Part shown: positions 1 through 64,000 of the stretch, one piece after another | How positions within the stretch are numbered: position 1 is the stretch's first letter | Layout of the letters: every line of letters starts with the position of its first letter | NCBI GenBank assembly: GCA_023382335.1 | Contig: JAMCPM010000006.1 | Coordinates: 70,372 to 134,371, forward strand | DNA: 64,000 bases | DNA from: Actinomycetota bacterium | Lineage (GTDB): Bacteria > Actinomycetota > Thermoleophilia > BMS3ABIN01 | Reading direction: 5' to 3' | Translations under genes and position numbers: made by a program | Notes under the pieces: generated by a model | Databases searched by the model: none | What the model was told of the DNA's origin: nothing | Seen by the model: the letters and a program-made list of their open reading frames with translations, nothing else

Positions 1-486
1 CGCAAGATCGCCCGGATCGAAGACGAGGCCTGCGTCGGCTGCGGCGAATGCGTCGCCACCTGTTTCACCGGCGCCATCGGCATCAGCTGGAAGTCCGACC
101 CCGCCATAGTCCAGCAGAAGATGGTCGAGTTCGCCGCCGCGGCGCTGACTGAGAAGCAGGGCCGCTTTGCCGCCCTCAACTTCATCCTCGACGTCACGCC
201 CGACTGCGACTGCCTCGGCTGGAGCGACAACCCAATAGTGCCCAACATCGGCATCGCCGCTTCCTTCGACCCGGTATCGGTCGACGCCGCCTCGCTGGAC
301 CTGGTCAATCAGGCCCAGGGCAACGCCATGAGCGCCCTGGCCGGCGAAGGGCTCACCAGCAGCGACAAATTCGGCTCCGTCCACCATGGCATCGACGCCA
401 CGGCACAGCTGGCTCATGGTGAGAAGATCGGCCTGGGACAGCGCGGCTACGAACTGGTCACGCTCGACAAGGACGAGGCGGAATAG
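1..486 (+). CDS. DUF362 domain protein with 4Fe-4S ferredoxin-type cluster motif (5' partial, runs off window start)
   Basis: The frame is open from base 1: RKIARIEDEACVGCGECVATCF... (CxxCxxC Fe-S motif). It continues into the 121..486 ORF, which shows DUF362-like conservation (TPDCDCLGWSD). Stop at 484-486. Confidence 0.6.
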   Translation, partial: RKIARIEDEACVGCGECVATCFTGAIGISWKSDPAIVQQKMVEFAAAALTEKQGRFAALNFILDVTPDCDCLGWSDNPIVPNIGIAASFDPVSVDAASLDLVNQAQGNAMSALAGEGLTSSDKFGSVHHGIDATAQLAHGEKIGLGQRGYELVTLDKDEAE

Positions 487-626
487 GCGATACCGCTCGC
501 CCGCTCACTGCCCCGAAGAACAATTTCCCTTGACAAAATATGGTAGGAAAAGGCATAAAGAAGTAGCGGCTTTTTACCGCCACGGCAACGCTCGACAGCA
601 ACACTGTAAAAACGGGAGGAACATCG

Positions 627-797
627 ATGGCCTTTGAAATCTCTGACGAATGCCTCGCCTGCGGCGTATGCATGGACGAATGTCCGGCTGAATGTATTTC
701 CGAAGGCGGAGATATCTTTGTGATCGACTCCAGCGCGTGCACCGACTGCGGCTCCTGCGCCGAGGTCTGTCCCAATGAAGCGATCAGTGAAGGTTAA
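627..797 (+). CDS. small 2x[4Fe-4S] ferredoxin (56 aa)
   Basis: Not in the ORF track because it is under 60 aa. ATG at 627 is preceded by GGGAGG at 614-619. Translation MAFEISDECLACGVCMDECPAECI...IDSSACTDCGSCAEVCPNEAISEG has two CxxCxxCxxxCP motifs. TAA stop at 795-797. Confidence 0.7.
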   Translation: MAFEISDECLACGVCMDECPAECISEGGDIFVIDSSACTDCGSCAEVCPNEAISEG

Positions 798-848
798 CAG
801 CGGCAAATATTTCACAGATATAGATCTCCGGGAGCAAGGGTTTGACCC

Positions 849-1706
849 TTGCTCTTTCATTTGAGGGAATTGATGCTGCGCGTCTGCCCCACTCCCATCG
901 GCAATCTCGGCGATATCACGCTGCGAGTCCTCGAGGTCCTCAAGGCTGCCGACCTCGTCGCCGCCGAGGACACCCGGCACACGCGCCAACTGCTGACCCA
1001 CTACGGCTTCAGTAAACCTCTGGTCAGCTTTTATGAACACAACGAGCTCAACCGCCTGCCGGATCTGCTGGAAAGGCTGAGGCGCGGCGAAGAGATCGCG
1101 CTGGTCTCAGACGCCGGTATGCCGGGAATCTGCGATCCCGGCTACAGCCTGATCAGCGCCGCGCTGGAGCAGGGTCTGGAGGTCGAGGTTCTCCCGGGCC
1201 CATCGGCGCTGGACACGGCCCTGGTGGCGTCGGGTTTCGCCACCGACTCTTTTGTCTTCCTCGGCTACCTGCCGCGCAAGCCCGGGGAGCTGGCAAAGGC
1301 TCTGACCTTCATCGCCGCCCAGAACCGCACCTGCGTCGCCTACGAATCGCCACATCGACTGGCCAGGACCCTCGCCGCCGCGGCAAATGTGCTCGGCGAC
1401 GAACGGATGGCCGTCTGCCGTGAGCTGACCAAGAGATTCGGGGAAGTCTCCCGCGGCGCCGCCGGCGAGCTGGCGGCGAAGCTGCCGGAAAAGGTGAAAG
1501 GAGAAATCGTGCTGGTCTTCGAGGGAACTGAGGAAAGCGGAACTGAGCCGTCTGAAAACAAAGGCCTGGCAGCAGCGATTCGCGGCATGCTCGACGAAGG
1601 CATCTCCGCCCGCCGCGCCTCGGAACTGCTCGCGCAGGCGACCGGCGCATCGCAGAACCGGATCTACAAGCTCGCCCTGGCGGTTAAAGGTGAAAAGGAA
1701 GACTAA
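849..1706 (+). CDS. rsmI: 16S rRNA (cytidine1402-2'-O)-methyltransferase RsmI
   Basis: TPIGNLGDITLRVLEVL...AAEDTRHT...LVSDAGMPGICDPGY is the typical RsmI/tetrapyrrole-methylase fold. The true start may be the internal ATG at 873 (MLRVCPTPIGN). Confidence 0.85.
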   Translation: MLFHLRELMLRVCPTPIGNLGDITLRVLEVLKAADLVAAEDTRHTRQLLTHYGFSKPLVSFYEHNELNRLPDLLERLRRGEEIALVSDAGMPGICDPGYSLISAALEQGLEVEVLPGPSALDTALVASGFATDSFVFLGYLPRKPGELAKALTFIAAQNRTCVAYESPHRLARTLAAAANVLGDERMAVCRELTKRFGEVSRGAAGELAAKLPEKVKGEIVLVFEGTEESGTEPSENKGLAAAIRGMLDEGISARRASELLAQATGASQNRIYKLALAVKGEKED

Positions 1707-1826
1707 CGCCGGGCGGGGATGTTTCCTTAAGCGAGACTGGCGAAGCCAGATAACGATAATTCAGACTGAATCAGCTACTGGCTGAGCCGTTGAGCGAAGG
1801 GGACATCCCCGCCCGGCGTTACCAGT

Positions 1827-2498
1827 CTACTTCTCCCCCACCAGCACCTCGAAAAATCCGCGCCCGGCGATATGCCGCGTCACGCCCCAAAAACCTGCTT
1901 CCATCACCTCGCGGTAGAGTCCATGAGACCACATATCGGTCAAGGTGTCAGTCTCGAACATGCGCACGAATCGCATCCCCAGCTTGGTGGAAAGAGTGTC
2001 CGGCCGTCTCATGTCGGCAAGCACCGCCAGACCGCCCGGCTTCAGCACCCGGTGCATCTCCGCCAGCGCGTTTGCCCGGCCTTGCCGGTTCATCTCGTGG
2101 ATCGCCAGTGAAGCGGTGGCGCGGTCGAAGGATTCGTCCTCGAACGGCAGAGCCTCTGCGTTGCCCTGGATGAACTCGACCTGTGACATCTTCACCTTCT
2201 GCCGCCCCATCTCCAGCATCTGCTCCGACATGTCGATGCCCACGGCACGGCCGTCCGGCCCGGTGCAGGCGGCCAGCAGCGCCAGCAGGGTGCCGGTGCC
2301 GCAGGCGACGTCGAGGACGTGCTGCCCGGGGCGCACATCCGCCGCCTCGACGATGCCGCAGCGGAAACCGATCTCGCCGCCTATCCAGCGAAAGGCGTTC
2401 TTGACGCCGAAATCATACAGGCTCGCCAGGCGGCCGAACTCATCGCGATAGTAACCGGAGGTGTGTTCCGTCATCAGATGTGCTCCCTTGTTCTCCAT
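1827..2498 (-). CDS. class I SAM-dependent methyltransferase (UbiE/COQ5-like)
   Basis: Motif I VLDVACGTGTL, followed by ...GIDMSEQML...FDRATASLAIHEM...LKPGGLAVL, a typical Rossmann methyltransferase. It lies directly downstream of the B12 radical SAM gene on the same strand, so a probable operon. Confidence 0.8.
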   Translation of the reverse strand: MENKGAHLMTEHTSGYYRDEFGRLASLYDFGVKNAFRWIGGEIGFRCGIVEAADVRPGQHVLDVACGTGTLLALLAACTGPDGRAVGIDMSEQMLEMGRQKVKMSQVEFIQGNAEALPFEDESFDRATASLAIHEMNRQGRANALAEMHRVLKPGGLAVLADMRRPDTLSTKLGMRFVRMFETDTLTDMWSHGLYREVMEAGFWGVTRHIAGRGFFEVLVGEK

Positions 2499-2546
2499 CT
2501 TGCTAAAAGAAAGTCCGTATCTCAGACTTCCCTGTCCGCCGGCGCC

Positions 2547-3779
2547 TTAATCCTCCTGGCTGACCTGGAACAGTTTGCGGTAGACGCTGCTGTTTCGTGA
2601 GAAAAGGTAGGAACGGTAGGGGTGCCGCATGTAAGACATCGATTTGAGGCCGCGCCAGGTGATCGACGGGTATGAGTAGACCTTTTTACAGGCCCACTGG
2701 TAGCCGGCCTGCAGCTCTTCCGGTGTCATCTTCTTGGGGATGAAGGCGACGTTGCCGACGTCGTATTTTTCCCAGCGGGAATGAATGATCCGGTCCTGAC
2801 TCAGCAGTTCGGCCCTTAGTGATGTGCCCGGGTAGGGCGTCAGCACCGTCAGCTGCGGGCAATCGATGTTGTTGCGGTTGATGAATTTAACAGTCTTCTT
2901 GAAGACGGACTGGTCGTCGCCGTCAAAACCAAAGACAAAGCAGCCGATCAACCCGATCTTGTGCTTGTGGAAGATGCGGATCTTGTCCTCGTATTCCGCC
3001 ACCCGGTTGGAAGCGTTCTTGCCCATCTCGGCGATGTTCTCCTCCGAGAGCGATTCGAAACCGACCAGCATGCCGGCGCAGCCGCTTGCCTGCGCCAGTT
3101 CCATCAGCTCGGCGTCGTCGGCCATATCGATCGATCCCTGGCTGAGCCAGTAGACCCCCAGCGGCGCCAGGGCCTTGAACAGGCGCTTGGCGTAGCTTTT
3201 ATTGGCGGTGATGTTGTTGTCTGTGAAGAAGACGAAGCGATGCTCGGCCGCCTTGACCTCGGCGATGACCTCCTCCACCGGACGGAACCGCATACGCGGC
3301 CCGTAGAAGATCGTGGTCGAACAGAAAGAGCAGCGGAAGGGACATCCCCTCGACGTCTCGACCTTGGGGATGTTCAGATAGGCGTCCTGCTTCATCAGGT
3401 CACGCCTGGGAATCGGCAGACCGGCCAGATCGGGCTTGGCATCGGCGCTGTAGGTCGTCTTCATGCCGCCGTTGCGGTGATCGGCCAGCAGCTGCGGCCA
3501 GGATTCTTCCGCCTCGCCGATGACCACCGAGTCCGCATGCGTCGCCGCCTCTTCAGCCATCAGCGACGGATGCACTCCACCGAGCACTACAGTGCGGCCG
3601 CGCCGCCTGAATTCGTCGGCTATCTCGTATGCCCGCGGGGCCGTCGGCGTCAGCGCCGTGATCGCTATCAGGTCGGCCTCGACGTCAAAATCGATCGGCT
3701 CCACGTTCTCGTCGACGGCGGTTACTTCATGTCCCTCAGGCGTCAACGCGCCCATCAACGGCAGAGTCAGCTGACTCAT
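2547..3779 (-). CDS. B12-binding domain radical SAM protein (conserved N-terminus extends upstream of the first ATG/GTG/TTG; may start near 3842)
   Basis: CPFRCSFCS is the radical SAM CxxxCxxC motif, preceded by a cobalamin-binding N-terminal domain (ITALTPTAPRAYEIADEFRRRGRTVVLGGVHPS). The frame stays open upstream to a stop at 3876-3878 and encodes KILLVQPYHKSNVKTRGKIY, the canonical B12-rSAM N-terminus. No ATG, GTG or TTG is present in that stretch. Confidence 0.85.
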   Translation of the reverse strand: MSQLTLPLMGALTPEGHEVTAVDENVEPIDFDVEADLIAITALTPTAPRAYEIADEFRRRGRTVVLGGVHPSLMAEEAATHADSVVIGEAEESWPQLLADHRNGGMKTTYSADAKPDLAGLPIPRRDLMKQDAYLNIPKVETSRGCPFRCSFCSTTIFYGPRMRFRPVEEVIAEVKAAEHRFVFFTDNNITANKSYAKRLFKALAPLGVYWLSQGSIDMADDAELMELAQASGCAGMLVGFESLSEENIAEMGKNASNRVAEYEDKIRIFHKHKIGLIGCFVFGFDGDDQSVFKKTVKFINRNNIDCPQLTVLTPYPGTSLRAELLSQDRIIHSRWEKYDVGNVAFIPKKMTPEELQAGYQWACKKVYSYPSITWRGLKSMSYMRHPYRSYLFSRNSSVYRKLFQVSQED

Positions 3780-3902
3780 ATAGATCTTGCCGCGGGTCTT
3801 TACGTTAGACTTATGATAGGGTTGAACGAGCAGAATCTTGATGGAAAACTCCTGATCTTTGGGGACCTTTGAACTCTAACAACAGAACCATAATGAAACA
3901 AG

Positions 3903-5336
3903 TTGCCCTCCGCTGCATCCGATAAAAGCTTGATAAAATTGGCCGACGTCGTTCCATTTAGAGGGCTGCGCTATAACCGGGAGGCGGTTTCCGACCTCTC
4001 CCAGGCGATCTCTCCTCCCTATGATATCATCAGCCCCTCCGAGCAGAGGCGTTACCACGAAAAGAACCCTTTCAACGCCATCCATCTGGATTTCGGGATG
4101 GAAAAGCCAGCCGACAGCGAAAGCGACAACCGCTATACCCGGGCCGCCGGATTACTGCGGAAATGGCTCAGCGACCGGGTTCTGTTGCCTGAAGACTCGC
4201 CCGCTTTCTACCTCTGCCGCGAAGAATTCCGGCTCGGCGACGGCTCTACCGCCAGCCGCGAAGGCTTCATCGCGCTCATCCGCCTGGCCGACTTTTCTGA
4301 GGGCGTGGTGCTTCCCCATGAGGAGACCGCCTCAGGCCCCAAGGCGGACCGGCTGCGCCTGATGCAGGCGACCGAGGCCAACCTCAGCGCCATCTACTGC
4401 CTCTACTCCGATCCCGAACATACTGTTATCGGGGAATTACGCGAAGGCGCCGGCGCCAAACCTGAGGTTCAACTGAAGGATGAGGCCGGCACCGTCCATT
4501 CTCTCTGGGTCGTTGACGATCCGGAACATACCGCCGCGGTGAATTCATTTCTTGCCGACAAGACCCTGCTGATCGCCGACGGCCACCATCGTTACGAGAC
4601 GGCGCTGGCCTATCGTGACGAACGGCGCGCTAGAGAAGAGGGCGCCGGCGGCGGCGCTGAAGACTCACCGAACGGCCGGCCCTACGATTTCCTCATGGTG
4701 TACCTGACGGACATGGACAGCACCGGCCCCGCCATCCTGCCGATCCACCGTTTTGTTTCCGGCCTGAGCGAGGGCGCCGCCGAAAATCTTCCCGCGGCCC
4801 TGTCGGAAAAGTTCGATGTTACCGAGATCGAGCGGGGCGCCGCTGCTGAAATCGCCAAGGCTGAAGACGCCGGCGGCTCGCGCCAGCGCCGCCTGCTCGC
4901 GGCCATGGCGGCCGCCGGCCCCGGCCGCAATACTTTCGGCATGTACCTTCCCGCCACCGGCGGCTACTATCTGCTCACCGGCCGTGAGCCCCGTCCCATG
5001 TTCGAGGATACGGCCGACGGCAGCAGCCAGGGCGGCAAGTCAGCGGCTTACCGCTCACTCGACGTCGCCGTCCTCGACCGCGTCATCCTGGACGAAGTCA
5101 TGGGAATCCGTCCCGGCGGCGCCAACGAGTCCGCCAGGGTGCGCTTCGTCGAGCGCACGGAAAAAGCTTTTGAGGAAATCACCAAGCCGGGGTTCGACGC
5201 CGCTTTCTTCCTAAACCCCACAAGTATGCAGGAGATCAAAGAGGTGGCCGAAGCCGGCGAGAAGATGCCGCAGAAATCGACTTATTTTTACCCCAAGCCG
5301 GTGACCGGCCTGGTCTTTCGCAGCTTTAGTTACTAG
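3903..5336 (+). CDS. DUF1015 domain-containing protein
   Basis: N-terminal VVPFRGLRYN...ISPPYDIIS, then ...ADGHHRYETALAY, the characteristic DUF1015 motifs. TTG start at 3903; alternative starts at 3930 or 3939. Confidence 0.75.
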   Translation: MPSAASDKSLIKLADVVPFRGLRYNREAVSDLSQAISPPYDIISPSEQRRYHEKNPFNAIHLDFGMEKPADSESDNRYTRAAGLLRKWLSDRVLLPEDSPAFYLCREEFRLGDGSTASREGFIALIRLADFSEGVVLPHEETASGPKADRLRLMQATEANLSAIYCLYSDPEHTVIGELREGAGAKPEVQLKDEAGTVHSLWVVDDPEHTAAVNSFLADKTLLIADGHHRYETALAYRDERRAREEGAGGGAEDSPNGRPYDFLMVYLTDMDSTGPAILPIHRFVSGLSEGAAENLPAALSEKFDVTEIERGAAAEIAKAEDAGGSRQRRLLAAMAAAGPGRNTFGMYLPATGGYYLLTGREPRPMFEDTADGSSQGGKSAAYRSLDVAVLDRVILDEVMGIRPGGANESARVRFVERTEKAFEEITKPGFDAAFFLNPTSMQEIKEVAEAGEKMPQKSTYFYPKPVTGLVFRSFSY

Positions 5337-5377
5337 CAGCAGCCACCGAAGCACAACTCCCAAGCCAGCGTCGCGCC

Positions 5378-6289
5378 CTAGTGCTGCTCGTCCAGCTCCC
5401 CGTGCGGGCAGGCCGGCTCTGCATGGATCAGCGCGTCGCTCACCGCGGGTATCTTCTTTTTGATCTCCTCCGCCAGTTCATGCGAAATGTCATGGGCCTG
5501 CCCCAGGCTGGTGCCCTCATCCAGCTCGATGCAGAGGTCCAGAAGCACCTTGCTGCCAGCCTGCCGCGCCCTCAGACTATGGAAGTTGACCACCTCGGGA
5601 TGTCCCTTGGCCAGCTCCCGTATCTGTTCGAGCAGTTGTTCGTCGGGACTTTTATCAAGCAGTATCGAGGCCGTGCGCAGGCCTGAACGCACCGCGGTGG
5701 CGCCGATGATGAGCGCCACCATTATCGCCGCGATCGGATCGGCTACCTTTATCCCCAGGGCCGCAAGCGCCAGACCCGCCACGACCGCGAGCGCGCCCCA
5801 CATGTCCGAGATGAAATGGAGCGCGTCCGCCTCCAGGGCGGCGCTGCCGCCGGCCCGGTGGGCGGATGCATGCAGAAAGTGGCTGGTGCGGAAGTCGACG
5901 GCGATGGCGATTATCATCACCGCCAGCGCGTACCAGGTGACCTGGATCTCGAAGCCCTCGATCAGTCGCCTGACCGATTCGTAAACGATGACGATGCAGG
6001 TCCCGCCCAGCAGCAGCATCTGCACCCAGCTGCTCATGTTCTCGAATTTCTCGTGGCCGAAGGCGTGGGTTTCGTCGGCCGGCCTCTCGGCCCAGCGGAT
6101 GCCCAGGTATGCCAGCAGGCTGGCGACGAGATCGAGCAAAGAATGGGTCGCTTCGGCCAGGATGCCGATGCTGCCGGTGAGAACGCCGGCCACCACCTTT
6201 AGCGCGATCAAAAAGATGTTCACCAGCACCGAGACCAGCGCTGCGCCCAGCTTGGTGCCGGTGTTCGGTTTTTCGTGGACATGCATCAA
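5378..6289 (-). CDS. cation diffusion facilitator (CDF) family divalent metal efflux transporter
   Basis: Six predicted TM helices, the HSLLDLV...HFISDMWGA CDF signature, and a C-terminal cytoplasmic domain (HSLRARQAGSKVLLDLCIELD). Confidence 0.85.
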   Translation of the reverse strand: MMHVHEKPNTGTKLGAALVSVLVNIFLIALKVVAGVLTGSIGILAEATHSLLDLVASLLAYLGIRWAERPADETHAFGHEKFENMSSWVQMLLLGGTCIVIVYESVRRLIEGFEIQVTWYALAVMIIAIAVDFRTSHFLHASAHRAGGSAALEADALHFISDMWGALAVVAGLALAALGIKVADPIAAIMVALIIGATAVRSGLRTASILLDKSPDEQLLEQIRELAKGHPEVVNFHSLRARQAGSKVLLDLCIELDEGTSLGQAHDISHELAEEIKKKIPAVSDALIHAEPACPHGELDEQH

Positions 6290-6349
6290 ACAAACTCGTG
6301 GCCGGTGTTATAATAGGTCGCCCTGGAAGCCTCCCCATAAGGACCTGAT

Positions 6350-7348
6350 TTGACACTGTTGCTGCTCGTGATAAGCCTCGCCATAATCCTCGCCGGCTGC
6401 GAGGGTTTCACCAACGGCATCGAGTGGTTCGGCAAGAAACACGGTCTGGGAGAGGGAGCCGTCGGCAGCATCCTGGCCGCGGTCGGCACCGCCCTGCCCG
6501 AGACGCTCATCCCCCTCATCGCCCTGGTCTTCGCCTCCGCTGAGAACTCAAAGGACATCGGCGTCGGCGCCATCCTCGGGGCACCCTTCATGCTCTCCAC
6601 TCTGGCGATGTTCGTCACCGGCGCCGCCCTGGTAATATTCAGCCGAACCAACGGCCGCGATATCAACCCCAGAGTCAACCACAAGATCATCAGCCGCGAC
6701 CTGGGTTTCTTCCTCATCTTTTACCTGACCGCGGTCATTGCCGGGCTTGTCCATGTGCGGCCGCTTCACTGGGTGCTGGTCGGGTTCCTTTTGATAGGTT
6801 ATGGCATTTATGTTTATGTGACGCTAAGGACCGAGGGCGACCTCGACGGCCACACCCGGCCGTTGTACCTGGCAAGCTCGCATCCGCCCAACTTTCCCCG
6901 CCTGCGGTGGATCCTGCTGCAGGTAGCGATCTCCCTCGGCGCCATCATCGCCGGGGCACATTTCTTCATCGGGGCGGTTTCTGACATATCCGGCTATCTG
7001 GGGCTGCCGGCGCTGGTCATCTCCATGCTGATCTCGCCGATCGCCACCGAGCTGCCGGAGAAGTTCAACAGCGTGCTCTGGATCCGCTCGCGGAAAGATA
7101 CCCTCGCCCTGGGGAACATCACCGGCGCGCTGGTTTTTCAGAGCACCTTCCCGGTTTCGATCGGGCTACTGCTGACCAATTGGGAACTCGACACGGTTTC
7201 CCTGGTTAGCGCCGGGATAGCGCTTGGCAGCGGCTCGTTGCTGTATTTATGGATGCGGTTCAAACGGACGCTCAGCTGGTGGATGTTGCTGCTTTGCGGG
7301 GCATGGTACTCGGCGTTTGTGGTCTACGCGCTGGCGACGAACCTGTAA
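6350..7348 (+). CDS. Ca2+/Na+ antiporter (CaCA family, YrbG-like) membrane protein
   Basis: Two alpha-repeat regions, GSILAAVGTALPETLIP and ALGNITGALVFQSTFPVSIG. About 10 TM segments. Confidence 0.8.
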   Translation: MTLLLLVISLAIILAGCEGFTNGIEWFGKKHGLGEGAVGSILAAVGTALPETLIPLIALVFASAENSKDIGVGAILGAPFMLSTLAMFVTGAALVIFSRTNGRDINPRVNHKIISRDLGFFLIFYLTAVIAGLVHVRPLHWVLVGFLLIGYGIYVYVTLRTEGDLDGHTRPLYLASSHPPNFPRLRWILLQVAISLGAIIAGAHFFIGAVSDISGYLGLPALVISMLISPIATELPEKFNSVLWIRSRKDTLALGNITGALVFQSTFPVSIGLLLTNWELDTVSLVSAGIALGSGSLLYLWMRFKRTLSWWMLLLCGAWYSAFVVYALATNL

Positions 7349-7495
7349 CCTAGCCGAACACGAAACGCCCGGCCGCCGGAAATCACAGACGCTGGCAGCC
7401 GCCCCTATTGCCGGCGCCGGCAGCGATTTCAACCATGCCGCGCGGTATGCTAGACTATTTCCCCGGCCGGTGTTTCCGGCCGATTGTGTTACAAG

Positions 7496-7571
<76 letters not shown>

Positions 7572-7606
7572 AGATTTACTTCCTGCTATAACAGGATTCC
7601 ATCAAA

Positions 7607-7641
7607 AAAGGCCACCTTTTGAAGCGGCCTTTTTTCATTTT
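7607..7641 (+). terminator. putative intrinsic terminator after tRNA-Lys
   Basis: aaaaaaGGCCaccttttgaagcGGCCtttttt: a GC stem flanked by an A-run and a T-run, just 3' of the tRNA. Confidence 0.4.
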
Positions 7642-7918
7642 TACACACACCTTTACACCCACCGGGAAACAAAATCCCCTCATTTCAGCTAAAAAGAATC
7701 CCTTCATATAATCCCTTTTACAGTGTTTGATTCTTTCCTGCGCTGATTGTAGCGGCATCGATATAGTCTGGAGCCCTTCGCCGAGCGCGGGATGGGCTTC
7801 CAGGAATTTGCGGAGTCCCTCCTGATCTAACGCCCTTAGCTACGTCAGAGTTTGGCGGAGCTCATCTGCCTTCTTCAACAGAACCTTGATAGGCGCTGTC
7901 ACTCTTCGATCAAGAATC

Positions 7919-9574
7919 TTAGTTAGAGTTTGTTGTGTCAGTACTTGCCAGGTGCTCGTCGCAATAACTATCATAATGTGAAAGATCGTAAACCTTTTTG
8001 TCTGAATCATAGTATCTAAGCTCGGCATTGTTAATCTTGCCGTTTCCCGCAATGACTACATATCGGAACCCATAGCTACAAAGTGCATCATAATTGCCTG
8101 CCTGAAAAGCTTTTTCGATCCCTTCATCTTGCCAAGCGACGCTGCCTGGTCTGCGTGAAATATAGCCGCCGAATATGGGATGGCCATGAATTAGTTGATA
8201 GTTCAACAGCTTATCGGTGGTATCATCAAAAACCGCGCCAGGAGGCATATTCTTTATCGCGTATGCATATGCTGGCTGCTCGGGAATGATCGGCCGCAAT
8301 GGCTGGGCCGGCATGTATTCGAAGACAACCAGCAATATGGTTGCACCAACAACCAGCCGTTTCTTTTTTATTTGGGAGTCCCATATACGCGCCAGCGACA
8401 TGGCGCTGATCATCGACGCGGCCAGGATGACCACGGCCATCATCCGGTTGGGCATGCCGCCAATATTGGCAATCGGCAGAACCGATTGTAGAAGCGAATA
8501 AGGTAAGGGGAGACTTATCTCATAATTCACGATATGTAAAATCGGCCCCAGGCTTAGCAAAAGAAAGAAGAAAAGGATAAAAAGCCACGCCGTGAAGAAA
8601 TCCTTGGCTGGCAACTTCTTGCGATTGATAATTGCAAAGATTATGAGACCCCAGACGCTGATCCCTATGAAACTTTGACCAAGGCCTTCCCCGAAGTGCA
8701 ACTGCTGGCTAAACCAGTCGTTCAGCGGGCCAGGAATTATAAAGCTTATCAGTTCGGTAGAAAAGACTTCCGGTATGTGTAAGTCGACGAAACCGCCTGC
8801 CTTAAAAGCACGCGACAATGCCAATAGAAAAGGGGAGATTGCGGCAACCGAAATTGTTAAGAAAATTCCGAACGAAACCAGATGTCTGATTGTAGCGAAG
8901 TACTCCGGCTTTTTCTTGATCATTACAGCAATCAGGAAAATGAATGCCAGCAGAGCGGCATAGAAAGCATAATATAGTTCTGAATAAAAAGTGAGGATGA
9001 GAAAGAGCGCAGCAATTGATGCAGTTGTGATACGTGGTCGTATTAGCATTTTGTGCCAGAAAAGCAAAAACAACGGTAGCCATTCGAGAGAAGTCAAGTT
9101 GATATGGCTGCCAAGGTGCAGAACCGAATATCCGGAAAAGGCATAGATAAAACCGGCCAGAATGCTCGGCCAGTAGTTCTCGCAAAAATAATAAGCAAGC
9201 AAAAAAGCGCTTAAGCCACTGGCGACTACTGATATAACCACAAGAATATTGTATGAAGTGAAGGGAGAGAAGAATGACTCTAAAAAAACCCCGGGAATTG
9301 AATTCACAAGACTTAAAGTATGCGCCAGCAACGAAGTCCCTTCCGGGAAATGAATCATTGAAGAAAAATACGGATTTTGCAGATTTACAATCGATTGGCG
9401 CACATGCCATATATTCCAGACGTTTTGCATGCCATCCACTTCGTCGCCGAAGAAGCGTGATGGAAGTTCCAGGATTGCAGGAAAAGAAAGAATACAAAAA
9501 CATGCGAAGTATACAAATGCGGGGAAAACGCCAAACTTAATAAAACGTGCCTTAGACAGCTTCGCTAGATTCAT
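7919..9574 (-). CDS. large polytopic membrane protein, GT-C-fold/YfhO-like (putative membrane glycosyltransferase), in AT-rich islet
   Basis: 551 aa with more than 10 predicted TM helices, an FGDEVDG acidic motif in the first extracytoplasmic loop, and a C-terminal soluble domain. Codon usage is strongly AT-biased, unlike the flanking genes. Confidence 0.6.
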   Translation of the reverse strand: MNLAKLSKARFIKFGVFPAFVYFACFCILSFPAILELPSRFFGDEVDGMQNVWNIWHVRQSIVNLQNPYFSSMIHFPEGTSLLAHTLSLVNSIPGVFLESFFSPFTSYNILVVISVVASGLSAFLLAYYFCENYWPSILAGFIYAFSGYSVLHLGSHINLTSLEWLPLFLLFWHKMLIRPRITTASIAALFLILTFYSELYYAFYAALLAFIFLIAVMIKKKPEYFATIRHLVSFGIFLTISVAAISPFLLALSRAFKAGGFVDLHIPEVFSTELISFIIPGPLNDWFSQQLHFGEGLGQSFIGISVWGLIIFAIINRKKLPAKDFFTAWLFILFFFLLLSLGPILHIVNYEISLPLPYSLLQSVLPIANIGGMPNRMMAVVILAASMISAMSLARIWDSQIKKKRLVVGATILLVVFEYMPAQPLRPIIPEQPAYAYAIKNMPPGAVFDDTTDKLLNYQLIHGHPIFGGYISRRPGSVAWQDEGIEKAFQAGNYDALCSYGFRYVVIAGNGKINNAELRYYDSDKKVYDLSHYDSYCDEHLASTDTTNSN

Positions 9575-9606
9575 CTTATCATTCCGCGGTTACAAGCAAT
9601 TCAGGA

Positions 9607-9831
9607 TTATACTGCCCGGAGAAAGCAAAAATCCAAGCAGCAATACTTTTTAATTAAGAAAACAAAAAAAGATTCGTGGCGGGAATAAATGGTCTCATCG
9701 GTTTCCAGAATCACTGAAAGTACGCTCAATAAAATGAGAGTAACGATAGAGACATTGAAAATTTTTCCAGGCAGGTCCTCAGATTTAAAATCTAAGATCT
9801 CGAATACGATGCTATGCACTTTTTTTCGCAT
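9607..9831 (-). CDS. hypothetical small protein (AT-rich islet)
   Basis: 74-aa ORF with a hydrophobic stretch, in the AT-rich segment between the lipoprotein gene and the membrane protein gene. Supported by the ORF call only. Confidence 0.25.
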   Translation of the reverse strand: MRKKVHSIVFEILDFKSEDLPGKIFNVSIVTLILLSVLSVILETDETIYSRHESFFVFLIKKYCCLDFCFLRAV

Positions 9832-9837
9832 CAGGAT

Positions 9838-10422
9838 CTATTCTCGTTCGATCGAATAGATTGGATGTAATTCATTCCAGCCATGCTCCGCATCCAAAAC
9901 ATAGTCGCCTAACACTTTGACACGATCTCCTGCTTTTGGTGTAAGAATTGGATAGGTAAAGCCCCTACACGCATCTTTTGCGTCCTCTTGCGTAATATTG
10001 TTCTGGCAAACCGGCTCGAGCACCAAATCGCCATGCTGACCGTCAACGTTCTTTTGGTTCAACATGCCTGAATACTGTGAGTCTAAAGTTAGACGGATGT
10101 GATAATCACCATCCGCTTCCTTCTTTACTGCTGCGACTGTCCCGGTGACCGTTTTGCAATTCTCAATCCTGTGAAGGCGTTGAGGGTTGTACACATGGTT
10201 CCAAAGACTTTCGTCGCACTCACTGGAACTGGGAGATGTTGCAGTGACTGACAATGGTGGTGTGATTGCGCCGGTCGTGGAAGCAAGTGGCGCCATACCC
10301 TGATCAGATTTAAGTGTCGAGGAGCCTGATTCAGCGCAGCCTATGATTAGAACAACAGCAAAAGGCAGAATTAGAAAGATTCTCCGGAAAGAAAGTAGGA
10401 ACACAATTCCGATCCTGGCCAA
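9838..10422 (-). CDS. hypothetical secreted lipoprotein (Cys-rich, unknown function), AT-rich islet
   Basis: N-terminal signal peptide with a lipobox (LIIGC), Ser/Thr-rich linker and several conserved Cys. No recognisable domain. Confidence 0.55.
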   Translation of the reverse strand: MARIGIVFLLSFRRIFLILPFAVVLIIGCAESGSSTLKSDQGMAPLASTTGAITPPLSVTATSPSSSECDESLWNHVYNPQRLHRIENCKTVTGTVAAVKKEADGDYHIRLTLDSQYSGMLNQKNVDGQHGDLVLEPVCQNNITQEDAKDACRGFTYPILTPKAGDRVKVLGDYVLDAEHGWNELHPIYSIERE

Positions 10423-10605
10423 TTTTGATAGGAAGATTATTTTAACGCCTGATCGCAGTCATGTATATAGATAGACCCAGACGGAAAAGGCCGCCTGGAG
10501 GGCGGCCCAATAGTTGCAATCAACTTCACATCAAGTCAGGCAGGGGCCAAAGACTCACGAAAGCGATCAGAGTCCACACAGTTCGTCAGGCGTACCAGCT
10601 CCCTC

Positions 10606-12240
10606 CTAGAACCAGTGCCGCAGCCACCACTTCTCGAAAGCTACCTTGCCCCAGTGCGCGGGATGCGTCGGCGGGTATAACCGCACCGCCGGCTCGGGTT
10701 CCGCGTAGAAGTTGCCCGCGGCAAATCCGGCCTTGCCGCCGCCAAGCTCCAGCCAGCAGTAGCCGTGGCCCTCGAATGTCGCCTCCGGCGTCTTGCCTTC
10801 GATCTCGGCGACGATCCTGTCGGCTACGACCCCGGCTTCAGAGTGGGCGAAGACGCCCGCCATGGGAAGATTCTTGCCGTTCGCCAGCCGGATATTGTTG
10901 ACGTCGCCGATGGCGTATACGCCCTCGTGCTCGGTCTGAAGCGTATTCGCGTCTACATGTATCCACCCGGAGGAGCCGAGCAGGCCGGAGTAACCCACAA
11001 CCTCGGGCGCCCGGTGAGGAGGAACGGCCAGGAGCAGGTCGACCTCCTGGGGATCACCGCTGGATTGAGTGATGGTGTGGTCGCCGGGGCTTATCCACTC
11101 GAAGGTGAACAGCGGATGGTAGCCGATGCCGCGCTTCTTGAGCACTTTTGATATGGCGTCGCCCATCGCCGCTCCTGCTATGGGCATTGGCTGATGCTCG
11201 GGAGTATAGATATCAACCTTCGACCTTTCCCGCACACCCTTTTTCCGCAGGAAGGAATCCACCAGAAGCGCAGCTTCGTACGGCGCCGCCGGGCATTTGA
11301 AAGGCATGTCGGTGACAAGCACTCCGACCTTGCCGCCGGAAAAATCGTCCAGGGCGGCCTGTATCCTTGCCGTTCCTTCCAGGTCGTAGAGGTTGAGGGC
11401 CATCTCATCAAAACCCAACACTTCCTGCGGAGCCAGCTCCGCCCCCAGCGCCACTATCAGGAAGTCAAAATCGACTTCCTGCGACGGGGTTCTCACCAGC
11501 TTGCGGTCCATATCTATCTGCACCGCCGGCTCGTTGATGAACTCGACTCCCTTTTTAACCAGGTCCGACAGTGGACGCTGGATCTGCTCGGCGCTGCGCA
11601 GGCCGACCGCGCGCCAGAGCAGCGATGACTGGAAGAGGTGATTGGGTTCGCGGTCCATGACGATGATCCGATGGCCCTTGGGAAGCTTCTTGCGCAGGTG
11701 ATAGGCAGCCACCAGGCCGCCGGCCCCTCCACCGAGGATGAGGATGTTGGCGCCCCATGCCCGCCCGGAGCGCCGCGGTGCTGCCTGGGGCGCAGGCTTC
11801 GCTTCGCCCGGCGCCACCGGCTCCTCGTATATTTTTTCTACCGCGGCCGTGAAGCCGGCCTCGTTAAACTCGCTCTCCCACAAGATCACCTTGCCGTCGG
11901 GACCTACGAGAATAGAGTATGGCACCCAACCATTGCTGAGCTGCTTGAACAGCGTTCCGTCTTCGTCGGGGATAACGTCGAAAGGAAGACCGTACTCTTC
12001 CTTCCATTGATCGCAGGCTTCCTTCGTTTCATACGGGCCCACGTAAACGGCCGAGAATCCTTTGGAGGAGAAGCGCTCATACAGGCGCTTTACAGCGGGG
12101 GCCTCCCGCCTGCAACCCTGTCACTGCCCTTTCCAGAAAACGATGAGCAACCCCTTGTCGGGAGCAGGCAGACCCAGCTCCTGTAAAGCGATAGCCTGCC
12201 CTTCGGAAACGCCTTTTTGGCCTTCATCGATGACTTTCAT
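10606..12240 (-). CDS. candidate selenoprotein: TlpA/ResA-like thioredoxin domain (UxxC redox motif, TGA at 12121-12123) fused to sulfide:quinone oxidoreductase (SQR)-type flavoprotein
   Basis: ATG at 12240 with RBS AGGGGA. The frame reads MKVIDEGQKGVSEGQAIALQELGLPAPDKGLLIVFWKGQ-TGA-QGCRREAPAVKRLYERFSSKGFSAVYV.... This aligns to the TlpA/ResA motif FWASWCGPCRAEAP, with the TGA exactly at the first Cys. The frame then continues without interruption into the 478-aa ORF (GGGAGGLVAAYHL FAD-binding site, SQR catalytic Cys in FKCPAAPYE and GYCWLE). A stem-loop lies 6-31 nt downstream of the TGA (+ coordinates 12090-12115). Confidence 0.65.
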
Positions 12241-12291
12241 TCGATCCCCTTTCCGTAATGCCAGGTCGCGGTCCTGGCCATGAATTCGTGT

Positions 12292-12648
12292 TTAATGCTT
12301 CCTGTCCCCAGGGTATTTCCCCGTCTTCGTCACCGGGCAGCACGCCGGCGCTTCCAGGTCTCCCTCGTATAGTTTCCTTAAGAGTTTCAGGAGGTCCGGC
12401 ACGATCGGATCGACCAGGAAGTAGCAGCGCAGGCGGCCGTCCACGTAATAATCGATCAAGCCGTTCCTTCGGAGCATCCCCAGGTGCTGGGAGATATTCG
12501 GTTGACTTGCCTCCAGAAGCTCGTCAAAGTCGCTGACGCACCTGACGCCGTCCTCGAGCTGCTCGAGGATCTGGATCCTCAAAGGATGCCCCATTATCTT
12601 GAGCAGCTCGATCCGGTCGCGCTCGATATTTTTCGCTTTTGGTTTCAT
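12292..12648 (-). CDS. ArsR/SmtB-family HTH transcriptional regulator, SqrR/BigR-like (candidate persulfide sensor)
   Basis: HTH region HPLRIQILEQLEDGVRCVSDFDELLEASQPNISQHLGMLRRNGLI. Cys37 in helix alpha2 and C-terminal Cys103/104 (ACCPV) match the positions of the reactive Cys pair in SqrR/BigR. It sits directly upstream of the SQR-fusion gene on the same strand. Confidence 0.85.
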   Translation of the reverse strand: MKPKAKNIERDRIELLKIMGHPLRIQILEQLEDGVRCVSDFDELLEASQPNISQHLGMLRRNGLIDYYVDGRLRCYFLVDPIVPDLLKLLRKLYEGDLEAPACCPVTKTGKYPGDRKH

Positions 12649-12670
12649 CCCTCAGCTCCGTCAGCCGGAA

Positions 12671-12702
12671 ATATATAATGACATTATTACATGATTATAT
12701 AT
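12671..12702. promoter_or_regulatory. AT-rich imperfect inverted repeat (candidate ArsR-family operator / promoter) upstream of the regulator gene
   Basis: ATATATAATGACAT-TATTA-CATGATTATATAT, 23 nt upstream of the regulator ATG (minus strand). It also contains TATAAT-like hexamers. Confidence 0.35.
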
Positions 12703-12845
12703 CGTGTCAAGTCATGGATGCGCATCGTGGAATCGAAGCCCCGGCAAAAGGCCAAAGCCCCGGCCAAAGGCGATCCGGCCGGGGCGTAATTGGCAAGCTT
12801 GGGAGTAACTGACAAAGAAAGAAGAACAGGAAAAGCCCGGGGGGG

Positions 12846-13046
12846 CTATCCCTCCTCCTTGTCGTTCCATTGCCATTCTATATCTGCCCACCGCTCCCCT
12901 GAATCTTGCCGTGGCTCCCGAGAATCGTTCCTGACCGGCTCCTGCCTCTTCATCCTGGCGATAGAACCGGTAATGATGCAGATAACCGCGGTCATCACAT
13001 AGATGCCGATGGAAACCCCCGTGATCGGTAACATGGCCCCGTACAT
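12846..13046 (-). CDS. small membrane protein with LPxTG-like motif + TM + basic tail (paralog of 23831..23950)
   Basis: MYGAMLPITGVSIGIYVMTAVICIITGSIARMKRQEP.... A strong RBS (AGGGAAGGGG) precedes the ATG. It shares about half its residues with the mini-ORF at 23831. Confidence 0.45.
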   Translation of the reverse strand: MYGAMLPITGVSIGIYVMTAVICIITGSIARMKRQEPVRNDSREPRQDSGERWADIEWQWNDKEEG

Positions 13047-13168
13047 GATTACCCCTTCCCTCGAAACATTATCAATTTAGCTGTATCCGGAATATTCCAA
13101 TCCAAACTTCCCCGGACGATCCGGAGCCGGATAGGGTGGTAAATCCGAATATTGGGTATTAGAAAATC

Positions 13169-15229
13169 ATGGAACTGGACCGATTGTGCATCACCACCAT
13201 CCGGATGCTGGCCCTGGACGCCGTCGAGTGGGCAAACTCCGGCCACCCCGGCCTGCCGCTGGGCGCGGCGCCGTCAGCCTATGTTCTCTGGAGCCGATTT
13301 CTAAAATTTAATCCGTCCGACCCCTTCTGGCCCGACCGCGACCGCTTTGTCCTCTCCGCAGGGCATGGCTCCGCGCTGCTTTACGCCATGCTGCACCTGA
13401 CCGGCTACAAACTCTCGCTCAAGGAACTAAAGAACTTCCGCCAGTGGGGCAGCAAGACCCCGGGCCACCCCGAATACACGCCGGAAAATGGAATCGAGAC
13501 AACCACGGGCCCGCTGGGCCAGGGCTTCGCCGCCGGAGTAGGCATGGCCATGGCCGAGCGCCATCTTGCGGCCATCTTCAATCACGAAGAGCATCAAATC
13601 GTCGACCACCGCACCTACGCGATCGTCAGCGACGGCGATCTCATGGAAGGTATCAGCAGCGAGGCCGCTTCGCTGGCCGGCCACCTTGCCCTCGGAAAGC
13701 TCATATATATCTATGATAACAACCACATCTCACTCGCCGCCGACACGCGGCTGACATTCACCGAGGATGTTCGCAAACGTTTCCAAGCCTATGGATGGCA
13801 GGTCATCGATGTCGATGACGCCAACGACACCGCCAAGATTGAAAAAGCACTGACAAAGGCGCGCGATAACGAGCGCCAGCCCTCGCTGGTCATGATCGCC
13901 TCACACATTGGGTACGGCAGCCCCAAACAGGATACATTCGAGGTCCATGGCAGCCCCCTGAGCGCCGAAGATACCGCCGCTACGAAAGAATTCTACGGCT
14001 GGCCGCAGGAGCCCGCCTTCTTCATCCCCGGGGAAGTCCAGGCCCACATGAAAGAACCGGGTCAAAAAGGCAAGCTGCGCCAGGCGCAGTGGACTTCCAA
14101 TCTGGCTTCATATGGCGACAAGAATCCCGGGCTGATGAAACAATGGGACCTGATGATGAACGGCAAGCTTCCCAGAGGCTGGGACAAAGACATCCCTGTC
14201 TTCGAAGCCGGAACCGAGATCGCAACCAGAAAGGCTGCCGGCCAGGTGCTGAACGCCATCGCCGCCCGCGTTCCCTCGATCGTAGGCGGCTCGGCTGACC
14301 TCGACCCATCGACCAACACCGCTATCAAGGGTAAGGGTAGTTATCAACCACCCGGCACCGGTGACGATAGCATCCAGGGGGCGGTTCCGGGAGTCTGGGG
14401 CTACGCGGGCGCCAACATCGCCTACGGGGTGCGAGAACATGCCATGGCCGGCATAACCAGCGGGCTGGCGGTCCACGGCGGCCTGAGGCCCTTTGCCGCC
14501 ACCTTCTTCATCTTTTCCGATTACATGCGTCCGGCGATGCGCCTGGCGGCGATGATGAAGCTGCCCGCCATCTACGTATTTACTCACGATTCCGTCGGAC
14601 TGGGCCAGGACGGCCCCACCCATGAACCTGTCGAGCACCTGGCTTCCTTCAGAGCCATGCCCGGCATGACGGTGATCCGTCCATCCGACGCCAACGAGGC
14701 CGCCGAAGCCTGGCGTCTGACGCTCAAACGCAAAAGCGGCCCCATCGCGCTCATCCTGACCCGTCAGGGGCTGCCGGTCCTGGATCGCGGCAAATACGCA
14801 GCCGCCAGCGGCCTTGCCCGCGGCGCCTACATTCTCGCCGACACCTCTCCCGCCCATGGAGTTCCCGACCTGATCATAATCGCCACCGGCTCCGAAGTGC
14901 ATGTCGCCCTGGAGGCGTACGAAAGGCTGGCGAAAGAGGGCGACTGGGTCAGGCTCGTATCGATGCCCTCCTGGGAAATATTCGAGGAGCAGGATGTCGA
15001 CTACCGGCAGGAGGTCCTGCCTCCCGCCGTGACCCGGCGGCTGTCGGTCGAAGCCGGCGCCAGCCTCGGATGGCAGAAATACGTCGGCGACTCCGGCGAC
15101 ATCATCTCCATCGATCGCTTCGGGGCCTCGGCGCCTGGCGCCACGGTTCTGGAAAAATTGGGTATCTCTGCAGAAAACGTCTACGCGCATGCCCGAGCGC
15201 TGCTGAAAGACATAAAAGTAAAATCTTAG
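13169..15229 (+). CDS. tkt: transketolase
   Basis: [12 protein letters not shown]...[16 protein letters not shown] is the TPP-binding region; GEDGPTHEP appears as GQDGPTHEP. 686 aa. Confidence 0.95.
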
Positions 15230-15241
15230 GAGGAAAAGATA

Positions 15242-16393
15242 ATGAGCGAAAACGCGAATCCAATGCTGGCTCTGGAACAAATCGGACAGAGCGTCTGGAT
15301 CGATTATCTCAGCCGCGATCTGATCGAATCCGGCAGGCTGAAAAAACTGATGGACGAAGATGGCGTCAAGGGGGTCACTTCCAATCCAACGATCTTTCAA
15401 AAAGCGATCTCGGGAAGCAGGCTCTATGACGCATCGCTCCAGAAAACGGTGGCCGACGGCATCCTTGATGACAGGGAGATATTCCTGCGGCTGGAGATCG
15501 AGGACATCGTCGCCGCGGCCGACCTGCTGAGGCCCAAGTACGATGCCTCCGGGGGATGGGACGGTTTCGTCAGTATCGAGACCTCGCCCGATCTCGCCTA
15601 TGACGTCGACGCCACCATCAGGGAAGTAATGCGCCTCGCGGGCGCCGTCGGCCGTGAGAATGTCTTGATCAAGGTGCCGGCCACGGAAGCTGGACCGGCG
15701 GCCATCGAGCAGTTGGTCAGCGAGGGCTTCAACATCAACGTCACACTGCTCTTTTCCGTCTTCCGCTACCGGCAGGTCGTGGAAGCCTACATGAGCGGTC
15801 TGGAAAAGCGTCTGCACCGCGGCGATCCCATCGATGGGATCATGTCTGTGGCGAGCTTCTTTGTCAGCCGCGTTGATACTCTGGTGGACAATTGCTTAAA
15901 TAGCATGGCTGATGACGCCGAATCCACCCAGGAGCAGGAAACTCTTAAAGGCCTTATGGGCCTGGCGGCGGTAGCCAACGCCAGGCTCGCTTACCAGGAC
16001 TACAAGAAGATCTGCTCCAGCGACCGCTTCCAGAGGCTGGAAGCCGCCGGCGCCAACAAGCAGCGCCTGCTCTGGGCCAGCTCCAGCACCAAGAACCCGG
16101 AATACAGCGACATCAAGTACATCGAGGAACTGATCGCCCCGGAGACAATCAACACGATGACCGAGGACACCATCGAGGCCTTCCGCGATCACGGCCAGGT
16201 CCGCATCTCCATAGAGGACCACCTCGATGAGGCGCACGGCATCTTTGACCGTCTGGGCGATCTCGGCATCCAGGCCAGGCTCGTCGGCGAACAGCTCGAG
16301 AAAGAAGGCGTTAAAGCTTTTTCCGATTCCTTCCACAACCTGCTTGACGAGATCGATGACAGAAAAAAGCAAATACTCAACGAAGCCGCGTGA
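15242..16393 (+). CDS. tal: transaldolase (long actinobacterial/cyanobacterial-type)
   Basis: GVTSNPTIF motif, and the active-site Lys region IKVPATEAG. Confidence 0.9.
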   Translation: MSENANPMLALEQIGQSVWIDYLSRDLIESGRLKKLMDEDGVKGVTSNPTIFQKAISGSRLYDASLQKTVADGILDDREIFLRLEIEDIVAAADLLRPKYDASGGWDGFVSIETSPDLAYDVDATIREVMRLAGAVGRENVLIKVPATEAGPAAIEQLVSEGFNINVTLLFSVFRYRQVVEAYMSGLEKRLHRGDPIDGIMSVASFFVSRVDTLVDNCLNSMADDAESTQEQETLKGLMGLAAVANARLAYQDYKKICSSDRFQRLEAAGANKQRLLWASSSTKNPEYSDIKYIEELIAPETINTMTEDTIEAFRDHGQVRISIEDHLDEAHGIFDRLGDLGIQARLVGEQLEKEGVKAFSDSFHNLLDEIDDRKKQILNEAA

Positions 16394-16426
16394 GCAGATC
16401 ACGAATCTTGCTAGGCAGGCATCGCC

Positions 16427-17089
16427 ATGAGACTTGGTTTCGTCGGACTGGGAAAGATGGGCGGCAACATTGTCCAGAGGCTGCTGGAAGATGGTCACGA
16501 GATCGTAGCCCATGACCCCGACGCGCAAGCACTGAAACCGGCCGCCGCACGGGGAGCAATAGCAGTGGGGAACCTGGAATCCCTGGCCGCAACTCTGCAA
16601 GCGCCGCGCCTGGTCTGGCTCATGGTCCCTTCCGGACACGTTGCCGGGCAGGCGATCGCCGGACTCCAGCCACATCTCGAATCCGGCGACGTCATCGTCG
16701 ATGGCGGCAATTCTTACTACCGGGAGGTCGAAGGCTATGCTGAAGGATTCGAGCTGCTCCATTCCAAAACTGAATTCGATCTCGACCTGAAACAGGTCTC
16801 GGAGCTATGGACGCACGGCAGCGTCATCAGGTCCTGGCTGCTGGACCTGGCGATACTGGCATTCGGGCAGGACCCCAGCCTGGAGTCCATCGAGGGTTAC
16901 GTCGACGACACCGGCGAGGGACGCTGGACCGCCATCGAGTCGATCGAGTCGGCGATCCCGGCCCCGGCGCTCGTCCTCTCGCTGCAGCAAAGGTTCCGAT
17001 CGCGTCAGCAGAGTTCCTTTGCCGCCAGATTCATCGCCGCCGAAAGACAGCAGTTCGGCGGCCACGCGGTGAGAAAAAAGGGGAGCTGA
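16427..17089 (+). CDS. 6-phosphogluconate dehydrogenase (YqeC-type, NAD-binding) homolog with in-frame internal deletion; probable pseudogene/remnant
   Basis: N-terminal Rossmann domain MRLGFVGLGKMGGNIVQRL...VIVDGGNSYY joins directly to the C-terminal ...AEGFELL...GSVIRSWLLDL segment. The central substrate and catalytic region (the VKMVHNGIEYG block, about 90-110 aa) is missing. Confidence 0.5.
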   Translation: MRLGFVGLGKMGGNIVQRLLEDGHEIVAHDPDAQALKPAAARGAIAVGNLESLAATLQAPRLVWLMVPSGHVAGQAIAGLQPHLESGDVIVDGGNSYYREVEGYAEGFELLHSKTEFDLDLKQVSELWTHGSVIRSWLLDLAILAFGQDPSLESIEGYVDDTGEGRWTAIESIESAIPAPALVLSLQQRFRSRQQSSFAARFIAAERQQFGGHAVRKKGS

Positions 17090-17094
17090 GCCTC

Positions 17095-18633
17095 ATGGAC
17101 GATGTACAGCAGGCCACCGACGCACCCCCGATCCAGACGCAATACTGCGAGATCCCTCTGAAGCAGTACACCATGGAACCATTCGCGATGATGATCTTCG
17201 GCGGCGCCGGCGACCTCAGCCAGAACATGCTCATGCCAGCCTTGTATCACCTCTACCTCGACGGCGAGCTGCCAAAAGATTTCTTTGTTGCCGGCGCCGG
17301 CCTGCCAGCCATGTCCGATGAGGAATACCGCAACCTCATGTCGGAGGCCATGAAACGCAACGAGGAAAAATTAGACCAGAAGAAGTGGACGGAATTTAAG
17401 GAGCGTCTCTACTACATTTCCGGCGATTTCTCGAATAATGAAACCTATGAACAGCTTCGCGTCCTTGCGACCGAACTGGGAAAAAAATGCGGCAACAACA
17501 TCATTTACTATCTCGCCGTGGCTCCTTCATTCACCGAACAGGTCGTGAAGAAGCTCAAAGAGTTCAACCTTTGCCGTGGCGCTTTCAGGACCAAGCTTAT
17601 CCTGGAAAAACCATTCGGCCGCGACCACGCTTCAGCGGTCGAATTGAACACTGTGCTTCTGGAGGCTTTTGACGAGAGGCAGATCTACCGCATAGACCAT
17701 TATCTCGGCAAGGAGACCGTACAAAACATAACCTTTTTCCGCTTCTCCAACACTATCTTCGAAGAGCTCTGGAATCAGCATCACATCGACAACGTCCAGA
17801 TCACCGTGGCCGAATCTGAGGGCATCCGCCACCGCGGCGAGTTTTACGAAGGGACCGGCGTCGTGCGCGATATCGTCCAGAACCACTTGCTGCAACTGGT
17901 TTCTCTCATAGCCATGGAGCCACCGGCTTCGTTTGAGGCCGAGTCCCTGCGGGATGAGAAGGTGAAGGTGCTTCGCTCCATGGTCCCACTCGACCCCGAA
18001 GACGTGGATCGAAATTGCGTCCGGGGCCAGTTCGGGCCGGGTTTGCTCGATGGCAAAAAACTCAAAGGCTACAGGCAATCGGAAGGGATTCGCGAGGACT
18101 CCGTCACGCCGACCTTTTTCGCCGGGAAATTCCTGATCGCCAACTGGCGCTGGGCCGGGGTCCCGTTTTACGTGCGCACGGGAAAGAGGATGCCCAGACG
18201 CACAACCGAGATAGTGATCCAGTTCAAGCAGCCACCGCTTAAACTCTTTGACGCCAACTGCAACCAGCTTGAGCCCAACCTGCTGGTGCTAAAGATCCAG
18301 CCGGACGAAGATATCTTCCTGCGCTTCGGAGTCAAATATCCTTTCTCACCAAATCAGATCCATCCTGTCAAATTGGAGTTCAGCTCCCAGCGGACGTTCC
18401 ATGCCGAGCCACACCCGGTATACGAGAAGTTGCTGGTCGACTGCATGGAGGGAGATCCGACCCTGTTTGTCAGGCAGGATGCCGTACTGGCAATGTGGGA
18501 CGCCGTCGATCCCATCAACAAACGCTGGGAAGTAAAAAGGCCGGCTTTCCCCAACTACGAGTCCGGCACCTGGGGTCCTCCCGAGGCCGATCATCTGCTC
18601 GAGCGTGACGGCAGGCGCTGGCTCTCAGTCTGA
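17095..18633 (+). CDS. zwf: glucose-6-phosphate 1-dehydrogenase
   Basis: GGAGDL...P (GxxGDLA NADP site), RIDHYLGKE active site and Zwf C-terminal domain; 512 aa. ATG at 17095 has an AAGGGGAG RBS. The longer 16807 ORF is an upstream read-through over gnd and is rejected. Confidence 0.9.
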   Translation: MDDVQQATDAPPIQTQYCEIPLKQYTMEPFAMMIFGGAGDLSQNMLMPALYHLYLDGELPKDFFVAGAGLPAMSDEEYRNLMSEAMKRNEEKLDQKKWTEFKERLYYISGDFSNNETYEQLRVLATELGKKCGNNIIYYLAVAPSFTEQVVKKLKEFNLCRGAFRTKLILEKPFGRDHASAVELNTVLLEAFDERQIYRIDHYLGKETVQNITFFRFSNTIFEELWNQHHIDNVQITVAESEGIRHRGEFYEGTGVVRDIVQNHLLQLVSLIAMEPPASFEAESLRDEKVKVLRSMVPLDPEDVDRNCVRGQFGPGLLDGKKLKGYRQSEGIREDSVTPTFFAGKFLIANWRWAGVPFYVRTGKRMPRRTTEIVIQFKQPPLKLFDANCNQLEPNLLVLKIQPDEDIFLRFGVKYPFSPNQIHPVKLEFSSQRTFHAEPHPVYEKLLVDCMEGDPTLFVRQDAVLAMWDAVDPINKRWEVKRPAFPNYESGTWGPPEADHLLERDGRRWLSV

Positions 18634-19080
18634 CCCCTGCTGCTCCAGCTCCCTGACCTTCAACAGGCGCCTCCGGAAGCGCTCTTCGTCCTTGAAGTCA
18701 GCGGTGAGGAATATCTCCACAAGATCCATCGCCAGGGCATTGCCCACCACACGCCCGCCCAGGCAGATGACATTCATGTCATCGTCCTCCACCCCCTGGT
18801 GCGCGGAAAAAGCGTCGGTTATCAGCCCCGCGCGAGCGCCCGGCACCTTGTTGGCGGCGACGCAGGCACCAACGCCGCTGCCACAAACAACCACGCCTCT
18901 CGCCACTTCGCCTGCGGCAACAGCCCTTGCCAGCGGCACAACATAATCCGGATAATCATCAAGCGCCTCAAAATTGTCAGCGCCGAAGTCCACGACTTCA
19001 AAGTCGAGCGCCAGCAGAAACTCCTTCAGCCTCTGCTTGAGTTCAAAGCCTCCGTGGTCGGCGGCGATACCTACTTTCAA
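18625..19080 (-). CDS. rpiB: ribose-5-phosphate isomerase B
   Basis: KVGIAADHGGFELK...VVCGSGVGACVAANK is the RpiB/LacAB signature. TTG start at 19080 has an ideal AGGAGG RBS 5 nt upstream; the longer ATG-started ORF adds a non-conserved N-terminus. Confidence 0.85.
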   Translation of the reverse strand: MKVGIAADHGGFELKQRLKEFLLALDFEVVDFGADNFEALDDYPDYVVPLARAVAAGEVARGVVVCGSGVGACVAANKVPGARAGLITDAFSAHQGVEDDDMNVICLGGRVVGNALAMDLVEIFLTADFKDEERFRRRLLKVRELEQQGSD

Positions 19081-19229
19081 GTCATCCTCCTGATTCGTGC
19101 CTACCGGCGTGCGCCAGCAGAAAAGGGCATTTGACATCGCTCTTTCATTAAAGGGAATCTGGAATACTCAATACCCGGGAAGGGCATGAGCCTAACGGTG
19201 AATGACCACGAAACCGCGTGCCCGCCAGT

Positions 19230-21662
19230 TTACCTGATCAGCATGCCCGGCAGCTCGTCGAAGGAATTGTTGAAGGTGGTGCGCTGGCTAACCACCAGTT
19301 CTGGCTGGCCGCTGGTGCTGACAACCTGGACCGGACCGCTCATCACGCCGGGGAACAGTGGAGTCACGCGGCCACCCGCCGGAATCGAGTAGTGGCCGAT
19401 CAGACTGCCGCCGATCCTGATATCGACCTCGGCGGTAGACTGACTTTGGTTGCCGACCAGGATCCACGTGTGCATTCCTGCAGATGCACTGTCATACCAT
19501 GTGAACCATTGTTCGCTGGCAAGATCCTGGGTCTCGGTTCCGGATACCTCTGCGAAGGAACCTCTGAACACCGATCTCTGACCGACGATAAGCGGCTGGC
19601 TGTTTGAGCAGACGACCCGTACCGGCCCGTTCATCAGGCTGGGATATTCCGGGGTGATCCTGCCGCCGGCCGGTATCGAATAAACTCCGATGAGACGGTC
19701 AGCTACGTAAATCGCCACGTCGGCGGGCTGTGCTCCCTGGTTGCCGACCAGAACCCATGTCCTCATGCCGAGGCTCTGCTCGTCATACCAGGTGAAGTGA
19801 TATTCGGAGGTGAGTTGCGACGCCGCCTTACCGCCGACCTCGTTGAAGCTGCCGCTGTAGATAACCCTGTTGCTCACGTTCAGCGGCTGTCCGTTGGTCG
19901 AGACAACGCGAACCGGCCCATTCATGGTGCCGGGGAACTCAGGCAGAACAACACCGCCCGCAGGTATCACATAGTGACCCTTCACTTGACCGGCGACGTA
20001 CACATCGACCTGGGCCGCTTCATTGCCCTGGTTGCCGATGACAACCCAGTCCTTCATCCCTGCTGAGACTTCGTCGTACCACGTCAGGATCTGATCGCTG
20101 GAAAGATCGGCCTGGGCCACCGCCGGCAGTTCGGCAAATGTGCCGTTATAAGTCACACGCTCGCTGACCAGTAGATCGCCGCCGGTCGTCGACACCACTT
20201 TCACCGGACCGGCTGAAAGGCCGGCATAGAAAGGAGTCGCCCTTTGCTTCGGCGCGATGTCATAGCTTCCCCGCAAGACTCCGCCGATATATACCTCGGC
20301 ATGCTGCGTCACATCGCCCGGATTGCCAAGGATCACCCATGTTCTCATGGAAGCGCTGTCATACCATCCGAAATAGTAGTTGAGATCGCTGCTATTATCG
20401 ACGTTCACTGGCACTGTTGACGTAGTTACCAGGCCGGCCTGGTCATAAGCCTTGGCAATCAGACTGTAAGGGCCGTTGGCAAGATTCCTCGAGTTGAAGC
20501 TAAAATTAAACGGACCCGCAGCGCTGGTTCCCATCAGAGTGTCGCCGACATACAGCTCCACCTTCGAAAGGGCGACGTTATCCGAGGCGTTCACGGCGAC
20601 CTGGGCGGTGCCATTCAACGTTGCTCCCGATACCGGAGAATTAATAGCGACCGTGGGCGGCGTGGTGTCCGGAGGAGCTACCGCTGCCCGAAACGCGTTC
20701 AGGCTGGCCTCGGAACTATTGATCCTCCAGTCGGTCTCTTTGTTTATGTCGAACCATGTGAGCATGGCGATCCGCGGGAACCTTGTCGGAAGACTGCTGA
20801 ACGCATCTGTTATCCACTTGGCTTTGCCGCCGTTTTGTGAGTTGCCGCCGACTTCCGTTGTCGCGGTCTCGCTGATAACTACCGGCTTGCTGGTGTTGGC
20901 CACAGCGACGTCATAACTGGGGCCGATTACCTGTTCGAAGCTCTGCCAGGTAGAGGTCCATTCCGGAGTGTTGTACATCGTCCCCCAGTTGTATCCATCG
21001 ATTCCGACGTAGTCCACATAATTATCGCCGGGATAGTAGGTGTCAAAAGTAGCCTGCGCGTCTGCGGTGGATCCGTCACGGTTGGGTGACCAGACCCACT
21101 TCACATTGGTCGCGCCTTCCTGGACGAAAATATCGTGCACGTGCCTCCATGCGGGAATGTAATCCTGGGGCGAATTGCCGTTGGCCGTGCCGCTCCAGGT
21201 TACCCAGTTACCGTTCATCTCGCACATCGGACGGAAGTAAACCGGATAACCGAAATCCTTCAATTGCCGGGCCCAGCGCCTGATGTCATTGTCAAAATTG
21301 CCAGCTGTGATATTTATTAGCCGGTAAGCCGGCTGGTTGGTCGGGTCGAGGGAGAAGTCGTGCGGCTCCCAGGCCAACTGGATCGTGCGTCCTTCGGCAG
21401 CCATGGGCCGGAAGGCGTCCGCGTAGAAATCTTCGCTGATGGATTCGTACCAGAGAAATACGTCGGTCTGCCGTCCGATCGTTGTCTCCAGATTGTGCAG
21501 ATCGTCAACTGAGGGAAGCTGCTCGTTCGGTAACTGGGGATCAGGGAAGAAGACTCCGACCTGGACCGGTTGAGATGTTGCCCAAGCCGTGCCAACGCCC
21601 GCACCAGCGAACAGAACAGCAAACAGGGAAAAAACGATTATTGCAACTGCAAGACGAAACAC
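19230..21662 (-). CDS. secreted GH26-like (beta-mannanase-type) glycoside hydrolase with Ig-like domain and four tandem ~95-aa C-terminal repeats
   Basis: Signal peptide FRLAVAIIVFSLFAVLFAGAGVGTAWA (GTG start at 21662 after GAGGAGG). Catalytic motifs FRPMCEMNGNW and VVISETATT. Then PTVAINSPVSGA..., an Ig-like domain. Then four repeats of the pattern FTWYD..S.GM.TWVLVGNQG...V.IY..G...G.Y.IPAGGR.TP.FP..MNGPVRVVS.NGQPL.VS.R. Confidence 0.7.
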   Translation of the reverse strand: MFRLAVAIIVFSLFAVLFAGAGVGTAWATSQPVQVGVFFPDPQLPNEQLPSVDDLHNLETTIGRQTDVFLWYESISEDFYADAFRPMAAEGRTIQLAWEPHDFSLDPTNQPAYRLINITAGNFDNDIRRWARQLKDFGYPVYFRPMCEMNGNWVTWSGTANGNSPQDYIPAWRHVHDIFVQEGATNVKWVWSPNRDGSTADAQATFDTYYPGDNYVDYVGIDGYNWGTMYNTPEWTSTWQSFEQVIGPSYDVAVANTSKPVVISETATTEVGGNSQNGGKAKWITDAFSSLPTRFPRIAMLTWFDINKETDWRINSSEASLNAFRAAVAPPDTTPPTVAINSPVSGATLNGTAQVAVNASDNVALSKVELYVGDTLMGTSAAGPFNFSFNSRNLANGPYSLIAKAYDQAGLVTTSTVPVNVDNSSDLNYYFGWYDSASMRTWVILGNPGDVTQHAEVYIGGVLRGSYDIAPKQRATPFYAGLSAGPVKVVSTTGGDLLVSERVTYNGTFAELPAVAQADLSSDQILTWYDEVSAGMKDWVVIGNQGNEAAQVDVYVAGQVKGHYVIPAGGVVLPEFPGTMNGPVRVVSTNGQPLNVSNRVIYSGSFNEVGGKAASQLTSEYHFTWYDEQSLGMRTWVLVGNQGAQPADVAIYVADRLIGVYSIPAGGRITPEYPSLMNGPVRVVCSNSQPLIVGQRSVFRGSFAEVSGTETQDLASEQWFTWYDSASAGMHTWILVGNQSQSTAEVDIRIGGSLIGHYSIPAGGRVTPLFPGVMSGPVQVVSTSGQPELVVSQRTTFNNSFDELPGMLIR

Positions 21663-22050
21663 GAGCCAAGCCTCCTCGGCGGCAGCCAGGCTGTTATAGT
21701 CACAAGACCTTAGACCCTTGGCTTTGCGCCACTCAGTTTCCTGAGCTTTGCCCTTATCACCTGGACTTGGCCTCTCCCCCACCAACCACGTACCAGAGCG
21801 CGGCTACACTAATAGCCACTATTTGTATCGACCCACGCGTGTAGATGTTTGAATTCCGACCGATGGGAAAGGCATTAAATGAAGCAAAACACCGGATTAC
21901 CAGCAGGGGTAATCGGGTAGGAATAAGGGATGTTATTGTTTGAAAAGAGCTCGTCTTTGTGCAATTATTACGATGGACCTAACCGCGGACAGTTAGTATT
22001 GTGGGCGCTCGAGTTGACGCGGGGGGAGGCGGGAAGGTTGATCCCCAGCC

Positions 22051-23697
22051 TTGAAAAAACTTAAAACAATGACAATTTTCGGGACCAGGCCCGAGGTAAT
22101 CAAGCTGGCCCCGGTCATAAGTGAGCTGGAAACGTCACCAAACTTCGAACCAGTTTTGGTGACAACTGGGCAACACCGTGAGATGCTAGGTCAAGCCCTC
22201 GACCAGTTTGGCATAATCCCCGATTACAACCTCGACATCATGCAGCCCGACCAGGGCGTAAGCGATGTCATCATCAGTTCCCTCCGCGGAGTCGAAGAGC
22301 TTATCTCGACTGAAAAACCGGACCTCGTCCTGGTCCAGGGGGACACCACCACCGCCTTCGCCGGCTGTCTGGCCGCATTCTATCAACAAACCGCTGTCGG
22401 CCACATAGAAGCAGGCCTGCGAACCTACGATAAATACAAGCCCTTCCCTGAGGAAATCAACCGCTCCATGATCACACAGTTGGCGGACATCCATTTCGTC
22501 CCCACGGTTACCGCCTGGGAGAGCCTCAGAAACGAAGGTGTCGATGCGGAAAAGATCTTTATCACCGGGAACACCGTGATTGACGCTTTGTTCCAGGTAG
22601 TCCAGCCGGATTACAACTTCTCCAATGCGGCTCTGGACGGCATAGGCAGCGAAGCCGGGCGTCTGATAGTCGTCACTTCGCACCGCCGGGAGAATTTCGG
22701 CCAGCCGCTTCTCGACATCTGCTCAGGGTTAATGGAGATAATCGACCGTTTCGACGATGTCGAGATCGTTTTTTCCGTCCACCGCAACCCCAAGGTCCGT
22801 GTGCCGGTTCAGGCGCTGCTTGGAGACAAGGAACGGATACATCTGGTGGAGCCTCTCGACTATATGGATATGGCCAACCTGCTGGCCCGATGTTTTCTGG
22901 TGATGACGGATTCCGGCGGACTGCAGGAGGAAGCTCCCGCTCTTGCCAAACCCGTTCTGGTCCTCAGGGAGGTAACAGAACGACCTGAGGCCGTACAGTC
23001 GGGTCAGGCAAAAATTGTTGGCACCTCGAAGCATGCCATCATAAGCGTCGCATCAGATCTACTCTTCAATGACGCCAGCTATGTTGCCATGACACATGGT
23101 GTAAGCCCGTATGGAGATGGAAAAGCAGCTTCCAGAATCATAAGCGCCATCGAATACGTCAATGGTATGCGCGAGAACAAGCCGGCACCGTTCATGAGCA
23201 GGCTCATCAGTCCGCTCAGCGGCGATCAGTTCGTGGCTGAGAAGCCGGTCAGCGATACCCTTTTCTACAACCAGTTGGACGAGCGCATCCGGCGCGCCAA
23301 AAGGGCGCGGCAACGCGTCTCGGTTGCCACGATAGATATGCGGGAGATCAGCAAACAGCAGTTCGCTGAAGCTTTCAGAACCATTACACGCAGCCTGAGG
23401 AAAACCGACACGGCGGCGGCGCTCGACGGTAGGCGAATGGTTCTCGTCCTTCCCGGAGCCAATAACGATCAGGCAAAAACTACAACAAGCCGGCTCCTCG
23501 GCAATCTTGCCGCCCCTTCTCTGGGCCGTCGCGAAGAAGACCGGGCCGCGCGTTTGTCCGCGGACCAGGTCCAGGATCTGATCAAAGCCGTAAATGTGAA
23601 TATCAAGACCTTCGACGAAGACGACGGTGCAGATATACCGGTTGCGGCCGAAACAGAGAATGAAGGTTATTCCAAGGCGGAAGAGGTGCCCGGATGA
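22051..23697 (+). CDS. UDP-N-acetylglucosamine 2-epimerase (non-hydrolysing, MnaA/WecB-like) with ~170-aa C-terminal degenerate GGDEF-like extension
   Basis: TTG start gives MKKLKTMTIFGTRPEVIKLAPV, which matches the MnaA N-terminus. A full epimerase domain runs to about residue 370. The tail (...DMREISKQQFAEAFRTITRSLRKTDTAAALDGRRMVLVLPGANNDQAKTTTSRLL) resembles a GGDEF domain with GGDEF replaced by DGRRM. Confidence 0.85.
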   Translation: MKKLKTMTIFGTRPEVIKLAPVISELETSPNFEPVLVTTGQHREMLGQALDQFGIIPDYNLDIMQPDQGVSDVIISSLRGVEELISTEKPDLVLVQGDTTTAFAGCLAAFYQQTAVGHIEAGLRTYDKYKPFPEEINRSMITQLADIHFVPTVTAWESLRNEGVDAEKIFITGNTVIDALFQVVQPDYNFSNAALDGIGSEAGRLIVVTSHRRENFGQPLLDICSGLMEIIDRFDDVEIVFSVHRNPKVRVPVQALLGDKERIHLVEPLDYMDMANLLARCFLVMTDSGGLQEEAPALAKPVLVLREVTERPEAVQSGQAKIVGTSKHAIISVASDLLFNDASYVAMTHGVSPYGDGKAASRIISAIEYVNGMRENKPAPFMSRLISPLSGDQFVAEKPVSDTLFYNQLDERIRRAKRARQRVSVATIDMREISKQQFAEAFRTITRSLRKTDTAAALDGRRMVLVLPGANNDQAKTTTSRLLGNLAAPSLGRREEDRAARLSADQVQDLIKAVNVNIKTFDEDDGADIPVAAETENEGYSKAEEVPG

Positions 23698-23830
23698 GCA
23701 ATATCACACCGGGATTCCGTCTCGGGACGCAGGACGCGGGTATTATCATAGTGGAGGGTTTTCCCGGACGGGCCGTGGGAGAAATCCGTCAGGCACCCAG
23801 GGGAATTATAGAAACGAGGGGGTGTAGGAC

Positions 23831-23950
23831 ATGTATGGAGTATTGCTACCAGTAACAGGCGTTGCGATCGGACTCTATGCCCTCGTTGCAGTTACAGCCG
23901 TAATCGTGGGTTCGCTAATGCGGATGAGGGGTAAGAAGACTGAACGGTGA
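23831..23950 (+). CDS. 39-aa membrane peptide with LPxTG-like motif + TM + basic tail (paralog of 12846..13046)
   Basis: Not in the ORF track because it is under 60 aa. ATG at 23831 is preceded by GAGGGGG. Translation MYGVLLPVTGVAIGLYALVAVTAVIVGSLMRMRGKKTER. An 8-bp hairpin follows (23951-23983). Confidence 0.4.
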   Translation: MYGVLLPVTGVAIGLYALVAVTAVIVGSLMRMRGKKTER

Positions 23951-24050
23951 TTCGGCTAAGATTATCATTGTTTCGTAGCCGAAATGATGATTCATGATTC
24001 CCCGATTCGAACCGAATAATGAGCGATCCGGAAATTGACAAAGATGTGAA

Positions 24051-26900
24051 ATGAATCCATCCCAAATATTTAGTTGGTTGAGAGTAACGCTACTTTTTGT
24101 AGGGTTACTCTTTTTATTGTCTTCTATCCCGATCGCGACCGCGGCTGGCGAAGCAATCGCACCGGAAAATCCGGCGTCAGCAGCTGCGGCTCCGGCCGGC
24201 CCCAAAGTACTGATCGTTCACGACCAGATCGACGACCCACAACTCGGGCAGGAACTAGCGGCGCTGCTGGGCCACTTCTCAGCCCAAAGCACGATTGTCG
24301 AGCAGCAGTTCTATGAAGCGGCCAGTCTGCAGAACTATGACATTATCTTCTATATGGGAGGTTCCCACCGGGAGATCAATCCAGACTTTCTGAAAGACGT
24401 CTCCACAACCGGCAAGACCGTCGTCTGGATGGGTCGCGGACTCGACTGGCTGGGGAACGTCTATCCTCTGAAAAATCTGGGTTTCGAGTATGCCCGGGTC
24501 GACGGTTCGGGAGCTTTCAATACCGTAACCTACGACAACACCCAGCTTGCAAGAACCAACCCTGTAACCAACGTCACTTATGTTACCGACGAATCCCGCG
24601 CTGAAGTGCCCGCATGGACCGAAGGAGATGGCGACCGGGCACCCTATGTCATTCACAGCGGTAGCTTCTGGTATTTCGCTGACATTCCGATGGTCGGAAC
24701 TGACGCCAATAGTGTCTACTCCGCTGTCGGCGCTACTGAAGACAGTGCCTACCTCGTCCTGGCGGATCTGCTTCACGACATCACCGGTCAGGACCACCCT
24801 TCACAACACGCGGCGCTGGTCCGCATCGAGGACATGCATCCCAACTCCGACGTCAACCGTCTGAACTCAGTCGTCGATTACCTCTACCACAAGCAGGTCC
24901 CCTTCGGCATCGCCCTGGTTCCGGTATACAAGAATCCGGCAACCGGCGAGCAAGTCCACCTGAGCGACCGCCCTGAATTTGTAGCCGCGATCAAGGACGC
25001 CGAGGCAAAGGGCGCTGTAATCGTGATGCACGGATATACCCATCAGCTAAACGGGGAGACGGTGGTCGATTACGAGTTCTGGGACGGGCAGACCCACGCC
25101 CCGCCTGCCAACGAAACCCCGGAATCGGTTAGCGCCAGGGTCGAGGCCGGCCTCAGGGAAACCGCGGCGGTAGGCATCTATCCGCAGATTTGGGAAACGC
25201 CCCACTATGCCGCATCCGACATGGCTCACAGCGTCATCTCACGCTATTTCAATGTAGTCTGGGAGCGAAGTGACGCTCCCTTCTTCCCCTATCTGGTAAC
25301 TCTGCCAAAAACCGGCCAGACCGACCTGCCCGAAACGTTGGGCTATGTGAACCCGACTGAAGGCTTTCCCGGTCAGGGCCATTCTGCTGACACGCTGGTC
25401 AGTGTCGCCGGCCAGCAGAAAGTAGTCAGGGACGGAACCGCCGCCTTCTTCTTCCATCCGATGGTAGACGGCAGCCAGTTACGAAAGACGGTCGAAGGGC
25501 TGCAGGATGAAGGTTTCACATTCGTCTCGCCCTTACAGATGGCCGGGCTGCCCTATACACCACCCGACCCGCCATCCTGGTTTTCGAATGCCCTATGGCA
25601 TATTGACAACCAGGTAGGCAGCCTGACGCCGGACGGCACCCTGGATACCAAGGTAATAACGCTCATCGCCTTTTTTATCATCTTCTACTATTGGGGAATG
25701 TTCCTGCTGTCACGGAAGCCCGCGCCTGTCACCGACCCGCCGGATGACAAGCTGCGCTTCGTCATCGTTGTTCCCTGTCTGAATGAAGAGCTGGTCATCG
25801 GCAGGACGCTCGACCATCTATTGGCATTGCCAAACCCGAATCTCAGCATCCTTGTAGTCGACGACAATTCCGATGACCGCACGCGGGAGATAGCGATGTC
25901 TTATCCGCGCGAGCGCGTTACCGTGATAGATCACCCGCCGAAAATAGCAAGACAGGGAAAGGGACGTGTGCTGAACTACGCTTTCCGGTCGCTCATGCAC
26001 GTGGCCTCCATGGAAAATCGTCGTACGGACAAAATCGTCCTGGGAGTAATCGACGCCGACGGCCGCGTCGAGAAAAATGTGATCGATTCCGTCAATCCAT
26101 ATTTCACCAATCCTAAGACTGGAGCCGTTCAGGTCGGAGTCAGAATTTCCAATGCCAATACCAACACGCTGACCAAGTGGCAAAATTTCGAATTCCTCAC
26201 CTTCGCGCGCATCTCGCAAAAGGCCAGAGAGCACCTCGGCAGCGTCGGTCTGGGCGGCAACGGCCAGTTCGTCCGCCTTTCGGCGCTTGCATCTCTGGGG
26301 GACGATCCCTGGACCGACTGCCTGACGGAAGATCTCGATCTCGGCATCCGGCTGATGCTGAAGGGATGGAATAACCGCTACTGCCCGGACAGCTTTGTCT
26401 CCCAGCAGGGAGTTCCCAAGATGAGGCCGCTGGTGCGGCAACGCACGCGCTGGTTCCAGGGTCACATTACCTGTTGGCGTCACATCCCCTCGCTACTGGC
26501 AGGCAAGACGTCGACCATGGCTCGGACAGATACTATTTATTATCTGCTGGCGCCCATCCTGGTATTCATGTTCCTGCCCAGTTCAATACTGTTCATATTC
26601 TGGTCGATATATTTTCTTGTGTCCGGCGCCTCAACAGTTGTGCTCTCGCCCCTCAGCTACATTCCAGTGCTGGTCGTCTGGTATCTATTCTCCTTTGGAG
26701 CCCTGCCGACGGTCGTCTGGACTTTTTGGCGTGAGGAAAAAGAGATCAGCGCCTGGAAGGCGTTCCTATGGGCCCATGTTTTTTCATTCTTTTACGTGAT
26801 CTGGTTTGTTGCAGGCTGCATCGCGGTGTATCGACTCGCCCGGGGACAGGGATCCTGGGCCAAGACTGCCAGGACTGAGGAATCGTTTCCAGCTCATTAA
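24051..26900 (+). CDS. bifunctional polysaccharide deacetylase-like (DUF2334/NodB-type) / family-2 processive glycosyltransferase (exopolysaccharide synthase, PNAG/cellulose-synthase-like)
   Basis: N-terminal signal/TM segment. ...VRIEDMHPNSD...VIVMHGYTHQ is DUF2334 deacetylase-like. A TM segment follows, then the GT2 domain (VIVVPCLNEE, VVDDNSDD, IDADG) and the processive QRTRWFQG (QxxRW) motif, plus C-terminal TM helices. Confidence 0.8.
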   Translation: MNPSQIFSWLRVTLLFVGLLFLLSSIPIATAAGEAIAPENPASAAAAPAGPKVLIVHDQIDDPQLGQELAALLGHFSAQSTIVEQQFYEAASLQNYDIIFYMGGSHREINPDFLKDVSTTGKTVVWMGRGLDWLGNVYPLKNLGFEYARVDGSGAFNTVTYDNTQLARTNPVTNVTYVTDESRAEVPAWTEGDGDRAPYVIHSGSFWYFADIPMVGTDANSVYSAVGATEDSAYLVLADLLHDITGQDHPSQHAALVRIEDMHPNSDVNRLNSVVDYLYHKQVPFGIALVPVYKNPATGEQVHLSDRPEFVAAIKDAEAKGAVIVMHGYTHQLNGETVVDYEFWDGQTHAPPANETPESVSARVEAGLRETAAVGIYPQIWETPHYAASDMAHSVISRYFNVVWERSDAPFFPYLVTLPKTGQTDLPETLGYVNPTEGFPGQGHSADTLVSVAGQQKVVRDGTAAFFFHPMVDGSQLRKTVEGLQDEGFTFVSPLQMAGLPYTPPDPPSWFSNALWHIDNQVGSLTPDGTLDTKVITLIAFFIIFYYWGMFLLSRKPAPVTDPPDDKLRFVIVVPCLNEELVIGRTLDHLLALPNPNLSILVVDDNSDDRTREIAMSYPRERVTVIDHPPKIARQGKGRVLNYAFRSLMHVASMENRRTDKIVLGVIDADGRVEKNVIDSVNPYFTNPKTGAVQVGVRISNANTNTLTKWQNFEFLTFARISQKAREHLGSVGLGGNGQFVRLSALASLGDDPWTDCLTEDLDLGIRLMLKGWNNRYCPDSFVSQQGVPKMRPLVRQRTRWFQGHITCWRHIPSLLAGKTSTMARTDTIYYLLAPILVFMFLPSSILFIFWSIYFLVSGASTVVLSPLSYIPVLVVWYLFSFGALPTVVWTFWREEKEISAWKAFLWAHVFSFFYVIWFVAGCIAVYRLARGQGSWAKTARTEESFPAH

Positions 26901-27081
26901 GAACCGTTAAATATCTGAACAGCAGGTGCTTGCCGTCAATAAGTGTTTTAAGCTGTTCAAATGCGGGTATATAAGCATCTTGGATAGCTCCTAACGGAAT
27001 TTCAACTCACCCCTTTAGCTCCCTTCATGGTCAAAACATTATGACCACCTGCGCCATGCGGGGGAAAAAGGTTGATTACTG

Positions 27082-27090
27082 TGCTACAAT
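27082..27090 (+). promoter_or_regulatory. extended -10 element (TGcTACAAT) upstream of rpoD
   Basis: tgctacaat lies about 70 nt upstream of the rpoD start. No good -35 is present. Confidence 0.3.
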
Positions 27091-27159
27091 GGCCGCTTGG
27101 CATTTGTCCGAAATGGGCAAATAAAGGATAAGACAACCGCAACTAGAAAGATAAATTAA

Positions 27160-28233
27160 GTGACATCAATGACTGAATTACCGACTGAATTGACTCAAAG
27201 CCTCATAACACAAGGACAAGATAAAGGGTTCCTCACCCTTGATGATATCGCCGACGCCTTACAGGAAGCAGACCTGACGACGGAGCAGATCGAAGAGGTC
27301 TATTCGCGCATCGCCGATACCGGCATAGATATCGTCGAGCACGACGAGACCGAGGATGCCCTGGAAGAGCCCCCTGAGGTCGTTGAGCATGTAGAACGCC
27401 CCGCAGCAGCCACCGACGATTCCCTGCGCATGTATCTGCGCGATATCGGCCGGATACCGCTGCTTTCGGCGGCTGAAGAGGTATCTCTCGCCAAACGCAT
27501 GGAGCGCGGCGACATGGAGGCCAAAAGCCGCCTGGTCGAAGCCAACCTCCGCCTGGTCGTGAGTATCGCCAAGCGTTATCTGGGCCGAGGCCTGTCTTTT
27601 CTGGACCTGATCCAGGAAGGAAACCTGGGACTCATCCGCGCGGTTGAAAAATTCGATTACCGCCGCGGATACAAATTCTCGACTTATGCCACCTGGTGGA
27701 TACGCCAGGCGGTGACCCGCGCCATCGCCGACCAGGCACGCACCATCAGAATTCCCGTGCATATGGTCGAAAAACTCAATCATCTCGTCCGTGCCAAGCG
27801 GCAACTGGTCCAGGATATGGGCCGCGAACCGACTCCCGAAGAGATCGCCAAGGTCATGGATACCTCCGTCGATAAGGTGCAGCATCTGATCAAGATCTCA
27901 CAGAGCCCGGTCAGCCTCGAGAAGCCAGTGGGCGATGAGGAAGAAGCTGAACTCGGAGATTTCCTCGAGGATGAAGGCACGCCCAAGCCCATGGAAGCGG
28001 CGATGACCGAGATCAAGAAAGACGATCTCAACAAGGTGCTGGATTCATTGCCCCACCGGGAAAGAAAGATACTCGAGTTACGTTATGGTTTAAACGGCGA
28101 GCATCCGCGGACACTGGAGCAGATTGGGCGCCGGTTTGGCGTTACCCGAGAGCGCATCCGCCAGATCGAAGCCAATACACTGGCCCGCTTGAAAGAGTTG
28201 CAGGAAACGCAGCACCTGCGCGAAAGCGCCTGA
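27160..28233 (+). CDS. rpoD: RNA polymerase principal sigma factor (sigma-70 family, SigA/RpoD, short Gram-positive-type)
   Basis: Region 1.2 through region 4 are present: [44 protein letters not shown], and the region 4 [25 protein letters not shown] start at 27160 or ATG at 27169. Confidence 0.9.
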
Positions 28234-28251
28234 TAAAACCCGAAATAATGC

Positions 28252-28284
28252 AAAAAAAGGGACGGCGAAAGCCGTCCCTTTGCA
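28252..28284. terminator. bidirectional intrinsic terminator (rpoD on +, TPR gene on -)
   Basis: aaaaaaaGGGACGGCgaaaGCCGTCCCtttg is a perfect 9-bp GC stem with a GAAA loop. It has a T7 run on the minus strand and a weaker T-tract on the plus strand. Confidence 0.6.
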
Positions 28285-28353
28285 GTTCTATCCATGGCCG
28301 TGCGGTTCTATATAGGATGGCTTGGGGTGCGCTGTTGTCCCGGTTTGTCCCGG

Positions 28354-29001
28354 TTAGGGTGTGCCGGCGCCTGGGACTGCCAGCGATTGCCCGGCGAATT
28401 CATCCAGGAATGACTTTGACTCCTGGCCAATCGGCGTACTCGGATTCAGATCGTAGGATTTCTGCCAGGCGTCCTTGGCCGCAGTCAGATTGCCGGCGCC
28501 GTTGTATTGAACCCATCCAAGTGAATGCCAGGCCCTCTGGTTATCGGGCGCCGCAGTAACACATGTGTTAAGTTCGCGCAGTGAGATATCGATCATCTGC
28601 AGATATGAATATGACAGTCCCATGTCTATCCGCACCTCGACAAAATCTGGCTTGATGGCAAGATATTTCCGATACTGATCGACCGCATTCTTGTAGCTGC
28701 GGTATGAGTCGTTCGTCTGGTTATTCTCCCCCTGGGCCTGTCCTTCCTCGAGATAGCTGTCACCAAGGCCCCTGAGAGCGTCAAGATCGCCAGGATTGCG
28801 CTGAAGCAACGCTTCATACGCGGTTATGCGGTCCCGTATGTCAGCTAGCTGCACCTGCAGCGCCGGATTCTTCTGCTTGTCCGCACTCGCGTCAGCGCTA
28901 CCACTGTCACCGCTAAGAAGTTTTGTGGGAATCAGATAGCCAAGCGCCAGCGCCACCGCCAGGACGGGAATCAGTAAAAGCCATTTCATATTGACCTTCA
29001 T
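28354..29001 (-). CDS. tetratricopeptide-repeat protein with N-terminal signal/anchor (possible CcmH/CycH-like accessory of cytochrome c maturation)
   Basis: Signal/TM segment MKWLLLIPVLAVALALG, followed by TPR-like repeats (AYEALLQRNPGDLDALRGLGDSYL, AVDQYRKYLAIKPDF, AWHSLGWVQY). It is the last gene of the lgt-ccdA-resA operon. Confidence 0.65.
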   Translation of the reverse strand: MKVNMKWLLLIPVLAVALALGYLIPTKLLSGDSGSADASADKQKNPALQVQLADIRDRITAYEALLQRNPGDLDALRGLGDSYLEEGQAQGENNQTNDSYRSYKNAVDQYRKYLAIKPDFVEVRIDMGLSYSYLQMIDISLRELNTCVTAAPDNQRAWHSLGWVQYNGAGNLTAAKDAWQKSYDLNPSTPIGQESKSFLDEFAGQSLAVPGAGTP

Positions 29002-29016
29002 TTTATCTTTTACCTC

Positions 29017-29643
29017 TTATTGAGCTTGCAGCAGATGCTGGATCAGCTGGTTTTCGGGTGCCTGGGAACTGGTCCAGTTGACCGGACCGAGGATGTGATC
29101 CCGGACCACCCCGTTCTTGTCGATGATGAAGCTCTCCGGAACGCCGGTTGCCTGATACATGCCGTTAACCTTCTTGTCGGAATCGAGAAGTATGGGGAAG
29201 GTCAGACCCAGCTGTTTTACAAATGGCTGGACATCAGTGGAACCACGGGTATCGATGCTGGCGGCGAGGATCTCGAAGGGCTTGCCCTTCATATTCTGAT
29301 AAAGCTGGTTCATCGAAGGCATTTCCTCCCGGCAGGGGTTGCACCAGGTGGCCCAGATGTTGAGCAGCACTACCTTGCCGCGATAATCTGAAAGGGTAGC
29401 TTCCCCGCCGCTCATCAGCGGAAGAGTGAAATCAGGCGCGGCGGTCCCTGCTTCCACAGGCGGAGTTTTTCGTGACTGCCAAAAGAAAAATGCGCCGACG
29501 GCAATACCGATGATGACCAGGAAAACGGCCACGGCGATGCCGACATCCTTTGCCGTCCAGCCATCGTCGGCCACCGGCAACGATAAGTTCTCAGTCTTTT
29601 CTTCGATCTGGTTCAATGCGTGAGAAGTCCAGAGCCTTTGCAT
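29017..29643 (-). CDS. resA: TlpA/ResA-family thiol:disulfide oxidoreductase (cytochrome c biogenesis), membrane-anchored
   Basis: TM anchor, then KVVLLNIWATWCNPCREEMP, the canonical WCxPC redox motif. It is a Cys-containing paralog of the Sec-containing domain at 12.1 kb. Confidence 0.85.
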   Translation of the reverse strand: MQRLWTSHALNQIEEKTENLSLPVADDGWTAKDVGIAVAVFLVIIGIAVGAFFFWQSRKTPPVEAGTAAPDFTLPLMSGGEATLSDYRGKVVLLNIWATWCNPCREEMPSMNQLYQNMKGKPFEILAASIDTRGSTDVQPFVKQLGLTFPILLDSDKKVNGMYQATGVPESFIIDKNGVVRDHILGPVNWTSSQAPENQLIQHLLQAQ

Positions 29644-29797
29644 CCATGCCCCCGAGGGCGGAAATCGCTTGATGAGAATCTAACAGGCGAAGAGTGAGAG
29701 CTGAACAGTCACCTCAGAGCGGGGGCGTCTTGATTTCTGAATCCATACTAGCATCTGATGCACCCCATCGACAACACGGGGAAAGAGCCGGCCGGCG

Positions 29798-30556
29798 TCA
29801 TACATTTACCGACGGAAGCCACCGTTGCATCCATTCGGTCATCACTTCGATCTGGCCGGTGGCCAGCAGAACTCCGAACAGGATCAAGAGACTGCCTGAA
29901 GCGATCTTGATGGCTCCAAAGTGATTTTTCACGAATGAGAAGGTGCCGATTGCCTTGGCAAAAAGGAAGCCGGAAAGAACGAAAGGCAAGCCCATCCCAA
30001 GCGCATAAACGAAAAGCAGGCTGGCCCCGGCCGCAGGGTCCTGCGTTCCTATCGCCAGCATGTATATCGATCCCAGCAGCGGCCCGGTGCAAGGACCGAT
30101 GCCCACCGAAAAAACCATGCCCGCGCCCAGGATTCCCAGGAGCCCAGCAGGTTTGCTGAGCATGCGCAGCCGTCTCTCCTTCTGTAACCAGAGAGGATTG
30201 AAGATGCCCAGGGCAAAGATGCCAAAGCCAATGAGAAATATTCCGGCCAGTATTTCCAGGAATCGTTTGCCCTCGCTGCCGTTGCCGGTAAAGAACGACA
30301 GAAACGAGCCAAGCTCACTGCCGGCGAGACCCGCCGCGGCCCCTTGCAGGCTGAAAAACACCACGAAGCCGATGACGAAAGCCACACTGGCGATGGCGAC
30401 CTTGCGAACGTTCGCGCCAAGTTGATCGACACCGACTCCGGAAACATACGATAAATAGCCGGGAAGCAGCGGTAAAACGCAAGGAGAGAGGAATGAGGCT
30501 AGACCGGCTATGAAAGCCCAGACAAACGCGAGAAATGTTACTTCGGTGATTTCCAA
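29798..30556 (-). CDS. ccdA: cytochrome c biogenesis protein CcdA (DsbD-like transmembrane thiol-disulfide electron transporter)
   Basis: Six TM helices. Conserved Cys in LSPCVLPLLP and GIGPCTGPLL. Confidence 0.85.
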   Translation of the reverse strand: MEITEVTFLAFVWAFIAGLASFLSPCVLPLLPGYLSYVSGVGVDQLGANVRKVAIASVAFVIGFVVFFSLQGAAAGLAGSELGSFLSFFTGNGSEGKRFLEILAGIFLIGFGIFALGIFNPLWLQKERRLRMLSKPAGLLGILGAGMVFSVGIGPCTGPLLGSIYMLAIGTQDPAAGASLLFVYALGMGLPFVLSGFLFAKAIGTFSFVKNHFGAIKIASGSLLILFGVLLATGQIEVMTEWMQRWLPSVNV

Positions 30557-30623
30557 GAAAAGCAGGTGGCAGAAAACCCGTTATTGCAGCGATAATTCAA
30601 TATAGCAGAGGCACGAAAAACTA

Positions 30624-31391
30624 TCAACGCACCTTGGGCTTGCCCTCCGGACGCGTTTGGATCCAGACAAACGCCGCCAGGGCGATGATGGCGGTTCCTA
30701 AAGCCAACAGCTGCTGCTGAAGCTGTCCTTCACGCTGCATGCGAACGAATTCCACGAGGAAACGCTCTGTTCCGGCTATGGCCAGGTAGAGGCAGGCCAT
30801 GGACCAGTCCCGTTTGAGCCGCGGCCGCAGATACATGATTATTGCGAAGATCGCGAGCGATGAAAACGACTCGTAAAGCTGCGTCGGCTGCACTGAAACG
30901 CCCTGCCCGAATTGAATCGTGGTCGGTGGCGATCCCTTGGGGAATTGCATGGACCAGGGAAGAGTCGATGGGCGCCCATAGTCATCTCCGTTGAGAAAAC
31001 AGCCCATGCGGCCGAAGGCGTAACCGATCGCCAAGGCCGGGGCGCATGCGTCCAGGGCCTTGCCCAGGGGCAGATGGTAGAGGAAGATCACAATGACCGC
31101 GGCGATGGCGCCGCCGATCAGACCGCCGTACCAGACCAGCCCCGCGCCGCTGAAGGCGGAAGCGAGCGGATCATTCCTTAATTCGTCCATGTGAAGCAAG
31201 AGGTAATGGACCTTGCTACCTATAAGTCCACCCACAGCCGCGGCAATGGTCAGCCAGTAAACGTGTTCAGGGTTGAGGCCCTTCCGTTTAAACTCAAAGT
31301 AGGCGACAGTCCCGGCCGCCACGAAGCCAAGGGCCATCATCAGACCGAAAGTGTGTATGGTCAAAGGCCCGATGGAAAAGTCTGGATACAT
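30624..31391 (-). CDS. lgt: prolipoprotein diacylglyceryl transferase
   Basis: Lgt signature GRMGCFLNGDDYG. Polytopic membrane protein of 255 aa. Confidence 0.9.
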   Translation of the reverse strand: MYPDFSIGPLTIHTFGLMMALGFVAAGTVAYFEFKRKGLNPEHVYWLTIAAAVGGLIGSKVHYLLLHMDELRNDPLASAFSGAGLVWYGGLIGGAIAAVIVIFLYHLPLGKALDACAPALAIGYAFGRMGCFLNGDDYGRPSTLPWSMQFPKGSPPTTIQFGQGVSVQPTQLYESFSSLAIFAIIMYLRPRLKRDWSMACLYLAIAGTERFLVEFVRMQREGQLQQQLLALGTAIIALAAFVWIQTRPEGKPKVR

Positions 31392-31773
31392 CGTATAAAG
31401 GTCCCTTAATCGTTAATATAAATCAATCAATCGGTCAAGACAAACAAAGGAGTTTTGATAAACAAAATGCTAAAGCTATTTTGCACTCTTCCGATAAGGG
31501 TTTTCGAACGCATCATATACGAAAAGGCAAACCCGCCGCGAGGCGGGGACGCAAAGCCAGGGGTCTCACGAAGACAGCCCAGCCGCCGAAGCTTTTGAAC
31601 GCAAGCTCTTAGGTTTTGGTCCTGGGCTTTATTACGGCCTATGGCGAGCATAGCTCAATCGCTTTGGCATTTCCAAGGTCGTTGAGCTTTTTTGTTGGAT
31701 GCGACGGGCACTAGGGATGAGGTCAGTCAATCTTCCTCGGCGGGAGGAAGGCAACAGCGAAAGGGGGTACCAG

Positions 31774-32319
31774 GTGATATTTTCAGCAAAGATAACCGCT
31801 CTAGCCGCGATATCGTTGATTTTGGTCCTGGTTCTTGCATCAGCCGTGTACGGAAAAACAAATTCCGACCCGGTAACCGTCAGTGCAACAGTCGATAATT
31901 TTATCTCCATCAGCCATCCCGGAAGCGTATCCCTGGGAACAATCCTGGGAACAGGCGGGTCTTCGGAAAACAGCGCCACCTGGAATGTGGCCACCAATAA
32001 CGCACTGGGATACACTCTGAATATTTCGGCCGCCGGTTCGCCGGCGATGAACAAGGGCGCCGATTCGTTCACAGACTACAGCGGCCCGGCTGTGTGGTCC
32101 ATAGCCGCAACCGATTCAGCTTTCGGTTTCAGCGTCAATGATAATGCACACTATCAGGGTTTCACCACACCCGGAACGCCTGTCCAGATTGTAAACTCCC
32201 CAAATCCGACCTCAGGACAGGATACCGCAATATTCTTCAAGGCTGAAGTTGGCGCCAGCCATCTGCAGCCCAGCGGCAGCTACGCCGCCAGTCTGACAGT
32301 TACAGCCACGACCCTGTGA
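31774..32319 (+). CDS. small secreted beta-rich protein (putative surface fibre/adhesin subunit), first gene of surface-protein cluster
   Basis: GTG at 31774 is preceded by AAAGGGGG. Signal peptide MIFSAKITALAAISLILVLVLASAVYG, and a Ser/Thr/Asn-rich mature region of about 155 aa with alternating beta-strand patterns. The ATG-started 31699 ORF has no RBS. Confidence 0.55.
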   Translation: MIFSAKITALAAISLILVLVLASAVYGKTNSDPVTVSATVDNFISISHPGSVSLGTILGTGGSSENSATWNVATNNALGYTLNISAAGSPAMNKGADSFTDYSGPAVWSIAATDSAFGFSVNDNAHYQGFTTPGTPVQIVNSPNPTSGQDTAIFFKAEVGASHLQPSGSYAASLTVTATTL

Positions 32320-32490
32320 TTGCATATAACTGAATAGGTAAAACCAAACGCAAGGTTCACGACGGAAGCCCTGAAAGAGGGCTTTCGCCGTTGTGCGGCG
32401 CCAGTAATTTTGACGCTACTTAGAACGCCGCATTGCGTACGATAATTCCTCTGAATTGCAGGAAAAGCAATGTGCGAAAGCGAAGTCTAG

Positions 32491-33897
32491 GTGTCGAATC
32501 CGGTTAGCTTGGTATCAGACTCCCGGCAACCGGATCCCTATCCCATGCCATTCGATCAAGACATCCGTCAGCCCGGGACAGAAAGCCGCTCAGCGGTATT
32601 CTCGAGACTGTCCGGCCCAATCACCAAACTGACCTTTTCCATCGCCCTGATCTTGCTTTTATTCCTGACTCATCAACCAGCAAGAGCTCTTGCATATACG
32701 GTGGAGAAACACGACGATCCGGTCACCGGTCAGTTTGTGATCTCCCCTACCAAAGTAGAGTTGGACGTAAAACAGGGAGACATCATCTCGAGGAACATCG
32801 AGATCTCAAATCGGACCGGCTCGACTTTGACCATCGAATTCTCGGTTGAGGATTTCGAGGGTTCGAGCGACCCGTCGCAGGCAACAGTCTTCAAGGGTGA
32901 TGAGGACAGCGCCTGGGGAGCGCGGCGCTGGTTACAGCCGGAGATATCGAGCATCGTCCTCAAGCAGGGCGAGACAGTAAATTTCAAAACCAAGATTGTC
33001 ATCCCCAAGGATGCCGAGGCAGGCGGCCATTATGCAGCTTTGTTCGCCTCATCGACTTACGCCTCCGAGAACGGCGAAGGCTCGGCGATAAACATCACCA
33101 GCAGAGTCGGTTCCCTTTTCCTGATCAGGGTAGAAGGCGCCGTAGTTGAGGTCGGTTCGCTTGAAAAACCGGAAGTGCCGCCCTTCTCCGAATATGGCCC
33201 GATCAATATCGGCCTGGTGTTCAACAATCAGGGCAACGTTCACCTGAAGCCTTCAGGCCACGTCTTCGTTACGAATTTTCTCGGCCAGACCGTCGCCGAC
33301 ATCCCGGTTCCGGAATGGGTGGTGCTTCCCGAATCGGTTCGCCGAAGCGTCGTCACCTGGGACAGCAAGTATCTGTTCGGCCGCTACACGGCCCGGGCGG
33401 AGATCGGGTATACGGAGGACGGCTCGCCTATTATCGTCTCAACCACTTTCTGGGTTATTCCCTGGAAGATCATTTTGGGAATATCCGCGGTAATAATAGC
33501 GATCATTGCCCTGGTTTCCTGGCTGGTGCGCAGGAGGCGCGGCGAACGCCGGGAGCTACAGGAAGAACTCGCGGACTTACGAGCCGCAAAGGTGACCTCT
33601 GAACTCGAACGCGCCGACATATCTTCCGGCCCACTTGCCGGTGAGAAGCAAATGGTGGCGCTCAATGAACTCTTCCCATCCATGGGGGACGCCGGGACGG
33701 TTGACTTGCGCGACGAAGAGACGCAGGCCTTGATCCGGGACATCATCGGTCAAGAGGTTGATCTGGGGCGCACTTTCATCGGCGAGGGAAGGATCGAAGA
33801 AGCTCGGGCCGAGCTCGAGGAAGCCCGAGCGGCGGCGAGGCGCATCGGTCTGCTTGCGGTTATCGGCATGATCGATGACCTGTTACGCGAGATTTGA
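32491..33897 (+). CDS. cell-surface protein: signal peptide, two beta-sandwich-like domains, C-terminal TM anchor and cytoplasmic coiled-coil tail (DUF916/DUF3324-like architecture)
   Basis: N-terminal signal region FSIALILLLFLTHQPARALA. Beta-rich ectodomain. TM segment WVIPWKIILGISAVIIAIIALVSWLVRRRRG, then about 110 aa of charged helical tail. Paralogous to 37654..38559 (shared RVGSL/RVGMEL and xIPWKx-TM motifs). Confidence 0.6.
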   Translation: MSNPVSLVSDSRQPDPYPMPFDQDIRQPGTESRSAVFSRLSGPITKLTFSIALILLLFLTHQPARALAYTVEKHDDPVTGQFVISPTKVELDVKQGDIISRNIEISNRTGSTLTIEFSVEDFEGSSDPSQATVFKGDEDSAWGARRWLQPEISSIVLKQGETVNFKTKIVIPKDAEAGGHYAALFASSTYASENGEGSAINITSRVGSLFLIRVEGAVVEVGSLEKPEVPPFSEYGPINIGLVFNNQGNVHLKPSGHVFVTNFLGQTVADIPVPEWVVLPESVRRSVVTWDSKYLFGRYTARAEIGYTEDGSPIIVSTTFWVIPWKIILGISAVIIAIIALVSWLVRRRRGERRELQEELADLRAAKVTSELERADISSGPLAGEKQMVALNELFPSMGDAGTVDLRDEETQALIRDIIGQEVDLGRTFIGEGRIEEARAELEEARAAARRIGLLAVIGMIDDLLREI

Positions 33898-34184
33898 TTC
33901 TGCTGCGGTTGCCCGTTTCAATGGCAGAGCCAGCTTCTTTCCGGTTGATAAATTGATTCTTTCATGAGACCATTGCCTCCGTTATATCGTGCATTGGGCC
34001 GGGAGGTCCACGGTCCACGCTGACGCTGCCTCTTCCTCAATCGAGGTCACACTGGGAGTCCGAAACTCCCTCGCTGTTGTTCTTGATGGTGAACCTTCGT
34101 CTTCAGGCAGGGTTATCAAGGTGGGCGATCCTGATGAGGGCTGCGTGACCTATGTGGTCCTGGACGACTAGAGCCCGGATAACC

Positions 34185-37100
34185 TCAGGAGGGAAAGGCC
34201 GTATAGACAATCGAGGCCGAGTAGTTCCCCGATGTCGCCAGCAGAGGCACTGACAACCGGTAGTCGAAGAAGAGTTGATAGCCGTCTGTCGCGGGTTGCA
34301 TGTTGGCAATTACCGTCTCGGCGGGGCTCTTGACCACAGTTTGAAAGGCTCCCGGCGCTTCACCGTCTTTTTTCCACTTCAGGTTTGAGATGTCTATGAC
34401 GTTACCGGGATTCGACTGAGCCAGATCGCCGGCCGCGGCCATCCCTATCCCCCAGCTCGTGTTCGACTTCACTGTCAGCTTCACCGCGTAGGCGGGCGGG
34501 CCTGTTTCGCCGACGTCGTAAGTAGTGCCGGGACTGACGTTTCCGAAGCCCACAGCTCCGCCTCCCGGTGTTTCGTCGCGATTAAATGTCTCGTTCACGG
34601 TAAGAGTCATCGATCCGGGAGCGGGTACGTACTCGATCGCCAGCTTCGGCCTCAAGGACGTGTCCGACAGATAATCCGATGAGAAGAAAAACTTGGCATC
34701 ATTGGCTGCAGGATTCTCCGCTGTTTTTTTGATAAAGGCTCCCTCGTTGGCAATGCTCCCGTTTATCCAGTTCTGAGCCAGATCCTTGATCGCAAAATCG
34801 ACCCATGCTCCCGATGCCGAGTTGGGAGCAATCGCCGTGGGCGGCGAGACGTTATTGAAATCGCCACCCGGCGTCGACCAGCCGTGGTTGCCATCCCAGG
34901 TCGCCCACGTCGCACCGTCTCCGGTAGCCGCGCCATTTCCAATGCCTTCAGCCCAGGAACGGCTTGCGTAGTCAAGCTCGAGGGGTACCGTGACCGGACT
35001 CTGTTGCCCGTGCTGGTAAAGCGACAGCGTGGCGCTGTTTACCGTTGACCCGGCCGGGATGGAGGAAAGATCAAACTTGATGAGGCCCCGGCGCGACTCC
35101 GCGGATCCGCTGACATTGCCGGCGGCGATGTCGGTCGACCCTCCGTAGTTGAGGCCGGCGCCCGAGCTCGATATCCAGGCATCCTGACCGGCGACCGGAG
35201 CGGGCTGGATGACCAGCATCCTGGCCGTCTGGAAGACATGGTCGCCGGAGACCGAGGTGTTGCCGAAGCTGTCGGTGGACCTCACGCGGTAGTGAAAAAC
35301 GGTGTCTTCCGTCAGACCGGTGAGCGGTACCGAATGCTGGTTTACCTGTGAGGGGTCTGTTGTCGTTGTCGAGCCATAGCTCGTGGTTGTTCCGTACTCC
35401 ACTTGCGAATCAGCCTGCGTGTCCGTCGACCATTTGATGCCGGCTGCATTTCGCGAAACGTTCTCCGTCCGGACCTCGCCAATGACCGGCGGGGTTGAAT
35501 CGTTGCCAAACCACTCGATCACCAGCTTTGGCCTCAGCGACGCGTCCGCAGCGTATTCCGCCGAATAAAAACTCTTGGCGTCGCTGCCTCCCGGATTTTC
35601 CGTCGCCTGTTTGATCAGGGCGCCATAGTTGTTGATGCCGCCATGGGCGGGTGTATTTATCCATGATTGAGCCAGTGCTGTGATATCCCAGTTGACCCAT
35701 GACGCCGTTGAGCTGGGGGCAACGCTGCCGGCGCTGGCCGTGGCGTTGTAATCTCCGCCGGCAGGCCAACTGCCGACGCCATCGGACGTAAGCCAGGTGA
35801 CGCCGTCGCCCGTGGCCGACCCCAAGCCGGTGCCCTCCGACCAGTCACGATTGAGGTAATGGATGTTAAGTGGCCGGGGACTGGCGTCTTCCTGGCCCAT
35901 CTGGTACAGAGAAAAGGTGGCGCTGCTCACGGTGGCATCGGTGGGAAAGCCGGAAAGGTCGAAGCCGATGACGCTGCGCATGGTTCCAAAACCGGGCGAC
36001 GCGATGTCACCAGCGCTGAGAATGCTTTCGGCTCCACGGTTCCAGGTTGGCTGGCTGGAACCGATGTATGTGTCTTTGCCGGATGCCGGAAAAAGCTGGA
36101 TCACGGTGATGTTGGCGGTACTGAAACTATATTCAGGCGATACCGATGTGTTGCCGCCGCGGTCGGTTGAAATCACCTGATAGTAGTAAGTGGTGGATGG
36201 CTGCAGGCCGGTCAATCCCTGGCTGTGTGACGTGATCATCGACGGATCCAGCGTCGTCGAGCTTGTGTAGCTTCCCGTGCTGGTGCCGTAACTGACCTGG
36301 GAGTCTGCCACCTCGTCGGTGGTCCAGCCGATCGAGGCACTGCCGCTTCTCACCTGTGAAGCGCCCACCCCGGAGATTGCCGGAGGATTGTTGTCCACAT
36401 AGACCTGCCGGGTTACCACCGTCTGATTTCCAGGATTGCCTGCCCGGTCGGTAACTGTCAGGCGGAGAGTGTAGAGCTGCCCGTCTGTGAGGCCGGTCGT
36501 ATCCCAACTGCCGAGCAGATTGTTCCGAACCGGCGGGCTATTGGTGGCGGAAGCTATCGTGGTCCAGGAAGAAGGAGAGGCTCCAGCGCCGTAATCGAGC
36601 ACGTATTTATAATAGCTGTAGGCGTCATCGGCGGTGCCGGTTACGGGAACCGCGCCCTTGACGAAAGCCGATGCCGATGGCAAGTCGATGGAAGCCACGG
36701 GCGGCGAGTCATCGATGAGGATCATCCGGGACATGTCAAAATCCAGGGCGCGAGCTGAACGCATGATATGCGAATTTATGGAGTACCACTGCCCGTCAGT
36801 CAGCCCACTGGCCGGCAACTGCAGCGTAAATCGATGATAGTTGTTTGAAACGCGCGAGTAGCCCGCCATGGTCAGGGGGGAGCTGACGCCGGAGTCAATA
36901 TCCTTTAGGGAATTAGTGGTATATGCGGCGCTGTAGTTAGCAGCGGCTCCATAACCCATAACGTTAACAGTGGCGCCGGAATGAAAGACATATGATTCGT
37001 CGGGCGCATTAGGGGGATAAGGCTGCGGGCCCGTCCAGTAGTAGTTCATGAACCTCGCCGGCTGTGTCGTCAGCTCGATTTCGTTCTGGAAAGTAATCTG

Positions 37101-37583
37101 GTTGCTCCCGCTGACGATCTGTCCGTACAGCCTCATGTAGTACGCTTGCGATGCCGGGATCAGCAGCGAGGAATAGTAATCGGAGCCAACCTGGGTCCAG
37201 ACCAGGTTTCGTCTGACGTAACCGGTTCCGGGCGGTGAGGCATTCCTGAAGTAATTGTATAGGTAAAGATAACCGGTGCCACCGCTGAACCGCGTGGTAT
37301 GCACCCTTACATACACTGTGGACCCGGGTGCGAAGGTCACGGTGTCCTGATTGCCGGCGCCGCTGCACCGGTTGGTGGTGCAGAATTCGATGACGTCGCC
37401 GTTGCTGAAGTTGTACAGACCGGCTGAAGTTTCGCCATATGCCTGCGCCCGCTCCACCCTGAGGCCTAGAATCGCAATGGCGGCAACAACCAGTGCGGCA
37501 AACAGCACTGATGAAGGGATAAGCAGCGCCAAATGTTTGCGCGCGCCGGTAAGGCCGACGAATCCTTTTGCAGGATTCTTCAT
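34185..37583 (-). CDS. giant secreted protein (~1131 aa) with signal peptide, two fibronectin-III-like domains and two tandem ~170-aa repeats carrying an R-x-W-[SA]-E-G motif
   Basis: Probable ATG at 37583 (MKNPAKGFVGLTGARKHLALLIPSSVLFAALVVAAIAILG). FN3-like blocks PPAISGVGASQV...TTYYYQVISTDRGGN and PPVIGEVRTENV...TVFHYRVRSTDSFGN. Repeats ...SATFSLYQMGQ...NIHYLNRDWSEGTG...RPKLVIEW and ...SATLSLYQHGQ...ELDYASRSWAEGIG...RPKLAIEY. Confidence 0.7.
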   Translation of the reverse strand: MKNPAKGFVGLTGARKHLALLIPSSVLFAALVVAAIAILGLRVERAQAYGETSAGLYNFSNGDVIEFCTTNRCSGAGNQDTVTFAPGSTVYVRVHTTRFSGGTGYLYLYNYFRNASPPGTGYVRRNLVWTQVGSDYYSSLLIPASQAYYMRLYGQIVSGSNQITFQNEIELTTQPARFMNYYWTGPQPYPPNAPDESYVFHSGATVNVMGYGAAANYSAAYTTNSLKDIDSGVSSPLTMAGYSRVSNNYHRFTLQLPASGLTDGQWYSINSHIMRSARALDFDMSRMILIDDSPPVASIDLPSASAFVKGAVPVTGTADDAYSYYKYVLDYGAGASPSSWTTIASATNSPPVRNNLLGSWDTTGLTDGQLYTLRLTVTDRAGNPGNQTVVTRQVYVDNNPPAISGVGASQVRSGSASIGWTTDEVADSQVSYGTSTGSYTSSTTLDPSMITSHSQGLTGLQPSTTYYYQVISTDRGGNTSVSPEYSFSTANITVIQLFPASGKDTYIGSSQPTWNRGAESILSAGDIASPGFGTMRSVIGFDLSGFPTDATVSSATFSLYQMGQEDASPRPLNIHYLNRDWSEGTGLGSATGDGVTWLTSDGVGSWPAGGDYNATASAGSVAPSSTASWVNWDITALAQSWINTPAHGGINNYGALIKQATENPGGSDAKSFYSAEYAADASLRPKLVIEWFGNDSTPPVIGEVRTENVSRNAAGIKWSTDTQADSQVEYGTTTSYGSTTTTDPSQVNQHSVPLTGLTEDTVFHYRVRSTDSFGNTSVSGDHVFQTARMLVIQPAPVAGQDAWISSSGAGLNYGGSTDIAAGNVSGSAESRRGLIKFDLSSIPAGSTVNSATLSLYQHGQQSPVTVPLELDYASRSWAEGIGNGAATGDGATWATWDGNHGWSTPGGDFNNVSPPTAIAPNSASGAWVDFAIKDLAQNWINGSIANEGAFIKKTAENPAANDAKFFFSSDYLSDTSLRPKLAIEYVPAPGSMTLTVNETFNRDETPGGGAVGFGNVSPGTTYDVGETGPPAYAVKLTVKSNTSWGIGMAAAGDLAQSNPGNVIDISNLKWKKDGEAPGAFQTVVKSPAETVIANMQPATDGYQLFFDYRLSVPLLATSGNYSASIVYTAFPS

Positions 37584-37653
37584 ATTGAGATACCCGCCTC
37601 CCTGTGGCATTCATGAACGGCGCGAATGCGTTTGAACAGCGGGAAAACGCCCT

Positions 37654-38559
37654 TTATTTTCCCGCCTTGCCACGTTGCGCCTTGACCGTTTCTCGCCCAT
37701 TCGGCGCCAAAACCTTAGCGATTATGGGCTGAAAACGCGCGCCCGTGGCAGCCGTCGCCGCCATGAGCGCCAGCATCAGGGAGAGTTTCCAGGGAAATAT
37801 TATGAAGAATGCCGTGGCTTTGACCGGAGTGCCGACTCCCGATCCCAGCCCCAGGACCCCCCGCTGCACGGAAAAAAGCGGCGCCTCATCCCAGAGAGCC
37901 CTGACAGTGGCGGTCTGGCCGACCGGCAGCGGATCGCTGGCGCCGGCGAGGTTGGTGTCCCTGCCGGTAAGTCCAGTCAGATCAACCTTTTCTTCCAGCC
38001 GGGTGGTGAAATTACCAGAATTGCGCCCCGAAGCATCGAAAACTACTTCCTCGGAGGAATCGATAATATGCGGAAACGACCAGCGGACATCCGCCACCGG
38101 ATGGATGACGTTGAGATCCAGCTCCATGCCGACCCTGCCGACGATTGCAACGTCGTTCCCGGAGGAGGACGCCGAGTCGAACAGTATCGTCTGTTGCCGG
38201 CGGCCCGCCGGGGCATTTTCCGGAACATTAATAGTGATGTAAACCACGGCCGACTCCCCCGGCTTGAGCGATACCTGTTCCCGGTCGAGGCTGATCGTCG
38301 CGCCGGGCTCGCCGGATGGTCCTATCCGGGAATTGACAATAATTTGATATGCGGATGAATTTTGAAGAGTTACGGCTTCCCGGGTTTCGTCACCGACGGC
38401 AATCGTGGGATTAACGTAAGTGGGGCTGACGCGGAAGCCGAGATCCGAGGCGGCGGCTGCCGGTGCGGCCGGCAACAGAAAGCTGGCGGGCAGCAGAATA
38501 CAGACCGGAAGCAGAAATATGGCAAAACGGACGATGGCGGCTGTGCGGGTGCTTGACAC
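37654..38559 (-). CDS. cell-surface protein paralog (signal peptide, beta-rich domain, C-terminal TM anchor)
   Basis: Signal peptide AIVRFAIFLLPVCILLPASFLLPAAPAAAA. ...IVGRVGMELDLNV..., then a C-terminal FFIIFPWKLSLMLALMAATAA TM segment and a basic tail. Same architecture as 32491..33897. Confidence 0.6.
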   Translation of the reverse strand: MSSTRTAAIVRFAIFLLPVCILLPASFLLPAAPAAAASDLGFRVSPTYVNPTIAVGDETREAVTLQNSSAYQIIVNSRIGPSGEPGATISLDREQVSLKPGESAVVYITINVPENAPAGRRQQTILFDSASSSGNDVAIVGRVGMELDLNVIHPVADVRWSFPHIIDSSEEVVFDASGRNSGNFTTRLEEKVDLTGLTGRDTNLAGASDPLPVGQTATVRALWDEAPLFSVQRGVLGLGSGVGTPVKATAFFIIFPWKLSLMLALMAATAATGARFQPIIAKVLAPNGRETVKAQRGKAGK

Positions 38560-38652
38560 GATAGAATACCTTCGCCATGAGTATCCTTTTTCCCTGTAAA
38601 GCGGCGTCTTTTCCAGGGACGGGGGTACCGCCTCAGGACGCGTTGAGGGAGC

Positions 38653-41439
<2,787 letters not shown>

Positions 41440-41441
41440 GG

Positions 41442-43427
41442 TTACCTGGCTGCCCGCTGGCGGACGAGTTCCTTGACCTGATCGCGCAGCTTGGCGGCGT
41501 ATTCGAAACGGAGCTCTTCGGCCGCGGCAAACATCTCTTCCTCGAGCAGCAGGATGGCGTCGTCGATCTCCTTCTGGCTCATCTTCCTGGCGGCGTGGCG
41601 CACGCGGGTCGCGGTGTAGGGCACCGGTTGCTCGCCGAGCATGGCGGCCATGTCGGATACGCCTTTGACGATGGTTCGAGGCGTGATGTCATTCTCCACG
41701 TTGTAAGCCGTCTGCAGGGTACGGCGGCGGTTGGTCTCCTCGATGGCGCGTGTCATGGCCCTGGTTATCTTGTCCGCGTACATGATCACCTTGCCGCGGA
41801 CGTTGCGCGCGGCGCGGCCGATGGTCTGTATCAGCGCGATCTCGCCACGCAGGAAACCTTCCTTGTCGGCGTCCATGATCGCCACCAGGGTCACTTCCGG
41901 CAGGTCGAGCCCTTCCCGGAGAAGATTGACTCCGACAAGCACATCGAATTCTCCCAGGCGCAGATCACGGACGATCTCGATCCGCTGCAGGGTGTCGATG
42001 TCGGAGTGCAGGTAGCGCACCTTGAAGCCCATCTCCAGCAGGTAGTCGGTGAGATCCTCGGCCATCTTTTTCGTCAGGGTGGTGACCAGCACGCGCTCAT
42101 GTGCTTCGACGCGCTTGCGCACCTCGTTCATGAGGTCGTCGACCTGGTGCTCGGTCGGACGCACCTCGACCTCCGGATCGATCAGGCCCGTAGGCCGGAT
42201 CACCTGCTCCACCACCTGCGAACTATGATTGAGCTCCCACGGCCCCGGGGTGGCGCTGACGAAAACGATCTGCGGCACCCGGTCGAGGAATTCCTCGAAA
42301 CGCAGGGGCCGGTTGTCCAGAGCCGAGGGCAGGCGAAATCCGTAATCGATCAGGGTCTGCTTGCGGGAGCGGTCTCCATTATACATACCGCCGATCTGCG
42401 GCACTGTATTGTGTGACTCGTCGATGAAGCAGAGGAAATCGTCGGGGAAGAAATCAAGCAGCGTGTGTGGCGGCTCGCCGGCGGCGCGCCCGTCGAGTAT
42501 GCGCGAGTAATTCTCGATGCCGGAGCAAAAACCGGTCTCGCGCAGCATTTCCATGTCGTAGCGCGTGCGCATCAGCAGGCGATGGGCTTCGAGCTCCTTG
42601 CCTTCCCGCTTCAGCTCAGCCAGCCGCCGGTTGAGTTCCGCCTGGATATCCACGAGCGCCCGCTCTATCGCCTCGGGGCTGGTGACGAAATGGGTGGCGG
42701 GATATACGGCGACATGTTTCATTTCCTCGAAGACCTCACCGGTCATGGCGTCGATCCTCTGGATGCGCTCGACCTCATCGCCGTAAAAACCGATCCTCAG
42801 GACCGTGTCTTCATAGGCCGGATGCACCTCGAGCACATCGCCGCGCAGCCGGAATTGCCCGCGGCCGAAGTCGAAGTCGCCGCGGCTGTACTGGATGTCC
42901 ACCAGGCGGCGGGTGACCGCTTCGAGGCCGGGCTCGTCACCCACCTTCAGCAGCACCATCTTGGCCAGGTATTCTTCCGGAGAGCCCAGGCCGTAGATGC
43001 AGGAGACGCTGGCGACGATAACGACGTCACGGCGTGAGAGCAGGGCCGCCGTGGCGGAGTGGCGCAGGCGGTCGATCTCCTGATTGATGGCGCTGTCTTT
43101 TTCAATATAGGTGTCGCTGGCCGGCAGGTAGGCTTCAGGCTGGTAGTAATCGTAGTAGCTGACGAAGTACTCGACGGCGTTGTCCGGCAGAAACTCCTTG
43201 AATTCATTGCACAGCTGGGCGGCGAGGGTCTTGTTGTGAGCCATGACGAGCGCCGGCTTCCCGGCCCGCGCGATCACCTGCGCCATGGTGAAGGTCTTGC
43301 CGGAGCCGGTCACGCCCAGGAGCGTCTGGTAACGGTTGCCGCGAACGATTCCGCCCGAGAGGGCCTTGATCGCTTCGGGCTGGTCGCCAGTGGGCTGATA
43401 AGTTGAATTGATCTTGAAAATGGACAT
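41442..43427 (-). CDS. uvrB: excinuclease ABC subunit B
   Basis: GVTGSGKT Walker A, helicase motifs, and the C-terminal UvrC-interaction domain ([20 protein letters not shown]). Confidence 0.95.
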
Positions 43428-43475
43428 GCTAAATGCTGGTTCCTGGTTCCTGGTTCCTGGTTCTATGTGCCGGCT

Positions 43476-44057
43476 CTATGTTCCCAGCTCGGATGAATAG
43501 GCATCTACATAGACTTCCCTGGTGTGGTCGACACGGGCGACATATTCCCTGGTTTCCTTCCAGGGGATGTCAGTGATCGAACTGAACGGCCGGTTTTCTT
43601 TTTTGGCGTCCGCCAGCCACCGGTCCACGTTCTCGGTGCCGCCGTTGTAGGCTGCAAGCGCCACCTCGGCGTTGCCGTATCGTTCCATGAGGTAACCGAG
43701 ATACCAGCAGCCGTAGGCGATGTTAATATCCGGGTTTTTGAGGTCGGCGATAACAAAATCGGCGCCTCCGGTCTTGGCGGCGATCCAGGTCGCCGTAGTC
43801 GGCATCAGCTGCATGAGCCCTACCGCACCCGCCGTGGACCGCGAGCCGTCCTCAAAGCCGCTCTCCTCGAAGATCACAGCCGCCACCAGGGCCGGATCGA
43901 GGTGGTTCTGGCTGGCGGAGCGATTGATGAGGTCGGCGTGATCGAGCGGGTACCATATGCGGGCATACCATCCGGGCATCGTCATCTGCACCGCGACGAC
44001 TCCGGCCACAGCCAGAACCGTAAGAATGACGAGCGCCAGTATGATCTTTTTCAGCAA
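43476..44057 (-). CDS. lytic transglycosylase (SLT) domain protein, membrane-anchored
   Basis: N-terminal TM, then the SLT motifs EESGF...S..GAVGLMQLMP.TA...AYNGG. Confidence 0.8.
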   Translation of the reverse strand: MLKKIILALVILTVLAVAGVVAVQMTMPGWYARIWYPLDHADLINRSASQNHLDPALVAAVIFEESGFEDGSRSTAGAVGLMQLMPTTATWIAAKTGGADFVIADLKNPDINIAYGCWYLGYLMERYGNAEVALAAYNGGTENVDRWLADAKKENRPFSSITDIPWKETREYVARVDHTREVYVDAYSSELGT

Positions 44058-44060
44058 TGC

Positions 44061-44696
44061 TCAGGGGTCCTTCCTGGAGACTGCGGCTTCGTCGGCGATC
44101 GCGGCTACCGTCGCGGATATGAATTCATCAAGCTCTTCCGGAGAACGGACATTGTCATAGACGTAGTCACTGCGTTTACGCTTTTCGGACTCCGGGAGCT
44201 GGCGGGAGGCGCGGCGTTCGAAGTCCGCCAGACCCACCCTTCCCTCATGACGAGTCATGCGAACATCTTCGGAGGCCGTCACCAGGACGATGCGGTCGAA
44301 ATCCTTTTCCATTCCCGCCTCGAACAGCATCGGCAGCTCGACTACGGCCATGGGCGCGGATCGGACCTCATCGGTCGCCAGCCAGCCATCGATCTCCTTC
44401 CTGACCAGGGGGAAGAGGATCTGTTCGAGACGCTTCAGTTGCTCGTCCCTGGCGAAGACGATCTCGCTGATCAAGCCGCGGCCTGCTTCTCCGGAGGGAA
44501 TAGCATCCATGCCAAGGTTTTCCGCGACCCTGGCGCGAACCTCGGGGCGCTCGAGCAGATCATGGACCACGCTGTCGGAATTGAGCACGGCGGCGCCCCG
44601 CGCCGCGAACATGAGCAGCGCGGTGCTCTTGCCGGAGCCGATGCCCCCTGTCAGGGCGATGCGAATCGGTGTTTGTCTTTTGGGCTGTCCACTCAT
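44061..44696 (-). CDS. coaE: dephospho-CoA kinase
   Basis: IALTGGIGSGKST P-loop with CoaE topology. Follows polA, as in Firmicutes. Confidence 0.85.
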   Translation of the reverse strand: MSGQPKRQTPIRIALTGGIGSGKSTALLMFAARGAAVLNSDSVVHDLLERPEVRARVAENLGMDAIPSGEAGRGLISEIVFARDEQLKRLEQILFPLVRKEIDGWLATDEVRSAPMAVVELPMLFEAGMEKDFDRIVLVTASEDVRMTRHEGRVGLADFERRASRQLPESEKRKRSDYVYDNVRSPEELDEFISATVAAIADEAAVSRKDP

Positions 44697-44765
44697 ATCT
44701 TGCTCCTGAATAAAAAAGCGCCCCGCCGAAGGCGGGGCGCGTAATCGCTTGGGCTATGAAAAAGC

Positions 44766-46268
44766 TTACGCTTTTTCAGCTCCACCGCCTTCGGTTTGCT
44801 CTTCCGCCGGTGCTTCGGATTCGGTCTCAGCCGTTGCTTCTGCTTCGACTTCGACTTCTGCCTCGGCCGGGGCTTCAGTTTCCTCATCTACAGTATCTTT
44901 CAGTTCCGGCGCGGCGGCAAGTTCGGTCTCGCTGTCGGCTTCCGGCAGGCTGTCGGTGAGGGTGGCTTCTTCTATAGCTTCCTCTTCGACTGGCGGCTCG
45001 TAGCCGGGCCTGTCCGGGAAGACTTCATCACTGAGGCCCAGGTTGGATGCGTCGGCGTAATTTTCCTCTTCCTCGGGAGCGGCGGTTTCAGCAGCCGGGG
45101 CTGCAACGGCTTCGGTCTCCTCGCCCGCTTCCCCTTCTTCCGCACCTTCCTCTTCATGAAGGCGCTTTATGCTCAGGGACAGGCGGCGGCGCTGGGCGTC
45201 GATCTCGATCACCTTGACCTCGATCTCATCACCGACAGCGACGACCTCCTCGGGCTTCTCAACGTGATGGCTGGCCAGCTCGGAGATGTGGACCAGGCCC
45301 TCGATACCCTCGCTGATCTGCACGAAAGCGCCGAAGCTTACCAGTTTGGTGACGGTGCCGGTCATGATGTCGCCGACCTGATGAGCGTCGACCAGGCTCT
45401 TCCAGGGATCTTCCTGTGTCTGCTTGAGACCCAGGGAGACGCGCTGGCGATCGCGGTCGATGTCAAGGACCTTGACGTTGACCTTCTGTCCGACGGTGAG
45501 TACCTCGGACGGATGGTTGACGTGGCCCCATGAAAGTTCTGAGATATGGATGAGTCCGTCGATGCCTTCCAGATCCACGAAGGCGCCGAAGTCGACGATG
45601 TTGGAGATGATGCCCTCGACGACGTCTCCCGGCTGTAGCTTGCCCAGGATCTGTTCCCGGACTTCCTTGCGCTCCTCTTCGAGGACGGCGCGGCGCGAGA
45701 GCACGACGTTGTTGCGGCTGCGGTTGAGTTCTATCACCTTGCAGGTAAGGACGCGGCCCATGTATTCGTCAAGGTTCTGGATTCGCCTGATGTCAACCAG
45801 TGACGCCGGCAGGAAGCCGCGGACTCCGAGGTCCAGGATCAGGCCGCCCTTGACGACCTCGATGACGGTGCCGTCGATGGTGCCGCCCCTCTGCTCGACC
45901 TCTTCGATCTTCTTCCAGGCCTGCTCGAAACGGGCGCGTTTCTTGGAGAGGATGAGACGCCCCTCGGCGTCTTCCTTCTGCATGACCAGCGCGTCGATCC
46001 TGTCGCCGACGCTCACTTCATCTTCGGTGCTGACGGATTTGCGGATCGACAGCTCGCTCGCCGGGATAACGCCTTCCGACTTGTAGCCTATATCCACCAG
46101 GATCTCGTCCTTGTCGATCCGGACAACCTCGCCGGAGACAATGTCGCCTTCCTGGAACTCCGTGATGGTGGCGTCGTAGTTGGGTTCTTCCTTCCCGTCT
46201 ACGATCTTGAGCAGTCCCCCACTCCCTTCAACCAGAGTAATCTCTTCTTCTTCGTTTGTTTTTTGCAT
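44766..46268 (-). CDS. rpsA: 30S ribosomal protein S1 with long acidic C-terminal extension
   Basis: Four S1 domains (GxV....G.F motifs repeated) and an about 110-aa Glu/Ala-rich tail. Confidence 0.9.
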
Positions 46269-46440
46269 TTAGTTGTTGGTTTCCTTTCACAAAAATTTGG
46301 CGCGCAGGCGCAGCAGCGCTTTGCGTGCCAGAAGTAATTATACATAAGCGAAGAAAGGTATGGAAGCTGTGATAGTCAGTAATGCTGATTCCGGGTTATG
46401 TCGCATTGATGCCGGATGGCTCACGCAGAGGCATTGTGGG

Positions 46441-49092
46441 CTACTTTGCCTCCACCCAGGTGTCGCCGACGCCGACATCGACCTCCAGCGGCGGATCGAG
46501 CTGCCAGGCGCCCGCCATCTCCCGCCGCGCCAGCTCGGCGACGGCATCGGTCTCTCCGTCGGGCGCCTCGAAGACCAGCTCATCGTGCACCTGCAGGACC
46601 AGCCGGGCGGTGAGGCCTTCGCTTGCCAGAGCGCGATCAGCGTTGATCATCGCGATCTTCATGATGTCGGCGGCGCTGCCCTGGATGACGGTGTTGACCG
46701 CCAGGCGCTCGCCAAGGCTGCGGATGCGGTTGTCGCTGGAGCGCAGCTCCGGGATCGGCCGGCGCCGGCCGAGCATGGTGCCGACATAACCTTCTTCCCG
46801 AGCCTGTTCGATTATCTGGTCACGGAAGGCGGCCACCCGCGGATAACGGGCGAGATAGGTCTCGATGTAGCCGGCGGCCTCCTCGCGGGAGATCCCCAGC
46901 TGCTCGGAAAGGCCGAAGCCGCTGATGCCGTACATGATGCCGAAGTTGACGGCTTTGGCGCGGCCCCGCTCGGTGCTTGTCACTTCGGCTGGTTTGAGGT
47001 TGAACACTTCAGCCGCCGTGTCGCGATGGACGTCCTCGCCGGCGGCGAATGCCTGGCGCAATTTCGGCTCTCCGGAGAGATGGGCCATGATGCGCAGCTC
47101 GACCTGTGAGTAATCGGCGACCACCAGGCGCGAGCCTTCCTCGGCGACGAAGCAGTCCCTGATCTTCTCGCCCATCGGGGTCCGTATGGGAATGTTCTGC
47201 AGGTTCGGGTCGCTTGAAGAGATGCGGCCGGTTGTGGTCACGGTCTGGTTGAAAGTCGTATGGATGCGCCAGGTGTCGGGGTCCGCGATCTGCGGCAGCG
47301 CCTGCAGGTAGGTGCCCGACAGCTTGGCCAGCTCCCGGTAGGTCTCGATCTTGGCGACGATCGGGTTGAGATCGCGCAGGTTTTTGAGGACGGAAGCGTC
47401 GGTGGAGTAGCCGCTCTTGGTCTTCTTCCCGTGAGGAAGCTGCAGCTTTTCAAAGAGTATGATCGCCAGTTGCTGGGGCGAGTCGATGTTGAAGTCTTCT
47501 TCCCCGGCCAGTTTGTGGATCTCGTCGGCCAGCTGGTCGAGCTGATCGGCCACTCGCGAGGCCAGCTCACCCAACCGCGGCAGATCGATCCGTATGCCGG
47601 TCCGCTCCATGCCGGCCAGCACGGCGATCAGAGGCATCTCCACCTCGGTGAAAAGTCTGGCCAGGCCCAGTTCTCCGAGTTGCAGGCGCTGGCTCTGCGC
47701 CAACTGAAAGGTCTCGGCAGCCTCCCTGGCCAGGTGGCTGTCGCCCGGATGCAGATCGGCCGGTATCTCGATGCGGATGTTCGCGGCTGCCGCCAGCTGG
47801 TCGAGATTGTAAGTCCGTGCTGTCGGCTTGAGAAGATAGGCGGCGACCATGGTGTCATGGGCGCATCGAGGCGCCCCTGGGGCCCGCGCCAGCAGCTCTT
47901 TATAGTTATGACAGCTGAAGGTGGCGGCGCCCTTCGCCGCATCCGCGCCGCCGGAGAGAGCATCCGCCACCCCGGCTCCATCCGTGGTTGCCAGTCGAAC
48001 CGGCCTGCCTTCGCCGGTAAAGACGGCGATGCGGAACTGGTCGCGGCGTCTTTCCCAGGCCAGAGCCGGTTGAATCTGCTCTTTGCGGGCTGTCTGGAGC
48101 GAGGCGGCCAGCCCGCCGGGTGAGACCACGGCCAGGCTCACGGCGGCGGTAGCCTCCGTGGGAGGCGGCGGTTCGAGCATGCCCAGATCTTCCAAGCGGC
48201 GCATGAGGCTGTTGAATTCAAAATGGGAAAGGAACTCCCTCAGCTTCCCGGCATCGGGACAGGCCGGCTGGGCGTCGAGCGATACGTTCTCCACCGGCAC
48301 CTCATCATTCATGGTGGCCAGGCTTTTTGACATGATCGCCTGCTCCCGGTATTCCTCGATCAGCTCGCGGCGCTTGCCCTTGACCTCGTCGAGATGCGCC
48401 AGCAGATCTTCCAGGGAGTCGCGGCCGGCCAGGAGGGTGGCGGCGGTCTTGTCGCCGATGCCGGGAATGCCGGGGATGTTGTCGGAGCTGTCGCCCTTGA
48501 GGCCGATGAAGTCAGGCACCTTCTCGGGAGTGATGCCGTAACGTGCCTCGACCGCGGCCCGGTCATAGACTTTCACCTCGGAGATGCCCTTGCTGTTTGA
48601 CATGATGAAGATGTTGTCGCTGACCAGCTGCAGGGCGTCGCGATCGGCGGTGACGATGACCGCCTTGCGCCCACCCTCACGGGCCTCCCGTGCCAGCGTC
48701 GCCAGGATGTCATCAGCTTCGTAGCCTTCCTTCTTCAGGTTCTCGAAACCAAATGCGTTGACAAGTTCATCGAAATGTACGAACTGCAGCGAGAGGTTGT
48801 CGGGCATCGGCTTGCGGCCGGCTTTGTATTCCTTGAATTCCTCATGGCGGAAAACCTTCTTGCCGGCGTCCCAGGCGACGATGATGTTGGCCGGTTTGTA
48901 GTCATTGAGAATCTTGATCAACATCGAGGTGAAGCCGTACAGTGCGTTCGTCGGAAAGCCGTCGCTGGTGGCGATGGTCTCCGGCAACGCGTAAAAAGCG
49001 CGATAAGCCAGGCTGTTGCCGTCGATCAGGAAGAGGGCGTCGGTGAGGTCGGGTTGCGGGCCGGACGGAGCGCCCCTGGCGGATTCCTTCAT
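46441..49092 (-). CDS. polA: DNA polymerase I
   Basis: 5'-3' exonuclease N-terminus (LFLIDGNSLAYRAFYAL) and the pol A family palm/fingers motifs (DYSQIELRI, RRxAKxxNFGxxYG). 883 aa. Confidence 0.95.
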   Translation of the reverse strand: MKESARGAPSGPQPDLTDALFLIDGNSLAYRAFYALPETIATSDGFPTNALYGFTSMLIKILNDYKPANIIVAWDAGKKVFRHEEFKEYKAGRKPMPDNLSLQFVHFDELVNAFGFENLKKEGYEADDILATLAREAREGGRKAVIVTADRDALQLVSDNIFIMSNSKGISEVKVYDRAAVEARYGITPEKVPDFIGLKGDSSDNIPGIPGIGDKTAATLLAGRDSLEDLLAHLDEVKGKRRELIEEYREQAIMSKSLATMNDEVPVENVSLDAQPACPDAGKLREFLSHFEFNSLMRRLEDLGMLEPPPPTEATAAVSLAVVSPGGLAASLQTARKEQIQPALAWERRRDQFRIAVFTGEGRPVRLATTDGAGVADALSGGADAAKGAATFSCHNYKELLARAPGAPRCAHDTMVAAYLLKPTARTYNLDQLAAAANIRIEIPADLHPGDSHLAREAAETFQLAQSQRLQLGELGLARLFTEVEMPLIAVLAGMERTGIRIDLPRLGELASRVADQLDQLADEIHKLAGEEDFNIDSPQQLAIILFEKLQLPHGKKTKSGYSTDASVLKNLRDLNPIVAKIETYRELAKLSGTYLQALPQIADPDTWRIHTTFNQTVTTTGRISSSDPNLQNIPIRTPMGEKIRDCFVAEEGSRLVVADYSQVELRIMAHLSGEPKLRQAFAAGEDVHRDTAAEVFNLKPAEVTSTERGRAKAVNFGIMYGISGFGLSEQLGISREEAAGYIETYLARYPRVAAFRDQIIEQAREEGYVGTMLGRRRPIPELRSSDNRIRSLGERLAVNTVIQGSAADIMKIAMINADRALASEGLTARLVLQVHDELVFEAPDGETDAVAELARREMAGAWQLDPPLEVDVGVGDTWVEAK

Positions 49093-49094
49093 AT

Positions 49095-50090
49095 TTATTC
49101 CGGGCGGGGGGTGCGGGTCATCAGCTCGGTCACGGCCAGGCGGACTTCCTTCCCCTCATAGATGACCGCGCAGACCTGCTCCGTGATCGGCATCTCGACG
49201 CCGTTGGCCCCGGCGAGCTCGCGCACGGACCGCGCGCTGGTCAGACCCTCGGCTATCATGCCCATCTCCGCCTCGGCTTCTTCCGGGGTCCTGCCCGCGG
49301 CGATGAGCTCGCCCGCCCGGCGGTTGCGGCTGTGACGGCTAGTGCAGGTCGCGATGAGGTCGCCCATGCCGGCAAGGCCGGAGAAGGTGGCGGCGTCGGC
49401 GCCCAGTCTTTCACCGAGGCGGGCCATCTCAGCCAGCCCGCGGGTTATGAGGCTGGCCTTGGTGTTGTCGCCAAAACCCAGTCCGTCGCTCATGCCGGCG
49501 GCCAGGGCGATTACGTTCTTGGCGGCCGCGCAGAGCTCGACGCCCATGAGGTCCGGGTTGATATATACACGGAAACTTTCGGTAGAGATCTGGTGCTGCA
49601 CCCAGGCCGCCAGCTCCAGATCGGCTGAGGCGATCGTGGTGGCGGTGGGAATGTCGCAAGCGACTTCCTCGGCGTGGTTGGGACCGGAGAGCACCATCAC
49701 CCGGGAACGGGCCGGCTGGGGAAGTTCCTCGGTGAGGACCTCCGACAGGCGTTTGAGCGTGCCCGGCTCCAGCCCCTTGGTGAGACTGAGTACCGCGGCC
49801 TCGGGATTGATGACCGCTCCCACCGCCCTCGCAGCTTCGCGATAGGCCCTGCTGGGAACGGCGATGACGGCCAGCTCGGCTTCGCCAAGGCGGTTCTGTT
49901 CGAATGTGGCTGCCGCCAGGGCCGCCGGCAGCTCGACGTCGCTGAGGTAATCCGGGTTTCGATGGCTTTCGTTGATTGCCGCGGCCTGTTCGGCGCGGCG
50001 GCAGATGAGCTCGGTATCGATGCCGGCTCCGGCAAGCAGGCGCGCGAATGCCGTTCCCCAGCTGCCTCCACCGACGACGGATGCCCTCAT
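49095..50090 (-). CDS. gpsA: NAD(P)H-dependent glycerol-3-phosphate dehydrogenase
   Basis: MRASVVGGGSWGTAFA Rossmann N-terminus with GGAGGG RBS 8 nt upstream of the ATG at 50090. The ORF track's 50132 start adds 14 non-conserved residues. Confidence 0.9.
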   Translation of the reverse strand: MRASVVGGGSWGTAFARLLAGAGIDTELICRRAEQAAAINESHRNPDYLSDVELPAALAAATFEQNRLGEAELAVIAVPSRAYREAARAVGAVINPEAAVLSLTKGLEPGTLKRLSEVLTEELPQPARSRVMVLSGPNHAEEVACDIPTATTIASADLELAAWVQHQISTESFRVYINPDLMGVELCAAAKNVIALAAGMSDGLGFGDNTKASLITRGLAEMARLGERLGADAATFSGLAGMGDLIATCTSRHSRNRRAGELIAAGRTPEEAEAEMGMIAEGLTSARSVRELAGANGVEMPITEQVCAVIYEGKEVRLAVTELMTRTPRPE

Positions 50091-50138
50091 ATCAATGTCC
50101 CTCCGTACGGAATGGAAAGATGTTAAATCCACGGTCCA

Positions 50139-50747
50139 CTAGTTGCGGTTCCAGGGAAATTCGACCCGGTTCTCATTGCCGCCAGCCAGGCGCGCGATGT
50201 TAGCCCGGTGAGCGTAGAATATCACGGCCGTGCCCGCCAGCGTGAAGACGATATATGGCCTGGGCTGACCGGTTACAAAGACCGCCACTGAAAGGAATGC
50301 CGCCGCTGCCAGCGAGGCCACCGATACGAAACGGCCGGCGAGAAGCACCAGCCAGAAACAGGCGAAAGCCAGGAGGAACAGGATCGGCATCAGCGCCAGG
50401 ACGGCGCCGCCGCCGGTCGCGACCCCCTTGCCTCCCTTGAATCTCAGGAAGACGGAAAAGGTATGCCCGGCGATCGCCGCGCCCGCGGCCAGGACCGCCA
50501 CCAGGGCGGCGCTGTCGGCCGAGATCAGCCTCAGCGCCAGGAACACGGGCACGAAACCCTTGAGCAGATCGAGGACAAAGACCAGCGCCCCGGCTTTCTT
50601 CCCCAGGACCCGGAAGACATTGGTGGTGCCGATGTTGCCGGAGCCGCTCTCGCGGACGTCGACCCGGTAGATCCCCTTGCCGATCACCAGGGCGAAGGGG
50701 ACCGAACCGAGGACGTAGGCTCCGACGATCAGTGCAAAAGCAATCAT
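50139..50747 (-). CDS. plsY: glycerol-3-phosphate acyltransferase PlsY
   Basis: GSGNIGTTNVFR motif, five TM helices, 202 aa. In der-plsY-gpsA synteny. Confidence 0.9.
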   Translation of the reverse strand: MIAFALIVGAYVLGSVPFALVIGKGIYRVDVRESGSGNIGTTNVFRVLGKKAGALVFVLDLLKGFVPVFLALRLISADSAALVAVLAAGAAIAGHTFSVFLRFKGGKGVATGGGAVLALMPILFLLAFACFWLVLLAGRFVSVASLAAAAFLSVAVFVTGQPRPYIVFTLAGTAVIFYAHRANIARLAGGNENRVEFPWNRN

Positions 50748-50751
50748 CAGG

Positions 50752-52062
50752 TCAACCCTTTTTGCCTCGGAACTCTATCACCAGGGGGCAGCCGTAATAA
50801 TTGAACTGCTCGCGCAGCGTATTTTCCACGTAGGTGGCATAAGGCCTGGTGATCAATCCCTTGTTGTTGACCTGAATTACTATTCTTGGTGGGTTTGTCT
50901 GCGGCTGGCTGATGTAGTACATCTTCAGTTGCCGTCCGCGCACGATCGGCGGCGAGTGCGCCGCCTTGATTTCCTGCAGAAAATTGTTTAATTCGCGGGT
51001 AGAGATGTGAGATGTGTAGAGTTCGTGAAGATGGCGCACCAGAGGCAGGATGTCGGCCACGCCGCGGCCGGTTACCGCCGACGTCGCCAGGAAGGGCGGC
51101 TTGAGCGTGGTCTTGCGCCCCAGCTTCCACTTGAGATCTTCGAGGTCCAGCTTCTGCAAATCCCATTTGTTCAGCAGGATAGCCGTGGCGCAGTTGCGCT
51201 TCATGGCCTCGTCGATGATCGTGAGATCGTAGTCGGTCAGGCCCACGAGGCAGTCGACCAGCACCAGGGCGACCTGGGCCTTTTCCAGAGCCGCCAGCGC
51301 CCGTACGCGGCTGTAATATTCGACGTCGCTGTCCAGCTTGCCCGGACGCCTCAGACCGGCTGTATCCACGAAGCGGAAGACAGAACCGCCTGCCTCGACC
51401 ACCGTATCGATAGAATCACGGGTGGTGCCGGGCTCAGCGGAGACGATCACCCGTTCCTGCCCGAGCAGACGGTTGAGCATGGACGATTTGCCGGCGTTGG
51501 GCTTGCCGACGAAAGCGACGCGGATCTCCTGCCGCCGTTCGGCCTCGGCCATCGCCCCCATCTCCTCGAGCTGCCCGACGATCACGTCCAGCAGATCACC
51601 CGACCCGGTGCCATGCAGGGCGCTCACAGGGACCGGTTCGCCCATGCCCAGGGCATGGAATTCGTGGATGAGGTCGACGCGGTCAAAATCATCGATCTTG
51701 TTGGCGACAAGGATGGCTGGGCGCTTGCTGCGCCGGACTATCTGCGCCAGGTCCTCGTCACCGGGGCCGATGCCGGTAAGCCCGTCGACGACCAGCAGCA
51801 CCAGCGCCGCTTCCTGAAGGGCGGCCTCGACCTGGGCGCGCACCTGGCGAGCCATCTGGCGGCGGTCGGCCGTGTCGACGCCGCCGGTGTCGATCATGGT
51901 GAAGGACCGGCCTATCCAGTCCACCTCGATCTCCTTGCGGTCGCGGGTGACGCCTGCTTCACTATGCACGACCGCCTCCCGGCGCCCGGACAGGCGGTTG
52001 AGAAGCGTTGATTTGCCCACGTTTGGATATCCGACAATGGCTACTTTGGGAAGTATTGGCAT
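50752..52062 (-). CDS. der: ribosome biogenesis GTPase Der (EngA)
   Basis: Two tandem GTPase domains (GYPNVGKSTL, GKPNAGKSSM) and a KH-like C-terminus. Confidence 0.95.
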   Translation of the reverse strand: MPILPKVAIVGYPNVGKSTLLNRLSGRREAVVHSEAGVTRDRKEIEVDWIGRSFTMIDTGGVDTADRRQMARQVRAQVEAALQEAALVLLVVDGLTGIGPGDEDLAQIVRRSKRPAILVANKIDDFDRVDLIHEFHALGMGEPVPVSALHGTGSGDLLDVIVGQLEEMGAMAEAERRQEIRVAFVGKPNAGKSSMLNRLLGQERVIVSAEPGTTRDSIDTVVEAGGSVFRFVDTAGLRRPGKLDSDVEYYSRVRALAALEKAQVALVLVDCLVGLTDYDLTIIDEAMKRNCATAILLNKWDLQKLDLEDLKWKLGRKTTLKPPFLATSAVTGRGVADILPLVRHLHELYTSHISTRELNNFLQEIKAAHSPPIVRGRQLKMYYISQPQTNPPRIVIQVNNKGLITRPYATYVENTLREQFNYYGCPLVIEFRGKKG

Positions 52063-52135
52063 GGCAGTAAGTCTATCAGGAAAGGGGTGGCGGCTGATGG
52101 CAAGGACCGCCCGAATCCATTAACATCCATGTACC

Positions 52136-52876
52136 ATGGCTTCCGTCAAACAGCATTACGACAGCTTTCTGGGCCGGAATTACTCGTGGATGTGCGGCGA
52201 CTTCGGGAAAAGGACGAACGAGAATCTGGAGTTCTTTCGCAGTCTGGAGGTTGCGGCGTCTCCCGGTGAGCGAGCGCTCGATCTCGGGTGCGGCCCGGGC
52301 TTTCAGTCGATCGCGCTGGCGGCGCTCGGCTTCGAGGTGACCGCCGTGGACCTATGCGCTGTTTTGCTGGAGGAACTGGCGACCCGGAACCAGGGCGGCG
52401 GCATCAAGACCGTTGAGTCGGACCTGTTGGAGTTCCTGCGTGATTGTCCGCATGAAAGCGTCAGCGTCATAACCTGCATGGGCGATACGGTCACGCATCT
52501 TGGATCGTTGGACGAGGTATCGTCGCTGCTGGCGATGTCTTACGAGCTCCTAGCGGAGGGCGGCATGCTGGTGCTTTCATATCGGGACCTGACCGCGGAA
52601 CTGACTGGGGCCGGGCGCGCCATCCCCGTCTACAGCGATGAAAACCGCATTTTGACTACATTCCTGGAATACGGTCCGGAACTGGTCACGGTCAATGACA
52701 TGCTCTATGAACGATCAGGGAGCGGCTGGAGCTTCTGCAGCAGCAGCTTCAACAAGTTAAGGGTCGGAGCGGAATGGATGACGCCGAAATCCGGCGAGCT
52801 GGGCTTCAGGCTGGTTTATGAAGATGCAGACAAAGGCTTCGTCAGGCTGGCGCTGTTGAAACAGGTGACAGGCTAG
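52136..52876 (+). CDS. class I SAM-dependent methyltransferase
   Basis: Motif I ALDLGCGPGFQ, motif II region, Rossmann fold. 246 aa. Confidence 0.75.
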   Translation: MASVKQHYDSFLGRNYSWMCGDFGKRTNENLEFFRSLEVAASPGERALDLGCGPGFQSIALAALGFEVTAVDLCAVLLEELATRNQGGGIKTVESDLLEFLRDCPHESVSVITCMGDTVTHLGSLDEVSSLLAMSYELLAEGGMLVLSYRDLTAELTGAGRAIPVYSDENRILTTFLEYGPELVTVNDMLYERSGSGWSFCSSSFNKLRVGAEWMTPKSGELGFRLVYEDADKGFVRLALLKQVTG

Positions 52877-54174
52877 ACGACTTCAATCCCGCAATCGAGC
52901 GCCTCGTGCAGCTCTTCCAGGCTGATATCGTCCAGAAAGCGCTCGCCGGCGCTGTCGAGAGACAGTGACGGAATCAGCAGCAGATCGGTCCGTCTGAGCC
53001 CGCAGCCGTTAGCTGCGCGGATGACGTCTCTGCCGCCAAGCAGCCCGGTGACGGTGACATGGGAACCGAAGAGTTCGTTTTCCGCTACCAGCGGCAGCAA
53101 CTCCCTGCCCAGGGATCTGCCGAACCGGACACAGGCCGACGCCACCAGCTCCGCTGCCAGGACGCCGGTCAGCAGGAAGACACGGCCTGCCGCCGACGCT
53201 TCGGCCAGCCTATCCCCGATCGCGGCCTTTGCCTCTTCCAGGAAGCTGCGGGCAATGCCTATTCCGTTTTCGTACTGGGAGAAGTCGTCGTAATATTCCA
53301 CCGGCGGCGGTTCGCTTCCACTTTTGAGAAAGAACTCGTCGGCGGCGTAGACGAAGCCTTTGCCTTCCTTCAGACGAAACTGTTGCTGCATGGCAGCTAT
53401 GGCGCCGATCGCGTCGCGGCAATCCGCAACGGTCACCGGGCGAACGCCGGCGCTGACCTTCTGGGCGAAATGGCTCTCGCCCAGCGCCACCGGTACGACG
53501 CCGACGCTTTTGATTCCCCGGTAGATTTCAGAAAGTTCAGCCGCGGTCCGCTCCAGCACCTTGCCGTCATTCAGGCCGGGACAAAATACGACCTGTGCGT
53601 GCAGCTCGATTCCAGCTTCTCCCAGACGCCTGAGATTATCGAGCCCGCGGGCAGCGGTCCCGGCGCCGCAGCCCATCAGACGTCCGCGGACTTCAGCGTC
53701 CGTAGAGTGCACAGAGACGTGAAGCGGGCTCAGGCGCTGGGCGATGACGCGCTCCATGTCCTCGCGGCTGATATTGTTGAGCGTGATGAAGTTCCCGTGG
53801 AGGAAGGAGAGTCGAAAGTCGTCGTCTTTTAAATAGAGCGGTTGCCGCAATCCCGCGGGAACCTGATCGATGAAGCAGAAAACGCAGCGATTGGAACAGG
53901 TGCGGACACGGTCGAAAATCACGCTCTTGAAAAGTATGCCGGGATCGGCGGCGTCGCCACAATCAGCCTCGATTTCGAGCCGCTTGCCATCCCGCTCGAC
54001 TTCGAAGCGCTGCAGGCCTGATTCAAGATAGAACTGGTAATCGATGACGTCATGGAGGGGTTGACCGTTGAGTGAAACAATGATATCCCCCGCCAGAATG
54101 CCTGCATCGCCCGCGGGTGAGCCGACCTCGACCGAGTCGACAACGCCGCCCTGGTGCCTGCTGGAAGTCTTCAA
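52873..54174 (-). CDS. DUF512 domain radical SAM protein with N-terminal PDZ domain
   Basis: PDZ-like N-terminus (VGSPAGDAGILAGDIIVSLNG), radical SAM CSNRCVFCF motif, and a DUF512-type C-terminal domain. A Firmicutes-typical family. Confidence 0.8.
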   Translation of the reverse strand: MKTSSRHQGGVVDSVEVGSPAGDAGILAGDIIVSLNGQPLHDVIDYQFYLESGLQRFEVERDGKRLEIEADCGDAADPGILFKSVIFDRVRTCSNRCVFCFIDQVPAGLRQPLYLKDDDFRLSFLHGNFITLNNISREDMERVIAQRLSPLHVSVHSTDAEVRGRLMGCGAGTAARGLDNLRRLGEAGIELHAQVVFCPGLNDGKVLERTAAELSEIYRGIKSVGVVPVALGESHFAQKVSAGVRPVTVADCRDAIGAIAAMQQQFRLKEGKGFVYAADEFFLKSGSEPPPVEYYDDFSQYENGIGIARSFLEEAKAAIGDRLAEASAAGRVFLLTGVLAAELVASACVRFGRSLGRELLPLVAENELFGSHVTVTGLLGGRDVIRAANGCGLRRTDLLLIPSLSLDSAGERFLDDISLEELHEALDCGIEVV

Positions 54175-54182
54175 GCCCTTGA

Positions 54183-56543
54183 TCAGGGCGTGGCGTACGG
54201 GGCCGGATAGGAGTAAGTCACGCCACAGACGTCCTGGACGGTCGAATAGACCGTGGATCTGAAATCAGAGACGCCCTGGGGAACGCTGTATTTGACGGTG
54301 ACCGGCACCGTGCTGCCCGGATTGCCGGCGGCGGCGAGATTGCCTACGTTGACCGGCGGAATCGTCGATAACAGGGTGCCGTTGGTGTTGACACTTCCGA
54401 CAACGTTGAGATTGAAGGCTTCATCGGCGCCGGTGTTGCTGAATATGAACGTCACCGAGAGCTCTCCCAGCACGTAATCGGCATAGGAAGCCCAGAACGG
54501 GTCGGGCGAGCCCAGGCTGAGCTGTGGTTTGCTGCAGGCGACAGTGAAAGAACCACTGATGGGGGCCGTGTTGCCGGCCTTGTCGGCAACGCTGCCGCCG
54601 ATGGTGTGCGCTCCGGTCGCAAGCCCCGTCGCCGGGCAGCTTACCTGCGATGCAGTCACCGTGCAGCCAGCCAGCGTGGATCCATCGAGGGTCACGCTGA
54701 CGGCGCCTGTATTGACGCCGCTGCCGGCGTCAGAGTAATTGGCGACGATCGATGCGTTGATGGCATAGATCGTGCCGCTCGGCTGCACCGAGGAGACTAT
54801 CGGCGGAGTGCTGTCAGGAAGCGCTCCCAACCAGAGCTTGCCGCTGCCAAAGACATTGTCCTTGCCCGCGGCGCCGAGGTCGGTGGCCCTTGCCTCGAGC
54901 TGGGACTGGACCTGCGCGGGAGTAAATGTTGGATTCGCCCCTTTGACCAGCGCCGCCGCGCCGGCCGCATGCGGAGTCGATGCCGAAGTCCCGTAGAAAC
55001 CGTGATAACCATAGGTGACCGTGGATACCCCATCCGGCCCCACGAGGTCCGGCTTGGTGCGGCCGTCGAGGGTTGGTCCCTGGGAACTGAAATACTCGAT
55101 GTTGGTGCTGCCGAAGGGAACCGCGCCAACAGTCATGGCGTAAGCGGAGTCGGCCGGCTGTCCGCCAAGGCTGCTGGCGGCGACCTGATACTGGAACGAA
55201 TTTGGATAAGAATAAAGCTGGAAAACGGCGTCGCCGGTGGCGCTATATTTTTTGATCATGACGGAGTAGGTTCCGCTCTTCCCCGCCGGGACCGTATAGT
55301 GTATCTCTTCCGAGGGAGGAGTGCTGCCGTTTTGCCACCCGGTGCTTGTTGCTACCGGCGTCGTCATGTCCGGGCTCTTGTAGAGATAAAGATCGTAATC
55401 CTGATCGGTTGCAGGCCACTTGTTCCAGGTCAGGTAAAGATCGATCTGCCCGCCGGCCGTGGCGGAGATGTTGTTCGTCTGGACACCGGGAGCGAACTCG
55501 CTCCAGGTGTCGGCGTTGGCGTCTGTGTATGGTCCGCTCCAGTGCGTCTGAGCGGCATTGCCGGAAGCATTCGCCCAGGTGATGCCCGCGGTGTTGGCCT
55601 GCTGCACCAGGTTATCGATGCTCCCCTGACCGTTCCCCTGGAACTGGCTGTAGAAGCCCCATGAGGCCGAGATCACGTTGACGCCCTGGGAGATGAGGTA
55701 ATTGACGGCGTTGCCGAGTTCGACATCGGTGCTGAAATTGACTAGATACAGCTGGGCGCCGGGAGCGGTGTCATAGACTATTTCCGCGCACGCTGCCCCA
55801 TGGACCTGACCGCCACCATTGATGTCACCGCCGGCAACGAAGGACTGGGTGATGACATTGGCGGGAAGCTCGCCCGCTGTGATCAGATTCTGGTAACCGG
55901 TGAAGCCCGGGTCAAGAACGGCGATTTTCGCGCCGGCTCCGTTATAGCCGGCGCCCTGCCAGATGTTTGCTCCGATATCCGCCACACCCTCACTGGTCGT
56001 AAAAGCAACCGGTTTGCGCGGCTGGCGGATGTAATTGATATCAGCAGAGGCAGCAAGTTGTGACAGATTGTCAACCGGAACATCGGCCTGGATGAGGCCG
56101 TTGTAGGTCGTTTCGACAACGGCGCCGGCGCCATCAGCGGCCAGCAGAGCTGAGTCCGCGGATCCGGGCGCCGATTCAAGCACGACCTTCACCTTGCCGT
56201 CCTTGACGTCGAGATCGTTGGAAGAAGCAAAATCCGCGGCGGCGCCAGCACCCTTTTGCGTTTGCGTCGAGGCAAGATCGCCGATGACGGATTCGACCTT
56301 GGGATTGGTTTTGGAAGGAGTCCCGGATGGGGATGGAGAGGTGCTCACATCCGGAGCCATGGCGCCTCCGGGCGGTCCACCAGCCGAAGACATGAACGAG
56401 CCCGCATCGCCGGATGTCTGGACCACGGCATTCTGAGGTTCGAGCGAGGCTCCGGAACCGGAGCTAAAAATAAAAAAAACGCCAATTACCAGCGTTATTA
56501 GCGCCAGGGCAGCAATTGATGCGTAAGGTACCCACCGTTTCAT
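54183..56543 (-). CDS. secreted S8-family (subtilisin-like) serine peptidase with C-terminal Ig-like domains
   Basis: Signal anchor. Catalytic Asp (KIAVLDPGF), His (GGQVHGAACAE) and Ser (GTSASTPHAAGAAALV). Two or more Big-like beta domains at the C-terminus. Confidence 0.85.
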   Translation of the reverse strand: MKRWVPYASIAALALITLVIGVFFIFSSGSGASLEPQNAVVQTSGDAGSFMSSAGGPPGGAMAPDVSTSPSPSGTPSKTNPKVESVIGDLASTQTQKGAGAAADFASSNDLDVKDGKVKVVLESAPGSADSALLAADGAGAVVETTYNGLIQADVPVDNLSQLAASADINYIRQPRKPVAFTTSEGVADIGANIWQGAGYNGAGAKIAVLDPGFTGYQNLITAGELPANVITQSFVAGGDINGGGQVHGAACAEIVYDTAPGAQLYLVNFSTDVELGNAVNYLISQGVNVISASWGFYSQFQGNGQGSIDNLVQQANTAGITWANASGNAAQTHWSGPYTDANADTWSEFAPGVQTNNISATAGGQIDLYLTWNKWPATDQDYDLYLYKSPDMTTPVATSTGWQNGSTPPSEEIHYTVPAGKSGTYSVMIKKYSATGDAVFQLYSYPNSFQYQVAASSLGGQPADSAYAMTVGAVPFGSTNIEYFSSQGPTLDGRTKPDLVGPDGVSTVTYGYHGFYGTSASTPHAAGAAALVKGANPTFTPAQVQSQLEARATDLGAAGKDNVFGSGKLWLGALPDSTPPIVSSVQPSGTIYAINASIVANYSDAGSGVNTGAVSVTLDGSTLAGCTVTASQVSCPATGLATGAHTIGGSVADKAGNTAPISGSFTVACSKPQLSLGSPDPFWASYADYVLGELSVTFIFSNTGADEAFNLNVVGSVNTNGTLLSTIPPVNVGNLAAAGNPGSTVPVTVKYSVPQGVSDFRSTVYSTVQDVCGVTYSYPAPYATP

Positions 56544-56678
56544 TCCAATGCCTCCGGAACGTTTATTCTAAATGTTCCCTACCCCCTATGTCTGCCCGCC
56601 AAGCGCAAAACTTGAGTATTTTAGTATTGTAGCAGCGATATTGCTGATGGAACAGCCCCGCGGCGCCGGCCCGGGATT

Positions 56679-57527
56679 GTGCGGGACCAAGCGATGAAGG
56701 GCCTTACGGTTTCGCCATGCCCTAAGCCGGGCATCCTCATAGAAATACGTAACGGGGAATCTTCCATGAAAAGCAGTATCGGCAGGGATCTGATCATGGT
56801 CCGCCAGCCCGACAGCATCTTCCAGGCTCACGGCATCATCGAAAACGGCACCTTTGACGGCCGCTGGCACTTTTCTTTTGATCAGTATTTCGACCGCGAC
56901 TTCAGCCATTTCGGGACCCTGCGCGTATTTAACGATGACACTCTTTCTCCGGGAGCCACCTGGCCGCTTCATTCGCATCGAAACATCGAAGTAGTCACTT
57001 ATTGTGCTGCCGGCGTTTTTCGTCACGCTGACCAGGATGGCCGGGGCAACATCCTGCGGAAAGGCTGGGTGCAACATACTACCGTCGGCCGGGGCATGTC
57101 CCATTCCGAGATCAATGACAACGCCGGCGAGCCCATGCGATTTATCCAGATGTGGTTCCTTCCCCGGGAGACCGACCTGGAACCGTCGCTGCAGCAAAAG
57201 CCCGTCGAACGCGCGGAGCGGACCAGCAAGCTTCTGGCGTTGGTGTCAAACCAGGATGAGGGGGCGTTGCCGATCGCCTCGGACGCGAGGGTATTTTCCT
57301 CATTCCTGGGAAGGGATATGGCGGTCGGATTCGAACTGGACATCGGCCGCGCCGCTTATCTTTACGTCATTGAAGGCGGCCCGGTGCGGATAAACGGACA
57401 CGAGGTGCCGGCGCTGGGCGCGGCGCGGATCATTGGCGGACAGGACCTGCGGATCAAGGGAGAGGCCGGCGCGGAGCTGCTCTTCGTGGAAGTGCCCTTG
57501 GCGGTCAGCAACCGCGCGATGATCTAG
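56679..57527 (+). CDS. pirin family protein (cupin)
   Basis: HSHRNIEVVTY...GRGMSHSE metal-binding His motifs. The start may be the ATG at 56763 (MKSSIGRDL). Confidence 0.85.
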   Translation: MRDQAMKGLTVSPCPKPGILIEIRNGESSMKSSIGRDLIMVRQPDSIFQAHGIIENGTFDGRWHFSFDQYFDRDFSHFGTLRVFNDDTLSPGATWPLHSHRNIEVVTYCAAGVFRHADQDGRGNILRKGWVQHTTVGRGMSHSEINDNAGEPMRFIQMWFLPRETDLEPSLQQKPVERAERTSKLLALVSNQDEGALPIASDARVFSSFLGRDMAVGFELDIGRAAYLYVIEGGPVRINGHEVPALGAARIIGGQDLRIKGEAGAELLFVEVPLAVSNRAMI

Positions 57528-58367
57528 TTACCCTATGGATGAGATCCAGGCGGCGGCGTCTTCCATCTGCTCCGGTGGTGTCGACGCGCCCGCCGTGATC
57601 GCCACGGTCTCTACCCCTTCAAACCATTCCCGCTTCAGCTCGCCCACGTCTTCGATGTGGTGCGTCTTTGGCTGGACCTCGGTGCAAAGCTGCGCCAGAC
57701 GCGTCGTGTTGGCGCTGTTGCGTCCGCCGATGACGATGACCGCGCCTGCCTGGCGCGCAAGGCTGAGCGCCTCGTCCTGACATTTCTGGGTGGCGTTGCA
57801 CATGGTATTGAAGATGAGCAGTTCGCGGCACGTCGATGAAAGCCGGCTGGCCAGGGCCGCAAGGTTGGCGCTGGCCTGGGTGGTCTGCACGACGACGCCG
57901 ACGCGTTTGCCGCTCACCTGCCTGAGCTCGAGTTCATCGGCGTTTTCCACGACGATGGTCTTCTCACCGGCGTTGGCGACAAGCGCCACGACCTCGGGAT
58001 GCTCGTGCTCGCCGAGGATAACGGTCAGATATCCCTGCCCTCCGAGGAATGATGCCTTCTCCTGAGCAACCTTGACGTAGGGGCAGGTGGCATCGACGAT
58101 GGCGAGCCCCAGGCTGCGGGCATCGGTGATGACGGCCGGGGTGACGCCGTGAGTCCTGAGAATGATCGTGCCTTCAGTGACTTCCTCGAGTCTTTCCACC
58201 GGTGAGACGCCGGCTTCGGCCAGTTCCCGGACGACACCGGGGTTATGGATGATCGGGCCCATGGTATGGATCGGCCCGGGGGAATCCTTGGCCGCGCGCT
58301 GGGCGATGTCGAGCGCGCGTTGCACGCCGTAGCAGTAGCCACCGCGTTTGGAGATGAGAATTTTCAT
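57528..58367 (-). CDS. ispH: 4-hydroxy-3-methylbut-2-enyl diphosphate reductase
   Basis: Three conserved Cys (GYCYGV, ATCPYV, FNTMCNAT). 279 aa. Confidence 0.9.
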   Translation of the reverse strand: MKILISKRGGYCYGVQRALDIAQRAAKDSPGPIHTMGPIIHNPGVVRELAEAGVSPVERLEEVTEGTIILRTHGVTPAVITDARSLGLAIVDATCPYVKVAQEKASFLGGQGYLTVILGEHEHPEVVALVANAGEKTIVVENADELELRQVSGKRVGVVVQTTQASANLAALASRLSSTCRELLIFNTMCNATQKCQDEALSLARQAGAVIVIGGRNSANTTRLAQLCTEVQPKTHHIEDVGELKREWFEGVETVAITAGASTPPEQMEDAAAWISSIG

Positions 58368-58415
58368 GGGAATATCATTGCCTGCCTTGCTCTTCCGGAG
58401 GGGCCCCTGTCGACA

Positions 58416-59039
58416 TTATAGCGCGTCGATCGCAGCCATGATGCGCCGGCTGGCCTCGCGGTACGCTTTTCCTTTTGACATGCCGGTGATGTCCAGATCG
58501 ATCGGCGGCCCCACCGTGACCGTGACCTTGGGACGATGCGGTCTGCCGTTGCTGACAATCTTCTCGTCGCCGCGAATGCGTATCGGAAACACGGGCACGC
58601 CCGGCGTCATCGCCAGCAAGCCCACGCCTGGCTGGGGCTCGCCGAGCATGCCGTTCCGCTGGCGCGTTCCCTCCGGAAACATGCCCACGATGTAGCCCTG
58701 CTCCAGCAGCTCGCGGGCGCGGCGGATAGCTTCGCGGTCGGACTCGCCGCGCCTGACGGGAAAGGCGCCGAGTTTCATCAGCAGCCAGCCGAGCACCGGC
58801 GCCTTCAAAAGCTCTATCTTCGCCATCCAGCGGATGTGACCGAAATACGAGAGGCAGACCAGCGGCGGATCCATATTGCTGGCGTGGTTCGAGGCGAAGA
58901 TGGCCGGACCCTGCCGCGGCCAGTTCTCGCCGCCGATCAGTTCCATGTGGTACGTCCATTGCAGCGGCCTGGTAATCAGGACCCTGACGATGGCGTAAAC
59001 CCTTGGCGAAAATTCGTATGTCTTGATTTCAGTGGTCAT
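58416..59039 (-). CDS. plsC: 1-acyl-sn-glycerol-3-phosphate acyltransferase
   Basis: NHASNMD (HxxxxD) and FPEGTR motifs. Confidence 0.85.
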   Translation of the reverse strand: MTTEIKTYEFSPRVYAIVRVLITRPLQWTYHMELIGGENWPRQGPAIFASNHASNMDPPLVCLSYFGHIRWMAKIELLKAPVLGWLLMKLGAFPVRRGESDREAIRRARELLEQGYIVGMFPEGTRQRNGMLGEPQPGVGLLAMTPGVPVFPIRIRGDEKIVSNGRPHRPKVTVTVGPPIDLDITGMSKGKAYREASRRIMAAIDAL

Positions 59040-59184
59040 TTTTATTCCGCTGCCGAGGAAGTTTCCTGAGCGAGACCGGCGAAGCCAGATAAGGATTCAT
59101 CAGACCGAACGGGAAACTGGCTGAGCCGTCTAAGCGATGGGAACTTCCCGGCGGCCGATAAAATGTGCCCGAACGAGAGAGTCA

Positions 59185-59853
59185 CTACACTACCGATTTT
59201 TGGTCGATGATTTCCACAACCCTGTCAACCACCTGTTCGATTGAAAGATCGGTGGTGTCGACCATGACCGCGTCGATGGCAGCCTTCAGCGGCGCCACCT
59301 CGCGGCTGGAATCGTAATCGTCGCGCGCGGCGATATCCTTTTCCATCTGAGCCTGGGCGACGTGAACGCCCTTGCCGTCGAGCTCCAGCCGGCGGCGCTT
59401 TGCCCGCTCACCCACGGATGCTGTCAGAAAAATCTTCACTTCCGCTTCCGGGAATACGACCGTGCCGATATCGCGGCCGTCGACGACGACGTTACCGCCC
59501 GCGGCGCACTGCCGCTGCATCTTGAGCAGCGCCTCCCGGACCTGCCTCTGGGCTGAGACTTCCGACACGTTTCCGGTGACTTCAAGCGAGCGGATCTCGG
59601 CCGTGACCTCACGGCAGCCGGCAAAGACGCGCGGAGCGCCTCCAGGGCCGGGCTGAAAACCGATCTCGGCGTTTCGGGCCAGCTGTCCCAGATCGTCGCC
59701 GTTTCCAGGCGGGATTCCCTGTTCCAGGGCCAGCAGCGTGACGGCCCGGTAGATGGCGCCGGTGTCCAGATAGGTCCAGCCGTAGCGGTCGGCGATCATG
59801 CGCGCGATGGTGCTCTTGCCGGCTCCGGCCGGTCCGTCGATGGCGACAATCAT
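59185..59853 (-). CDS. cmk: (d)CMP kinase
   Basis: IAIDGPAGAGKST P-loop with the cytidylate kinase fold. In cmk-plsC-ispH synteny. Confidence 0.9.
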   Translation of the reverse strand: MIVAIDGPAGAGKSTIARMIADRYGWTYLDTGAIYRAVTLLALEQGIPPGNGDDLGQLARNAEIGFQPGPGGAPRVFAGCREVTAEIRSLEVTGNVSEVSAQRQVREALLKMQRQCAAGGNVVVDGRDIGTVVFPEAEVKIFLTASVGERAKRRRLELDGKGVHVAQAQMEKDIAARDDYDSSREVAPLKAAIDAVMVDTTDLSIEQVVDRVVEIIDQKSVV

Positions 59854-61202
59854 TGCAGGCCTCCAGCCAGCAACCGCAGGTCGACGGCGAAAAGAGGATA
59901 TGACACAGAAACGCTCTCGAATCCCTGAACGACGACTCCCGAGCGGGAAGCGAGGCCGGCGATCGCGCCCAGCATGGCCAGGCGGTGGTCGCCAAAACTT
60001 TTGAATCTGGAAATGCCGCCCTCGACGCCGTTGCCGCCATGAACGATGAAACCATCCGGAGTAGCCTTGATGTCGACGCCTATGAGGCTCATGTTCTCCA
60101 CCAGGCCGGCGATGCGATCTGATTCCTTTACCTTCAGCTCCGCCGCGCCGCTCACGACCGTGTCGCCCTCGGCGAACGCCCCCGCCAGGGCCAGCAGCGG
60201 CAGCTCGTCGATCGCTCTACCGGAAATATCAGCGCCCGCCTTCACTCCTCGCAAGGCGCTTGACCGAACGCGCAGATCGGCGACCGGCTCGCCGCCGGCT
60301 TCGTACGCGTTTTCGATAATGATGTCCGCTCCCATCTCCTTGAGGATATCGATCAGGCCCGTGCGTGTGGGATTGATGCCGACATCGGGCAGTATTATCT
60401 CGGAACCGGGGATCACACAGGCGGCCACGATGAAAAAAGCAGCAGAGGATAGATCACCGGGTATGGTCAGATCGTCAAGCTGGAGCCGGCTGGCCGGCTT
60501 GATGATTGTGGTCAGCCCCTTCTTCTCGATGTCAGCGCCGGCGGCCGCGAGCATGCGCTCGGTGTGGTCGCGGCAGACGGAGGGCTCGGTGACCCGGACG
60601 GGACTTTCGGAGAACAGCCCCGCCAGCAGCAGCGCCGATTTTACCTGCGCGCTGGCAACCGGCATCTCATAGTCGATGCCGTGAACCTTGCCCGCGTTCA
60701 CGACCAGCGGAGCGAAACGCCCCTGGCTGGCCTTGATGTCCACGCCCATCGAGCGTAGCGGGTTGACGATCCGGTCCATCGGCCGCAGCCGCAGGCTCAG
60801 GTCACCGTCCAGCTTGTAGCTGTGATGGTCCTGCCCGCAAAGGATGCCTGGCAGTAGCCGCATGGTGGTGCCGGAGTTGCCGGCGTCGAGCATTCCCTTG
60901 GGCCGGTGGAAGCCTCGAAGGCCCATTCCCTCGATGACCATGACGCCATCCGGCTGTTCTGAAGCTGCGATGGATCCGGCCCCGGTTTCCTCCCGGGACT
61001 CTACACCACAAACCTGGAGCGCATGCAAAGTGGACAAGGTGTCAGCGGCCTGCAGAAAGTTTTTTATGCGGACGGGACGGTCGGAGATCGCAGCGATCAT
61101 CGCCGCCCGGTGAGAGATGGATTTGTCGGCGGGCACGATCACCGTGCCGCGCAGGCCGGCCTTTGCCGGTTCAAACAGGATACTGCCGGAGCCGCCCGCC
61201 AA
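59850..61202 (-). CDS. aroA: 3-phosphoshikimate 1-carboxyvinyltransferase (EPSP synthase)
   Basis: PADKSISHRAAMIAA, LDAGNSGTTMRLL and the two-domain EPSPS fold. 450 aa. Confidence 0.9.
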   Translation of the reverse strand: MAGGSGSILFEPAKAGLRGTVIVPADKSISHRAAMIAAISDRPVRIKNFLQAADTLSTLHALQVCGVESREETGAGSIAASEQPDGVMVIEGMGLRGFHRPKGMLDAGNSGTTMRLLPGILCGQDHHSYKLDGDLSLRLRPMDRIVNPLRSMGVDIKASQGRFAPLVVNAGKVHGIDYEMPVASAQVKSALLLAGLFSESPVRVTEPSVCRDHTERMLAAAGADIEKKGLTTIIKPASRLQLDDLTIPGDLSSAAFFIVAACVIPGSEIILPDVGINPTRTGLIDILKEMGADIIIENAYEAGGEPVADLRVRSSALRGVKAGADISGRAIDELPLLALAGAFAEGDTVVSGAAELKVKESDRIAGLVENMSLIGVDIKATPDGFIVHGGNGVEGGISRFKSFGDHRLAMLGAIAGLASRSGVVVQGFESVSVSYPLFAVDLRLLAGGLQ

Positions 61203-62330
61203 CTATCCCGCCTCGGCATCGGTGAAGGGCACCAGGACGGCGTCATATCCCAGACCGCGCAACAGCTCGACGGCCCGGCCGCCGGTCTCGCTTCCCGAAA
61301 CGACCAGGGACAGTACGCCGCCCTGCTCGATGCTGATGCGATGGAAGGCCAGGTCCTCGATGTTGATGCCGGCGTTGCCCAGAGCCACGGTCACCTGGCT
61401 CAGCACTCCCGGCTTGTCAAAGACGGGCACCTTGACCACGAACAGATCGCTGGGCGCCAGGTTCTCGGCCTCCAGCATGCGGTCGCGATTGGCGGCCGCT
61501 TCATTGATCATGGCCGCAAGCGCGGCTTCGTCCCCGGATTCCACCGCGGCGGTAATACTGTCGATGCTCTCGCGGTGCTCCTTGAGGGCTTCGACCAGCC
61601 AGCGGCTGTTTTCCATGAAGATGTCAGTCCAGACACGGGGATTGCTGCCCGCGATGCGGGTAAGGTCACGGAAACTGGGCCCGGCGGAGAGCAGCGCCTC
61701 ACGACCGTCGAGATTGACGCCTCCGACCTGGTTCATGGCCGAGTTCGCCAGCACATGCGGCAAATGGCTGACCAGGGCCATGATGCGGTCGTGAGCATCG
61801 GGATCGATGGCTGTGGGAATGGCGCCGATCCTGGCGATGAATCCATGCAGCCGCTCGTAATTGGAAGGATCGACTCCCCGGCCGGATGTCAAAAACCAGG
61901 TAGCGTTGTCAAAGAGGTCCTCGCGGGAGTTGCCGACGCCGGCGGTCTCGGAGCCGCAAACGGGATGGCCGCCGATGAAACGTTTTTCTTCGGCGGCGGT
62001 CAGGGCCGCCATCAGGCTCGACTTGGTGCTGCCCATGTCGGTGACGATACTTCCGGGTTTTGAAGCAGCCAGGGCCCGGCGGGCGCTCTCCAGAATCGAG
62101 CGCACCGGTGTGGCCACGAAGATGATATCCGCGCCGGCCGCCGCTTCTTCGATACTGCCGGCCTCGTCGGTGATGGCGCCAAGCTCGAGCGCCCGCTGCA
62201 GCGTGCGCTCGGTGCGGCTGTATCCGGTCACGCGCGCCACTTCCAGGCGCTCCTGCGCAGCCAGTCCCAGCGAGCCGCCCATGAGGCCGACGCCGATGAT
62301 GGCGATGGAGGTGTTGGAGAAATCAGGCAT
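61203..62330 (-). CDS. tyrA: prephenate dehydrogenase with C-terminal ACT domain
   Basis: IAIIGVGLMGGSLG Rossmann N-terminus, HPVCGSE active-site region and a C-terminal ACT domain. Confidence 0.85.
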   Translation of the reverse strand: MPDFSNTSIAIIGVGLMGGSLGLAAQERLEVARVTGYSRTERTLQRALELGAITDEAGSIEEAAAGADIIFVATPVRSILESARRALAASKPGSIVTDMGSTKSSLMAALTAAEEKRFIGGHPVCGSETAGVGNSREDLFDNATWFLTSGRGVDPSNYERLHGFIARIGAIPTAIDPDAHDRIMALVSHLPHVLANSAMNQVGGVNLDGREALLSAGPSFRDLTRIAGSNPRVWTDIFMENSRWLVEALKEHRESIDSITAAVESGDEAALAAMINEAAANRDRMLEAENLAPSDLFVVKVPVFDKPGVLSQVTVALGNAGINIEDLAFHRISIEQGGVLSLVVSGSETGGRAVELLRGLGYDAVLVPFTDAEAG

Positions 62331-62393
62331 CAGATATGGCCTTCCTCGCGGTCCGGCCCCGGGCTGGCAAGCCGGCCCCGCGCCACCCCCGCA

Positions 62394-63410
62394 TCAGGAG
62401 ATCTGTTTGCCGGCTACTTCCACATAGCGGCCGACTTCGGCCGCGAAGGCCTTGAAGTCTTCGGCGGGAAGCGATTGCGATCCGTCGCAGAGCGCTGCTT
62501 CCGGGTCGGGGTGGGTTTCGATGATGAGGCCGTCGGCGCCCACCGCCACTGAAGCCAGCGACAGCGGCAGCACCAGCTCACGCTTGCCGCAGGCATGGCT
62601 GGGATCCACCACTACGGGCAGATGGCTCTGCTTCTTGAGTACCGGGATGGCGGAAATGTCCAGTGTGAACCGGGTCGAGGTCTCGAAAGTGCGGATGCCG
62701 CGCTCGCAGAGGATGACGTCGGAGTTGCCTTCCTTGAGGATGTATTCCGCCGCCATCAGCAGCTCCTCGATGGTGGCGCTCATGCCGCGCTTTAGCAGCA
62801 CCGGACGCTCCACCTTGCCCACTTCCGAGAGAAGCTGGAAATTTTGCATGTTGCGGGTCCCGATCTGGATGACGTCTGCGTACTTGAGCACGGTCTCGAC
62901 ATCGCGCGGGTCCATCAGCTCGGTGACTATCGGCAGGCCGGTCTCCTCGCGGGCAGCGGCCATGATCTTCAACCCGGCCTCGCCCATTCCCTGGAAGCTG
63001 TAAGGAGAGGTGCGCGGCTTGAAGGCGCCGCCGCGCAGCATCGAGGCCCCGGCTGCCTTGGCCTGGCGCGCAGCCAGCATGTATTGCTCTTCACTCTCTA
63101 CCGAGCAGGGCCCGGCGATGAGGGCAAAGGCGTTGCCGCCCAGGGCGCGTCCGCGCACCTCGACGATCGTGTCTTCGGGATGGGCCTGACGGCTGGCAAG
63201 CTTGTACGGCTTGAGGATGGGCATGACCTTGTCCACGCCGGCCATGGCGTCCAGAGGCAGCTGCTGTATCTCTTCCCGGTCGCCGATGGCGCCGACGATT
63301 GCCACGAATTCGCCATGCGAGATATGGGAGCGAGCGCCGACGCTCGCCAGCCGGTCCACGACATGCTGGATCTGCTCATCGGTTGCGTCTGGCTTCATCA
63401 CAATCATCAT
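62394..63410 (-). CDS. aroF: 3-deoxy-7-phosphoheptulonate (DAHP) synthase, type I-beta with N-terminal ferredoxin-like regulatory domain
   Basis: KDO8PS/DAHPS-Ibeta motifs (LIAGPCSVES, KPRTSPY, GADGLIIETHPDP) with an about 80-aa N-terminal extension. Confidence 0.85.
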   Translation of the reverse strand: MMIVMKPDATDEQIQHVVDRLASVGARSHISHGEFVAIVGAIGDREEIQQLPLDAMAGVDKVMPILKPYKLASRQAHPEDTIVEVRGRALGGNAFALIAGPCSVESEEQYMLAARQAKAAGASMLRGGAFKPRTSPYSFQGMGEAGLKIMAAAREETGLPIVTELMDPRDVETVLKYADVIQIGTRNMQNFQLLSEVGKVERPVLLKRGMSATIEELLMAAEYILKEGNSDVILCERGIRTFETSTRFTLDISAIPVLKKQSHLPVVVDPSHACGKRELVLPLSLASVAVGADGLIIETHPDPEAALCDGSQSLPAEDFKAFAAEVGRYVEVAGKQIS

Positions 63411-63780
63411 CGTGGCTTTACCTCCACCGTAAAATAGGAAAAAAATCCGGCGCCCCCGGCCAAAAACACCTTGCTGACGGCGCCAACAGATAGTAATTCT
63501 AACACTACGCTGCCATAAGGAAAAACATGAGGGGGATCACGACATAGCGAAGCCCCAAGAAACCTTCAGACTTTTTCCGGCCTTCCAGGGTTCTTAACCC
63601 TGTCCGCTGACGATATTCTCACACCGTCTCTTTTGGCCAGTCCCTTGTCTTCCGACTTCTTGGGGCTCTTTCATCTTCCTCTGTCTCTGATCTCACGATC
63701 CGACTATGAAAGATGTCTCCTATTTATACCCGGCGGAAGAATAGCTAAACCCTTCCATTGGCCCTGAACAAATAAAGAAC

Positions 63781-63905
63781 CCGGGCCCTGCTAGCGGGCC
63801 CGGGTCAATCTCAGCCACCCGGCAGACAGCTCCCCAGCTGCCGCTGCCGGGTGGCTCAGGATGTAGCGCGGGCTAGCCGTCCCGCGCTACATCGCTACAT
63901 CAGTC
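63781..63905. repeat. three consecutive GC-rich perfect hairpins (REP-like / terminator cluster)
   Basis: Three hairpins: cccgggccc-tgctagc-gggcccggg; agccacccggcag...ctgccgggtggct; gatgtagcgcgg-gctagccgtc-ccgcgctacatc. Confidence 0.4.
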
Positions 63906-64000
63906 CTTGTCTCCCATAGGGGGGGGTGGAAGACAGGTGGCGTGCGCCGGTTCCTGAAGCGGACCCCGAGGTCTGGCCTTGTTCCTGGCCTTCGTCGTTC

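What the first reader, a model, noticed from the sequence alone, without database searches (positions are those of the whole stretch)
10606..12240. Candidate Sec-containing TlpA-like thioredoxin domain fused to sulfide:quinone oxidoreductase
An ATG at 12240 with a good RBS opens a frame that reads through a TGA at 12121-12123. It then continues without interruption into the 478-aa SQR-type flavoprotein ORF. The TGA falls exactly where the first Cys of the TlpA/ResA redox motif sits. The genome's own ResA at 29017-29643 reads FWATWCNPCREEMP; this gene reads FWKGQ-TGA-QGCRREAP, a UxxC arrangement, inside an otherwise complete thioredoxin fold. A stable 10-bp stem with a 5-nt AGGCC loop lies 6-31 nt 3' of the UGA, at the distance expected for a bacterial SECIS. 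The flavoprotein moiety keeps both SQR catalytic cysteines (FKCPAAPYE, GYCWLE) and has no signal peptide or TM segment, so it is predicted cytoplasmic. It sits directly downstream of a persulfide-sensor-like ArsR regulator. A selenocysteine redoxin covalently fused to SQR would be a new selenoprotein architecture.
Basis: partly seen in the sequence, partly recalled or inferred. Interest (0 to 1): 0.9.

Follow-up and report, generated by a model that had tools for sequence, protein, structure and literature searches.

The report
Selenocysteine redoxin fused to sulfide:quinone oxidoreductase
This gene almost certainly reads its internal TGA as selenocysteine. It makes a 544-residue enzyme in which a selenium-containing thioredoxin-like domain is tethered to a sulfide:quinone oxidoreductase, and it belongs to a large family that databases record only as truncated "FAD-dependent oxidoreductases".

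Summary

- **Reading frame.** On the minus strand, ATG 12240 opens a frame with a single in-frame TGA (12121-12123). The frame continues to the stop at 10606.
- **Domains.** An AhpC/TSA-type redoxin domain spans the TGA. A type III-like SQR domain follows a Pro/Ala-rich linker.
- **Conservation of the TGA.** All 98 related loci I recovered carry TGA at exactly this codon: 16 MAG loci, 80 metagenome loci and 2 others. Protein sequence is conserved on both sides.
- **Cysteine homologue.** The one Cys form found (P0002, unfused) has TGC here. B. subtilis ResA aligns its nucleophilic Cys74 to this position.
- **SECIS.** A hairpin starts 10 nt after the UGA and is fully paired in 77 distinct sequences. 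One pair switches G-C/A-U at least 9 times without a single mismatch. Synonymous variation falls to 0.12 here, against about 0.45 gene-wide.
- **Not an error.** The TGA is present in three independent assemblies. TGA is an ordinary stop elsewhere in the window.
- **Not shown.** selA, selB, selC and selD were not found, because only about 75 kb of this genome was accessible. The "persulfide-sensor" label on the ArsR regulator is unproven.
- **Function.** A sulfane-sulfur relay on SQR is my inference, not a demonstrated activity.

Novelty: a new variant of a known kind. Interest: about 0.7.

The parts
10606..12240 (-). Complete coding sequence: 544 residues with Sec at position 40, plus the TAG stop at 10606-10608
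   Evidence: Translation. Fifteen complete MAG orthologues of 543-559 aa have the same layout, and about 30 more come from metagenomes.
12245..12254 (-). Ribosome-binding site GGAAAGGGGA, 4 nt before the ATG at 12238-12240
   Evidence: Sequence. Orthologues have AAAGGAG at the same place.
12121..12123 (-). In-frame UGA, predicted selenocysteine codon (residue 40, first position of the UxxC motif U-Q-G-C)
   Evidence: TGA at this codon in 98 of 98 related loci. TGC in the Cys form P0002. Aligns to ResA Cys74. Present in three independent assemblies.
12094..12110 (-). Core of the SECIS hairpin: GGCGGG / AGGCC loop / CCCGCU, starting 10 nt after the UGA
   Evidence: RNAalifold finds this and only this helix in 77 distinct sequences. 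The six core pairs are paired in every sequence. Pair 17-27 is AU in 46, GC in 31 and broken in 0, with at least 9 independent switches. Synonymous diversity is lowest here.
12071..12090 (-). Second hairpin (AAGCGC...GCGCUU), conserved only in the Thermoleophilia-like clade
   Evidence: Predicted on the 19-sequence alignment but not on the 77-sequence alignment.
11821..12240 (-). N-terminal TlpA/ResA-like thioredoxin-fold redoxin domain (residues 1-140). It holds U40, C43 (12112-12114) and a third invariant Cys, C76 (12013-12015)
   Evidence: Pfam AhpC-TSA, Redoxin and Thioredoxin_8. Best solved relative is B. subtilis ResA, E = 6e-12. Invariant Cys columns.
11752..11820 (-). Pro/Ala/Glu-rich linker of variable length and sequence (residues about 141-163)
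   Evidence: This is the only poorly conserved, indel-rich stretch in the 16-sequence alignment.
10609..11751 (-). Type III-like sulfide:quinone oxidoreductase flavoprotein domain. It has the FAD motif GGGAGG, the redox cysteines C316 (11293-11295) and C495 (10756-10758), and a conserved Trp-rich C-terminus
   Evidence: Pfam Pyr_redox_2 and FCSD_central. Human SQOR E = 2.5e-31 with both Cys aligned. NF049943 scores 234 bits, below its cutoff of 525.
12040..12042 (-). GTG that mechanical ORF finding takes as the start of a 478-aa protein. It is a false start inside the redoxin domain
   Evidence: The public calls are likewise truncated: 492 aa in the NCBI MAG, and the 39-aa piece is called as a separate gene in a Logan assembly.
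12292..12648 (-). ArsR/SmtB-family regulator directly upstream on the same strand, with invariant Cys37 and Cys75 and a C-terminal APACCPVTKTGKYPG tail
   Evidence: Pfam HTH_5. Conserved upstream in most loci of this clade. Cys conservation.

Best explanation
**What is shown, or close to shown.** The locus is one gene, not a fragment followed by an SQR gene. The UGA at 12121-12123 is recoded, almost certainly to selenocysteine. A SelB-type SECIS hairpin 10 nt downstream directs the recoding. The product is a 544-residue cytoplasmic protein. Its N-terminal ResA/TlpA-like redoxin domain carries a U40-x-x-C43 centre and a third invariant Cys76. A flexible Pro/Ala-rich linker of about 25 residues joins it to a type III-like sulfide:quinone oxidoreductase with both redox cysteines, C316 and C495.

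**What I infer about function (about 0.4 confidence).** The SQR domain oxidises sulfide on its Cys pair and FAD and passes the electrons to quinone. The sulfane sulfur left on the active-site cysteine is then attacked by the tethered selenolate of U40, forming a Se-S(H) adduct. C43 or C76 resolve or relay this sulfur. It goes on to a carrier such as the DsrE-like protein encoded beside the gene in sister genomes, or to a low-molecular-weight thiol or sulfite.

On this reading the Sec domain is a built-in sulfane-sulfur acceptor. It would play the role that the fused rhodanese domain plays in other SQRs, within an ArsR-controlled sulfide or sulfane-sulfur stress operon.
For: **Recoding**

- One internal TGA in a 545-codon frame, with a redoxin domain that spans it.
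- TGA at the identical codon in 16 of 16 MAG loci, 80 of 80 metagenome loci at 55-94% identity, and L001, L002, L030 and L031.
- The 39 upstream codons evolve as coding sequence: differences at codon positions 1, 2 and 3 are 237, 118 and 711.
- The Cys form P0002 has TGC here. ResA Cys74 aligns here.
- The SECIS core is paired in all 77 distinct sequences. One pair is AU in 46, GC in 31 and broken in 0, linking an Arg/Gln second codon position to a synonymous Pro third position. At least 9 independent switches are needed.
- Synonymous diversity is 0.12-0.13 in codons 39-58 and 0.30-0.57 in the rest of the gene.
- The same TGA is seen in an NCBI MAG and two Logan assemblies from different runs.
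- TGA ends 14 of 39 genes in the window.
- The 120 best database homologues are all 426-499 aa, so all are called from a start after the TGA.

**Function**

- SQOR alignment with both Cys, and type III SQR as the best NCBIfam match.
- U40, C43, C76, C316 and C495 are invariant.
- Neighbours in sister loci: ArsR, TauE, a DsrE-like protein and an unfused SQR paralogue.
- Precedent: SQR-rhodanese fusions that handle sulfane sulfur (PMC9163753).
Against: - No selA, selB, selD or tRNA-Sec lies in the 64-kb window, in the roughly 8 kb of extra contig, or in about 0.8 Mb of related loci. The rest of the genome could not be searched.
- In this single sequence the hairpin's folding energy is no better than shuffled sequence, and Rfam has no match.
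- The SECIS overlaps conserved residues (C-R-R/Q-E-A-P-A), so part of the nucleotide conservation is protein-level.
- Function: there is no biochemical evidence. The full-length structure could not be modelled. The ArsR is not a recognised BigR/SqrR orthologue, and its C-terminal Cys-Cys would also suit a metalloid sensor. The ArsR/DsrE context is largely confined to the Thermoleophilia-like clade and is rarely seen in the distant soil clade.
Confidence: 0.85

Rival explanations
1. The TGA is a true stop. The locus is a decayed or split gene, and the functional product is an SQR that starts at a downstream codon (GTG 12042 or nearby). The 39-codon piece would be a relic or a separate small peptide.
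For: Every public gene call treats it this way. No Sec machinery was found in the accessible sequence.
Against: - A relic would not keep an in-frame TGA at one codon in 98 of 98 loci down to 55% identity.
- It would not show third-position-biased substitution upstream.
- It would not keep the thioredoxin fold intact across the stop.
- It would not keep a covarying hairpin right after the stop.
- The downstream 'start' would remove the first strand and the active-site helix of the redoxin fold.
Confidence: 0.02
2. The UGA is recoded, but not to selenocysteine. Possibilities are SECIS/SelB-dependent insertion of Cys by a tRNA-Sec-like tRNA(Cys), which has been described for a few bacteria (my own recollection, not checked here), or near-cognate read-through.
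For: The sequence data show recoding, not the identity of the inserted residue. Machinery genes were not seen.
Against: - A plain TGC would achieve Cys insertion without cost, yet only 1 relative in about 100 uses TGC.
- The position is the nucleophilic residue of a CxxC redox centre. This is the commonest context of bacterial Sec (PMC13188914).
- TGA is a normal stop in the window.
Confidence: 0.04
3. The protein is a selenoprotein, but the redoxin is the working end and the flavoprotein only services it. The SQR-like module would exchange electrons between the membrane quinone pool and the U40/C43 selenenylsulfide. It would act either as a quinol-driven reductase for a Sec peroxidase or disulfide reductase, or as a quinone-driven oxidase of thiols or selenols. 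The true substrate would then be a peroxide, a disulfide or persulfide, or a metalloid or selenium compound rather than sulfide. This would resemble AhpF-AhpC, NTRC or thioredoxin-glutathione reductase (my own knowledge).
For: - Fusions of flavoprotein disulfide reductases with redoxin or rhodanese domains are common. One such relative appears among the PDB hits (3nt6).
- The ArsR has a C-terminal Cys-Cys like metalloid sensors.
- Methyltransferase and MMPL genes accompany the operon in some loci.
- An unfused SQR paralogue already exists in several of these genomes.
Against: - Both sulfide-oxidising cysteines and the SQR-specific central domain are strictly kept.
- DsrE-like and TauE neighbours point to sulfur trafficking.
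- No NAD(P)H-type second dinucleotide motif was noticed by reading the sequence. This was not formally tested.
Confidence: 0.25

Closest known systems
Sec-containing Prx-like / TlpA-like thiol:disulfide oxidoreductases and 'redoxin family' selenoproteins (UxxC; PF00578, PF08534, cd02966), as listed in PMC13188914 Table 1
   Same: The fold is the same thioredoxin-fold redoxin. The Pfam families are the same. Sec replaces the N-terminal, nucleophilic Cys of CxxC.
   Different: The listed families are named by their redoxin domain alone, and no SQR fusion appears among them. Here the domain lacks any signal peptide or anchor. It is covalently fused to an SQR and carries a third invariant Cys. It scores below the ResA subfamily cutoff, 50.7 against 170 bits.
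[quoted passage not shown]
   Same: It is the best NCBIfam match for the flavoprotein domain (234 bits). It is also an SQR that uses selenium.
   Different: That family has Sec inside the flavoprotein, in an HxxU motif. The protein in this window has the sequence H-G-Y-C495, but I did not align the two, so the correspondence is an inference. Here Sec sits in an added N-terminal domain. The score is far below the 525-bit cutoff, so this protein is not a member.
SQR fused to a rhodanese (DUF442) domain, e.g. Cupriavidus pinatubonensis SQR (PMC9163753)
   Same: An SQR carries a covalently attached domain with a reactive chalcogen nucleophile that handles the sulfane sulfur made by SQR.
   Different: The fold differs (rhodanese, not thioredoxin-like). 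The nucleophile is Cys, not Sec. There is a single catalytic residue rather than a UxxC pair.
Staphylococcus aureus cst operon (CstR, TauE, CstA with rhodanese/TusA/DsrE-like domains, CstB, type II SQR). From my own knowledge, not checked here
   Same: A thiol-based repressor sits next to SQR, a DsrE-type sulfur carrier and a TauE-type exporter. Sister loci L008 and L017 have ArsR, TauE, a DsrE-like gene and the SQR gene.
   Different: The regulator family differs (ArsR rather than CsoR-like). No persulfide dioxygenase was seen. In this window itself only the ArsR is adjacent.
B. subtilis ResA (PDB 1st9, 3c73)
   Same: It is the closest solved structure to the redoxin domain. The CxxC motif and the cis-Pro region align.
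   Different: ResA is an extracytoplasmic, membrane-anchored cytochrome c maturation factor with Cys-Cys. Identity is only about 30%.

Membership tests
Bacterial selenoprotein (UGA recoded to Sec) | In-frame UGA conserved in orthologues, with conserved coding sequence on both sides | tested here: met
   TGA in 98 of 98 loci. Upstream codons show a coding-type substitution pattern.
Bacterial selenoprotein (UGA recoded to Sec) | Homologues with Cys aligned to the UGA | tested here: met
   P0002 has TGC at the aligned codon. ResA Cys74 and the window's own ResA-like Cys align there. Only one close Cys form was found.
Bacterial selenoprotein (UGA recoded to Sec) | SECIS stem-loop immediately 3' of the UGA, conserved as a structure | tested here: met
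   A 6-7 bp stem begins 10 nt after the UGA, so 16 nt separate the UGA from a loop with G at its second position. One pair covaries perfectly and the rest never break. Synonymous-site diversity is lowest here.
Bacterial selenoprotein (UGA recoded to Sec) | selA, selB, selC (tRNA-Sec) and selD in the same genome | not testable with these tools
   None lies in the window, in the extra flank (L115) or in any fetched locus. Other contigs of MAG GCA_023489075.1 could not be read.
Bacterial selenoprotein (UGA recoded to Sec) | Selenium shown in the protein | not testable with these tools
   This needs 75Se labelling or mass spectrometry.
TlpA/ResA-like thioredoxin-fold redoxin (PF00578 / PF08534) | Profile match above the curated cutoff, covering the fold | tested here: met
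   AhpC-TSA scores 52.4 bits (cutoff 26), Redoxin 43.2 (26.6) and Thioredoxin_8 32.2 (27).
TlpA/ResA-like thioredoxin-fold redoxin (PF00578 / PF08534) | CxxC redox motif at the start of helix 1, with the cis-Pro loop | tested here: met
   U40-Q-G-C43 aligns to the C-E-P-C motif of ResA. The V-P of GWVPY aligns to the L-P of ResA.
ResA proper (NCBIfam NF002854) | Score above the subfamily cutoff, and an extracytoplasmic membrane-anchored topology | tested here: not met
   The score is 50.7 bits against a cutoff of 170. There is no hydrophobic N-terminal segment.
Sulfide:quinone oxidoreductase (flavoprotein disulfide reductase superfamily) | FAD-binding fold plus the SQR/FCSD central domain | tested here: met
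   Pyr_redox_2 scores 72.5 bits and FCSD_central 28.0 bits (cutoff 27). SQR and FCSD structures are the top PDB hits.
Sulfide:quinone oxidoreductase (flavoprotein disulfide reductase superfamily) | The two redox-active cysteines | tested here: met
   C316 and C495 align to Cys201 and Cys379 of human SQOR. They are invariant in 16 orthologues and kept in the paralogue.
Sulfide:quinone oxidoreductase (flavoprotein disulfide reductase superfamily) | Sulfide-dependent quinone reduction and membrane association | not testable with these tools
   The only indication is a conserved Trp-rich C-terminus, at the place where SQRs carry their membrane helices. That is an inference.
Type III SQR, selenoprotein subtype (NF049943) | Score above 525 bits, and Sec in the HxxU motif | tested here: not met
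   The score is 234 bits. The protein has Cys in its H-G-Y-C495 sequence; correspondence to the family's HxxU motif is inferred, not aligned.
BigR/SqrR-type persulfide-sensing ArsR (NF040642) | Score above the equivalog cutoff, and the sensing Cys pair | tested here: inconclusive
   The score is 37.7 bits against a cutoff of 155. Cys37, Cys75 and a C-terminal Cys-Cys are conserved, but this pattern is not diagnostic.

The most novel reading that the evidence does not exclude
Selenium is an obligate catalytic partner in a widespread, unrecognised class of sulfide-oxidising enzymes. A tethered selenolate would remove sulfane sulfur from the SQR active site through a Se-S intermediate, which would be a new way of releasing SQR product. 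This would explain why nearly every fused member uses Sec: about 100 Sec forms against a single, unfused Cys form. It would also tie soil and subsurface sulfur cycling to selenium availability.
Probability: 0.3. Interest if true: 0.85.

Novelty: new variant of a known kind. Interest (0 to 1): 0.7.

Why it matters
- **A family hidden by annotation.** The 478-aa ORF has 6800 database hits at E <= 1e-60. An unknown share of these are unfused SQRs. The 120 best all start after the TGA (426-499 aa), and every family member I checked at DNA level carries the TGA. Those that carry a name are called "FAD-dependent oxidoreductase" or "sulfide:quinone oxidoreductase". Recognising the Sec codon restores about 45-115 N-terminal residues to these calls, including the active-site motif.
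- **An addition to the inventory.** The architecture is not in the 119-family list of prokaryotic selenoproteins.
- **An unusual Sec:Cys ratio.** Most selenoprotein families have many Cys homologues. Here the fused form is Sec in every case seen. This suggests chemistry that cysteine cannot replace.
- **A testable link.** It connects selenium with sulfide detoxification, or respiration on sulfide, in Thermoleophilia-like Actinomycetota and other soil, sediment and groundwater bacteria.
- **A clean SECIS example.** It supplies a well-supported SECIS with a large covarying alignment from lineages where few are known.

Tried and rejected
1. **Extra stops in two contigs.** L001 has a second TGA at the FK-C-PAAP cysteine, and L002 has a TAG. 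Both contigs are low-coverage chimeras whose homology to the window ends at L001:962 and L002:533. I treat these stops as errors, not extra Sec sites.
2. **Folding energy of the hairpin alone.** It is not distinguishable from shuffles, so I dropped it as evidence.
3. **Rfam.** No match in the region, even at E <= 10.
4. **Sec machinery.** ARAGORN and motif scans of the window and of all loci (about 0.88 Mb) found nothing. Extending the source contig added about 8 kb without sel genes. One look-up failed.
5. **Other selenoprotein genes in the window.** A scan for in-frame TGAs followed by hairpins gave only uninformative candidates.
6. **Structure prediction.** An alignment from DNA references failed because of the stop codon.
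7. **Neighbourhood clustering across 88 loci.** It was noisy because of antisense ORFs in GC-rich DNA. Only ArsR, DsrE-like, TauE and SQR-paralogue links within the Thermoleophilia-like clade were kept.
8. **The second hairpin (12071-12090).** It is clade-specific and not part of the family-wide element.
9. **Literature.** Searches found no description of this fusion. One cited paper (Haft and Tolstoy 2025) was not held.
Full report
**1. What is in the sequence**

On the minus strand, an ATG at 12238-12240 follows a GGAAAGGGGA ribosome-binding site. It opens a 545-codon frame that holds one internal stop, TGA at 12121-12123 (codon 40), and ends with TAG at 10606-10608. Mechanical ORF finding reports only the 478-residue part that starts at GTG 12042.

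With Cys placed at codon 40, Pfam finds AhpC-TSA (52.4 bits), Redoxin and Thioredoxin_8 over residues 13-127, across the stop. It finds Pyr_redox_2 and the SQR/flavocytochrome-c central domain over residues 165-459.

The closest solved relative of the N-terminal domain is B. subtilis ResA (E = 6e-12). ResA's FWGTWCEPCKKEFP aligns with FWKGQ-U-QGCRREAP, so the UGA falls on the nucleophilic first Cys of the CxxC motif. The same is seen against the window's own ResA-like gene at 29017-29643.

The C-terminal domain is closest to human SQOR (E = 2.5e-31). C316 (FKCPAAPYE) and C495 (GYCWLE) align with the catalytic Cys201 and Cys379. The protein has no hydrophobic N-terminus and no transmembrane-like segment; the highest Kyte-Doolittle value is 1.41, at the FAD motif.

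**2. Is the TGA real and is it decoded?**

The window comes from the same population as NCBI MAG GCA_023489075.1, contig JAMDCM010000027.1. It is 100% identical across the TGA to two Logan assemblies made from different sequencing runs. The stop is therefore not an assembly error.

A first protein search with the N-terminal 186 residues found only four relatives. Three begin at "MGPFETKE", just after the TGA position. The fourth, P0002, is a 177-residue unfused "peroxiredoxin" that reads FWKEQCTTCRKEAP.

The DNA of two of the truncated hits shows the same in-frame TGA, preceded by ...GLLIVFWKG(Q/L).

- A scan of one genome per species returned 16 loci, all MAGs. Fifteen are labelled Actinomycetota (Thermoleophilia, Gaiellales, Actinomycetes) and one Acidobacteria. 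All 16 have TGA at the identical codon, an ATG with an AAAGGAG site about 39 codons upstream, and, where the contig allows, one uninterrupted 543-559-residue product.
- A metagenome scan returned 80 more loci at 55-94% identity. All 80 have TGA there, and nearly all continue into the SQR domain.
- Two further distant members (L030, annotated as a Proteobacteria MAG, and L031) read FWKEQ-TGA-LTCRQEAP and FWKSM-TGA-LGCRQEAL.

Upstream of the TGA, pairwise differences fall 237, 118 and 711 times on codon positions 1, 2 and 3. That piece is therefore translated in this frame and is under purifying selection.

TGA is an ordinary stop for 14 of 39 Pfam-supported genes in the window, and it ends this very gene in several orthologues. 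A reassigned genetic code is excluded.

The 120 best database homologues of the 478-residue ORF are all 426-499 residues long. No gene caller has produced the full-length protein, and no fused Cys version appeared.

**3. The SECIS element**

In this sequence alone the hairpin is not remarkable (z = -0.19), and Rfam has nothing. The comparative signal is strong.

Among 16 orthologues that average 77% protein identity, synonymous-codon diversity is 0.30-0.57 along most of the gene. It drops to 0.12-0.13 over codons 39-58, the only such trough.

RNAalifold on 77 distinct sequences predicts one helix. It is GGCRGG(A) / loop / (U)CCYGCC, beginning 10 nt after the UGA. All six core pairs are standard pairs in every sequence, with 15 G-U cells.

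Pair 17-27 is A-U in 46 sequences, G-C in 31 and never broken. It couples the second position of an Arg/Gln codon to the synonymous third position of a Pro codon, which protein selection cannot explain. On a tree built from a different part of the protein, at least nine independent switches are needed.

The geometry is 16 nt from the UGA to a loop with G at its second position. As I recall it, this fits the bSECISearch-type model of bacterial SECIS elements; I did not check that model here.

In the window the core is 12094-12110 with loop AGGCC. A second hairpin (12071-12090) is specific to the Thermoleophilia-like clade. The Cys form P0002 retains a damaged copy of the hairpin with one mismatch, a likely fossil of a Sec ancestor.

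**4. What could not be shown**

No tRNA-Sec, selA, selB or selD lies in the window, in about 8 kb of extra source contig, or in about 0.8 Mb of related loci. The window is a housekeeping chromosomal region with transketolase, polA, uvrAB, rpsA and aro genes.

Sec use is documented in the deep-branching actinobacterium Rubrobacter xylanophilus (PMC1794560). That is only weak, indirect support.

I consider a pseudogene or split gene essentially excluded. I consider non-Sec recoding unlikely, because a TGC codon would serve for Cys and is almost never used.

**5. What it probably does**

Five chalcogen positions are invariant: U40, C43, C76, C316 and C495. The two domains are joined by the only variable, indel-rich, Pro/Ala/Glu-rich stretch, which is a flexible tether.

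By NCBIfam the flavoprotein is nearest to type III SQR (234 bits to NF049943, cutoff 525). Several genomes also carry an unfused paralogue (43% identity, both Cys kept) next to the gene.

In the clade that contains the window, an ArsR-family regulator lies upstream on the same strand. It has invariant Cys37 and Cys75 and an APACCPVTKTGKYPG tail. Sister loci insert a very conserved 143-residue DsrE-like protein with four invariant Cys, and in L008 a TauE-type exporter. From my own knowledge, this resembles sulfide and sulfane-sulfur stress operons such as the S. aureus cst operon. SQRs fused to rhodanese domains that take up sulfane sulfur are documented (PMC9163753).

My best inference, at about 0.4, is as follows. 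The SQR module oxidises sulfide to enzyme-bound sulfane sulfur and reduces quinone. The tethered selenolate then removes that sulfur as a Se-S adduct and passes it on through C43 or C76 to a carrier or a small acceptor.

The main functional rival, at about 0.25, is that the flavoprotein merely connects the quinone pool to a Sec redoxin whose real substrate is something else: a peroxide, a disulfide or persulfide, or a metalloid or selenium compound. The Cys-Cys tail of the ArsR and the methyltransferase and MMPL genes in some loci keep this open. The ArsR is not a recognised BigR orthologue (37.7 bits against 155).

**6. Comparison with what is known, and novelty**

Sec-containing Prx-like, TlpA-like and redoxin proteins with UxxC are long-known predicted selenoprotein families. 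A type III SQR with Sec in an HxxU motif inside the flavoprotein was described in 2025 (PMC12013277; PMC13188914 Table 1). The protein here has the sequence H-G-Y-C495; I did not align it to that family, so I only infer that this is the corresponding position.

The present protein combines the two themes differently. Sec sits in an added N-terminal redoxin domain, and Cys is retained in the SQR. It is not in the 119-family inventory, reaches no NCBIfam cutoff, and is annotated in GenBank and JGI as a truncated oxidoreductase. I found no paper describing it in the held library.

I class it as a new variant of a known kind. The family is abundant in soil, sediment and groundwater metagenomes. 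Its Sec-to-Cys ratio is unusual: about 100 to 1, and the single Cys form is unfused.

**7. Verdict**

- Observation: confirmed.
- Selenoprotein interpretation: supported, at about 0.9 that the UGA is decoded as Sec into a single fused protein.
- Mechanism: inferred.
- Sec machinery: untested.
- Interest: 0.7.

Noticed in passing
window 21678-21762 (-) and 31517-31591 (+): There are two c-di-GMP-I riboswitch aptamers (72.5 and 66.5 bits). The first precedes a secreted GH26/Big_7 protein (19230-21785). The second precedes ORFs without a Pfam match (31699-32319, 32491-33897).
   Followed up: no
L003:1290-1823 (protein P0002): This is the only Cys-containing close homologue. It is unfused (177 aa) and still carries a degraded copy of the SECIS hairpin (GGAAGG-AGGCU-CCUGCC, one mismatch) after its TGC codon. 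That looks like a recent Sec-to-Cys conversion.
   Followed up: partly
L015:11534-12766, L017:11673-12824, L016:7202-8353 (also L043, L066): An unfused SQR paralogue (383-410 aa, 43% identical, both catalytic Cys and the Trp-rich C-terminus kept) lies next to the Sec-redoxin-SQR gene in several genomes.
   Followed up: partly
L017:9386-9820, L008:7345-7776, L010:9406-9837, L012:8598-9029, L016:8444-8875: A highly conserved 143-aa DsrE/DsrF-like protein (PF13686; 85-90% identity, four invariant Cys) lies directly upstream of the gene in sister loci. L008 also has a TauE/SafE exporter (6199-7311). Neither is present at this position in the window.
   Followed up: partly
window 12292-12648 (-): The ArsR regulator has invariant Cys37 and Cys75 and a strongly conserved C-terminal tail, APACCPVTKTGKYPG. 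The Cys-Cys tail recalls metalloid-binding ArsR sites as much as persulfide sensors. It is far below the BigR cutoff.
   Followed up: partly
L030:7530-8675: In a distant (Proteobacteria-labelled) member, an Aminotran_5 gene (cysteine desulfurase or selenocysteine-lyase type) lies directly downstream of the Sec-redoxin-SQR gene.
   Followed up: no
window 51218-64000 versus L115 (NCBI JAMDCM010000027.1): The window differs from the deposited MAG contig by 27 mismatches and 29 gap positions over 12.8 kb. In the gene calls on the MAG contig, DAHP synthase and cytidylate kinase are split, whereas they are intact in the window. The window is 100% identical to Logan contigs of SRR10278331 and SRR10267473 in the region studied.
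   Followed up: partly
L001:947-1220 and L002:534-710: Both short metagenome contigs are chimeric. L001 switches into a PQQ-dehydrogenase-like sequence right after a spurious TGA at the SQR catalytic Cys. L002 carries a TAG and an unrelated 3' end.
   Followed up: yes
window 7919-9574 (-) and 9838-10422 (-): Downstream of the gene lie a predicted lipoprotein (194 aa, LIIGCAESG lipobox-like) and a 551-aa polytopic membrane protein. Neither has a Pfam or NCBIfam match.
   Followed up: no
window 28354-31391 (-): There is a cluster for cytochrome c maturation and envelope thiol handling: a TPR CcmH-like gene, a ResA-like redoxin (CxxC), a CcdA/DsbD transmembrane protein and Lgt. It shows that the genome also has an ordinary Cys-type, membrane-anchored ResA.
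   Followed up: partly

What the first reader, a model, noticed from the sequence alone, without database searches (positions are those of the whole stretch)
12292..12720. SqrR/BigR-like ArsR regulator and AT-rich inverted repeat upstream of the SQR selenoprotein gene
The 118-aa ArsR-family protein has a Cys in helix alpha2 (VRCVSDF) and a C-terminal Cys pair (ACCPV). These are the positions of the persulfide-reactive Cys pair in SqrR/BigR, which repress sqr operons. A 32-bp AT-rich imperfect palindrome (ATATATAATGACAT-TATTA-CATGATTATATAT) sits 23 nt upstream of its start. This contrasts sharply with the about 62% GC background and is a plausible operator/promoter. Together with the downstream gene, this forms a compact sulfide-responsive detoxification module.
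Basis: partly seen in the sequence, partly recalled or inferred. Interest (0 to 1): 0.6.

Follow-up and report, generated by a model that had tools for sequence, protein, structure and literature searches.

The report
Cysteine-rich ArsR repressor with conserved operator
A small DNA-binding repressor and its palindromic binding site sit in front of a selenium-containing sulfide-oxidase-like gene; both are real and conserved across bacterial phyla, but the protein is not a SqrR/BigR sulfide sensor, it belongs to an undescribed cysteine-rich branch whose operons carry sulfur/selenium-handling genes, including selD in 19 of 81 loci.

Summary
Window 12292-12648 (-) encodes a 118-aa ArsR/SmtB protein. 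A 32-bp AT-rich palindrome (12671-12702) lies 22 nt upstream and overlaps a near-consensus promoter. It is the only such site in the 64-kb window.

Cys37 is not in helix alpha2. It sits at the N-cap of alpha3, the position of E. coli ArsR Cys32. The residues that align with the SqrR/BigR/HlyU/YgaV sensing cysteines are Glu29 and residues 95-98. The protein scores 37.7 bits against the BigR model, whose cut-off is 155.

It belongs to a tight, unnamed ArsR subfamily (60-96% identity) found in Actinomycetota, Nitrospirota and Chloroflexota. Four cysteines are invariant or nearly so: C37, C75, C103, C104 (tail PACCPVTKKGKYPG). In 78 of 81 loci it heads operons of DsrE-family carriers, SQR-like flavoproteins, TauE or SelD. 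In 65 of 81 the operon holds selD or a selenoprotein gene. The palindromic operator, centred on the -10, is conserved (59 of 80 loci against 10 of 3499 control windows).

Best reading: an autoregulated, thiol-based repressor that responds to reactive sulfur or selenium species. Which of the two is unresolved. It is a new variant of a known kind.

The parts
12292..12648 (-). Gene for a 118-aa ArsR/SmtB-family repressor. Family-conserved cysteines are C37, C75, C103 and C104 (C103 is nearly invariant). The tail motif is PACCPVTK(T)GKYPG.
   Evidence: ORF. Pfam HTH_5 and NCBIfam NF033788 above cut-off. More than 500 homologues at 60-96% identity. Conserved cysteines in A1 and A2. AF2 model with pLDDT 83 and the ArsR fold.
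12671..12702 (.). 32-bp AT-rich palindromic operator. The perfect 9-nt outer arms are at 12671-12679 and 12694-12702. 12 of 16 symmetric positions are complementary.
   Evidence: It scores 23.1 bits with the family-wide position weight matrix and is the only hit in the window apart from a 2-nt-shifted overlap. The same 32-bp frame is conserved upstream of homologues.
12705..12710 (-). -35 hexamer TTGACA of the regulator's promoter.
   Evidence: TTGAC is present upstream of the homologue in 65 or more of 81 loci.
12683..12688 (-). -10 hexamer AATAAT, preceded by TG. It lies at the centre of the palindrome.
   Evidence: In homologous promoters TAATAT/AATAAT occupies the palindrome centre.
12656..12659 (-). 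GGAG ribosome-binding site, 7 nt before the ATG.
   Evidence: Read from the sequence.
10606..12240 (-). Downstream gene, 51 nt after the regulator's stop codon. It is a fusion of an AhpC/TSA (thioredoxin-fold) domain and an SQR-like flavoprotein. It is the probable target of repression.
   Evidence: Translation. Pfam AhpC-TSA, Pyr_redox_2 and FCSD_central. Best solved relatives are human and bacterial SQR, and both catalytic Cys are conserved. No terminator was predicted between the two genes. The same gene pair occurs in L001-L005 and L007.
12121..12123 (-). In-frame TGA read as selenocysteine in the redox motif FWKGQ-U-QGC (UxxC).
   Evidence: The TGA is conserved at the same codon in all 6 orthologous fusions.
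12094..12110 (-). SECIS-like hairpin GGCGGG-AGGCC-CCCGCU, beginning 11 nt after the UGA.
   Evidence: Centroid fold. Conserved in 6 orthologues, with a compensatory G-C to A-U change in L004.

Best explanation
The gene encodes an autoregulated ArsR-family repressor.

DNA binding and repression. As a dimer, or a pair of dimers, the protein binds the 32-bp palindrome. The palindrome spans the promoter spacer, the -10 hexamer (at the palindrome centre) and the probable transcription start. Binding would therefore exclude RNA polymerase. The repressed unit is a two-gene operon: the regulator itself and the selenocysteine-containing thioredoxin-fold/SQR-like flavoprotein.

Proposed induction (inferred). 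The conserved cysteines are chemically modified. C37 is at the N-cap of alpha3 and C75 is in strand beta2; general winged-helix topology suggests they are neighbours. C103 and C104 lie in the flexible C-terminal tail. A reactive sulfur or selenium species (persulfide/polysulfide, or a selenide/selenotrisulfide-type species) would cross-link the tail to the DNA-binding core. This would lower DNA affinity.

What is shown: the fold, the conserved cysteines, the conserved operator overlapping the promoter, and the regulon content.
What is inferred: repression, the identity of the effector, and the cross-link chemistry.

The logic is the same as for SqrR/BigR/CstR, but the sensing site is different. 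The protein is not a SqrR/BigR orthologue.
For: Family and fold. ArsR family and fold. Cysteines C37, C75 and C104 are invariant and C103 nearly invariant in 90 homologues from several phyla. In more distant relatives, P0131 and P0137 lose C37, C75 and the CC pair together.

Operator.
- The site overlaps a promoter matching 11 of 12 consensus positions.
- It is unique in the window.
- The 32-bp palindrome follows TTGACA in 65 loci, with a mean of 11.2 of 16 complementary pairs against 8.0 (sd 1.3) in shuffles.
- A PWM site of at least 19 bits lies within 160 nt upstream of the regulator in 59 of 80 loci, against 10 of 3499 control windows.

Regulon.
- 78 of 81 loci carry DsrE-family, SQR-like, TauE, SelD or rhodanese genes downstream on the same strand.
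- The six closest operons have the same regulator-fusion pair as the window.
Against: - No experiment supports it: binding, repression and the effector are all untested.
- The model is a monomer and I had no coordinates, so I could not measure how close C37, C75, C103 and C104 are.
- The tail is only moderately confident (pLDDT 64-74).
- The window's palindrome is imperfect in its inner half and differs there from the Nitrospirota consensus (ATATATKCAAATAT), although the recognition helix SQPNISQHL is invariant.
- The PWM was built from the same sites it then scored. The window's own site was one of the 44.
- The gene content does not separate sulfur from selenium as the signal.
Confidence: 0.6

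Rival explanations
1. One reading: a SqrR/BigR orthologue that senses persulfide through the same alpha2/alpha5 cysteine pair and represses an sqr operon.
For: SqrR, HlyU and BigR are among the nearest solved folds and sequence hits. The downstream gene is SQR-like. MAFFT can force the YgaV/HlyU C-terminal Cys onto C104 by opening a 9-residue gap.
Against: The alpha2 Cys position is Glu29. C37 aligns with a Ser of SqrR and with ArsR Cys32. The alpha5 Cys position is Glu95 to Leu98. The BigR equivalog scores 37.7 bits against a cut-off of 155. The window repeat has no ATTC-N8-GAAT box. M. smegmatis SmtB and Rv0081 are equally close relatives.
Confidence: 0.04
2. A selenium-responsive repressor. 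The cysteine cluster captures a selenium species, and the family controls selenium assimilation and trafficking genes (selD, Sec-DsrE/F/H, NifS-like, TauE, methyltransferases).
For: - A selD equivalog (352 bits against a cut-off of 125) lies in the regulator's operon in 19 of 81 loci and is the first named gene downstream in 11.
- 65 of 81 operons hold selD or a selenoprotein gene.
- Sec-DsrE/F/H and selD share one operon in L061, L072 and L077. L077 also has a NifS-like gene.
- The same operator precedes the selD-type operons.
- Vicinal Cys plus further thiols suit selenotrisulfide chemistry (general knowledge).
Against: - The window's own operon has no selD, and no selD or tRNA-Sec lies in the 64 kb.
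- Sec in thiol-redox proteins is common in these lineages, so the operon's selenoprotein genes may be incidental.
- The Aquicultor-type operons use Cys versions (c17, CGTC motif).
- DsrE, SQR, TauE and rhodanese are equally typical of sulfur regulons.
- No published precedent was found.
Confidence: 0.25
3. A metal or metalloid sensor (As(III)/Sb(III), Cd/Pb/Hg-type thiolate site) that uses C37 plus the vicinal C103/C104, with or without C75.
For: C37 is the position of ArsR Cys32 in ELCVCDL. A vicinal Cys pair plus a third Cys is the pattern of the alternative As(III) sites in A. ferrooxidans and C. glutamicum ArsR (from memory, not tested here). NCBIfam gives weak hits to CmtR and TsoR.
Against: Only one of the three alpha3 cysteines of canonical ArsR is present (CVSDF against CVCDLC). 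No ars or metal-efflux genes occur in the operons. Separate ArsR-SBF(Acr3-like) pairs exist next to this family in L057 and L069.
Confidence: 0.08
4. The cysteines are structural (for example a Zn or Fe-S site) or form a general redox/disulfide switch, with no sulfur- or selenium-specific effector.
For: Four conserved cysteines could ligate a metal or a cluster. HlyU-type relatives respond to oxidants (abstract of PMC10509353).
Against: The regulon is thematically narrow (sulfur/selenium carriers) rather than a general oxidative-stress set. CC-Pro motifs are unusual cluster ligands (general knowledge).
Confidence: 0.05

Closest known systems
SqrR (Rhodobacter capsulatus) / BigR (Xylella, Acinetobacter) / YgaV / HlyU: dithiol persulfide-sensing ArsR-family regulators
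   Same: ArsR fold. Cysteine-based sensing with no obvious metal site. A repressor gene next to sulfide-handling genes (SQR-like, TauE, rhodanese, DsrE-type). An operator overlapping the promoter. Among the nearest solved structures.
   Different: The sensing cysteines are elsewhere: Glu29 and residues 95-98 occupy the SqrR C41/C107 positions, while C37, C75, C103 and C104 are conserved instead. The score is far below the BigR model cut-off. The operator is a 32-bp AT-rich palindrome, not ATTC-N8-GAAT. The operons often include selD and selenoprotein genes.
Canonical As(III)-responsive ArsR (E. coli / R773)
   Same: Same family. C37 aligns with Cys32 at the start of alpha3. The gene is autoregulated and first in its operon.
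   Different: It lacks Cys34 and Cys37 of the ELCVCDLC site. It has extra conserved cysteines in beta2 and in a C-terminal tail. It has no arsB/acr3/arsC partners.
CstR (CsoR-family persulfide sensor) and sHdrR/SoxR (ArsR-type sulfane-sulfur repressors of Hyphomicrobium)
   Same: Functional analogy: thiol-based repressors that release DNA after persulfide/polysulfide cross-linking and control sulfur-oxidation or detoxification genes (abstracts listed).
   Different: CstR has a different fold. From memory, sHdrR and SoxR carry the SqrR-type cysteine pair, which is absent here. This was not tested.
LysR_Se / HrsM (proposed selenium-related regulators)
   Same: Regulator genes found next to selD and Sec-machinery genes by comparative genomics (PMC5322559).
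   Different: They belong to an unrelated protein family (LysR). That survey did not report an ArsR-type regulator (0 occurrences of ArsR).

Membership tests
ArsR/SmtB transcription factor family | Winged helix-turn-helix of the HTH_5 type; alpha1-alpha2-alpha3-alpha4-beta1-beta2-alpha5 fold | tested here: met
   Pfam HTH_5 48.5 bits (cut-off 22). NF033788 70.4 bits (cut-off 55). AF2 secondary structure matches the fold. Foldseek top hits are HlyU, SmtB and SqrR, with TM-score 0.65-0.69 normalised to the query and 0.78-0.85 normalised to the target.
SqrR/BigR persulfide sensors | Cysteine in helix alpha2 (SqrR C41, BigR C42, YgaV C31) | tested here: not met
   The window has Glu29 at this position (ILEQL against MIMCYL/ILCML). 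Glu29 is nearly invariant in the subfamily.
SqrR/BigR persulfide sensors | Cysteine at the C-terminal end of alpha5 (SqrR C107, BigR C108, YgaV C98) | tested here: not met
   Pairwise alignments put Glu95 (YgaV/HlyU) or about Leu98 (SqrR) at this position. C103/C104 lie 5-9 residues further on, in a coil. Only a forced 9-residue gap aligns them.
SqrR/BigR persulfide sensors | Score above the curated BigR equivalog model cut-off (NF040642) | tested here: not met
   37.7 bits against a cut-off of 155.
SqrR/BigR persulfide sensors | Operator of the sqr-box type (ATTC-N8-GAAT) | tested here: not met
   The window repeat ATATATAATGACATTATTACATGATTATATAT has no such box (box as given in the paper read). 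The Nitrospirota consensus has ATTC...GAAT, but 16 nt apart.
SqrR/BigR persulfide sensors | Formation of a di- to tetrasulfide cross-link with persulfide donors and loss of DNA binding | not testable with these tools
   Needs purified protein, mass spectrometry and binding assays.
Canonical As(III)-sensing ArsR (alpha3 site) | Three cysteines in ELCVCDLC (Cys32, Cys34, Cys37) | tested here: not met
   Only the first is present: RCVSDFD against LCVCDLC.
Sulfide:quinone oxidoreductase family (downstream gene) | FAD-binding GxGxxG fold plus the two catalytic cysteines | tested here: met
   Best solved relatives are human SQOR (E 2.6e-31) and bacterial SQRs. FKCPAAPYE aligns with PVKCAGAPQE, and GYCWLE aligns with YTSCPL offset by one residue.
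Type III SQR, selenoprotein subtype (NF049943) | Score above the curated cut-off; Sec within the SQR domain | tested here: not met
   234 bits against a cut-off of 525. The UGA lies in the N-terminal thioredoxin-fold domain, not in the flavoprotein domain.
Bacterial selenoprotein (downstream gene) | Conserved in-frame UGA at a redox-motif position with a hairpin immediately downstream | tested here: met
   UGA in the UxxC motif at the same codon in 7 of 7 sequences. The hairpin starts 11 nt downstream and shows one compensatory change. Actual Sec insertion is not testable here.

The most novel reading that the evidence does not exclude
This tightly conserved ArsR subfamily (C37/C75/CC tail) is a bacterial selenium-responsive repressor. 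It would sense a reactive selenium species through its cysteine cluster. It would control selenophosphate synthetase (selD) together with a Sec-DsrE/F/H carrier set, SQR-like flavoproteins, TauE permeases and methyltransferases. That set would amount to a dedicated selenium uptake, relay and detoxification regulon. The window's Sec-thioredoxin/SQR-like fusion would be the Actinomycetota version.
Probability: 0.25. Interest if true: 0.85.

Novelty: new variant of a known kind. Interest (0 to 1): 0.6.

Why it matters
Thiol-based sensors of reactive sulfur species are known from only a few scaffolds and cysteine geometries: SqrR/BigR, CstR, FisR and OxyR. Here a different, strictly conserved four-cysteine arrangement appears on the ArsR scaffold. 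It comes with a well-defined operator and a coherent regulon in several phyla, most of them uncultured.

That gives a directly testable new sensor. It also gives a handle on what the poorly understood Sec-DsrE/F/H, SQR-like and TauE operons do. If the signal turns out to be selenium, this would be a bacterial transcription factor governing selD. In the literature I searched, how bacteria sense selenium is described as unresolved (PMC5322559). The palindrome plus repressor could also serve as a compact biosensor part.

Tried and rejected
1. A selenocysteine variant of the sensing Cys37. Representatives P0125 and P0141 start exactly after residue 37. The contig L083 shows a 1-base frameshift with the TGT codon intact, so this is an assembly artefact.
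2. Rfam scan of 9500-13500. Only a sub-threshold chance hit appeared (P15, 20 bits against 70).
3. Further operator copies in the window. None were found, so no wider local regulon can be read from the window.
4. selD, DsrE, TauE or tRNA-Sec in the window. None were found.
5. Literature search for an ArsR-selD or ArsR-DsrE-selenoprotein link. Nothing was found; one search failed on syntax.
6. An intrinsic terminator or a strong structure between the regulator and the fusion gene. Only a weak 6-bp hairpin without a U-tract is present, with a z-score of -0.18.
7. Folding energy of the 63 nt after the UGA is not exceptional (z-score -0.16). The SECIS argument therefore rests on conservation, not on energy.
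8. Symmetry measured by anchoring on TTGACA alone gave only a blurred peak, because the spacing varies by 1-3 nt. Choosing the centre locus by locus was needed.
9. L078 has four PWM hits next to unrelated genes (glycosyltransferase, cytochrome c). I treated these as AT-rich background or an outlier.

Full report
**1. What is in the sequence**

The minus strand of window 12292-12648 encodes a 118-aa protein. It matches Pfam HTH_5 (E 8e-13). It also passes NCBI's ArsR/SmtB subfamily model (70.4 bits, cut-off 55).

The element ATATATAATGACATTATTACATGATTATATAT lies 22 nt upstream of the ATG, at 12671-12702.
- Its 9-nt outer arms are perfectly complementary.
- It is 12.5% GC in a 58.8% GC window.
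- Allowing three mismatches it is the only match in 64 kb, and none of 100 shuffles gave a match.
- On the gene's strand the region reads TTGACA-16 nt-TG-AATAAT, which matches 11 of 12 promoter positions.
- One arm lies in the promoter spacer, the -10 is at the palindrome centre, and the other arm covers the probable start site.

A 12-bp GC hairpin with a U-rich tail at 12757-12785 (-) probably terminates the small upstream ORF. It would isolate this promoter.

**2. The downstream gene**

A 544-codon gene (10606-12240, -) starts 51 nt after the regulator's stop codon. No predicted terminator lies between them.
- It fuses an AhpC/TSA thioredoxin-fold domain to a Pyr_redox_2/FCSD-type flavoprotein.
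- The nearest solved relatives of the flavoprotein are human and bacterial sulfide:quinone oxidoreductases. Both catalytic cysteines are conserved.
- An in-frame TGA (12121-12123) sits in FWKGQ-U-QGC, a UxxC redox motif.
- All six orthologous fusions keep TGA at that codon. They also keep a hairpin that starts 11 nt downstream, with one compensatory G-C to A-U change.

The gene is therefore a selenoprotein. The Sec lies in the thioredoxin-fold domain, and the protein does not reach NCBI's 'type III SQR selenoprotein' cut-off (234 bits against 525).

**3. Are the cysteines those of SqrR/BigR? No**

SqrR senses persulfide through C41 in alpha2 and C107 in alpha5 (bioRxiv 10.1101/2020.03.22.001966). 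I recovered the SqrR, HlyU and YgaV sequences from PDB alignments and from E. coli K-12.

Direct pairwise alignments give the following.
- SqrR MIMCYL, YgaV ILCML and HlyU ILCML align with window ILEQL, so Glu29 occupies the alpha2 Cys position.
- Window C37 aligns with a Ser of SqrR. It also aligns with Cys32, the first Cys of ELCVCDL, in E. coli ArsR.
- The C-terminal Cys of YgaV and HlyU follows the conserved Tyr, where the window has Glu95. For SqrR the equivalent is about Leu98. The CC pair is 5-9 residues further on.
- MAFFT can bring the C-terminal cysteines together only by opening a 9-residue gap.

An AlphaFold2 model (pLDDT 83) places alpha2 at 22-32, alpha3 at 38-44, beta2 at 73-78 and alpha5 at 82-91, with a coil tail from 92. 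So C37 is at the N-cap of alpha3, C75 is in beta2, and C103/C104 are in the tail. The BigR equivalog model scores 37.7 bits against a cut-off of 155. Foldseek puts HlyU, M. smegmatis SmtB, SqrR and Rv0081 equally close.

**4. What family is it?**

More than 500 homologues share 60-96% identity over the full length. They come from Thermoleophilia and other Actinomycetota, Candidatus Aquicultor, Anaerolineae, and Nitrospirota/Thermodesulfovibrionia. None carries a specific name.
- In 24 sequences C37, C75, C103 and C104 are invariant. In 90 sequences C103 drops to nearly invariant. The tail PACCPVTKKGKYPG and the recognition helix SQPNISQHL are conserved.
- In a library clustered at 50% identity, the family collapses to essentially one full-length representative (205 bits; the next scores 164 bits). 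It is a tight, sharply bounded subfamily.
- More distant relatives usually keep C37 and C75 and often a CC. Two of them (P0131, P0137) have lost all four cysteines together, which hints that the cysteines work as a unit.

In winged-helix proteins the short strand before the HTH pairs with the last wing strand. DSSP marks residues 36-37 as strand. C37 and C75 are therefore probably neighbours. This is an inference; I had no coordinates.

**5. Genomic context**

A scan of one genome per species returned 80 loci. I clustered their ORFs and annotated them with Pfam and NCBIfam. The regulator is the first gene of several variable operon types.
- (a) Actinomycetota, including the window: regulator, sometimes a DrsE_2 protein, then the Sec-thioredoxin/SQR-like fusion.
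- (b) About 40 Nitrospirota loci: regulator, a DsrE-like selenoprotein (KVYL-U-GGC), DsrF- and DsrH-like genes and an SQR-like flavoprotein. These are often followed by a second ArsR paralogue, DrsE_2, and MMPL and LolA-like genes.
- (c) Regulator, selD (itself with Sec; equivalog at 352 bits), then TauE.
- (d) Aquicultor: regulator, DsrE-like (CGTC motif), TauE and DrsE_2.

Counts:

| Feature downstream on the same strand | Loci (of 81) |
|---|---|
| At least one DsrE-family, SQR-like, TauE, SelD or rhodanese gene | 78 |
| selD anywhere in the operon | 19 |
| selD as the first named downstream gene | 11 |
| selD or a selenoprotein gene | 65 |

Sec-DsrE/F/H and selD share one operon in L061, L072 and L077. 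L077 also has a NifS-like gene. No ars or metal-efflux genes belong to these operons. Separate ArsR-SBF(Acr3-like) pairs sit nearby in L057 and L069.

**6. Is the operator conserved? Yes**

- Upstream of the homologues, 65 of 81 loci have TTGAC followed by a tract of at least 70% AT.
- Within that tract, a 32-bp palindrome is centred 21.5-26.5 nt after the start of the -35. It has a mean of 11.2 of 16 complementary pairs, against 8.0 (sd 1.3) in composition-matched shuffles.
- The pooled half-site is ATATAT(G/T)CAAATAT(A/T)A. The -10 (TAATAT/AATAAT) is at the centre.
- The window's element fits the same 32-bp frame (12 of 16 pairs). It aligns with the promoters of the six closest operons.
- A matrix built from these sites finds a site of at least 19 bits within 160 nt upstream of the regulator in 59 of 80 loci (67 of 80 within 900 nt). 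Only 10 of 3499 control windows in the same loci have one. This test is partly circular.
- The window's site scores 23.1 bits and is the only hit in the window apart from a 2-nt-shifted overlap.
- Extra sites lie just upstream of the MMPL genes in several loci.
- The SqrR box ATTC-N8-GAAT is not present in the window.

**7. Mechanism**

Shown:
- an ArsR-fold protein with a conserved cysteine set;
- a conserved palindrome over its own promoter;
- a conserved, thematically narrow set of downstream genes.

Inferred:
- The protein represses its operon by occluding the -10 and start site.
- It is released when its cysteines are modified.

The regulon points to reactive sulfur (persulfide/polysulfide) or reactive selenium as the signal, and I cannot separate the two. 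Selenium is favoured by selD, NifS-like, methyltransferase and DedA/TehA-like genes. Sulfur is favoured by the window's own operon lacking selD and by analogy with known regulons. Metalloid sensing is less likely: only one of ArsR's three alpha3 cysteines is present, and no resistance genes are attached.

**8. Comparison and novelty**

Functionally the protein resembles SqrR/BigR/CstR, which are thiol-based repressors of sulfide-handling genes. It fails every sequence-level membership test for SqrR/BigR and for canonical ArsR. I found no paper describing this subfamily or an ArsR-type regulator next to selD. The comparative-genomics survey of selenium genes proposes a LysR-type regulator and does not mention ArsR (PMC5322559). 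I rate it a new variant of a known kind, with interest 0.6.

**9. Dead ends**

- A suspected Sec-for-Cys37 variant was a frameshift artefact.
- Rfam gave nothing.
- No second operator, selD or tRNA-Sec lies in the window.
- The folding energy after the UGA is unremarkable on its own.

Noticed in passing
window 10606-12240 (-), UGA at 12121-12123, hairpin 12094-12110: The downstream gene fuses an AhpC/TSA thioredoxin-fold domain carrying a UxxC selenocysteine motif to an SQR-like flavoprotein. The UGA and the hairpin after it are conserved in six Actinomycetota orthologues. The gene does not reach NCBI's 'type III SQR selenoprotein' model, so it appears to be a distinct selenoprotein architecture.
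   Followed up: partly
L014:6362-6712; also L061, L072, L077: Nitrospirota operons encode a DsrE-like selenoprotein (KVYL-U-GGC) with DsrF- and DsrH-like partners. In some loci these share an operon with selD and a NifS-like gene. This suggests a DsrEFH-type relay that handles selenium rather than, or as well as, sulfur.
   Followed up: partly
L017:9293, L021:8534, L033:9521, L035:9661, L068:9175: Second copies of the palindromic operator lie just upstream of the MMPL (RND-like) and LolA-like genes at the distal end of the Nitrospirota clusters. These genes are probably part of the same regulon.
   Followed up: partly
L016:8945-9250, L033:8712-9083, L055:5580-5912: Many clusters carry a second, different ArsR paralogue. 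The downstream type has an alpha2 Cys (EILCLL), like SqrR, and in L016 its ATG overlaps the stop codon of the SQR-like gene (ATGA). There may therefore be two layers of regulation.
   Followed up: no
window 12757-12785 (-): A 12-bp GC-rich hairpin followed by a U-rich tract, flanked by a 17-nt direct repeat (12736-12752 and 12755-12771). It is probably the terminator of the small 66-aa ORF at 12846-13046 (-) and would insulate the regulator's promoter.
   Followed up: partly
window about 7500-10500: GC content drops to 0.39-0.55 over 10000-10600 (the profile was run only from 10000), against 0.59 for the whole window. tRNA-Lys (7497-7572) lies about 2.4 kb away. The region between holds a 551-aa multi-pass membrane protein gene and a 194-aa putative lipoprotein gene with no Pfam match. 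It may be an acquired island.
   Followed up: no
window 13169-18633 (+): The first ORF matches transketolase by its sequence motifs. The next ORFs resemble transaldolase, a 6-phosphogluconate-dehydrogenase-like protein and glucose-6-phosphate dehydrogenase. This would be a pentose-phosphate gene cluster, transcribed divergently from the regulator region and apparently unrelated to it. I identified these by eye from the translations, not by a family search.
   Followed up: no
L083:2900-3351: A long-read metagenome contig carries the same regulator-selD-TauE arrangement, but a 1-base frameshift inside the regulator makes the database protein (P0125) start at residue 38. Such truncated entries could be mistaken for Sec-containing variants.
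   Followed up: yes
L015:5345-5851: In one Nitrospira locus a ThiS/MoaD-like carrier protein with a C-terminal GG lies between the operator and the regulator gene. It is another sulfur/selenium carrier type in the regulon.
   Followed up: no

What the first reader, a model, noticed from the sequence alone, without database searches (positions are those of the whole stretch)
12846..13046. Paralogous mini-ORFs encoding an N-terminal LPxTG-like motif, one TM helix and a basic tail
Two small genes, each with a strong RBS, encode MYGAMLPITGVSIGIYVMTAVICIITGSIARMKRQEP... (66 aa, 12846-13046, minus strand) and MYGVLLPVTGVAIGLYALVAVTAVIVGSLMRMRGKKTER (39 aa, 23831-23950, plus strand). About half their residues are identical, including MYG, LPxTG, GxxIGxY, AV, GS and RM. 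The arrangement LPxTG, then a hydrophobic helix, then a Lys/Arg tail, is exactly a sortase cell-wall sorting signal. Here it stands alone with only a 5-residue N-terminus. By the positive-inside rule the LPxTG would sit on the outer face of the membrane. These may be a new family of small membrane peptides, for example sortase decoys or regulators, or lipid II-linked peptides. Alternatively the motif match is coincidental and they are simply a conserved small-protein family.
Basis: seen in the sequence. Interest (0 to 1): 0.6.

Follow-up and report, generated by a model that had tools for sequence, protein, structure and literature searches.

The report
LPxTG mini-protein of an exopolysaccharide synthase
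The two tiny genes are real and belong to an undescribed family of single-helix membrane peptides that always sits beside a sugar-polymer (exopolysaccharide) synthase and deacetylase module; their invariant LPxTG motif looks exactly like a sortase signal, but whether sortase ever cuts it remains untested.

Summary
Both mini-ORFs exist exactly as described (13046..12846 minus, 66 aa; 23831..23950 plus, 39 aa), are 50% identical (E 3e-14) and have strong Shine-Dalgarno sites. The 39-aa form is a real gene under purifying selection (pN/pS 0.15). It belongs to an unannotated family of 67 protein clusters in three clades. LPxTG is present in 66 of 67 (one IPVTG), and G+4, a later G, A, Y, A and an Arg are also nearly invariant. 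The family is not free-standing. Everywhere it lies in a module of a GT2 processive synthase, a UDP-GlcNAc 2-epimerase and a YdaL/DUF2334 deacetylase-like protein, usually directly upstream of, and translationally coupled to, the last. In the window's clade the deacetylase and synthase are fused, the epimerase carries a degenerate GGDEF domain with an RxxD I-site, and a c-di-GMP-I riboswitch controls the divergent GH26 gene. Best reading: a dedicated single-pass membrane subunit of a YdaLM/Pss/MatB-like exopolysaccharide machine. The sortase reading is neither confirmed nor excluded: no sortase in 313 kb examined, below-threshold scores on LPXTG-anchor models, strict Pro where actinobacterial class E sortases prefer Ala. 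The 66-aa copy is an orphan paralogue seen only in this genome.

The parts
23831..23950 (+). Mini-ORF B: 39-aa single-pass membrane peptide (MYGVL-LPVTG-TM-RMRGKKTER), the conserved family member
   Evidence: Orthologues and synteny. Purifying selection. Helix model.
23816..23824 (+). Shine-Dalgarno (GAGGGGGTG) of mini-ORF B, 6 nt before the ATG; GGAGGTG-like in all orthologues
12846..13046 (-). Mini-ORF A: 66-aa paralogue that keeps every family-invariant residue (L6 P7 T9 G10 G14 Y16 G27 R31) and adds an acidic, Trp-containing C-terminal tail; seen only in this genome
   Evidence: pN 0.24-0.34 against pS 0.60-0.91 versus B-type genes.
13051..13062 (-). Shine-Dalgarno-like GAGGGAAGGGGT of mini-ORF A
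12757..12785 (-). 12-bp GC-rich hairpin about 60 nt after the stop of mini-ORF A, followed by a U-containing tract; terminator-like, which makes A a monocistronic unit
   Evidence: z -2.3. ArsR downstream has its own 11/12 promoter match.
22051..23697 (+). UDP-GlcNAc 2-epimerase (WecB) fused to a degenerate GGDEF domain that keeps RxxD five residues before a [DE]G[KR]x[LM] pseudo-active site; no TM helix; gene immediately upstream of mini-ORF B
24051..26900 (+). YdaL/DUF2334 deacetylase-like ectodomain fused through a TM helix to a processive GT2 synthase (DD, DxD, TED, QRTRW motifs; 3-4 C-terminal TMs); gene immediately downstream of mini-ORF B. The NCBI-deposited protein is 927 aa, so the true start may be about 22 codons later.
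19230..21677 (-). Membrane-anchored GH26 + Big_7 glycoside hydrolase, divergent from the operon. The ORF as listed runs to 21785, but that stretch holds the riboswitch.
21678..21762 (-). c-di-GMP-I riboswitch aptamer (RF01051) in the GH26 leader, conserved in all six orthologous loci scanned that carry GH26
21940..21968 (+). Sigma-70-like promoter match (TTGAAA-17-AATTAT, TG extended) upstream of the epimerase / mini-ORF B / synthase operon; a consensus match only

Best explanation
Mini-ORF B encodes a dedicated single-pass membrane subunit (N-terminus out, basic tail in) of a synthase-dependent exopolysaccharide machine. The machine is built from a UDP-GlcNAc 2-epimerase, a processive GT2 synthase and an extracytoplasmic YdaL/DUF2334 N-deacetylase-like protein. 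Shown: it is a real, strongly selected protein. It co-occurs with these three genes in every locus where the neighbourhood can be read. In distant clades it is translationally coupled to a secreted YdaL protein that has no membrane anchor of its own. In the window's clade the machine is under c-di-GMP control. Inferred: the peptide's TM helix packs against the machine through its invariant small residues (G-x-A-x-G-x-Y ... A ... G). The exofacial LPxTG cap is a protein-protein contact that holds or positions the YdaL ectodomain at the membrane next to the synthase, the kind of job IcaD or PgaD do for PNAG synthases. In the window's clade it may also help bring the TM-less epimerase-GGDEF* c-di-GMP receptor to the membrane. 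Mini-ORF A is a recent, diverged, separately transcribed paralogue with an added acidic cytoplasmic tail, probably a variant or modulating subunit.
For: Real gene: pN/pS 0.15, and third-position variation in 32/33 columns; SD in every orthologue. Family: 67 clusters (12; 68 hits, one borderline hit excluded), found in searches of 1.84 and 5.8 billion proteins. Linkage: the order epimerase > mini > DUF2334-GT2 is kept in L002-L004, L006, L007 and L009-L012. In distant clades the mini lies directly upstream of stand-alone DUF2334 proteins, with ATGA overlaps or 1-7 nt gaps (the ATGA overlap in L015 is with a GT2 gene), and GT2 and epimerase are in the same cluster in four different gene orders. 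Those stand-alone YdaL proteins have a signal peptide but no TM, whereas YdaL homologues in other lineages carry their own C-terminal TM plus basic tail. The short-N-terminus clade goes with the fused, already tethered YdaL-GT2; the long-N-terminus clades go with unfused YdaL. The TM helix has invariant G5, G9 and G22 and near-invariant A7, Y11, A15 and R26, beyond what a generic hydrophobic anchor needs. Partner identity: the AF2 model (pLDDT 84) matches the NDST1 N-deacetylase, PelA and CE4 deacetylases, and JGI names the homologues 'YdaL'. System precedent: ydaLMN are essential for EPS, and the degenerate-GGDEF receptor YdaK must be membrane-bound (PMC5422440, PMC13274460); PssE in Listeria (PMC4125290); the MatB CE4-TM-GT2 fusion with MatA proposed as an IcaD-like helper (PMC5972031). 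c-di-GMP control: riboswitch and RxxD-GGDEF*.
Against: No physical interaction was tested, and the tools cannot model a complex. The peptide persists in the clade where YdaL is already tethered by fusion, so anchoring cannot be its only role. In L001 it persists with the epimerase although the synthase/YdaL gene and GH26 are absent. In L015 and L017 the immediate neighbour is a GT2 or a lipoprotein-like ORF and not YdaL. The helical-face clustering of conservation is only suggestive (7% of shuffles reach it). A pure packing role does not obviously explain why the exact sortase pentapeptide pattern, with a free x position, is invariant across three clades. The clade/fusion correlation is phylogenetically confounded, since each state is essentially one clade. 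Paralogue A sits outside any polysaccharide locus.
Confidence: 0.5

Rival explanations
1. The LPxTG is a genuine sortase site. The peptide is an almost cargo-less sortase substrate, inserted N-out and cut between T and G. Either the short N-terminal fragment is transferred to lipid II, the wall, or an amine on the de-N-acetylated polysaccharide, or the released G-TM-tail remnant acts in the membrane. This would couple polysaccharide production to the wall-sorting pathway.
For: L, P, T and G are invariant and x is free in 66/67 clusters across three clades. The length from L to the C-terminus (30-38 aa), the roughly 20-residue hydrophobic stretch and the +3 tail match a cell-wall sorting signal; a sorting-signal regex hit the mini-proteins in 20 of the 25 loci and nothing else in 313 kb. 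Near-threshold score on TIGR01167 (11.6 against 15.9 bits) and faint, recurrent similarity to NCBIfam 'LAXTG motif-containing small protein' show that such tiny sorting-signal-like proteins have a curated precedent. Named members of the family come only from Actinomycetota-type MAGs, although YdaL itself is also widespread in Proteobacteria. The partner is a deacetylase-like enzyme that would create free sugar amines.
Against: No sortase gene or TLxTC signature in the window or in 25 loci. All curated anchor models score below cutoff. The main clade has no signal peptide or passenger: 5 residues precede the motif. Position 2 is Pro in 67/67, whereas the class E sortases typical of soil and freshwater Actinobacteria prefer LAXTG and discriminate against Pro (PMC5148588). 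The TM segment carries invariant residues, unexpected for a leaving group. No YdaL homologue carries a sorting signal. Paralogue A has a 27-residue acidic extension after the basic cluster.
Confidence: 0.2
2. BcsF-like tether: the peptide's main job is to recruit the soluble epimerase-GGDEF* c-di-GMP receptor to the membrane synthase through its basic cytoplasmic tail.
For: The epimerase-GGDEF* has no TM helix and keeps an RxxD I-site. YdaK loses function when its TM helices are removed (PMC5422440). The mini-gene follows the epimerase gene directly in the window's clade and in L016, L020/L021 and L023/L024. L001 keeps only epimerase-GGDEF* plus the mini. E. coli BcsF, which recruits the GGDEF-like BcsE, is recalled from memory as a functional analogue.
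Against: In the distant clades the epimerase has no GGDEF domain, yet the mini-protein is kept. In L018/L019 and L022 the epimerase is on the opposite strand or several genes away, while the mini stays coupled to YdaL. The most conserved residues are exofacial or in the membrane; apart from R26 the cytoplasmic tail is variable.
Confidence: 0.12
3. Not a functional protein of the machine: a regulatory leader peptide or uORF controlling synthase translation, a type I toxin-like hydrophobic peptide, or chance ORFs.
For: Very small size. B appears only from the Logan assemblies, not under an NCBI name, so it seems unannotated in the deposited genome. Hairpins follow the ORF in some loci, including a terminator-like one in L007. 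Paralogue A stands alone with its own terminator.
Against: Amino-acid sequence, not RNA structure, is what is conserved. The intergenic hairpins are not conserved or significant (z -0.2 to -1.0). The family keeps its residues over three clades and several gene orders, including positions downstream of the GT2. No Rfam element overlaps either ORF.
Confidence: 0.04

Closest known systems
Sortase cell-wall sorting signal (LPXTG anchor domain, TIGR01167 / Pfam Gram_pos_anchor)
   Same: LPxTG with a free x, immediately followed by about 20 hydrophobic residues and a Lys/Arg tail; the length from L to the C-terminus is typical; predicted exofacial position of the motif.
   Different: It is the whole protein, not the C-terminal end of a secreted protein; there is no signal peptide or passenger in the main clade. 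It scores below the models' cutoffs. The TM segment has invariant residues. It is always encoded in a polysaccharide-synthesis module. No sortase has been seen nearby.
NCBIfam NF058583 'LAXTG motif-containing small protein' (LAXTG_small_WW)
   Same: A curated family of roughly 54-aa proteins that consist of little more than a short N-terminus, a sortase-like motif, a TM helix and a tail. Several distant members give faint hits to it (10-18 bits).
   Different: Scores are far below the 65-bit cutoff. The motif is LPxTG, never LAxTG. I could not see that family's members or context, so homology is unproven.
IcaD / PgaD (small membrane partners of the PNAG synthases IcaA / PgaC) and Streptomyces MatA
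   Same: A small membrane protein encoded next to a processive GT2 synthase and a polysaccharide deacetylase (icaA-icaD-icaB order; compare GT2-epimerase-mini-YdaL). Proposed helper of polymerisation or assembly (PMC5972031).
   Different: No sequence similarity was detected (no Pfam hit). One TM helix instead of two (the two-TM topology of IcaD/PgaD is recalled from memory). The tightest coupling is to the deacetylase-like gene, not to the GT2. The LPxTG cap has no counterpart.
Bacillus subtilis YdaJKLMN and Listeria PssABCDE c-di-GMP-dependent exopolysaccharide systems (locus level)
   Same: A YdaL-family DUF2334 protein, a YdaM/PssC-type GT2 synthase, a degenerate GGDEF receptor with an RxxD I-site, and an associated glycoside hydrolase. 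An epimerase able to supply UDP-ManNAc fits the ManNAc-based Pss polymer (as quoted in PMC5422440).
   Different: Here YdaL and the GT2 are fused. The GGDEF* domain is fused to the epimerase and has no TM helices. The hydrolase is GH26 under a c-di-GMP-I riboswitch. No YdaN/BcsB-like gene was seen. An LPxTG mini-protein is not described for Yda or Pss in the papers read.
Streptomyces MatB
   Same: An extracellular deacetylase domain joined by one TM helix to an intracellular GT2 synthase domain, in an actinobacterium (PMC5972031).
   Different: MatB's ectodomain is a canonical CE4. Here it is a GATase-like domain plus a DUF2334 barrel resembling NDST1 and PelA. MatA is not reported as an LPxTG peptide.
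E. coli BcsF (recalled from memory, not tested here)
   Same: A single-pass peptide of about 60 aa with a basic cytoplasmic tail in a synthase-dependent EPS operon, which recruits a GGDEF-like c-di-GMP-binding protein (BcsE) to the membrane.
   Different: No sequence similarity was found. The mini-protein is kept in loci whose epimerase lacks any GGDEF domain.

Membership tests
Sortase substrate / LPXTG cell-wall sorting signal | LPXTG pentapeptide | tested here: met
   LPVTG in B and LPITG in A; 66/67 family clusters, with one IPVTG.
Sortase substrate / LPXTG cell-wall sorting signal | Hydrophobic segment then a positively charged tail at the extreme C-terminus | tested here: met
   B: 20 hydrophobic residues then RMRGKKTER; mean family tail charge +3. 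Not met by A, whose basic cluster is followed by 27 mostly acidic residues.
Sortase substrate / LPXTG cell-wall sorting signal | N-terminal signal peptide and a passenger domain to be displayed | tested here: not met
   Only 5 residues precede the motif in the window's clade; 17-42 weakly hydrophobic residues in the other clades, with no recognisable domain.
Sortase substrate / LPXTG cell-wall sorting signal | Score at or above the curated cutoff of the anchor HMMs (TIGR01167, Pfam Gram_pos_anchor) | tested here: not met
   No hit for A or B at E <= 0.1. Best family member 11.6 bits against a 15.9 cutoff.
Sortase substrate / LPXTG cell-wall sorting signal | A sortase encoded in the same genome | not testable with these tools
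   None among the 38 window ORFs scanned against Pfam, none in the precomputed Pfam lists of the related loci, and no TLxTC signature in 313 kb. Whole genomes could not be fetched.
Sortase substrate / LPXTG cell-wall sorting signal | Cleavage between T and G and transfer to lipid II or peptidoglycan | not testable with these tools
   Requires peptidomics or an in vitro sortase assay.
NCBIfam NF058583 LAXTG motif-containing small protein | HMM score >= 65 bits and an LAXTG motif | tested here: not met
   9.8-18.1 bits for seven of the eight members tested; no hit for P0024, or for A or B at E <= 0.1. Position 2 is Pro in 67/67.
IcaD / PgaD / BcsF-type small subunits of synthase-dependent EPS systems | Small membrane protein encoded within the synthase operon | tested here: met
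   Conserved adjacency to GT2 / YdaL / epimerase in more than 20 loci.
IcaD / PgaD / BcsF-type small subunits of synthase-dependent EPS systems | Sequence homology to one of those families | tested here: not met
   No Pfam or NCBIfam family at E <= 0.1 for A or B.
IcaD / PgaD / BcsF-type small subunits of synthase-dependent EPS systems | Physical association with the synthase complex and requirement for its activity | not testable with these tools
   Needs genetics or biochemistry, or multimer modelling; the structure tool returns no interface information.
YdaJKLMN / PssABCDE-type c-di-GMP-dependent EPS locus (for the surrounding genes) | YdaL-family (DUF2334) protein plus a YdaM/PssC-type processive GT2 | tested here: met
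   DUF2334 E 4.5e-48 and GT2 families; D, DxD, TED and QxxRW motifs; homologues named YdaL by JGI; deacetylase fold.
YdaJKLMN / PssABCDE-type c-di-GMP-dependent EPS locus (for the surrounding genes) | Degenerate GGDEF receptor with an RxxD I-site | tested here: met
   R-[KE]-[TS]-D, then 5 residues, then [DE]G[KR]x[LM], conserved in 10 orthologues; sub-threshold GGDEF Pfam hit. c-di-GMP binding itself was not tested.
YdaJKLMN / PssABCDE-type c-di-GMP-dependent EPS locus (for the surrounding genes) | YdaN / PssD (BcsB-like) subunit | tested here: not met
   No such gene between GH26 and sigma-70 in the window or its orthologous loci.

The most novel reading that the evidence does not exclude
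The peptide is a bona fide, essentially cargo-less sortase substrate built into an exopolysaccharide machine. Sortase would cut LPxT|G at the outer membrane face and join the short hydrophobic N-terminal fragment to an amine. That amine could be lipid II or, more radically, the free amino sugars produced by the adjacent YdaL N-deacetylase, giving a peptide-capped or wall-linked polysaccharide. The conserved G-TM-tail remnant would stay with the synthase. This would be a new use of sortase chemistry and a new way of attaching or terminating a bacterial exopolysaccharide.
Probability: 0.12. Interest if true: 0.85.

Novelty: new variant of a known kind. Interest (0 to 1): 0.55.

Why it matters
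Small membrane proteins are routinely missed; mini-ORF B appears to be absent from the deposited annotation of this genome. Here one turns out to be a constant fourth component of a widespread but poorly understood exopolysaccharide module, made of a YdaL-type deacetylase, a GT2 synthase and a UDP-GlcNAc 2-epimerase. The Bacillus (ydaJKLMN) and Listeria (pss) relatives of that module drive c-di-GMP-dependent aggregation and surface adhesion. The family gives a concrete, mutable handle (four invariant exofacial residues and a glycine-studded helix) for asking how the extracytoplasmic modifying enzyme is held next to the synthase in single-membrane bacteria. If the LPxTG is really used by a sortase, it would link two major Gram-positive surface-assembly pathways that are not known to be connected. 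The locus also documents a new domain fusion (epimerase + I-site-only GGDEF) and riboswitch control of the matching hydrolase.

Tried and rejected
- **Family libraries:** Pfam and NCBIfam scans of both peptides found no family.
- the 39-aa peptide, alone or as first row of an alignment, was below the tool's minimum; solved by reordering the alignments.
- **Metagenome scans:** The clade-2 alignment matched 192 stretches but no relative. The clade-3 alignment gave only two short contigs.
- **Literature:** 'XrtP' returned only unrelated papers. 'DUF2334 + glycosyltransferase' returned one irrelevant paper. 'LAXTG small protein' returned nothing on such a family.
- **XrtP lead:** the best NCBIfam hit of the GT2 is 'XrtP-associated glycosyltransferase', at 272 bits against a 520 cutoff. 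It could not be followed, and no exosortase-like gene was seen.
- **Leader-peptide / attenuator idea:** rejected. The hairpins after the ORF are neither significant nor conserved, and selection acts on the amino acids.
- **Split-off sorting signal of YdaL:** not supported. None of 120 YdaL homologues carries LPxTG, and none contains the mini-protein core motif.
- **One conserved helical face:** only suggestive, with 1467 of 20000 shuffles reaching the observed moment.
- **c-di-GMP riboswitches in distant-clade loci:** none found, so c-di-GMP control is shown only for the window's clade.
- **Complex modelling:** a linker-fusion model of mini + synthase was considered and dropped. The tool rejects non-native sequences and reports no interface measures.
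Full report
**1.

Each has a purine-rich Shine-Dalgarno 4-6 nt upstream. They are 49% identical over the 39 aligned residues (18/36 by BLASTP, E 3e-14) and are the only MYG..LPxTG copies in the window. Each has one hydrophobic stretch followed by a basic cluster. An AlphaFold model of B, built with the family alignment, is a single helix spanning residues 5-38 (pLDDT 86). In A the basic cluster is followed by a 27-residue acidic, Trp-containing tail.

**2. B is a real gene under strong selection**

A profile of A and B recovered 12 clusters from 5.8 billion proteins. A scan of species-representative genomes found six MAGs labelled Actinomycetes, Thermoleophilia or Gaiellales. The window itself matches an 'Actinobacteria bacterium' MAG (locus tag M1455_01950 for A). 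B is listed only from Logan assemblies, so it seems not to be annotated in the deposited record.

Across ten B-type genes, pS is 0.71 and pN is 0.11. Codon position 3 varies in 32 of 33 columns and position 2 in 6. All orthologues keep a GGAGGTG-like SD. This excludes chance ORFs and argues against a purely RNA-level or leader-peptide role.

**3. The family is wider, and LPxTG is its most conserved feature**

An HMM search of 1.84 billion representatives, followed by a second search with a divergent alignment, gives 67 clusters in three clades:

- Clade 1: MYG.LLPVTG, 37-42 aa.
- Clade 2: ...IPTAVLGA.V..LPATG..., 54-79 aa.
- Clade 3: MSGVNPGIIIGGAAVGTGV..KKAA.ALLPFTG..., 60-62 aa.

Counting from the L of the motif, L1, P2, T4, G5, G9 and G22 are invariant among the 66 LPxTG members. 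One cluster has IPVTG. A7, Y11 and A15 are 94-97% conserved and R26 is 85%. Position x3 is F, V, A, I or S.

Because the hits were recruited with a profile in which these columns weigh heavily, part of this invariance comes from how the hits were ascertained. An LAxTG variant of clade 1 would still have been found easily, and none was.

The TM conservation shows helical periodicity (maximum near 103 degrees per residue), but only at the 7% level in shuffles. I treat it as suggestive. The alternating G-x-A-x-G-x-Y puts small residues on two faces of the helix, which is typical of tightly packed helices (inference).

**4. The context is the key result**

In the window, B lies between two genes:

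- A UDP-GlcNAc 2-epimerase fused to a degenerate GGDEF domain (22051-23697).
- A 949-aa protein (24051-26900). Its N-terminal half is DUF2334. Its C-terminal half is a GT2 with the DD, DxD, TED and QRTRW motifs of processive synthases, flanked by TM helices.

A membrane-anchored GH26 diverges upstream (19230-21677), and rpoD follows.

This order is kept in L002-L004, L006, L007 and L009-L012. In the distant clades the DUF2334 protein (540-577 aa) and the GT2 (418-446 aa) are separate genes, and the epimerase has no GGDEF domain. The mini-gene nevertheless still lies directly upstream of the DUF2334 gene, with ATGA overlaps in L022 and L023 or gaps of 1-7 nt. GT2 and epimerase lie in the same cluster in four different arrangements.

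Exceptions:

- L015: mini overlapping a 348-aa GT2.
- L017: GT2 > mini > a lipoprotein-like ORF.
- L001: epimerase-GGDEF* > mini, with the synthase and GH26 absent.

No sortase domain appears in any of these neighbourhoods or among the 38 window ORFs scanned against Pfam. A TLxTC scan of all 313 kb held found nothing credible. The only sorting-signal-like C-termini in that sequence are the mini-proteins themselves.

**5. What the partners are**

- **YdaL identity.** Homologues of the ectodomain are named 'uncharacterized protein YdaL', 'DUF2334 domain-containing' or 'polysaccharide deacetylase family' by their sources. They are widespread, also in Proteobacteria. The fused form is confined to actinobacterial MAGs.
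- **Fold.** A confident model (pLDDT 84, pTM 0.81) consists of a GATase-like alpha/beta domain and a deacetylase barrel. Its best matches are the heparan-sulfate N-deacetylase NDST1, the Pel-modifying PelA and CE4 deacetylases.
- **Anchoring.** The stand-alone YdaL proteins next to mini-genes have a signal peptide and no TM helix. Some YdaL homologues elsewhere end in their own TM helix plus basic tail, and none has LPxTG.
- **c-di-GMP receptor.** The epimerase's C-terminal domain keeps RxxD exactly five residues before a degenerate [DE]G[KR]x[LM] in all ten orthologues. [quoted passage not shown]
- **Riboswitch.** A full-length c-di-GMP-I riboswitch sits in the GH26 leader (21762..21678, 72.5 bits). 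It is conserved in all six orthologous loci scanned that have GH26. None was found in the distant-clade loci.

**6. Interpretation**

The locus is an actinobacterial relative of two systems: the c-di-GMP-dependent YdaJKLMN/PssABCDE exopolysaccharide systems (PMC5422440, PMC13274460, PMC4125290), and the MatB-type deacetylase-TM-GT2 fusion (PMC5972031). The epimerase suggests a ManNAc-containing, partly de-N-acetylated polymer (inference).

The mini-protein is a constant fourth component. I favour a non-covalent single-pass subunit. Translational coupling to an otherwise unanchored secreted YdaL points to a stoichiometric partner that supplies a membrane anchor in trans. So do the presence of built-in TM anchors in other YdaL lineages and the loss of the N-terminal extension in the clade where YdaL is fused to the synthase. 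The conserved helix points to packing within the synthase complex.

It cannot be only an anchor, because it persists after the fusion and in L001. A secondary role in bringing the TM-less epimerase-GGDEF* to the membrane is possible in the window's clade, by analogy with the membrane requirement of YdaK and, from memory, with BcsF-BcsE.

**7. The sortase question stays open**

*For:* the conservation pattern is exactly that of a sortase site, and the geometry is that of a sorting signal. NCBIfam has curated a family of 'LAXTG motif-containing small proteins', which several members resemble faintly.

*Against:*

- No sortase nearby.
- Sub-threshold model scores.
- No passenger domain.
- Invariant residues in the supposed leaving group.
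- Strict Pro at position 2, where the class E sortases of soil and freshwater Actinobacteria prefer Ala (PMC5148588).

Whether these genomes encode any sortase could not be tested. I put the sortase reading at about 0.2, and the more radical peptide-to-polysaccharide ligation version at about 0.1.

**8. Paralogue A**

A keeps every invariant family residue and shows pN well below pS against B-type genes. It has its own SD and is followed by a strong hairpin. The downstream ArsR gene has its own promoter match. A lies in a roughly 12-kb stretch (SQR-like, ArsR, pentose-phosphate genes) that is absent between the Na/Ca exchanger and the EPS cluster in L001, L008 and L010. No second A-type sequence exists in the 5.8-billion-protein collection. 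It is best seen as a recent, lineage-specific duplicate with a new cytoplasmic tail. Its function is unknown; a variant or competing subunit is my guess.

**9. Verdict**

The sortase-based functions are unproven, and the family's true setting, an exopolysaccharide synthase/deacetylase module, was missed.

Novelty: a new family, and a new variant of the known kind 'small membrane accessory subunit of a synthase-dependent polysaccharide system', with an unexplained sortase-like cap.

Noticed in passing
window 21678-21762 (-); also L002 3234-3318, L007 7832-7917, L009 2172-2256, L010 7874-7958, L011 4153-4240, L012 7960-8044: Full-length c-di-GMP-I riboswitch (RF01051, 72-80 bits) in the leader of the membrane-anchored GH26 gene, conserved in all six orthologous loci scanned that have GH26. 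The ORF list's TTG start at 21785 therefore over-extends the GH26 gene.
   Followed up: yes
window 31517-31591 (+); also L001 13057-13132, L007 17579-17653, L009 11905-11979, L011 14089-14167, L012 17621-17698: A second c-di-GMP riboswitch (GGC variant, RF03167, 65-73 bits) downstream of lgt. It lies upstream of two ORFs without any Pfam family (31699-32319, 206 aa; 32491-33897, 468 aa), which are candidates for further c-di-GMP-controlled surface functions.
   Followed up: partly
window 22051-23697 (+): Unusual fusion of a complete WecB-type UDP-GlcNAc 2-epimerase with a degenerate GGDEF domain that keeps only the RxxD I-site. This implies c-di-GMP control at the level of precursor supply, or of recruiting the epimerase to the synthase.
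   Followed up: partly
L001 8121-8650: One relative has lost both GH26 and the YdaL-GT2 gene, leaving 530 nt of non-coding DNA before rpoD. It keeps an intact epimerase-GGDEF* and mini-ORF. L008 also lacks GH26 upstream.
   Followed up: partly
L007 about 10160-10205: A terminator-like hairpin followed by UUUUUU lies between the mini-ORF and the synthase gene in the closest species-level relative, but not in the window. It may set mini-to-synthase stoichiometry there.
   Followed up: no
window 10606-12648 (-): ArsR/BigR-like regulator plus a type III sulfide:quinone reductase-like flavoprotein (NCBIfam selenoprotein-subtype model, 235 bits, below cutoff) directly downstream of mini-ORF A; a sulfide-detoxification pair.
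   Followed up: no
window 16427-18633 (+): The 6-phosphogluconate dehydrogenase-like ORF is only 220 aa and skips about 50 positions of the Pfam model. It overlaps the listed start of the G6PD ORF, whose domain begins only at residue 129. Either the gene starts are mis-set or the 6PGD is shortened.
   Followed up: no
window 34185-37610 (-): 1141-aa protein with CBM96, disaggregatase-related repeats and purple-acid-phosphatase N-domains, conserved next to the same region in L001; another probable surface-polysaccharide-acting protein.
   Followed up: no
window 7919-9574 (-) and 9838-10422 (-): Two sizeable ORFs (551 and 194 aa) with no Pfam family. They lie within the roughly 12-kb stretch that is missing between the Na/Ca exchanger/tRNA and the EPS cluster in L001, L008 and L010.
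   Followed up: no
P0013 (3711 aa) and P0021 (886 aa): Large repeat proteins in which a motif resembling the mini-protein core (LLPTTGWSLGLYA...) recurs up to 28 times. This is probably an unrelated beta-rich repeat, and shows that the short profile can pick up non-homologous matches.
   Followed up: partly
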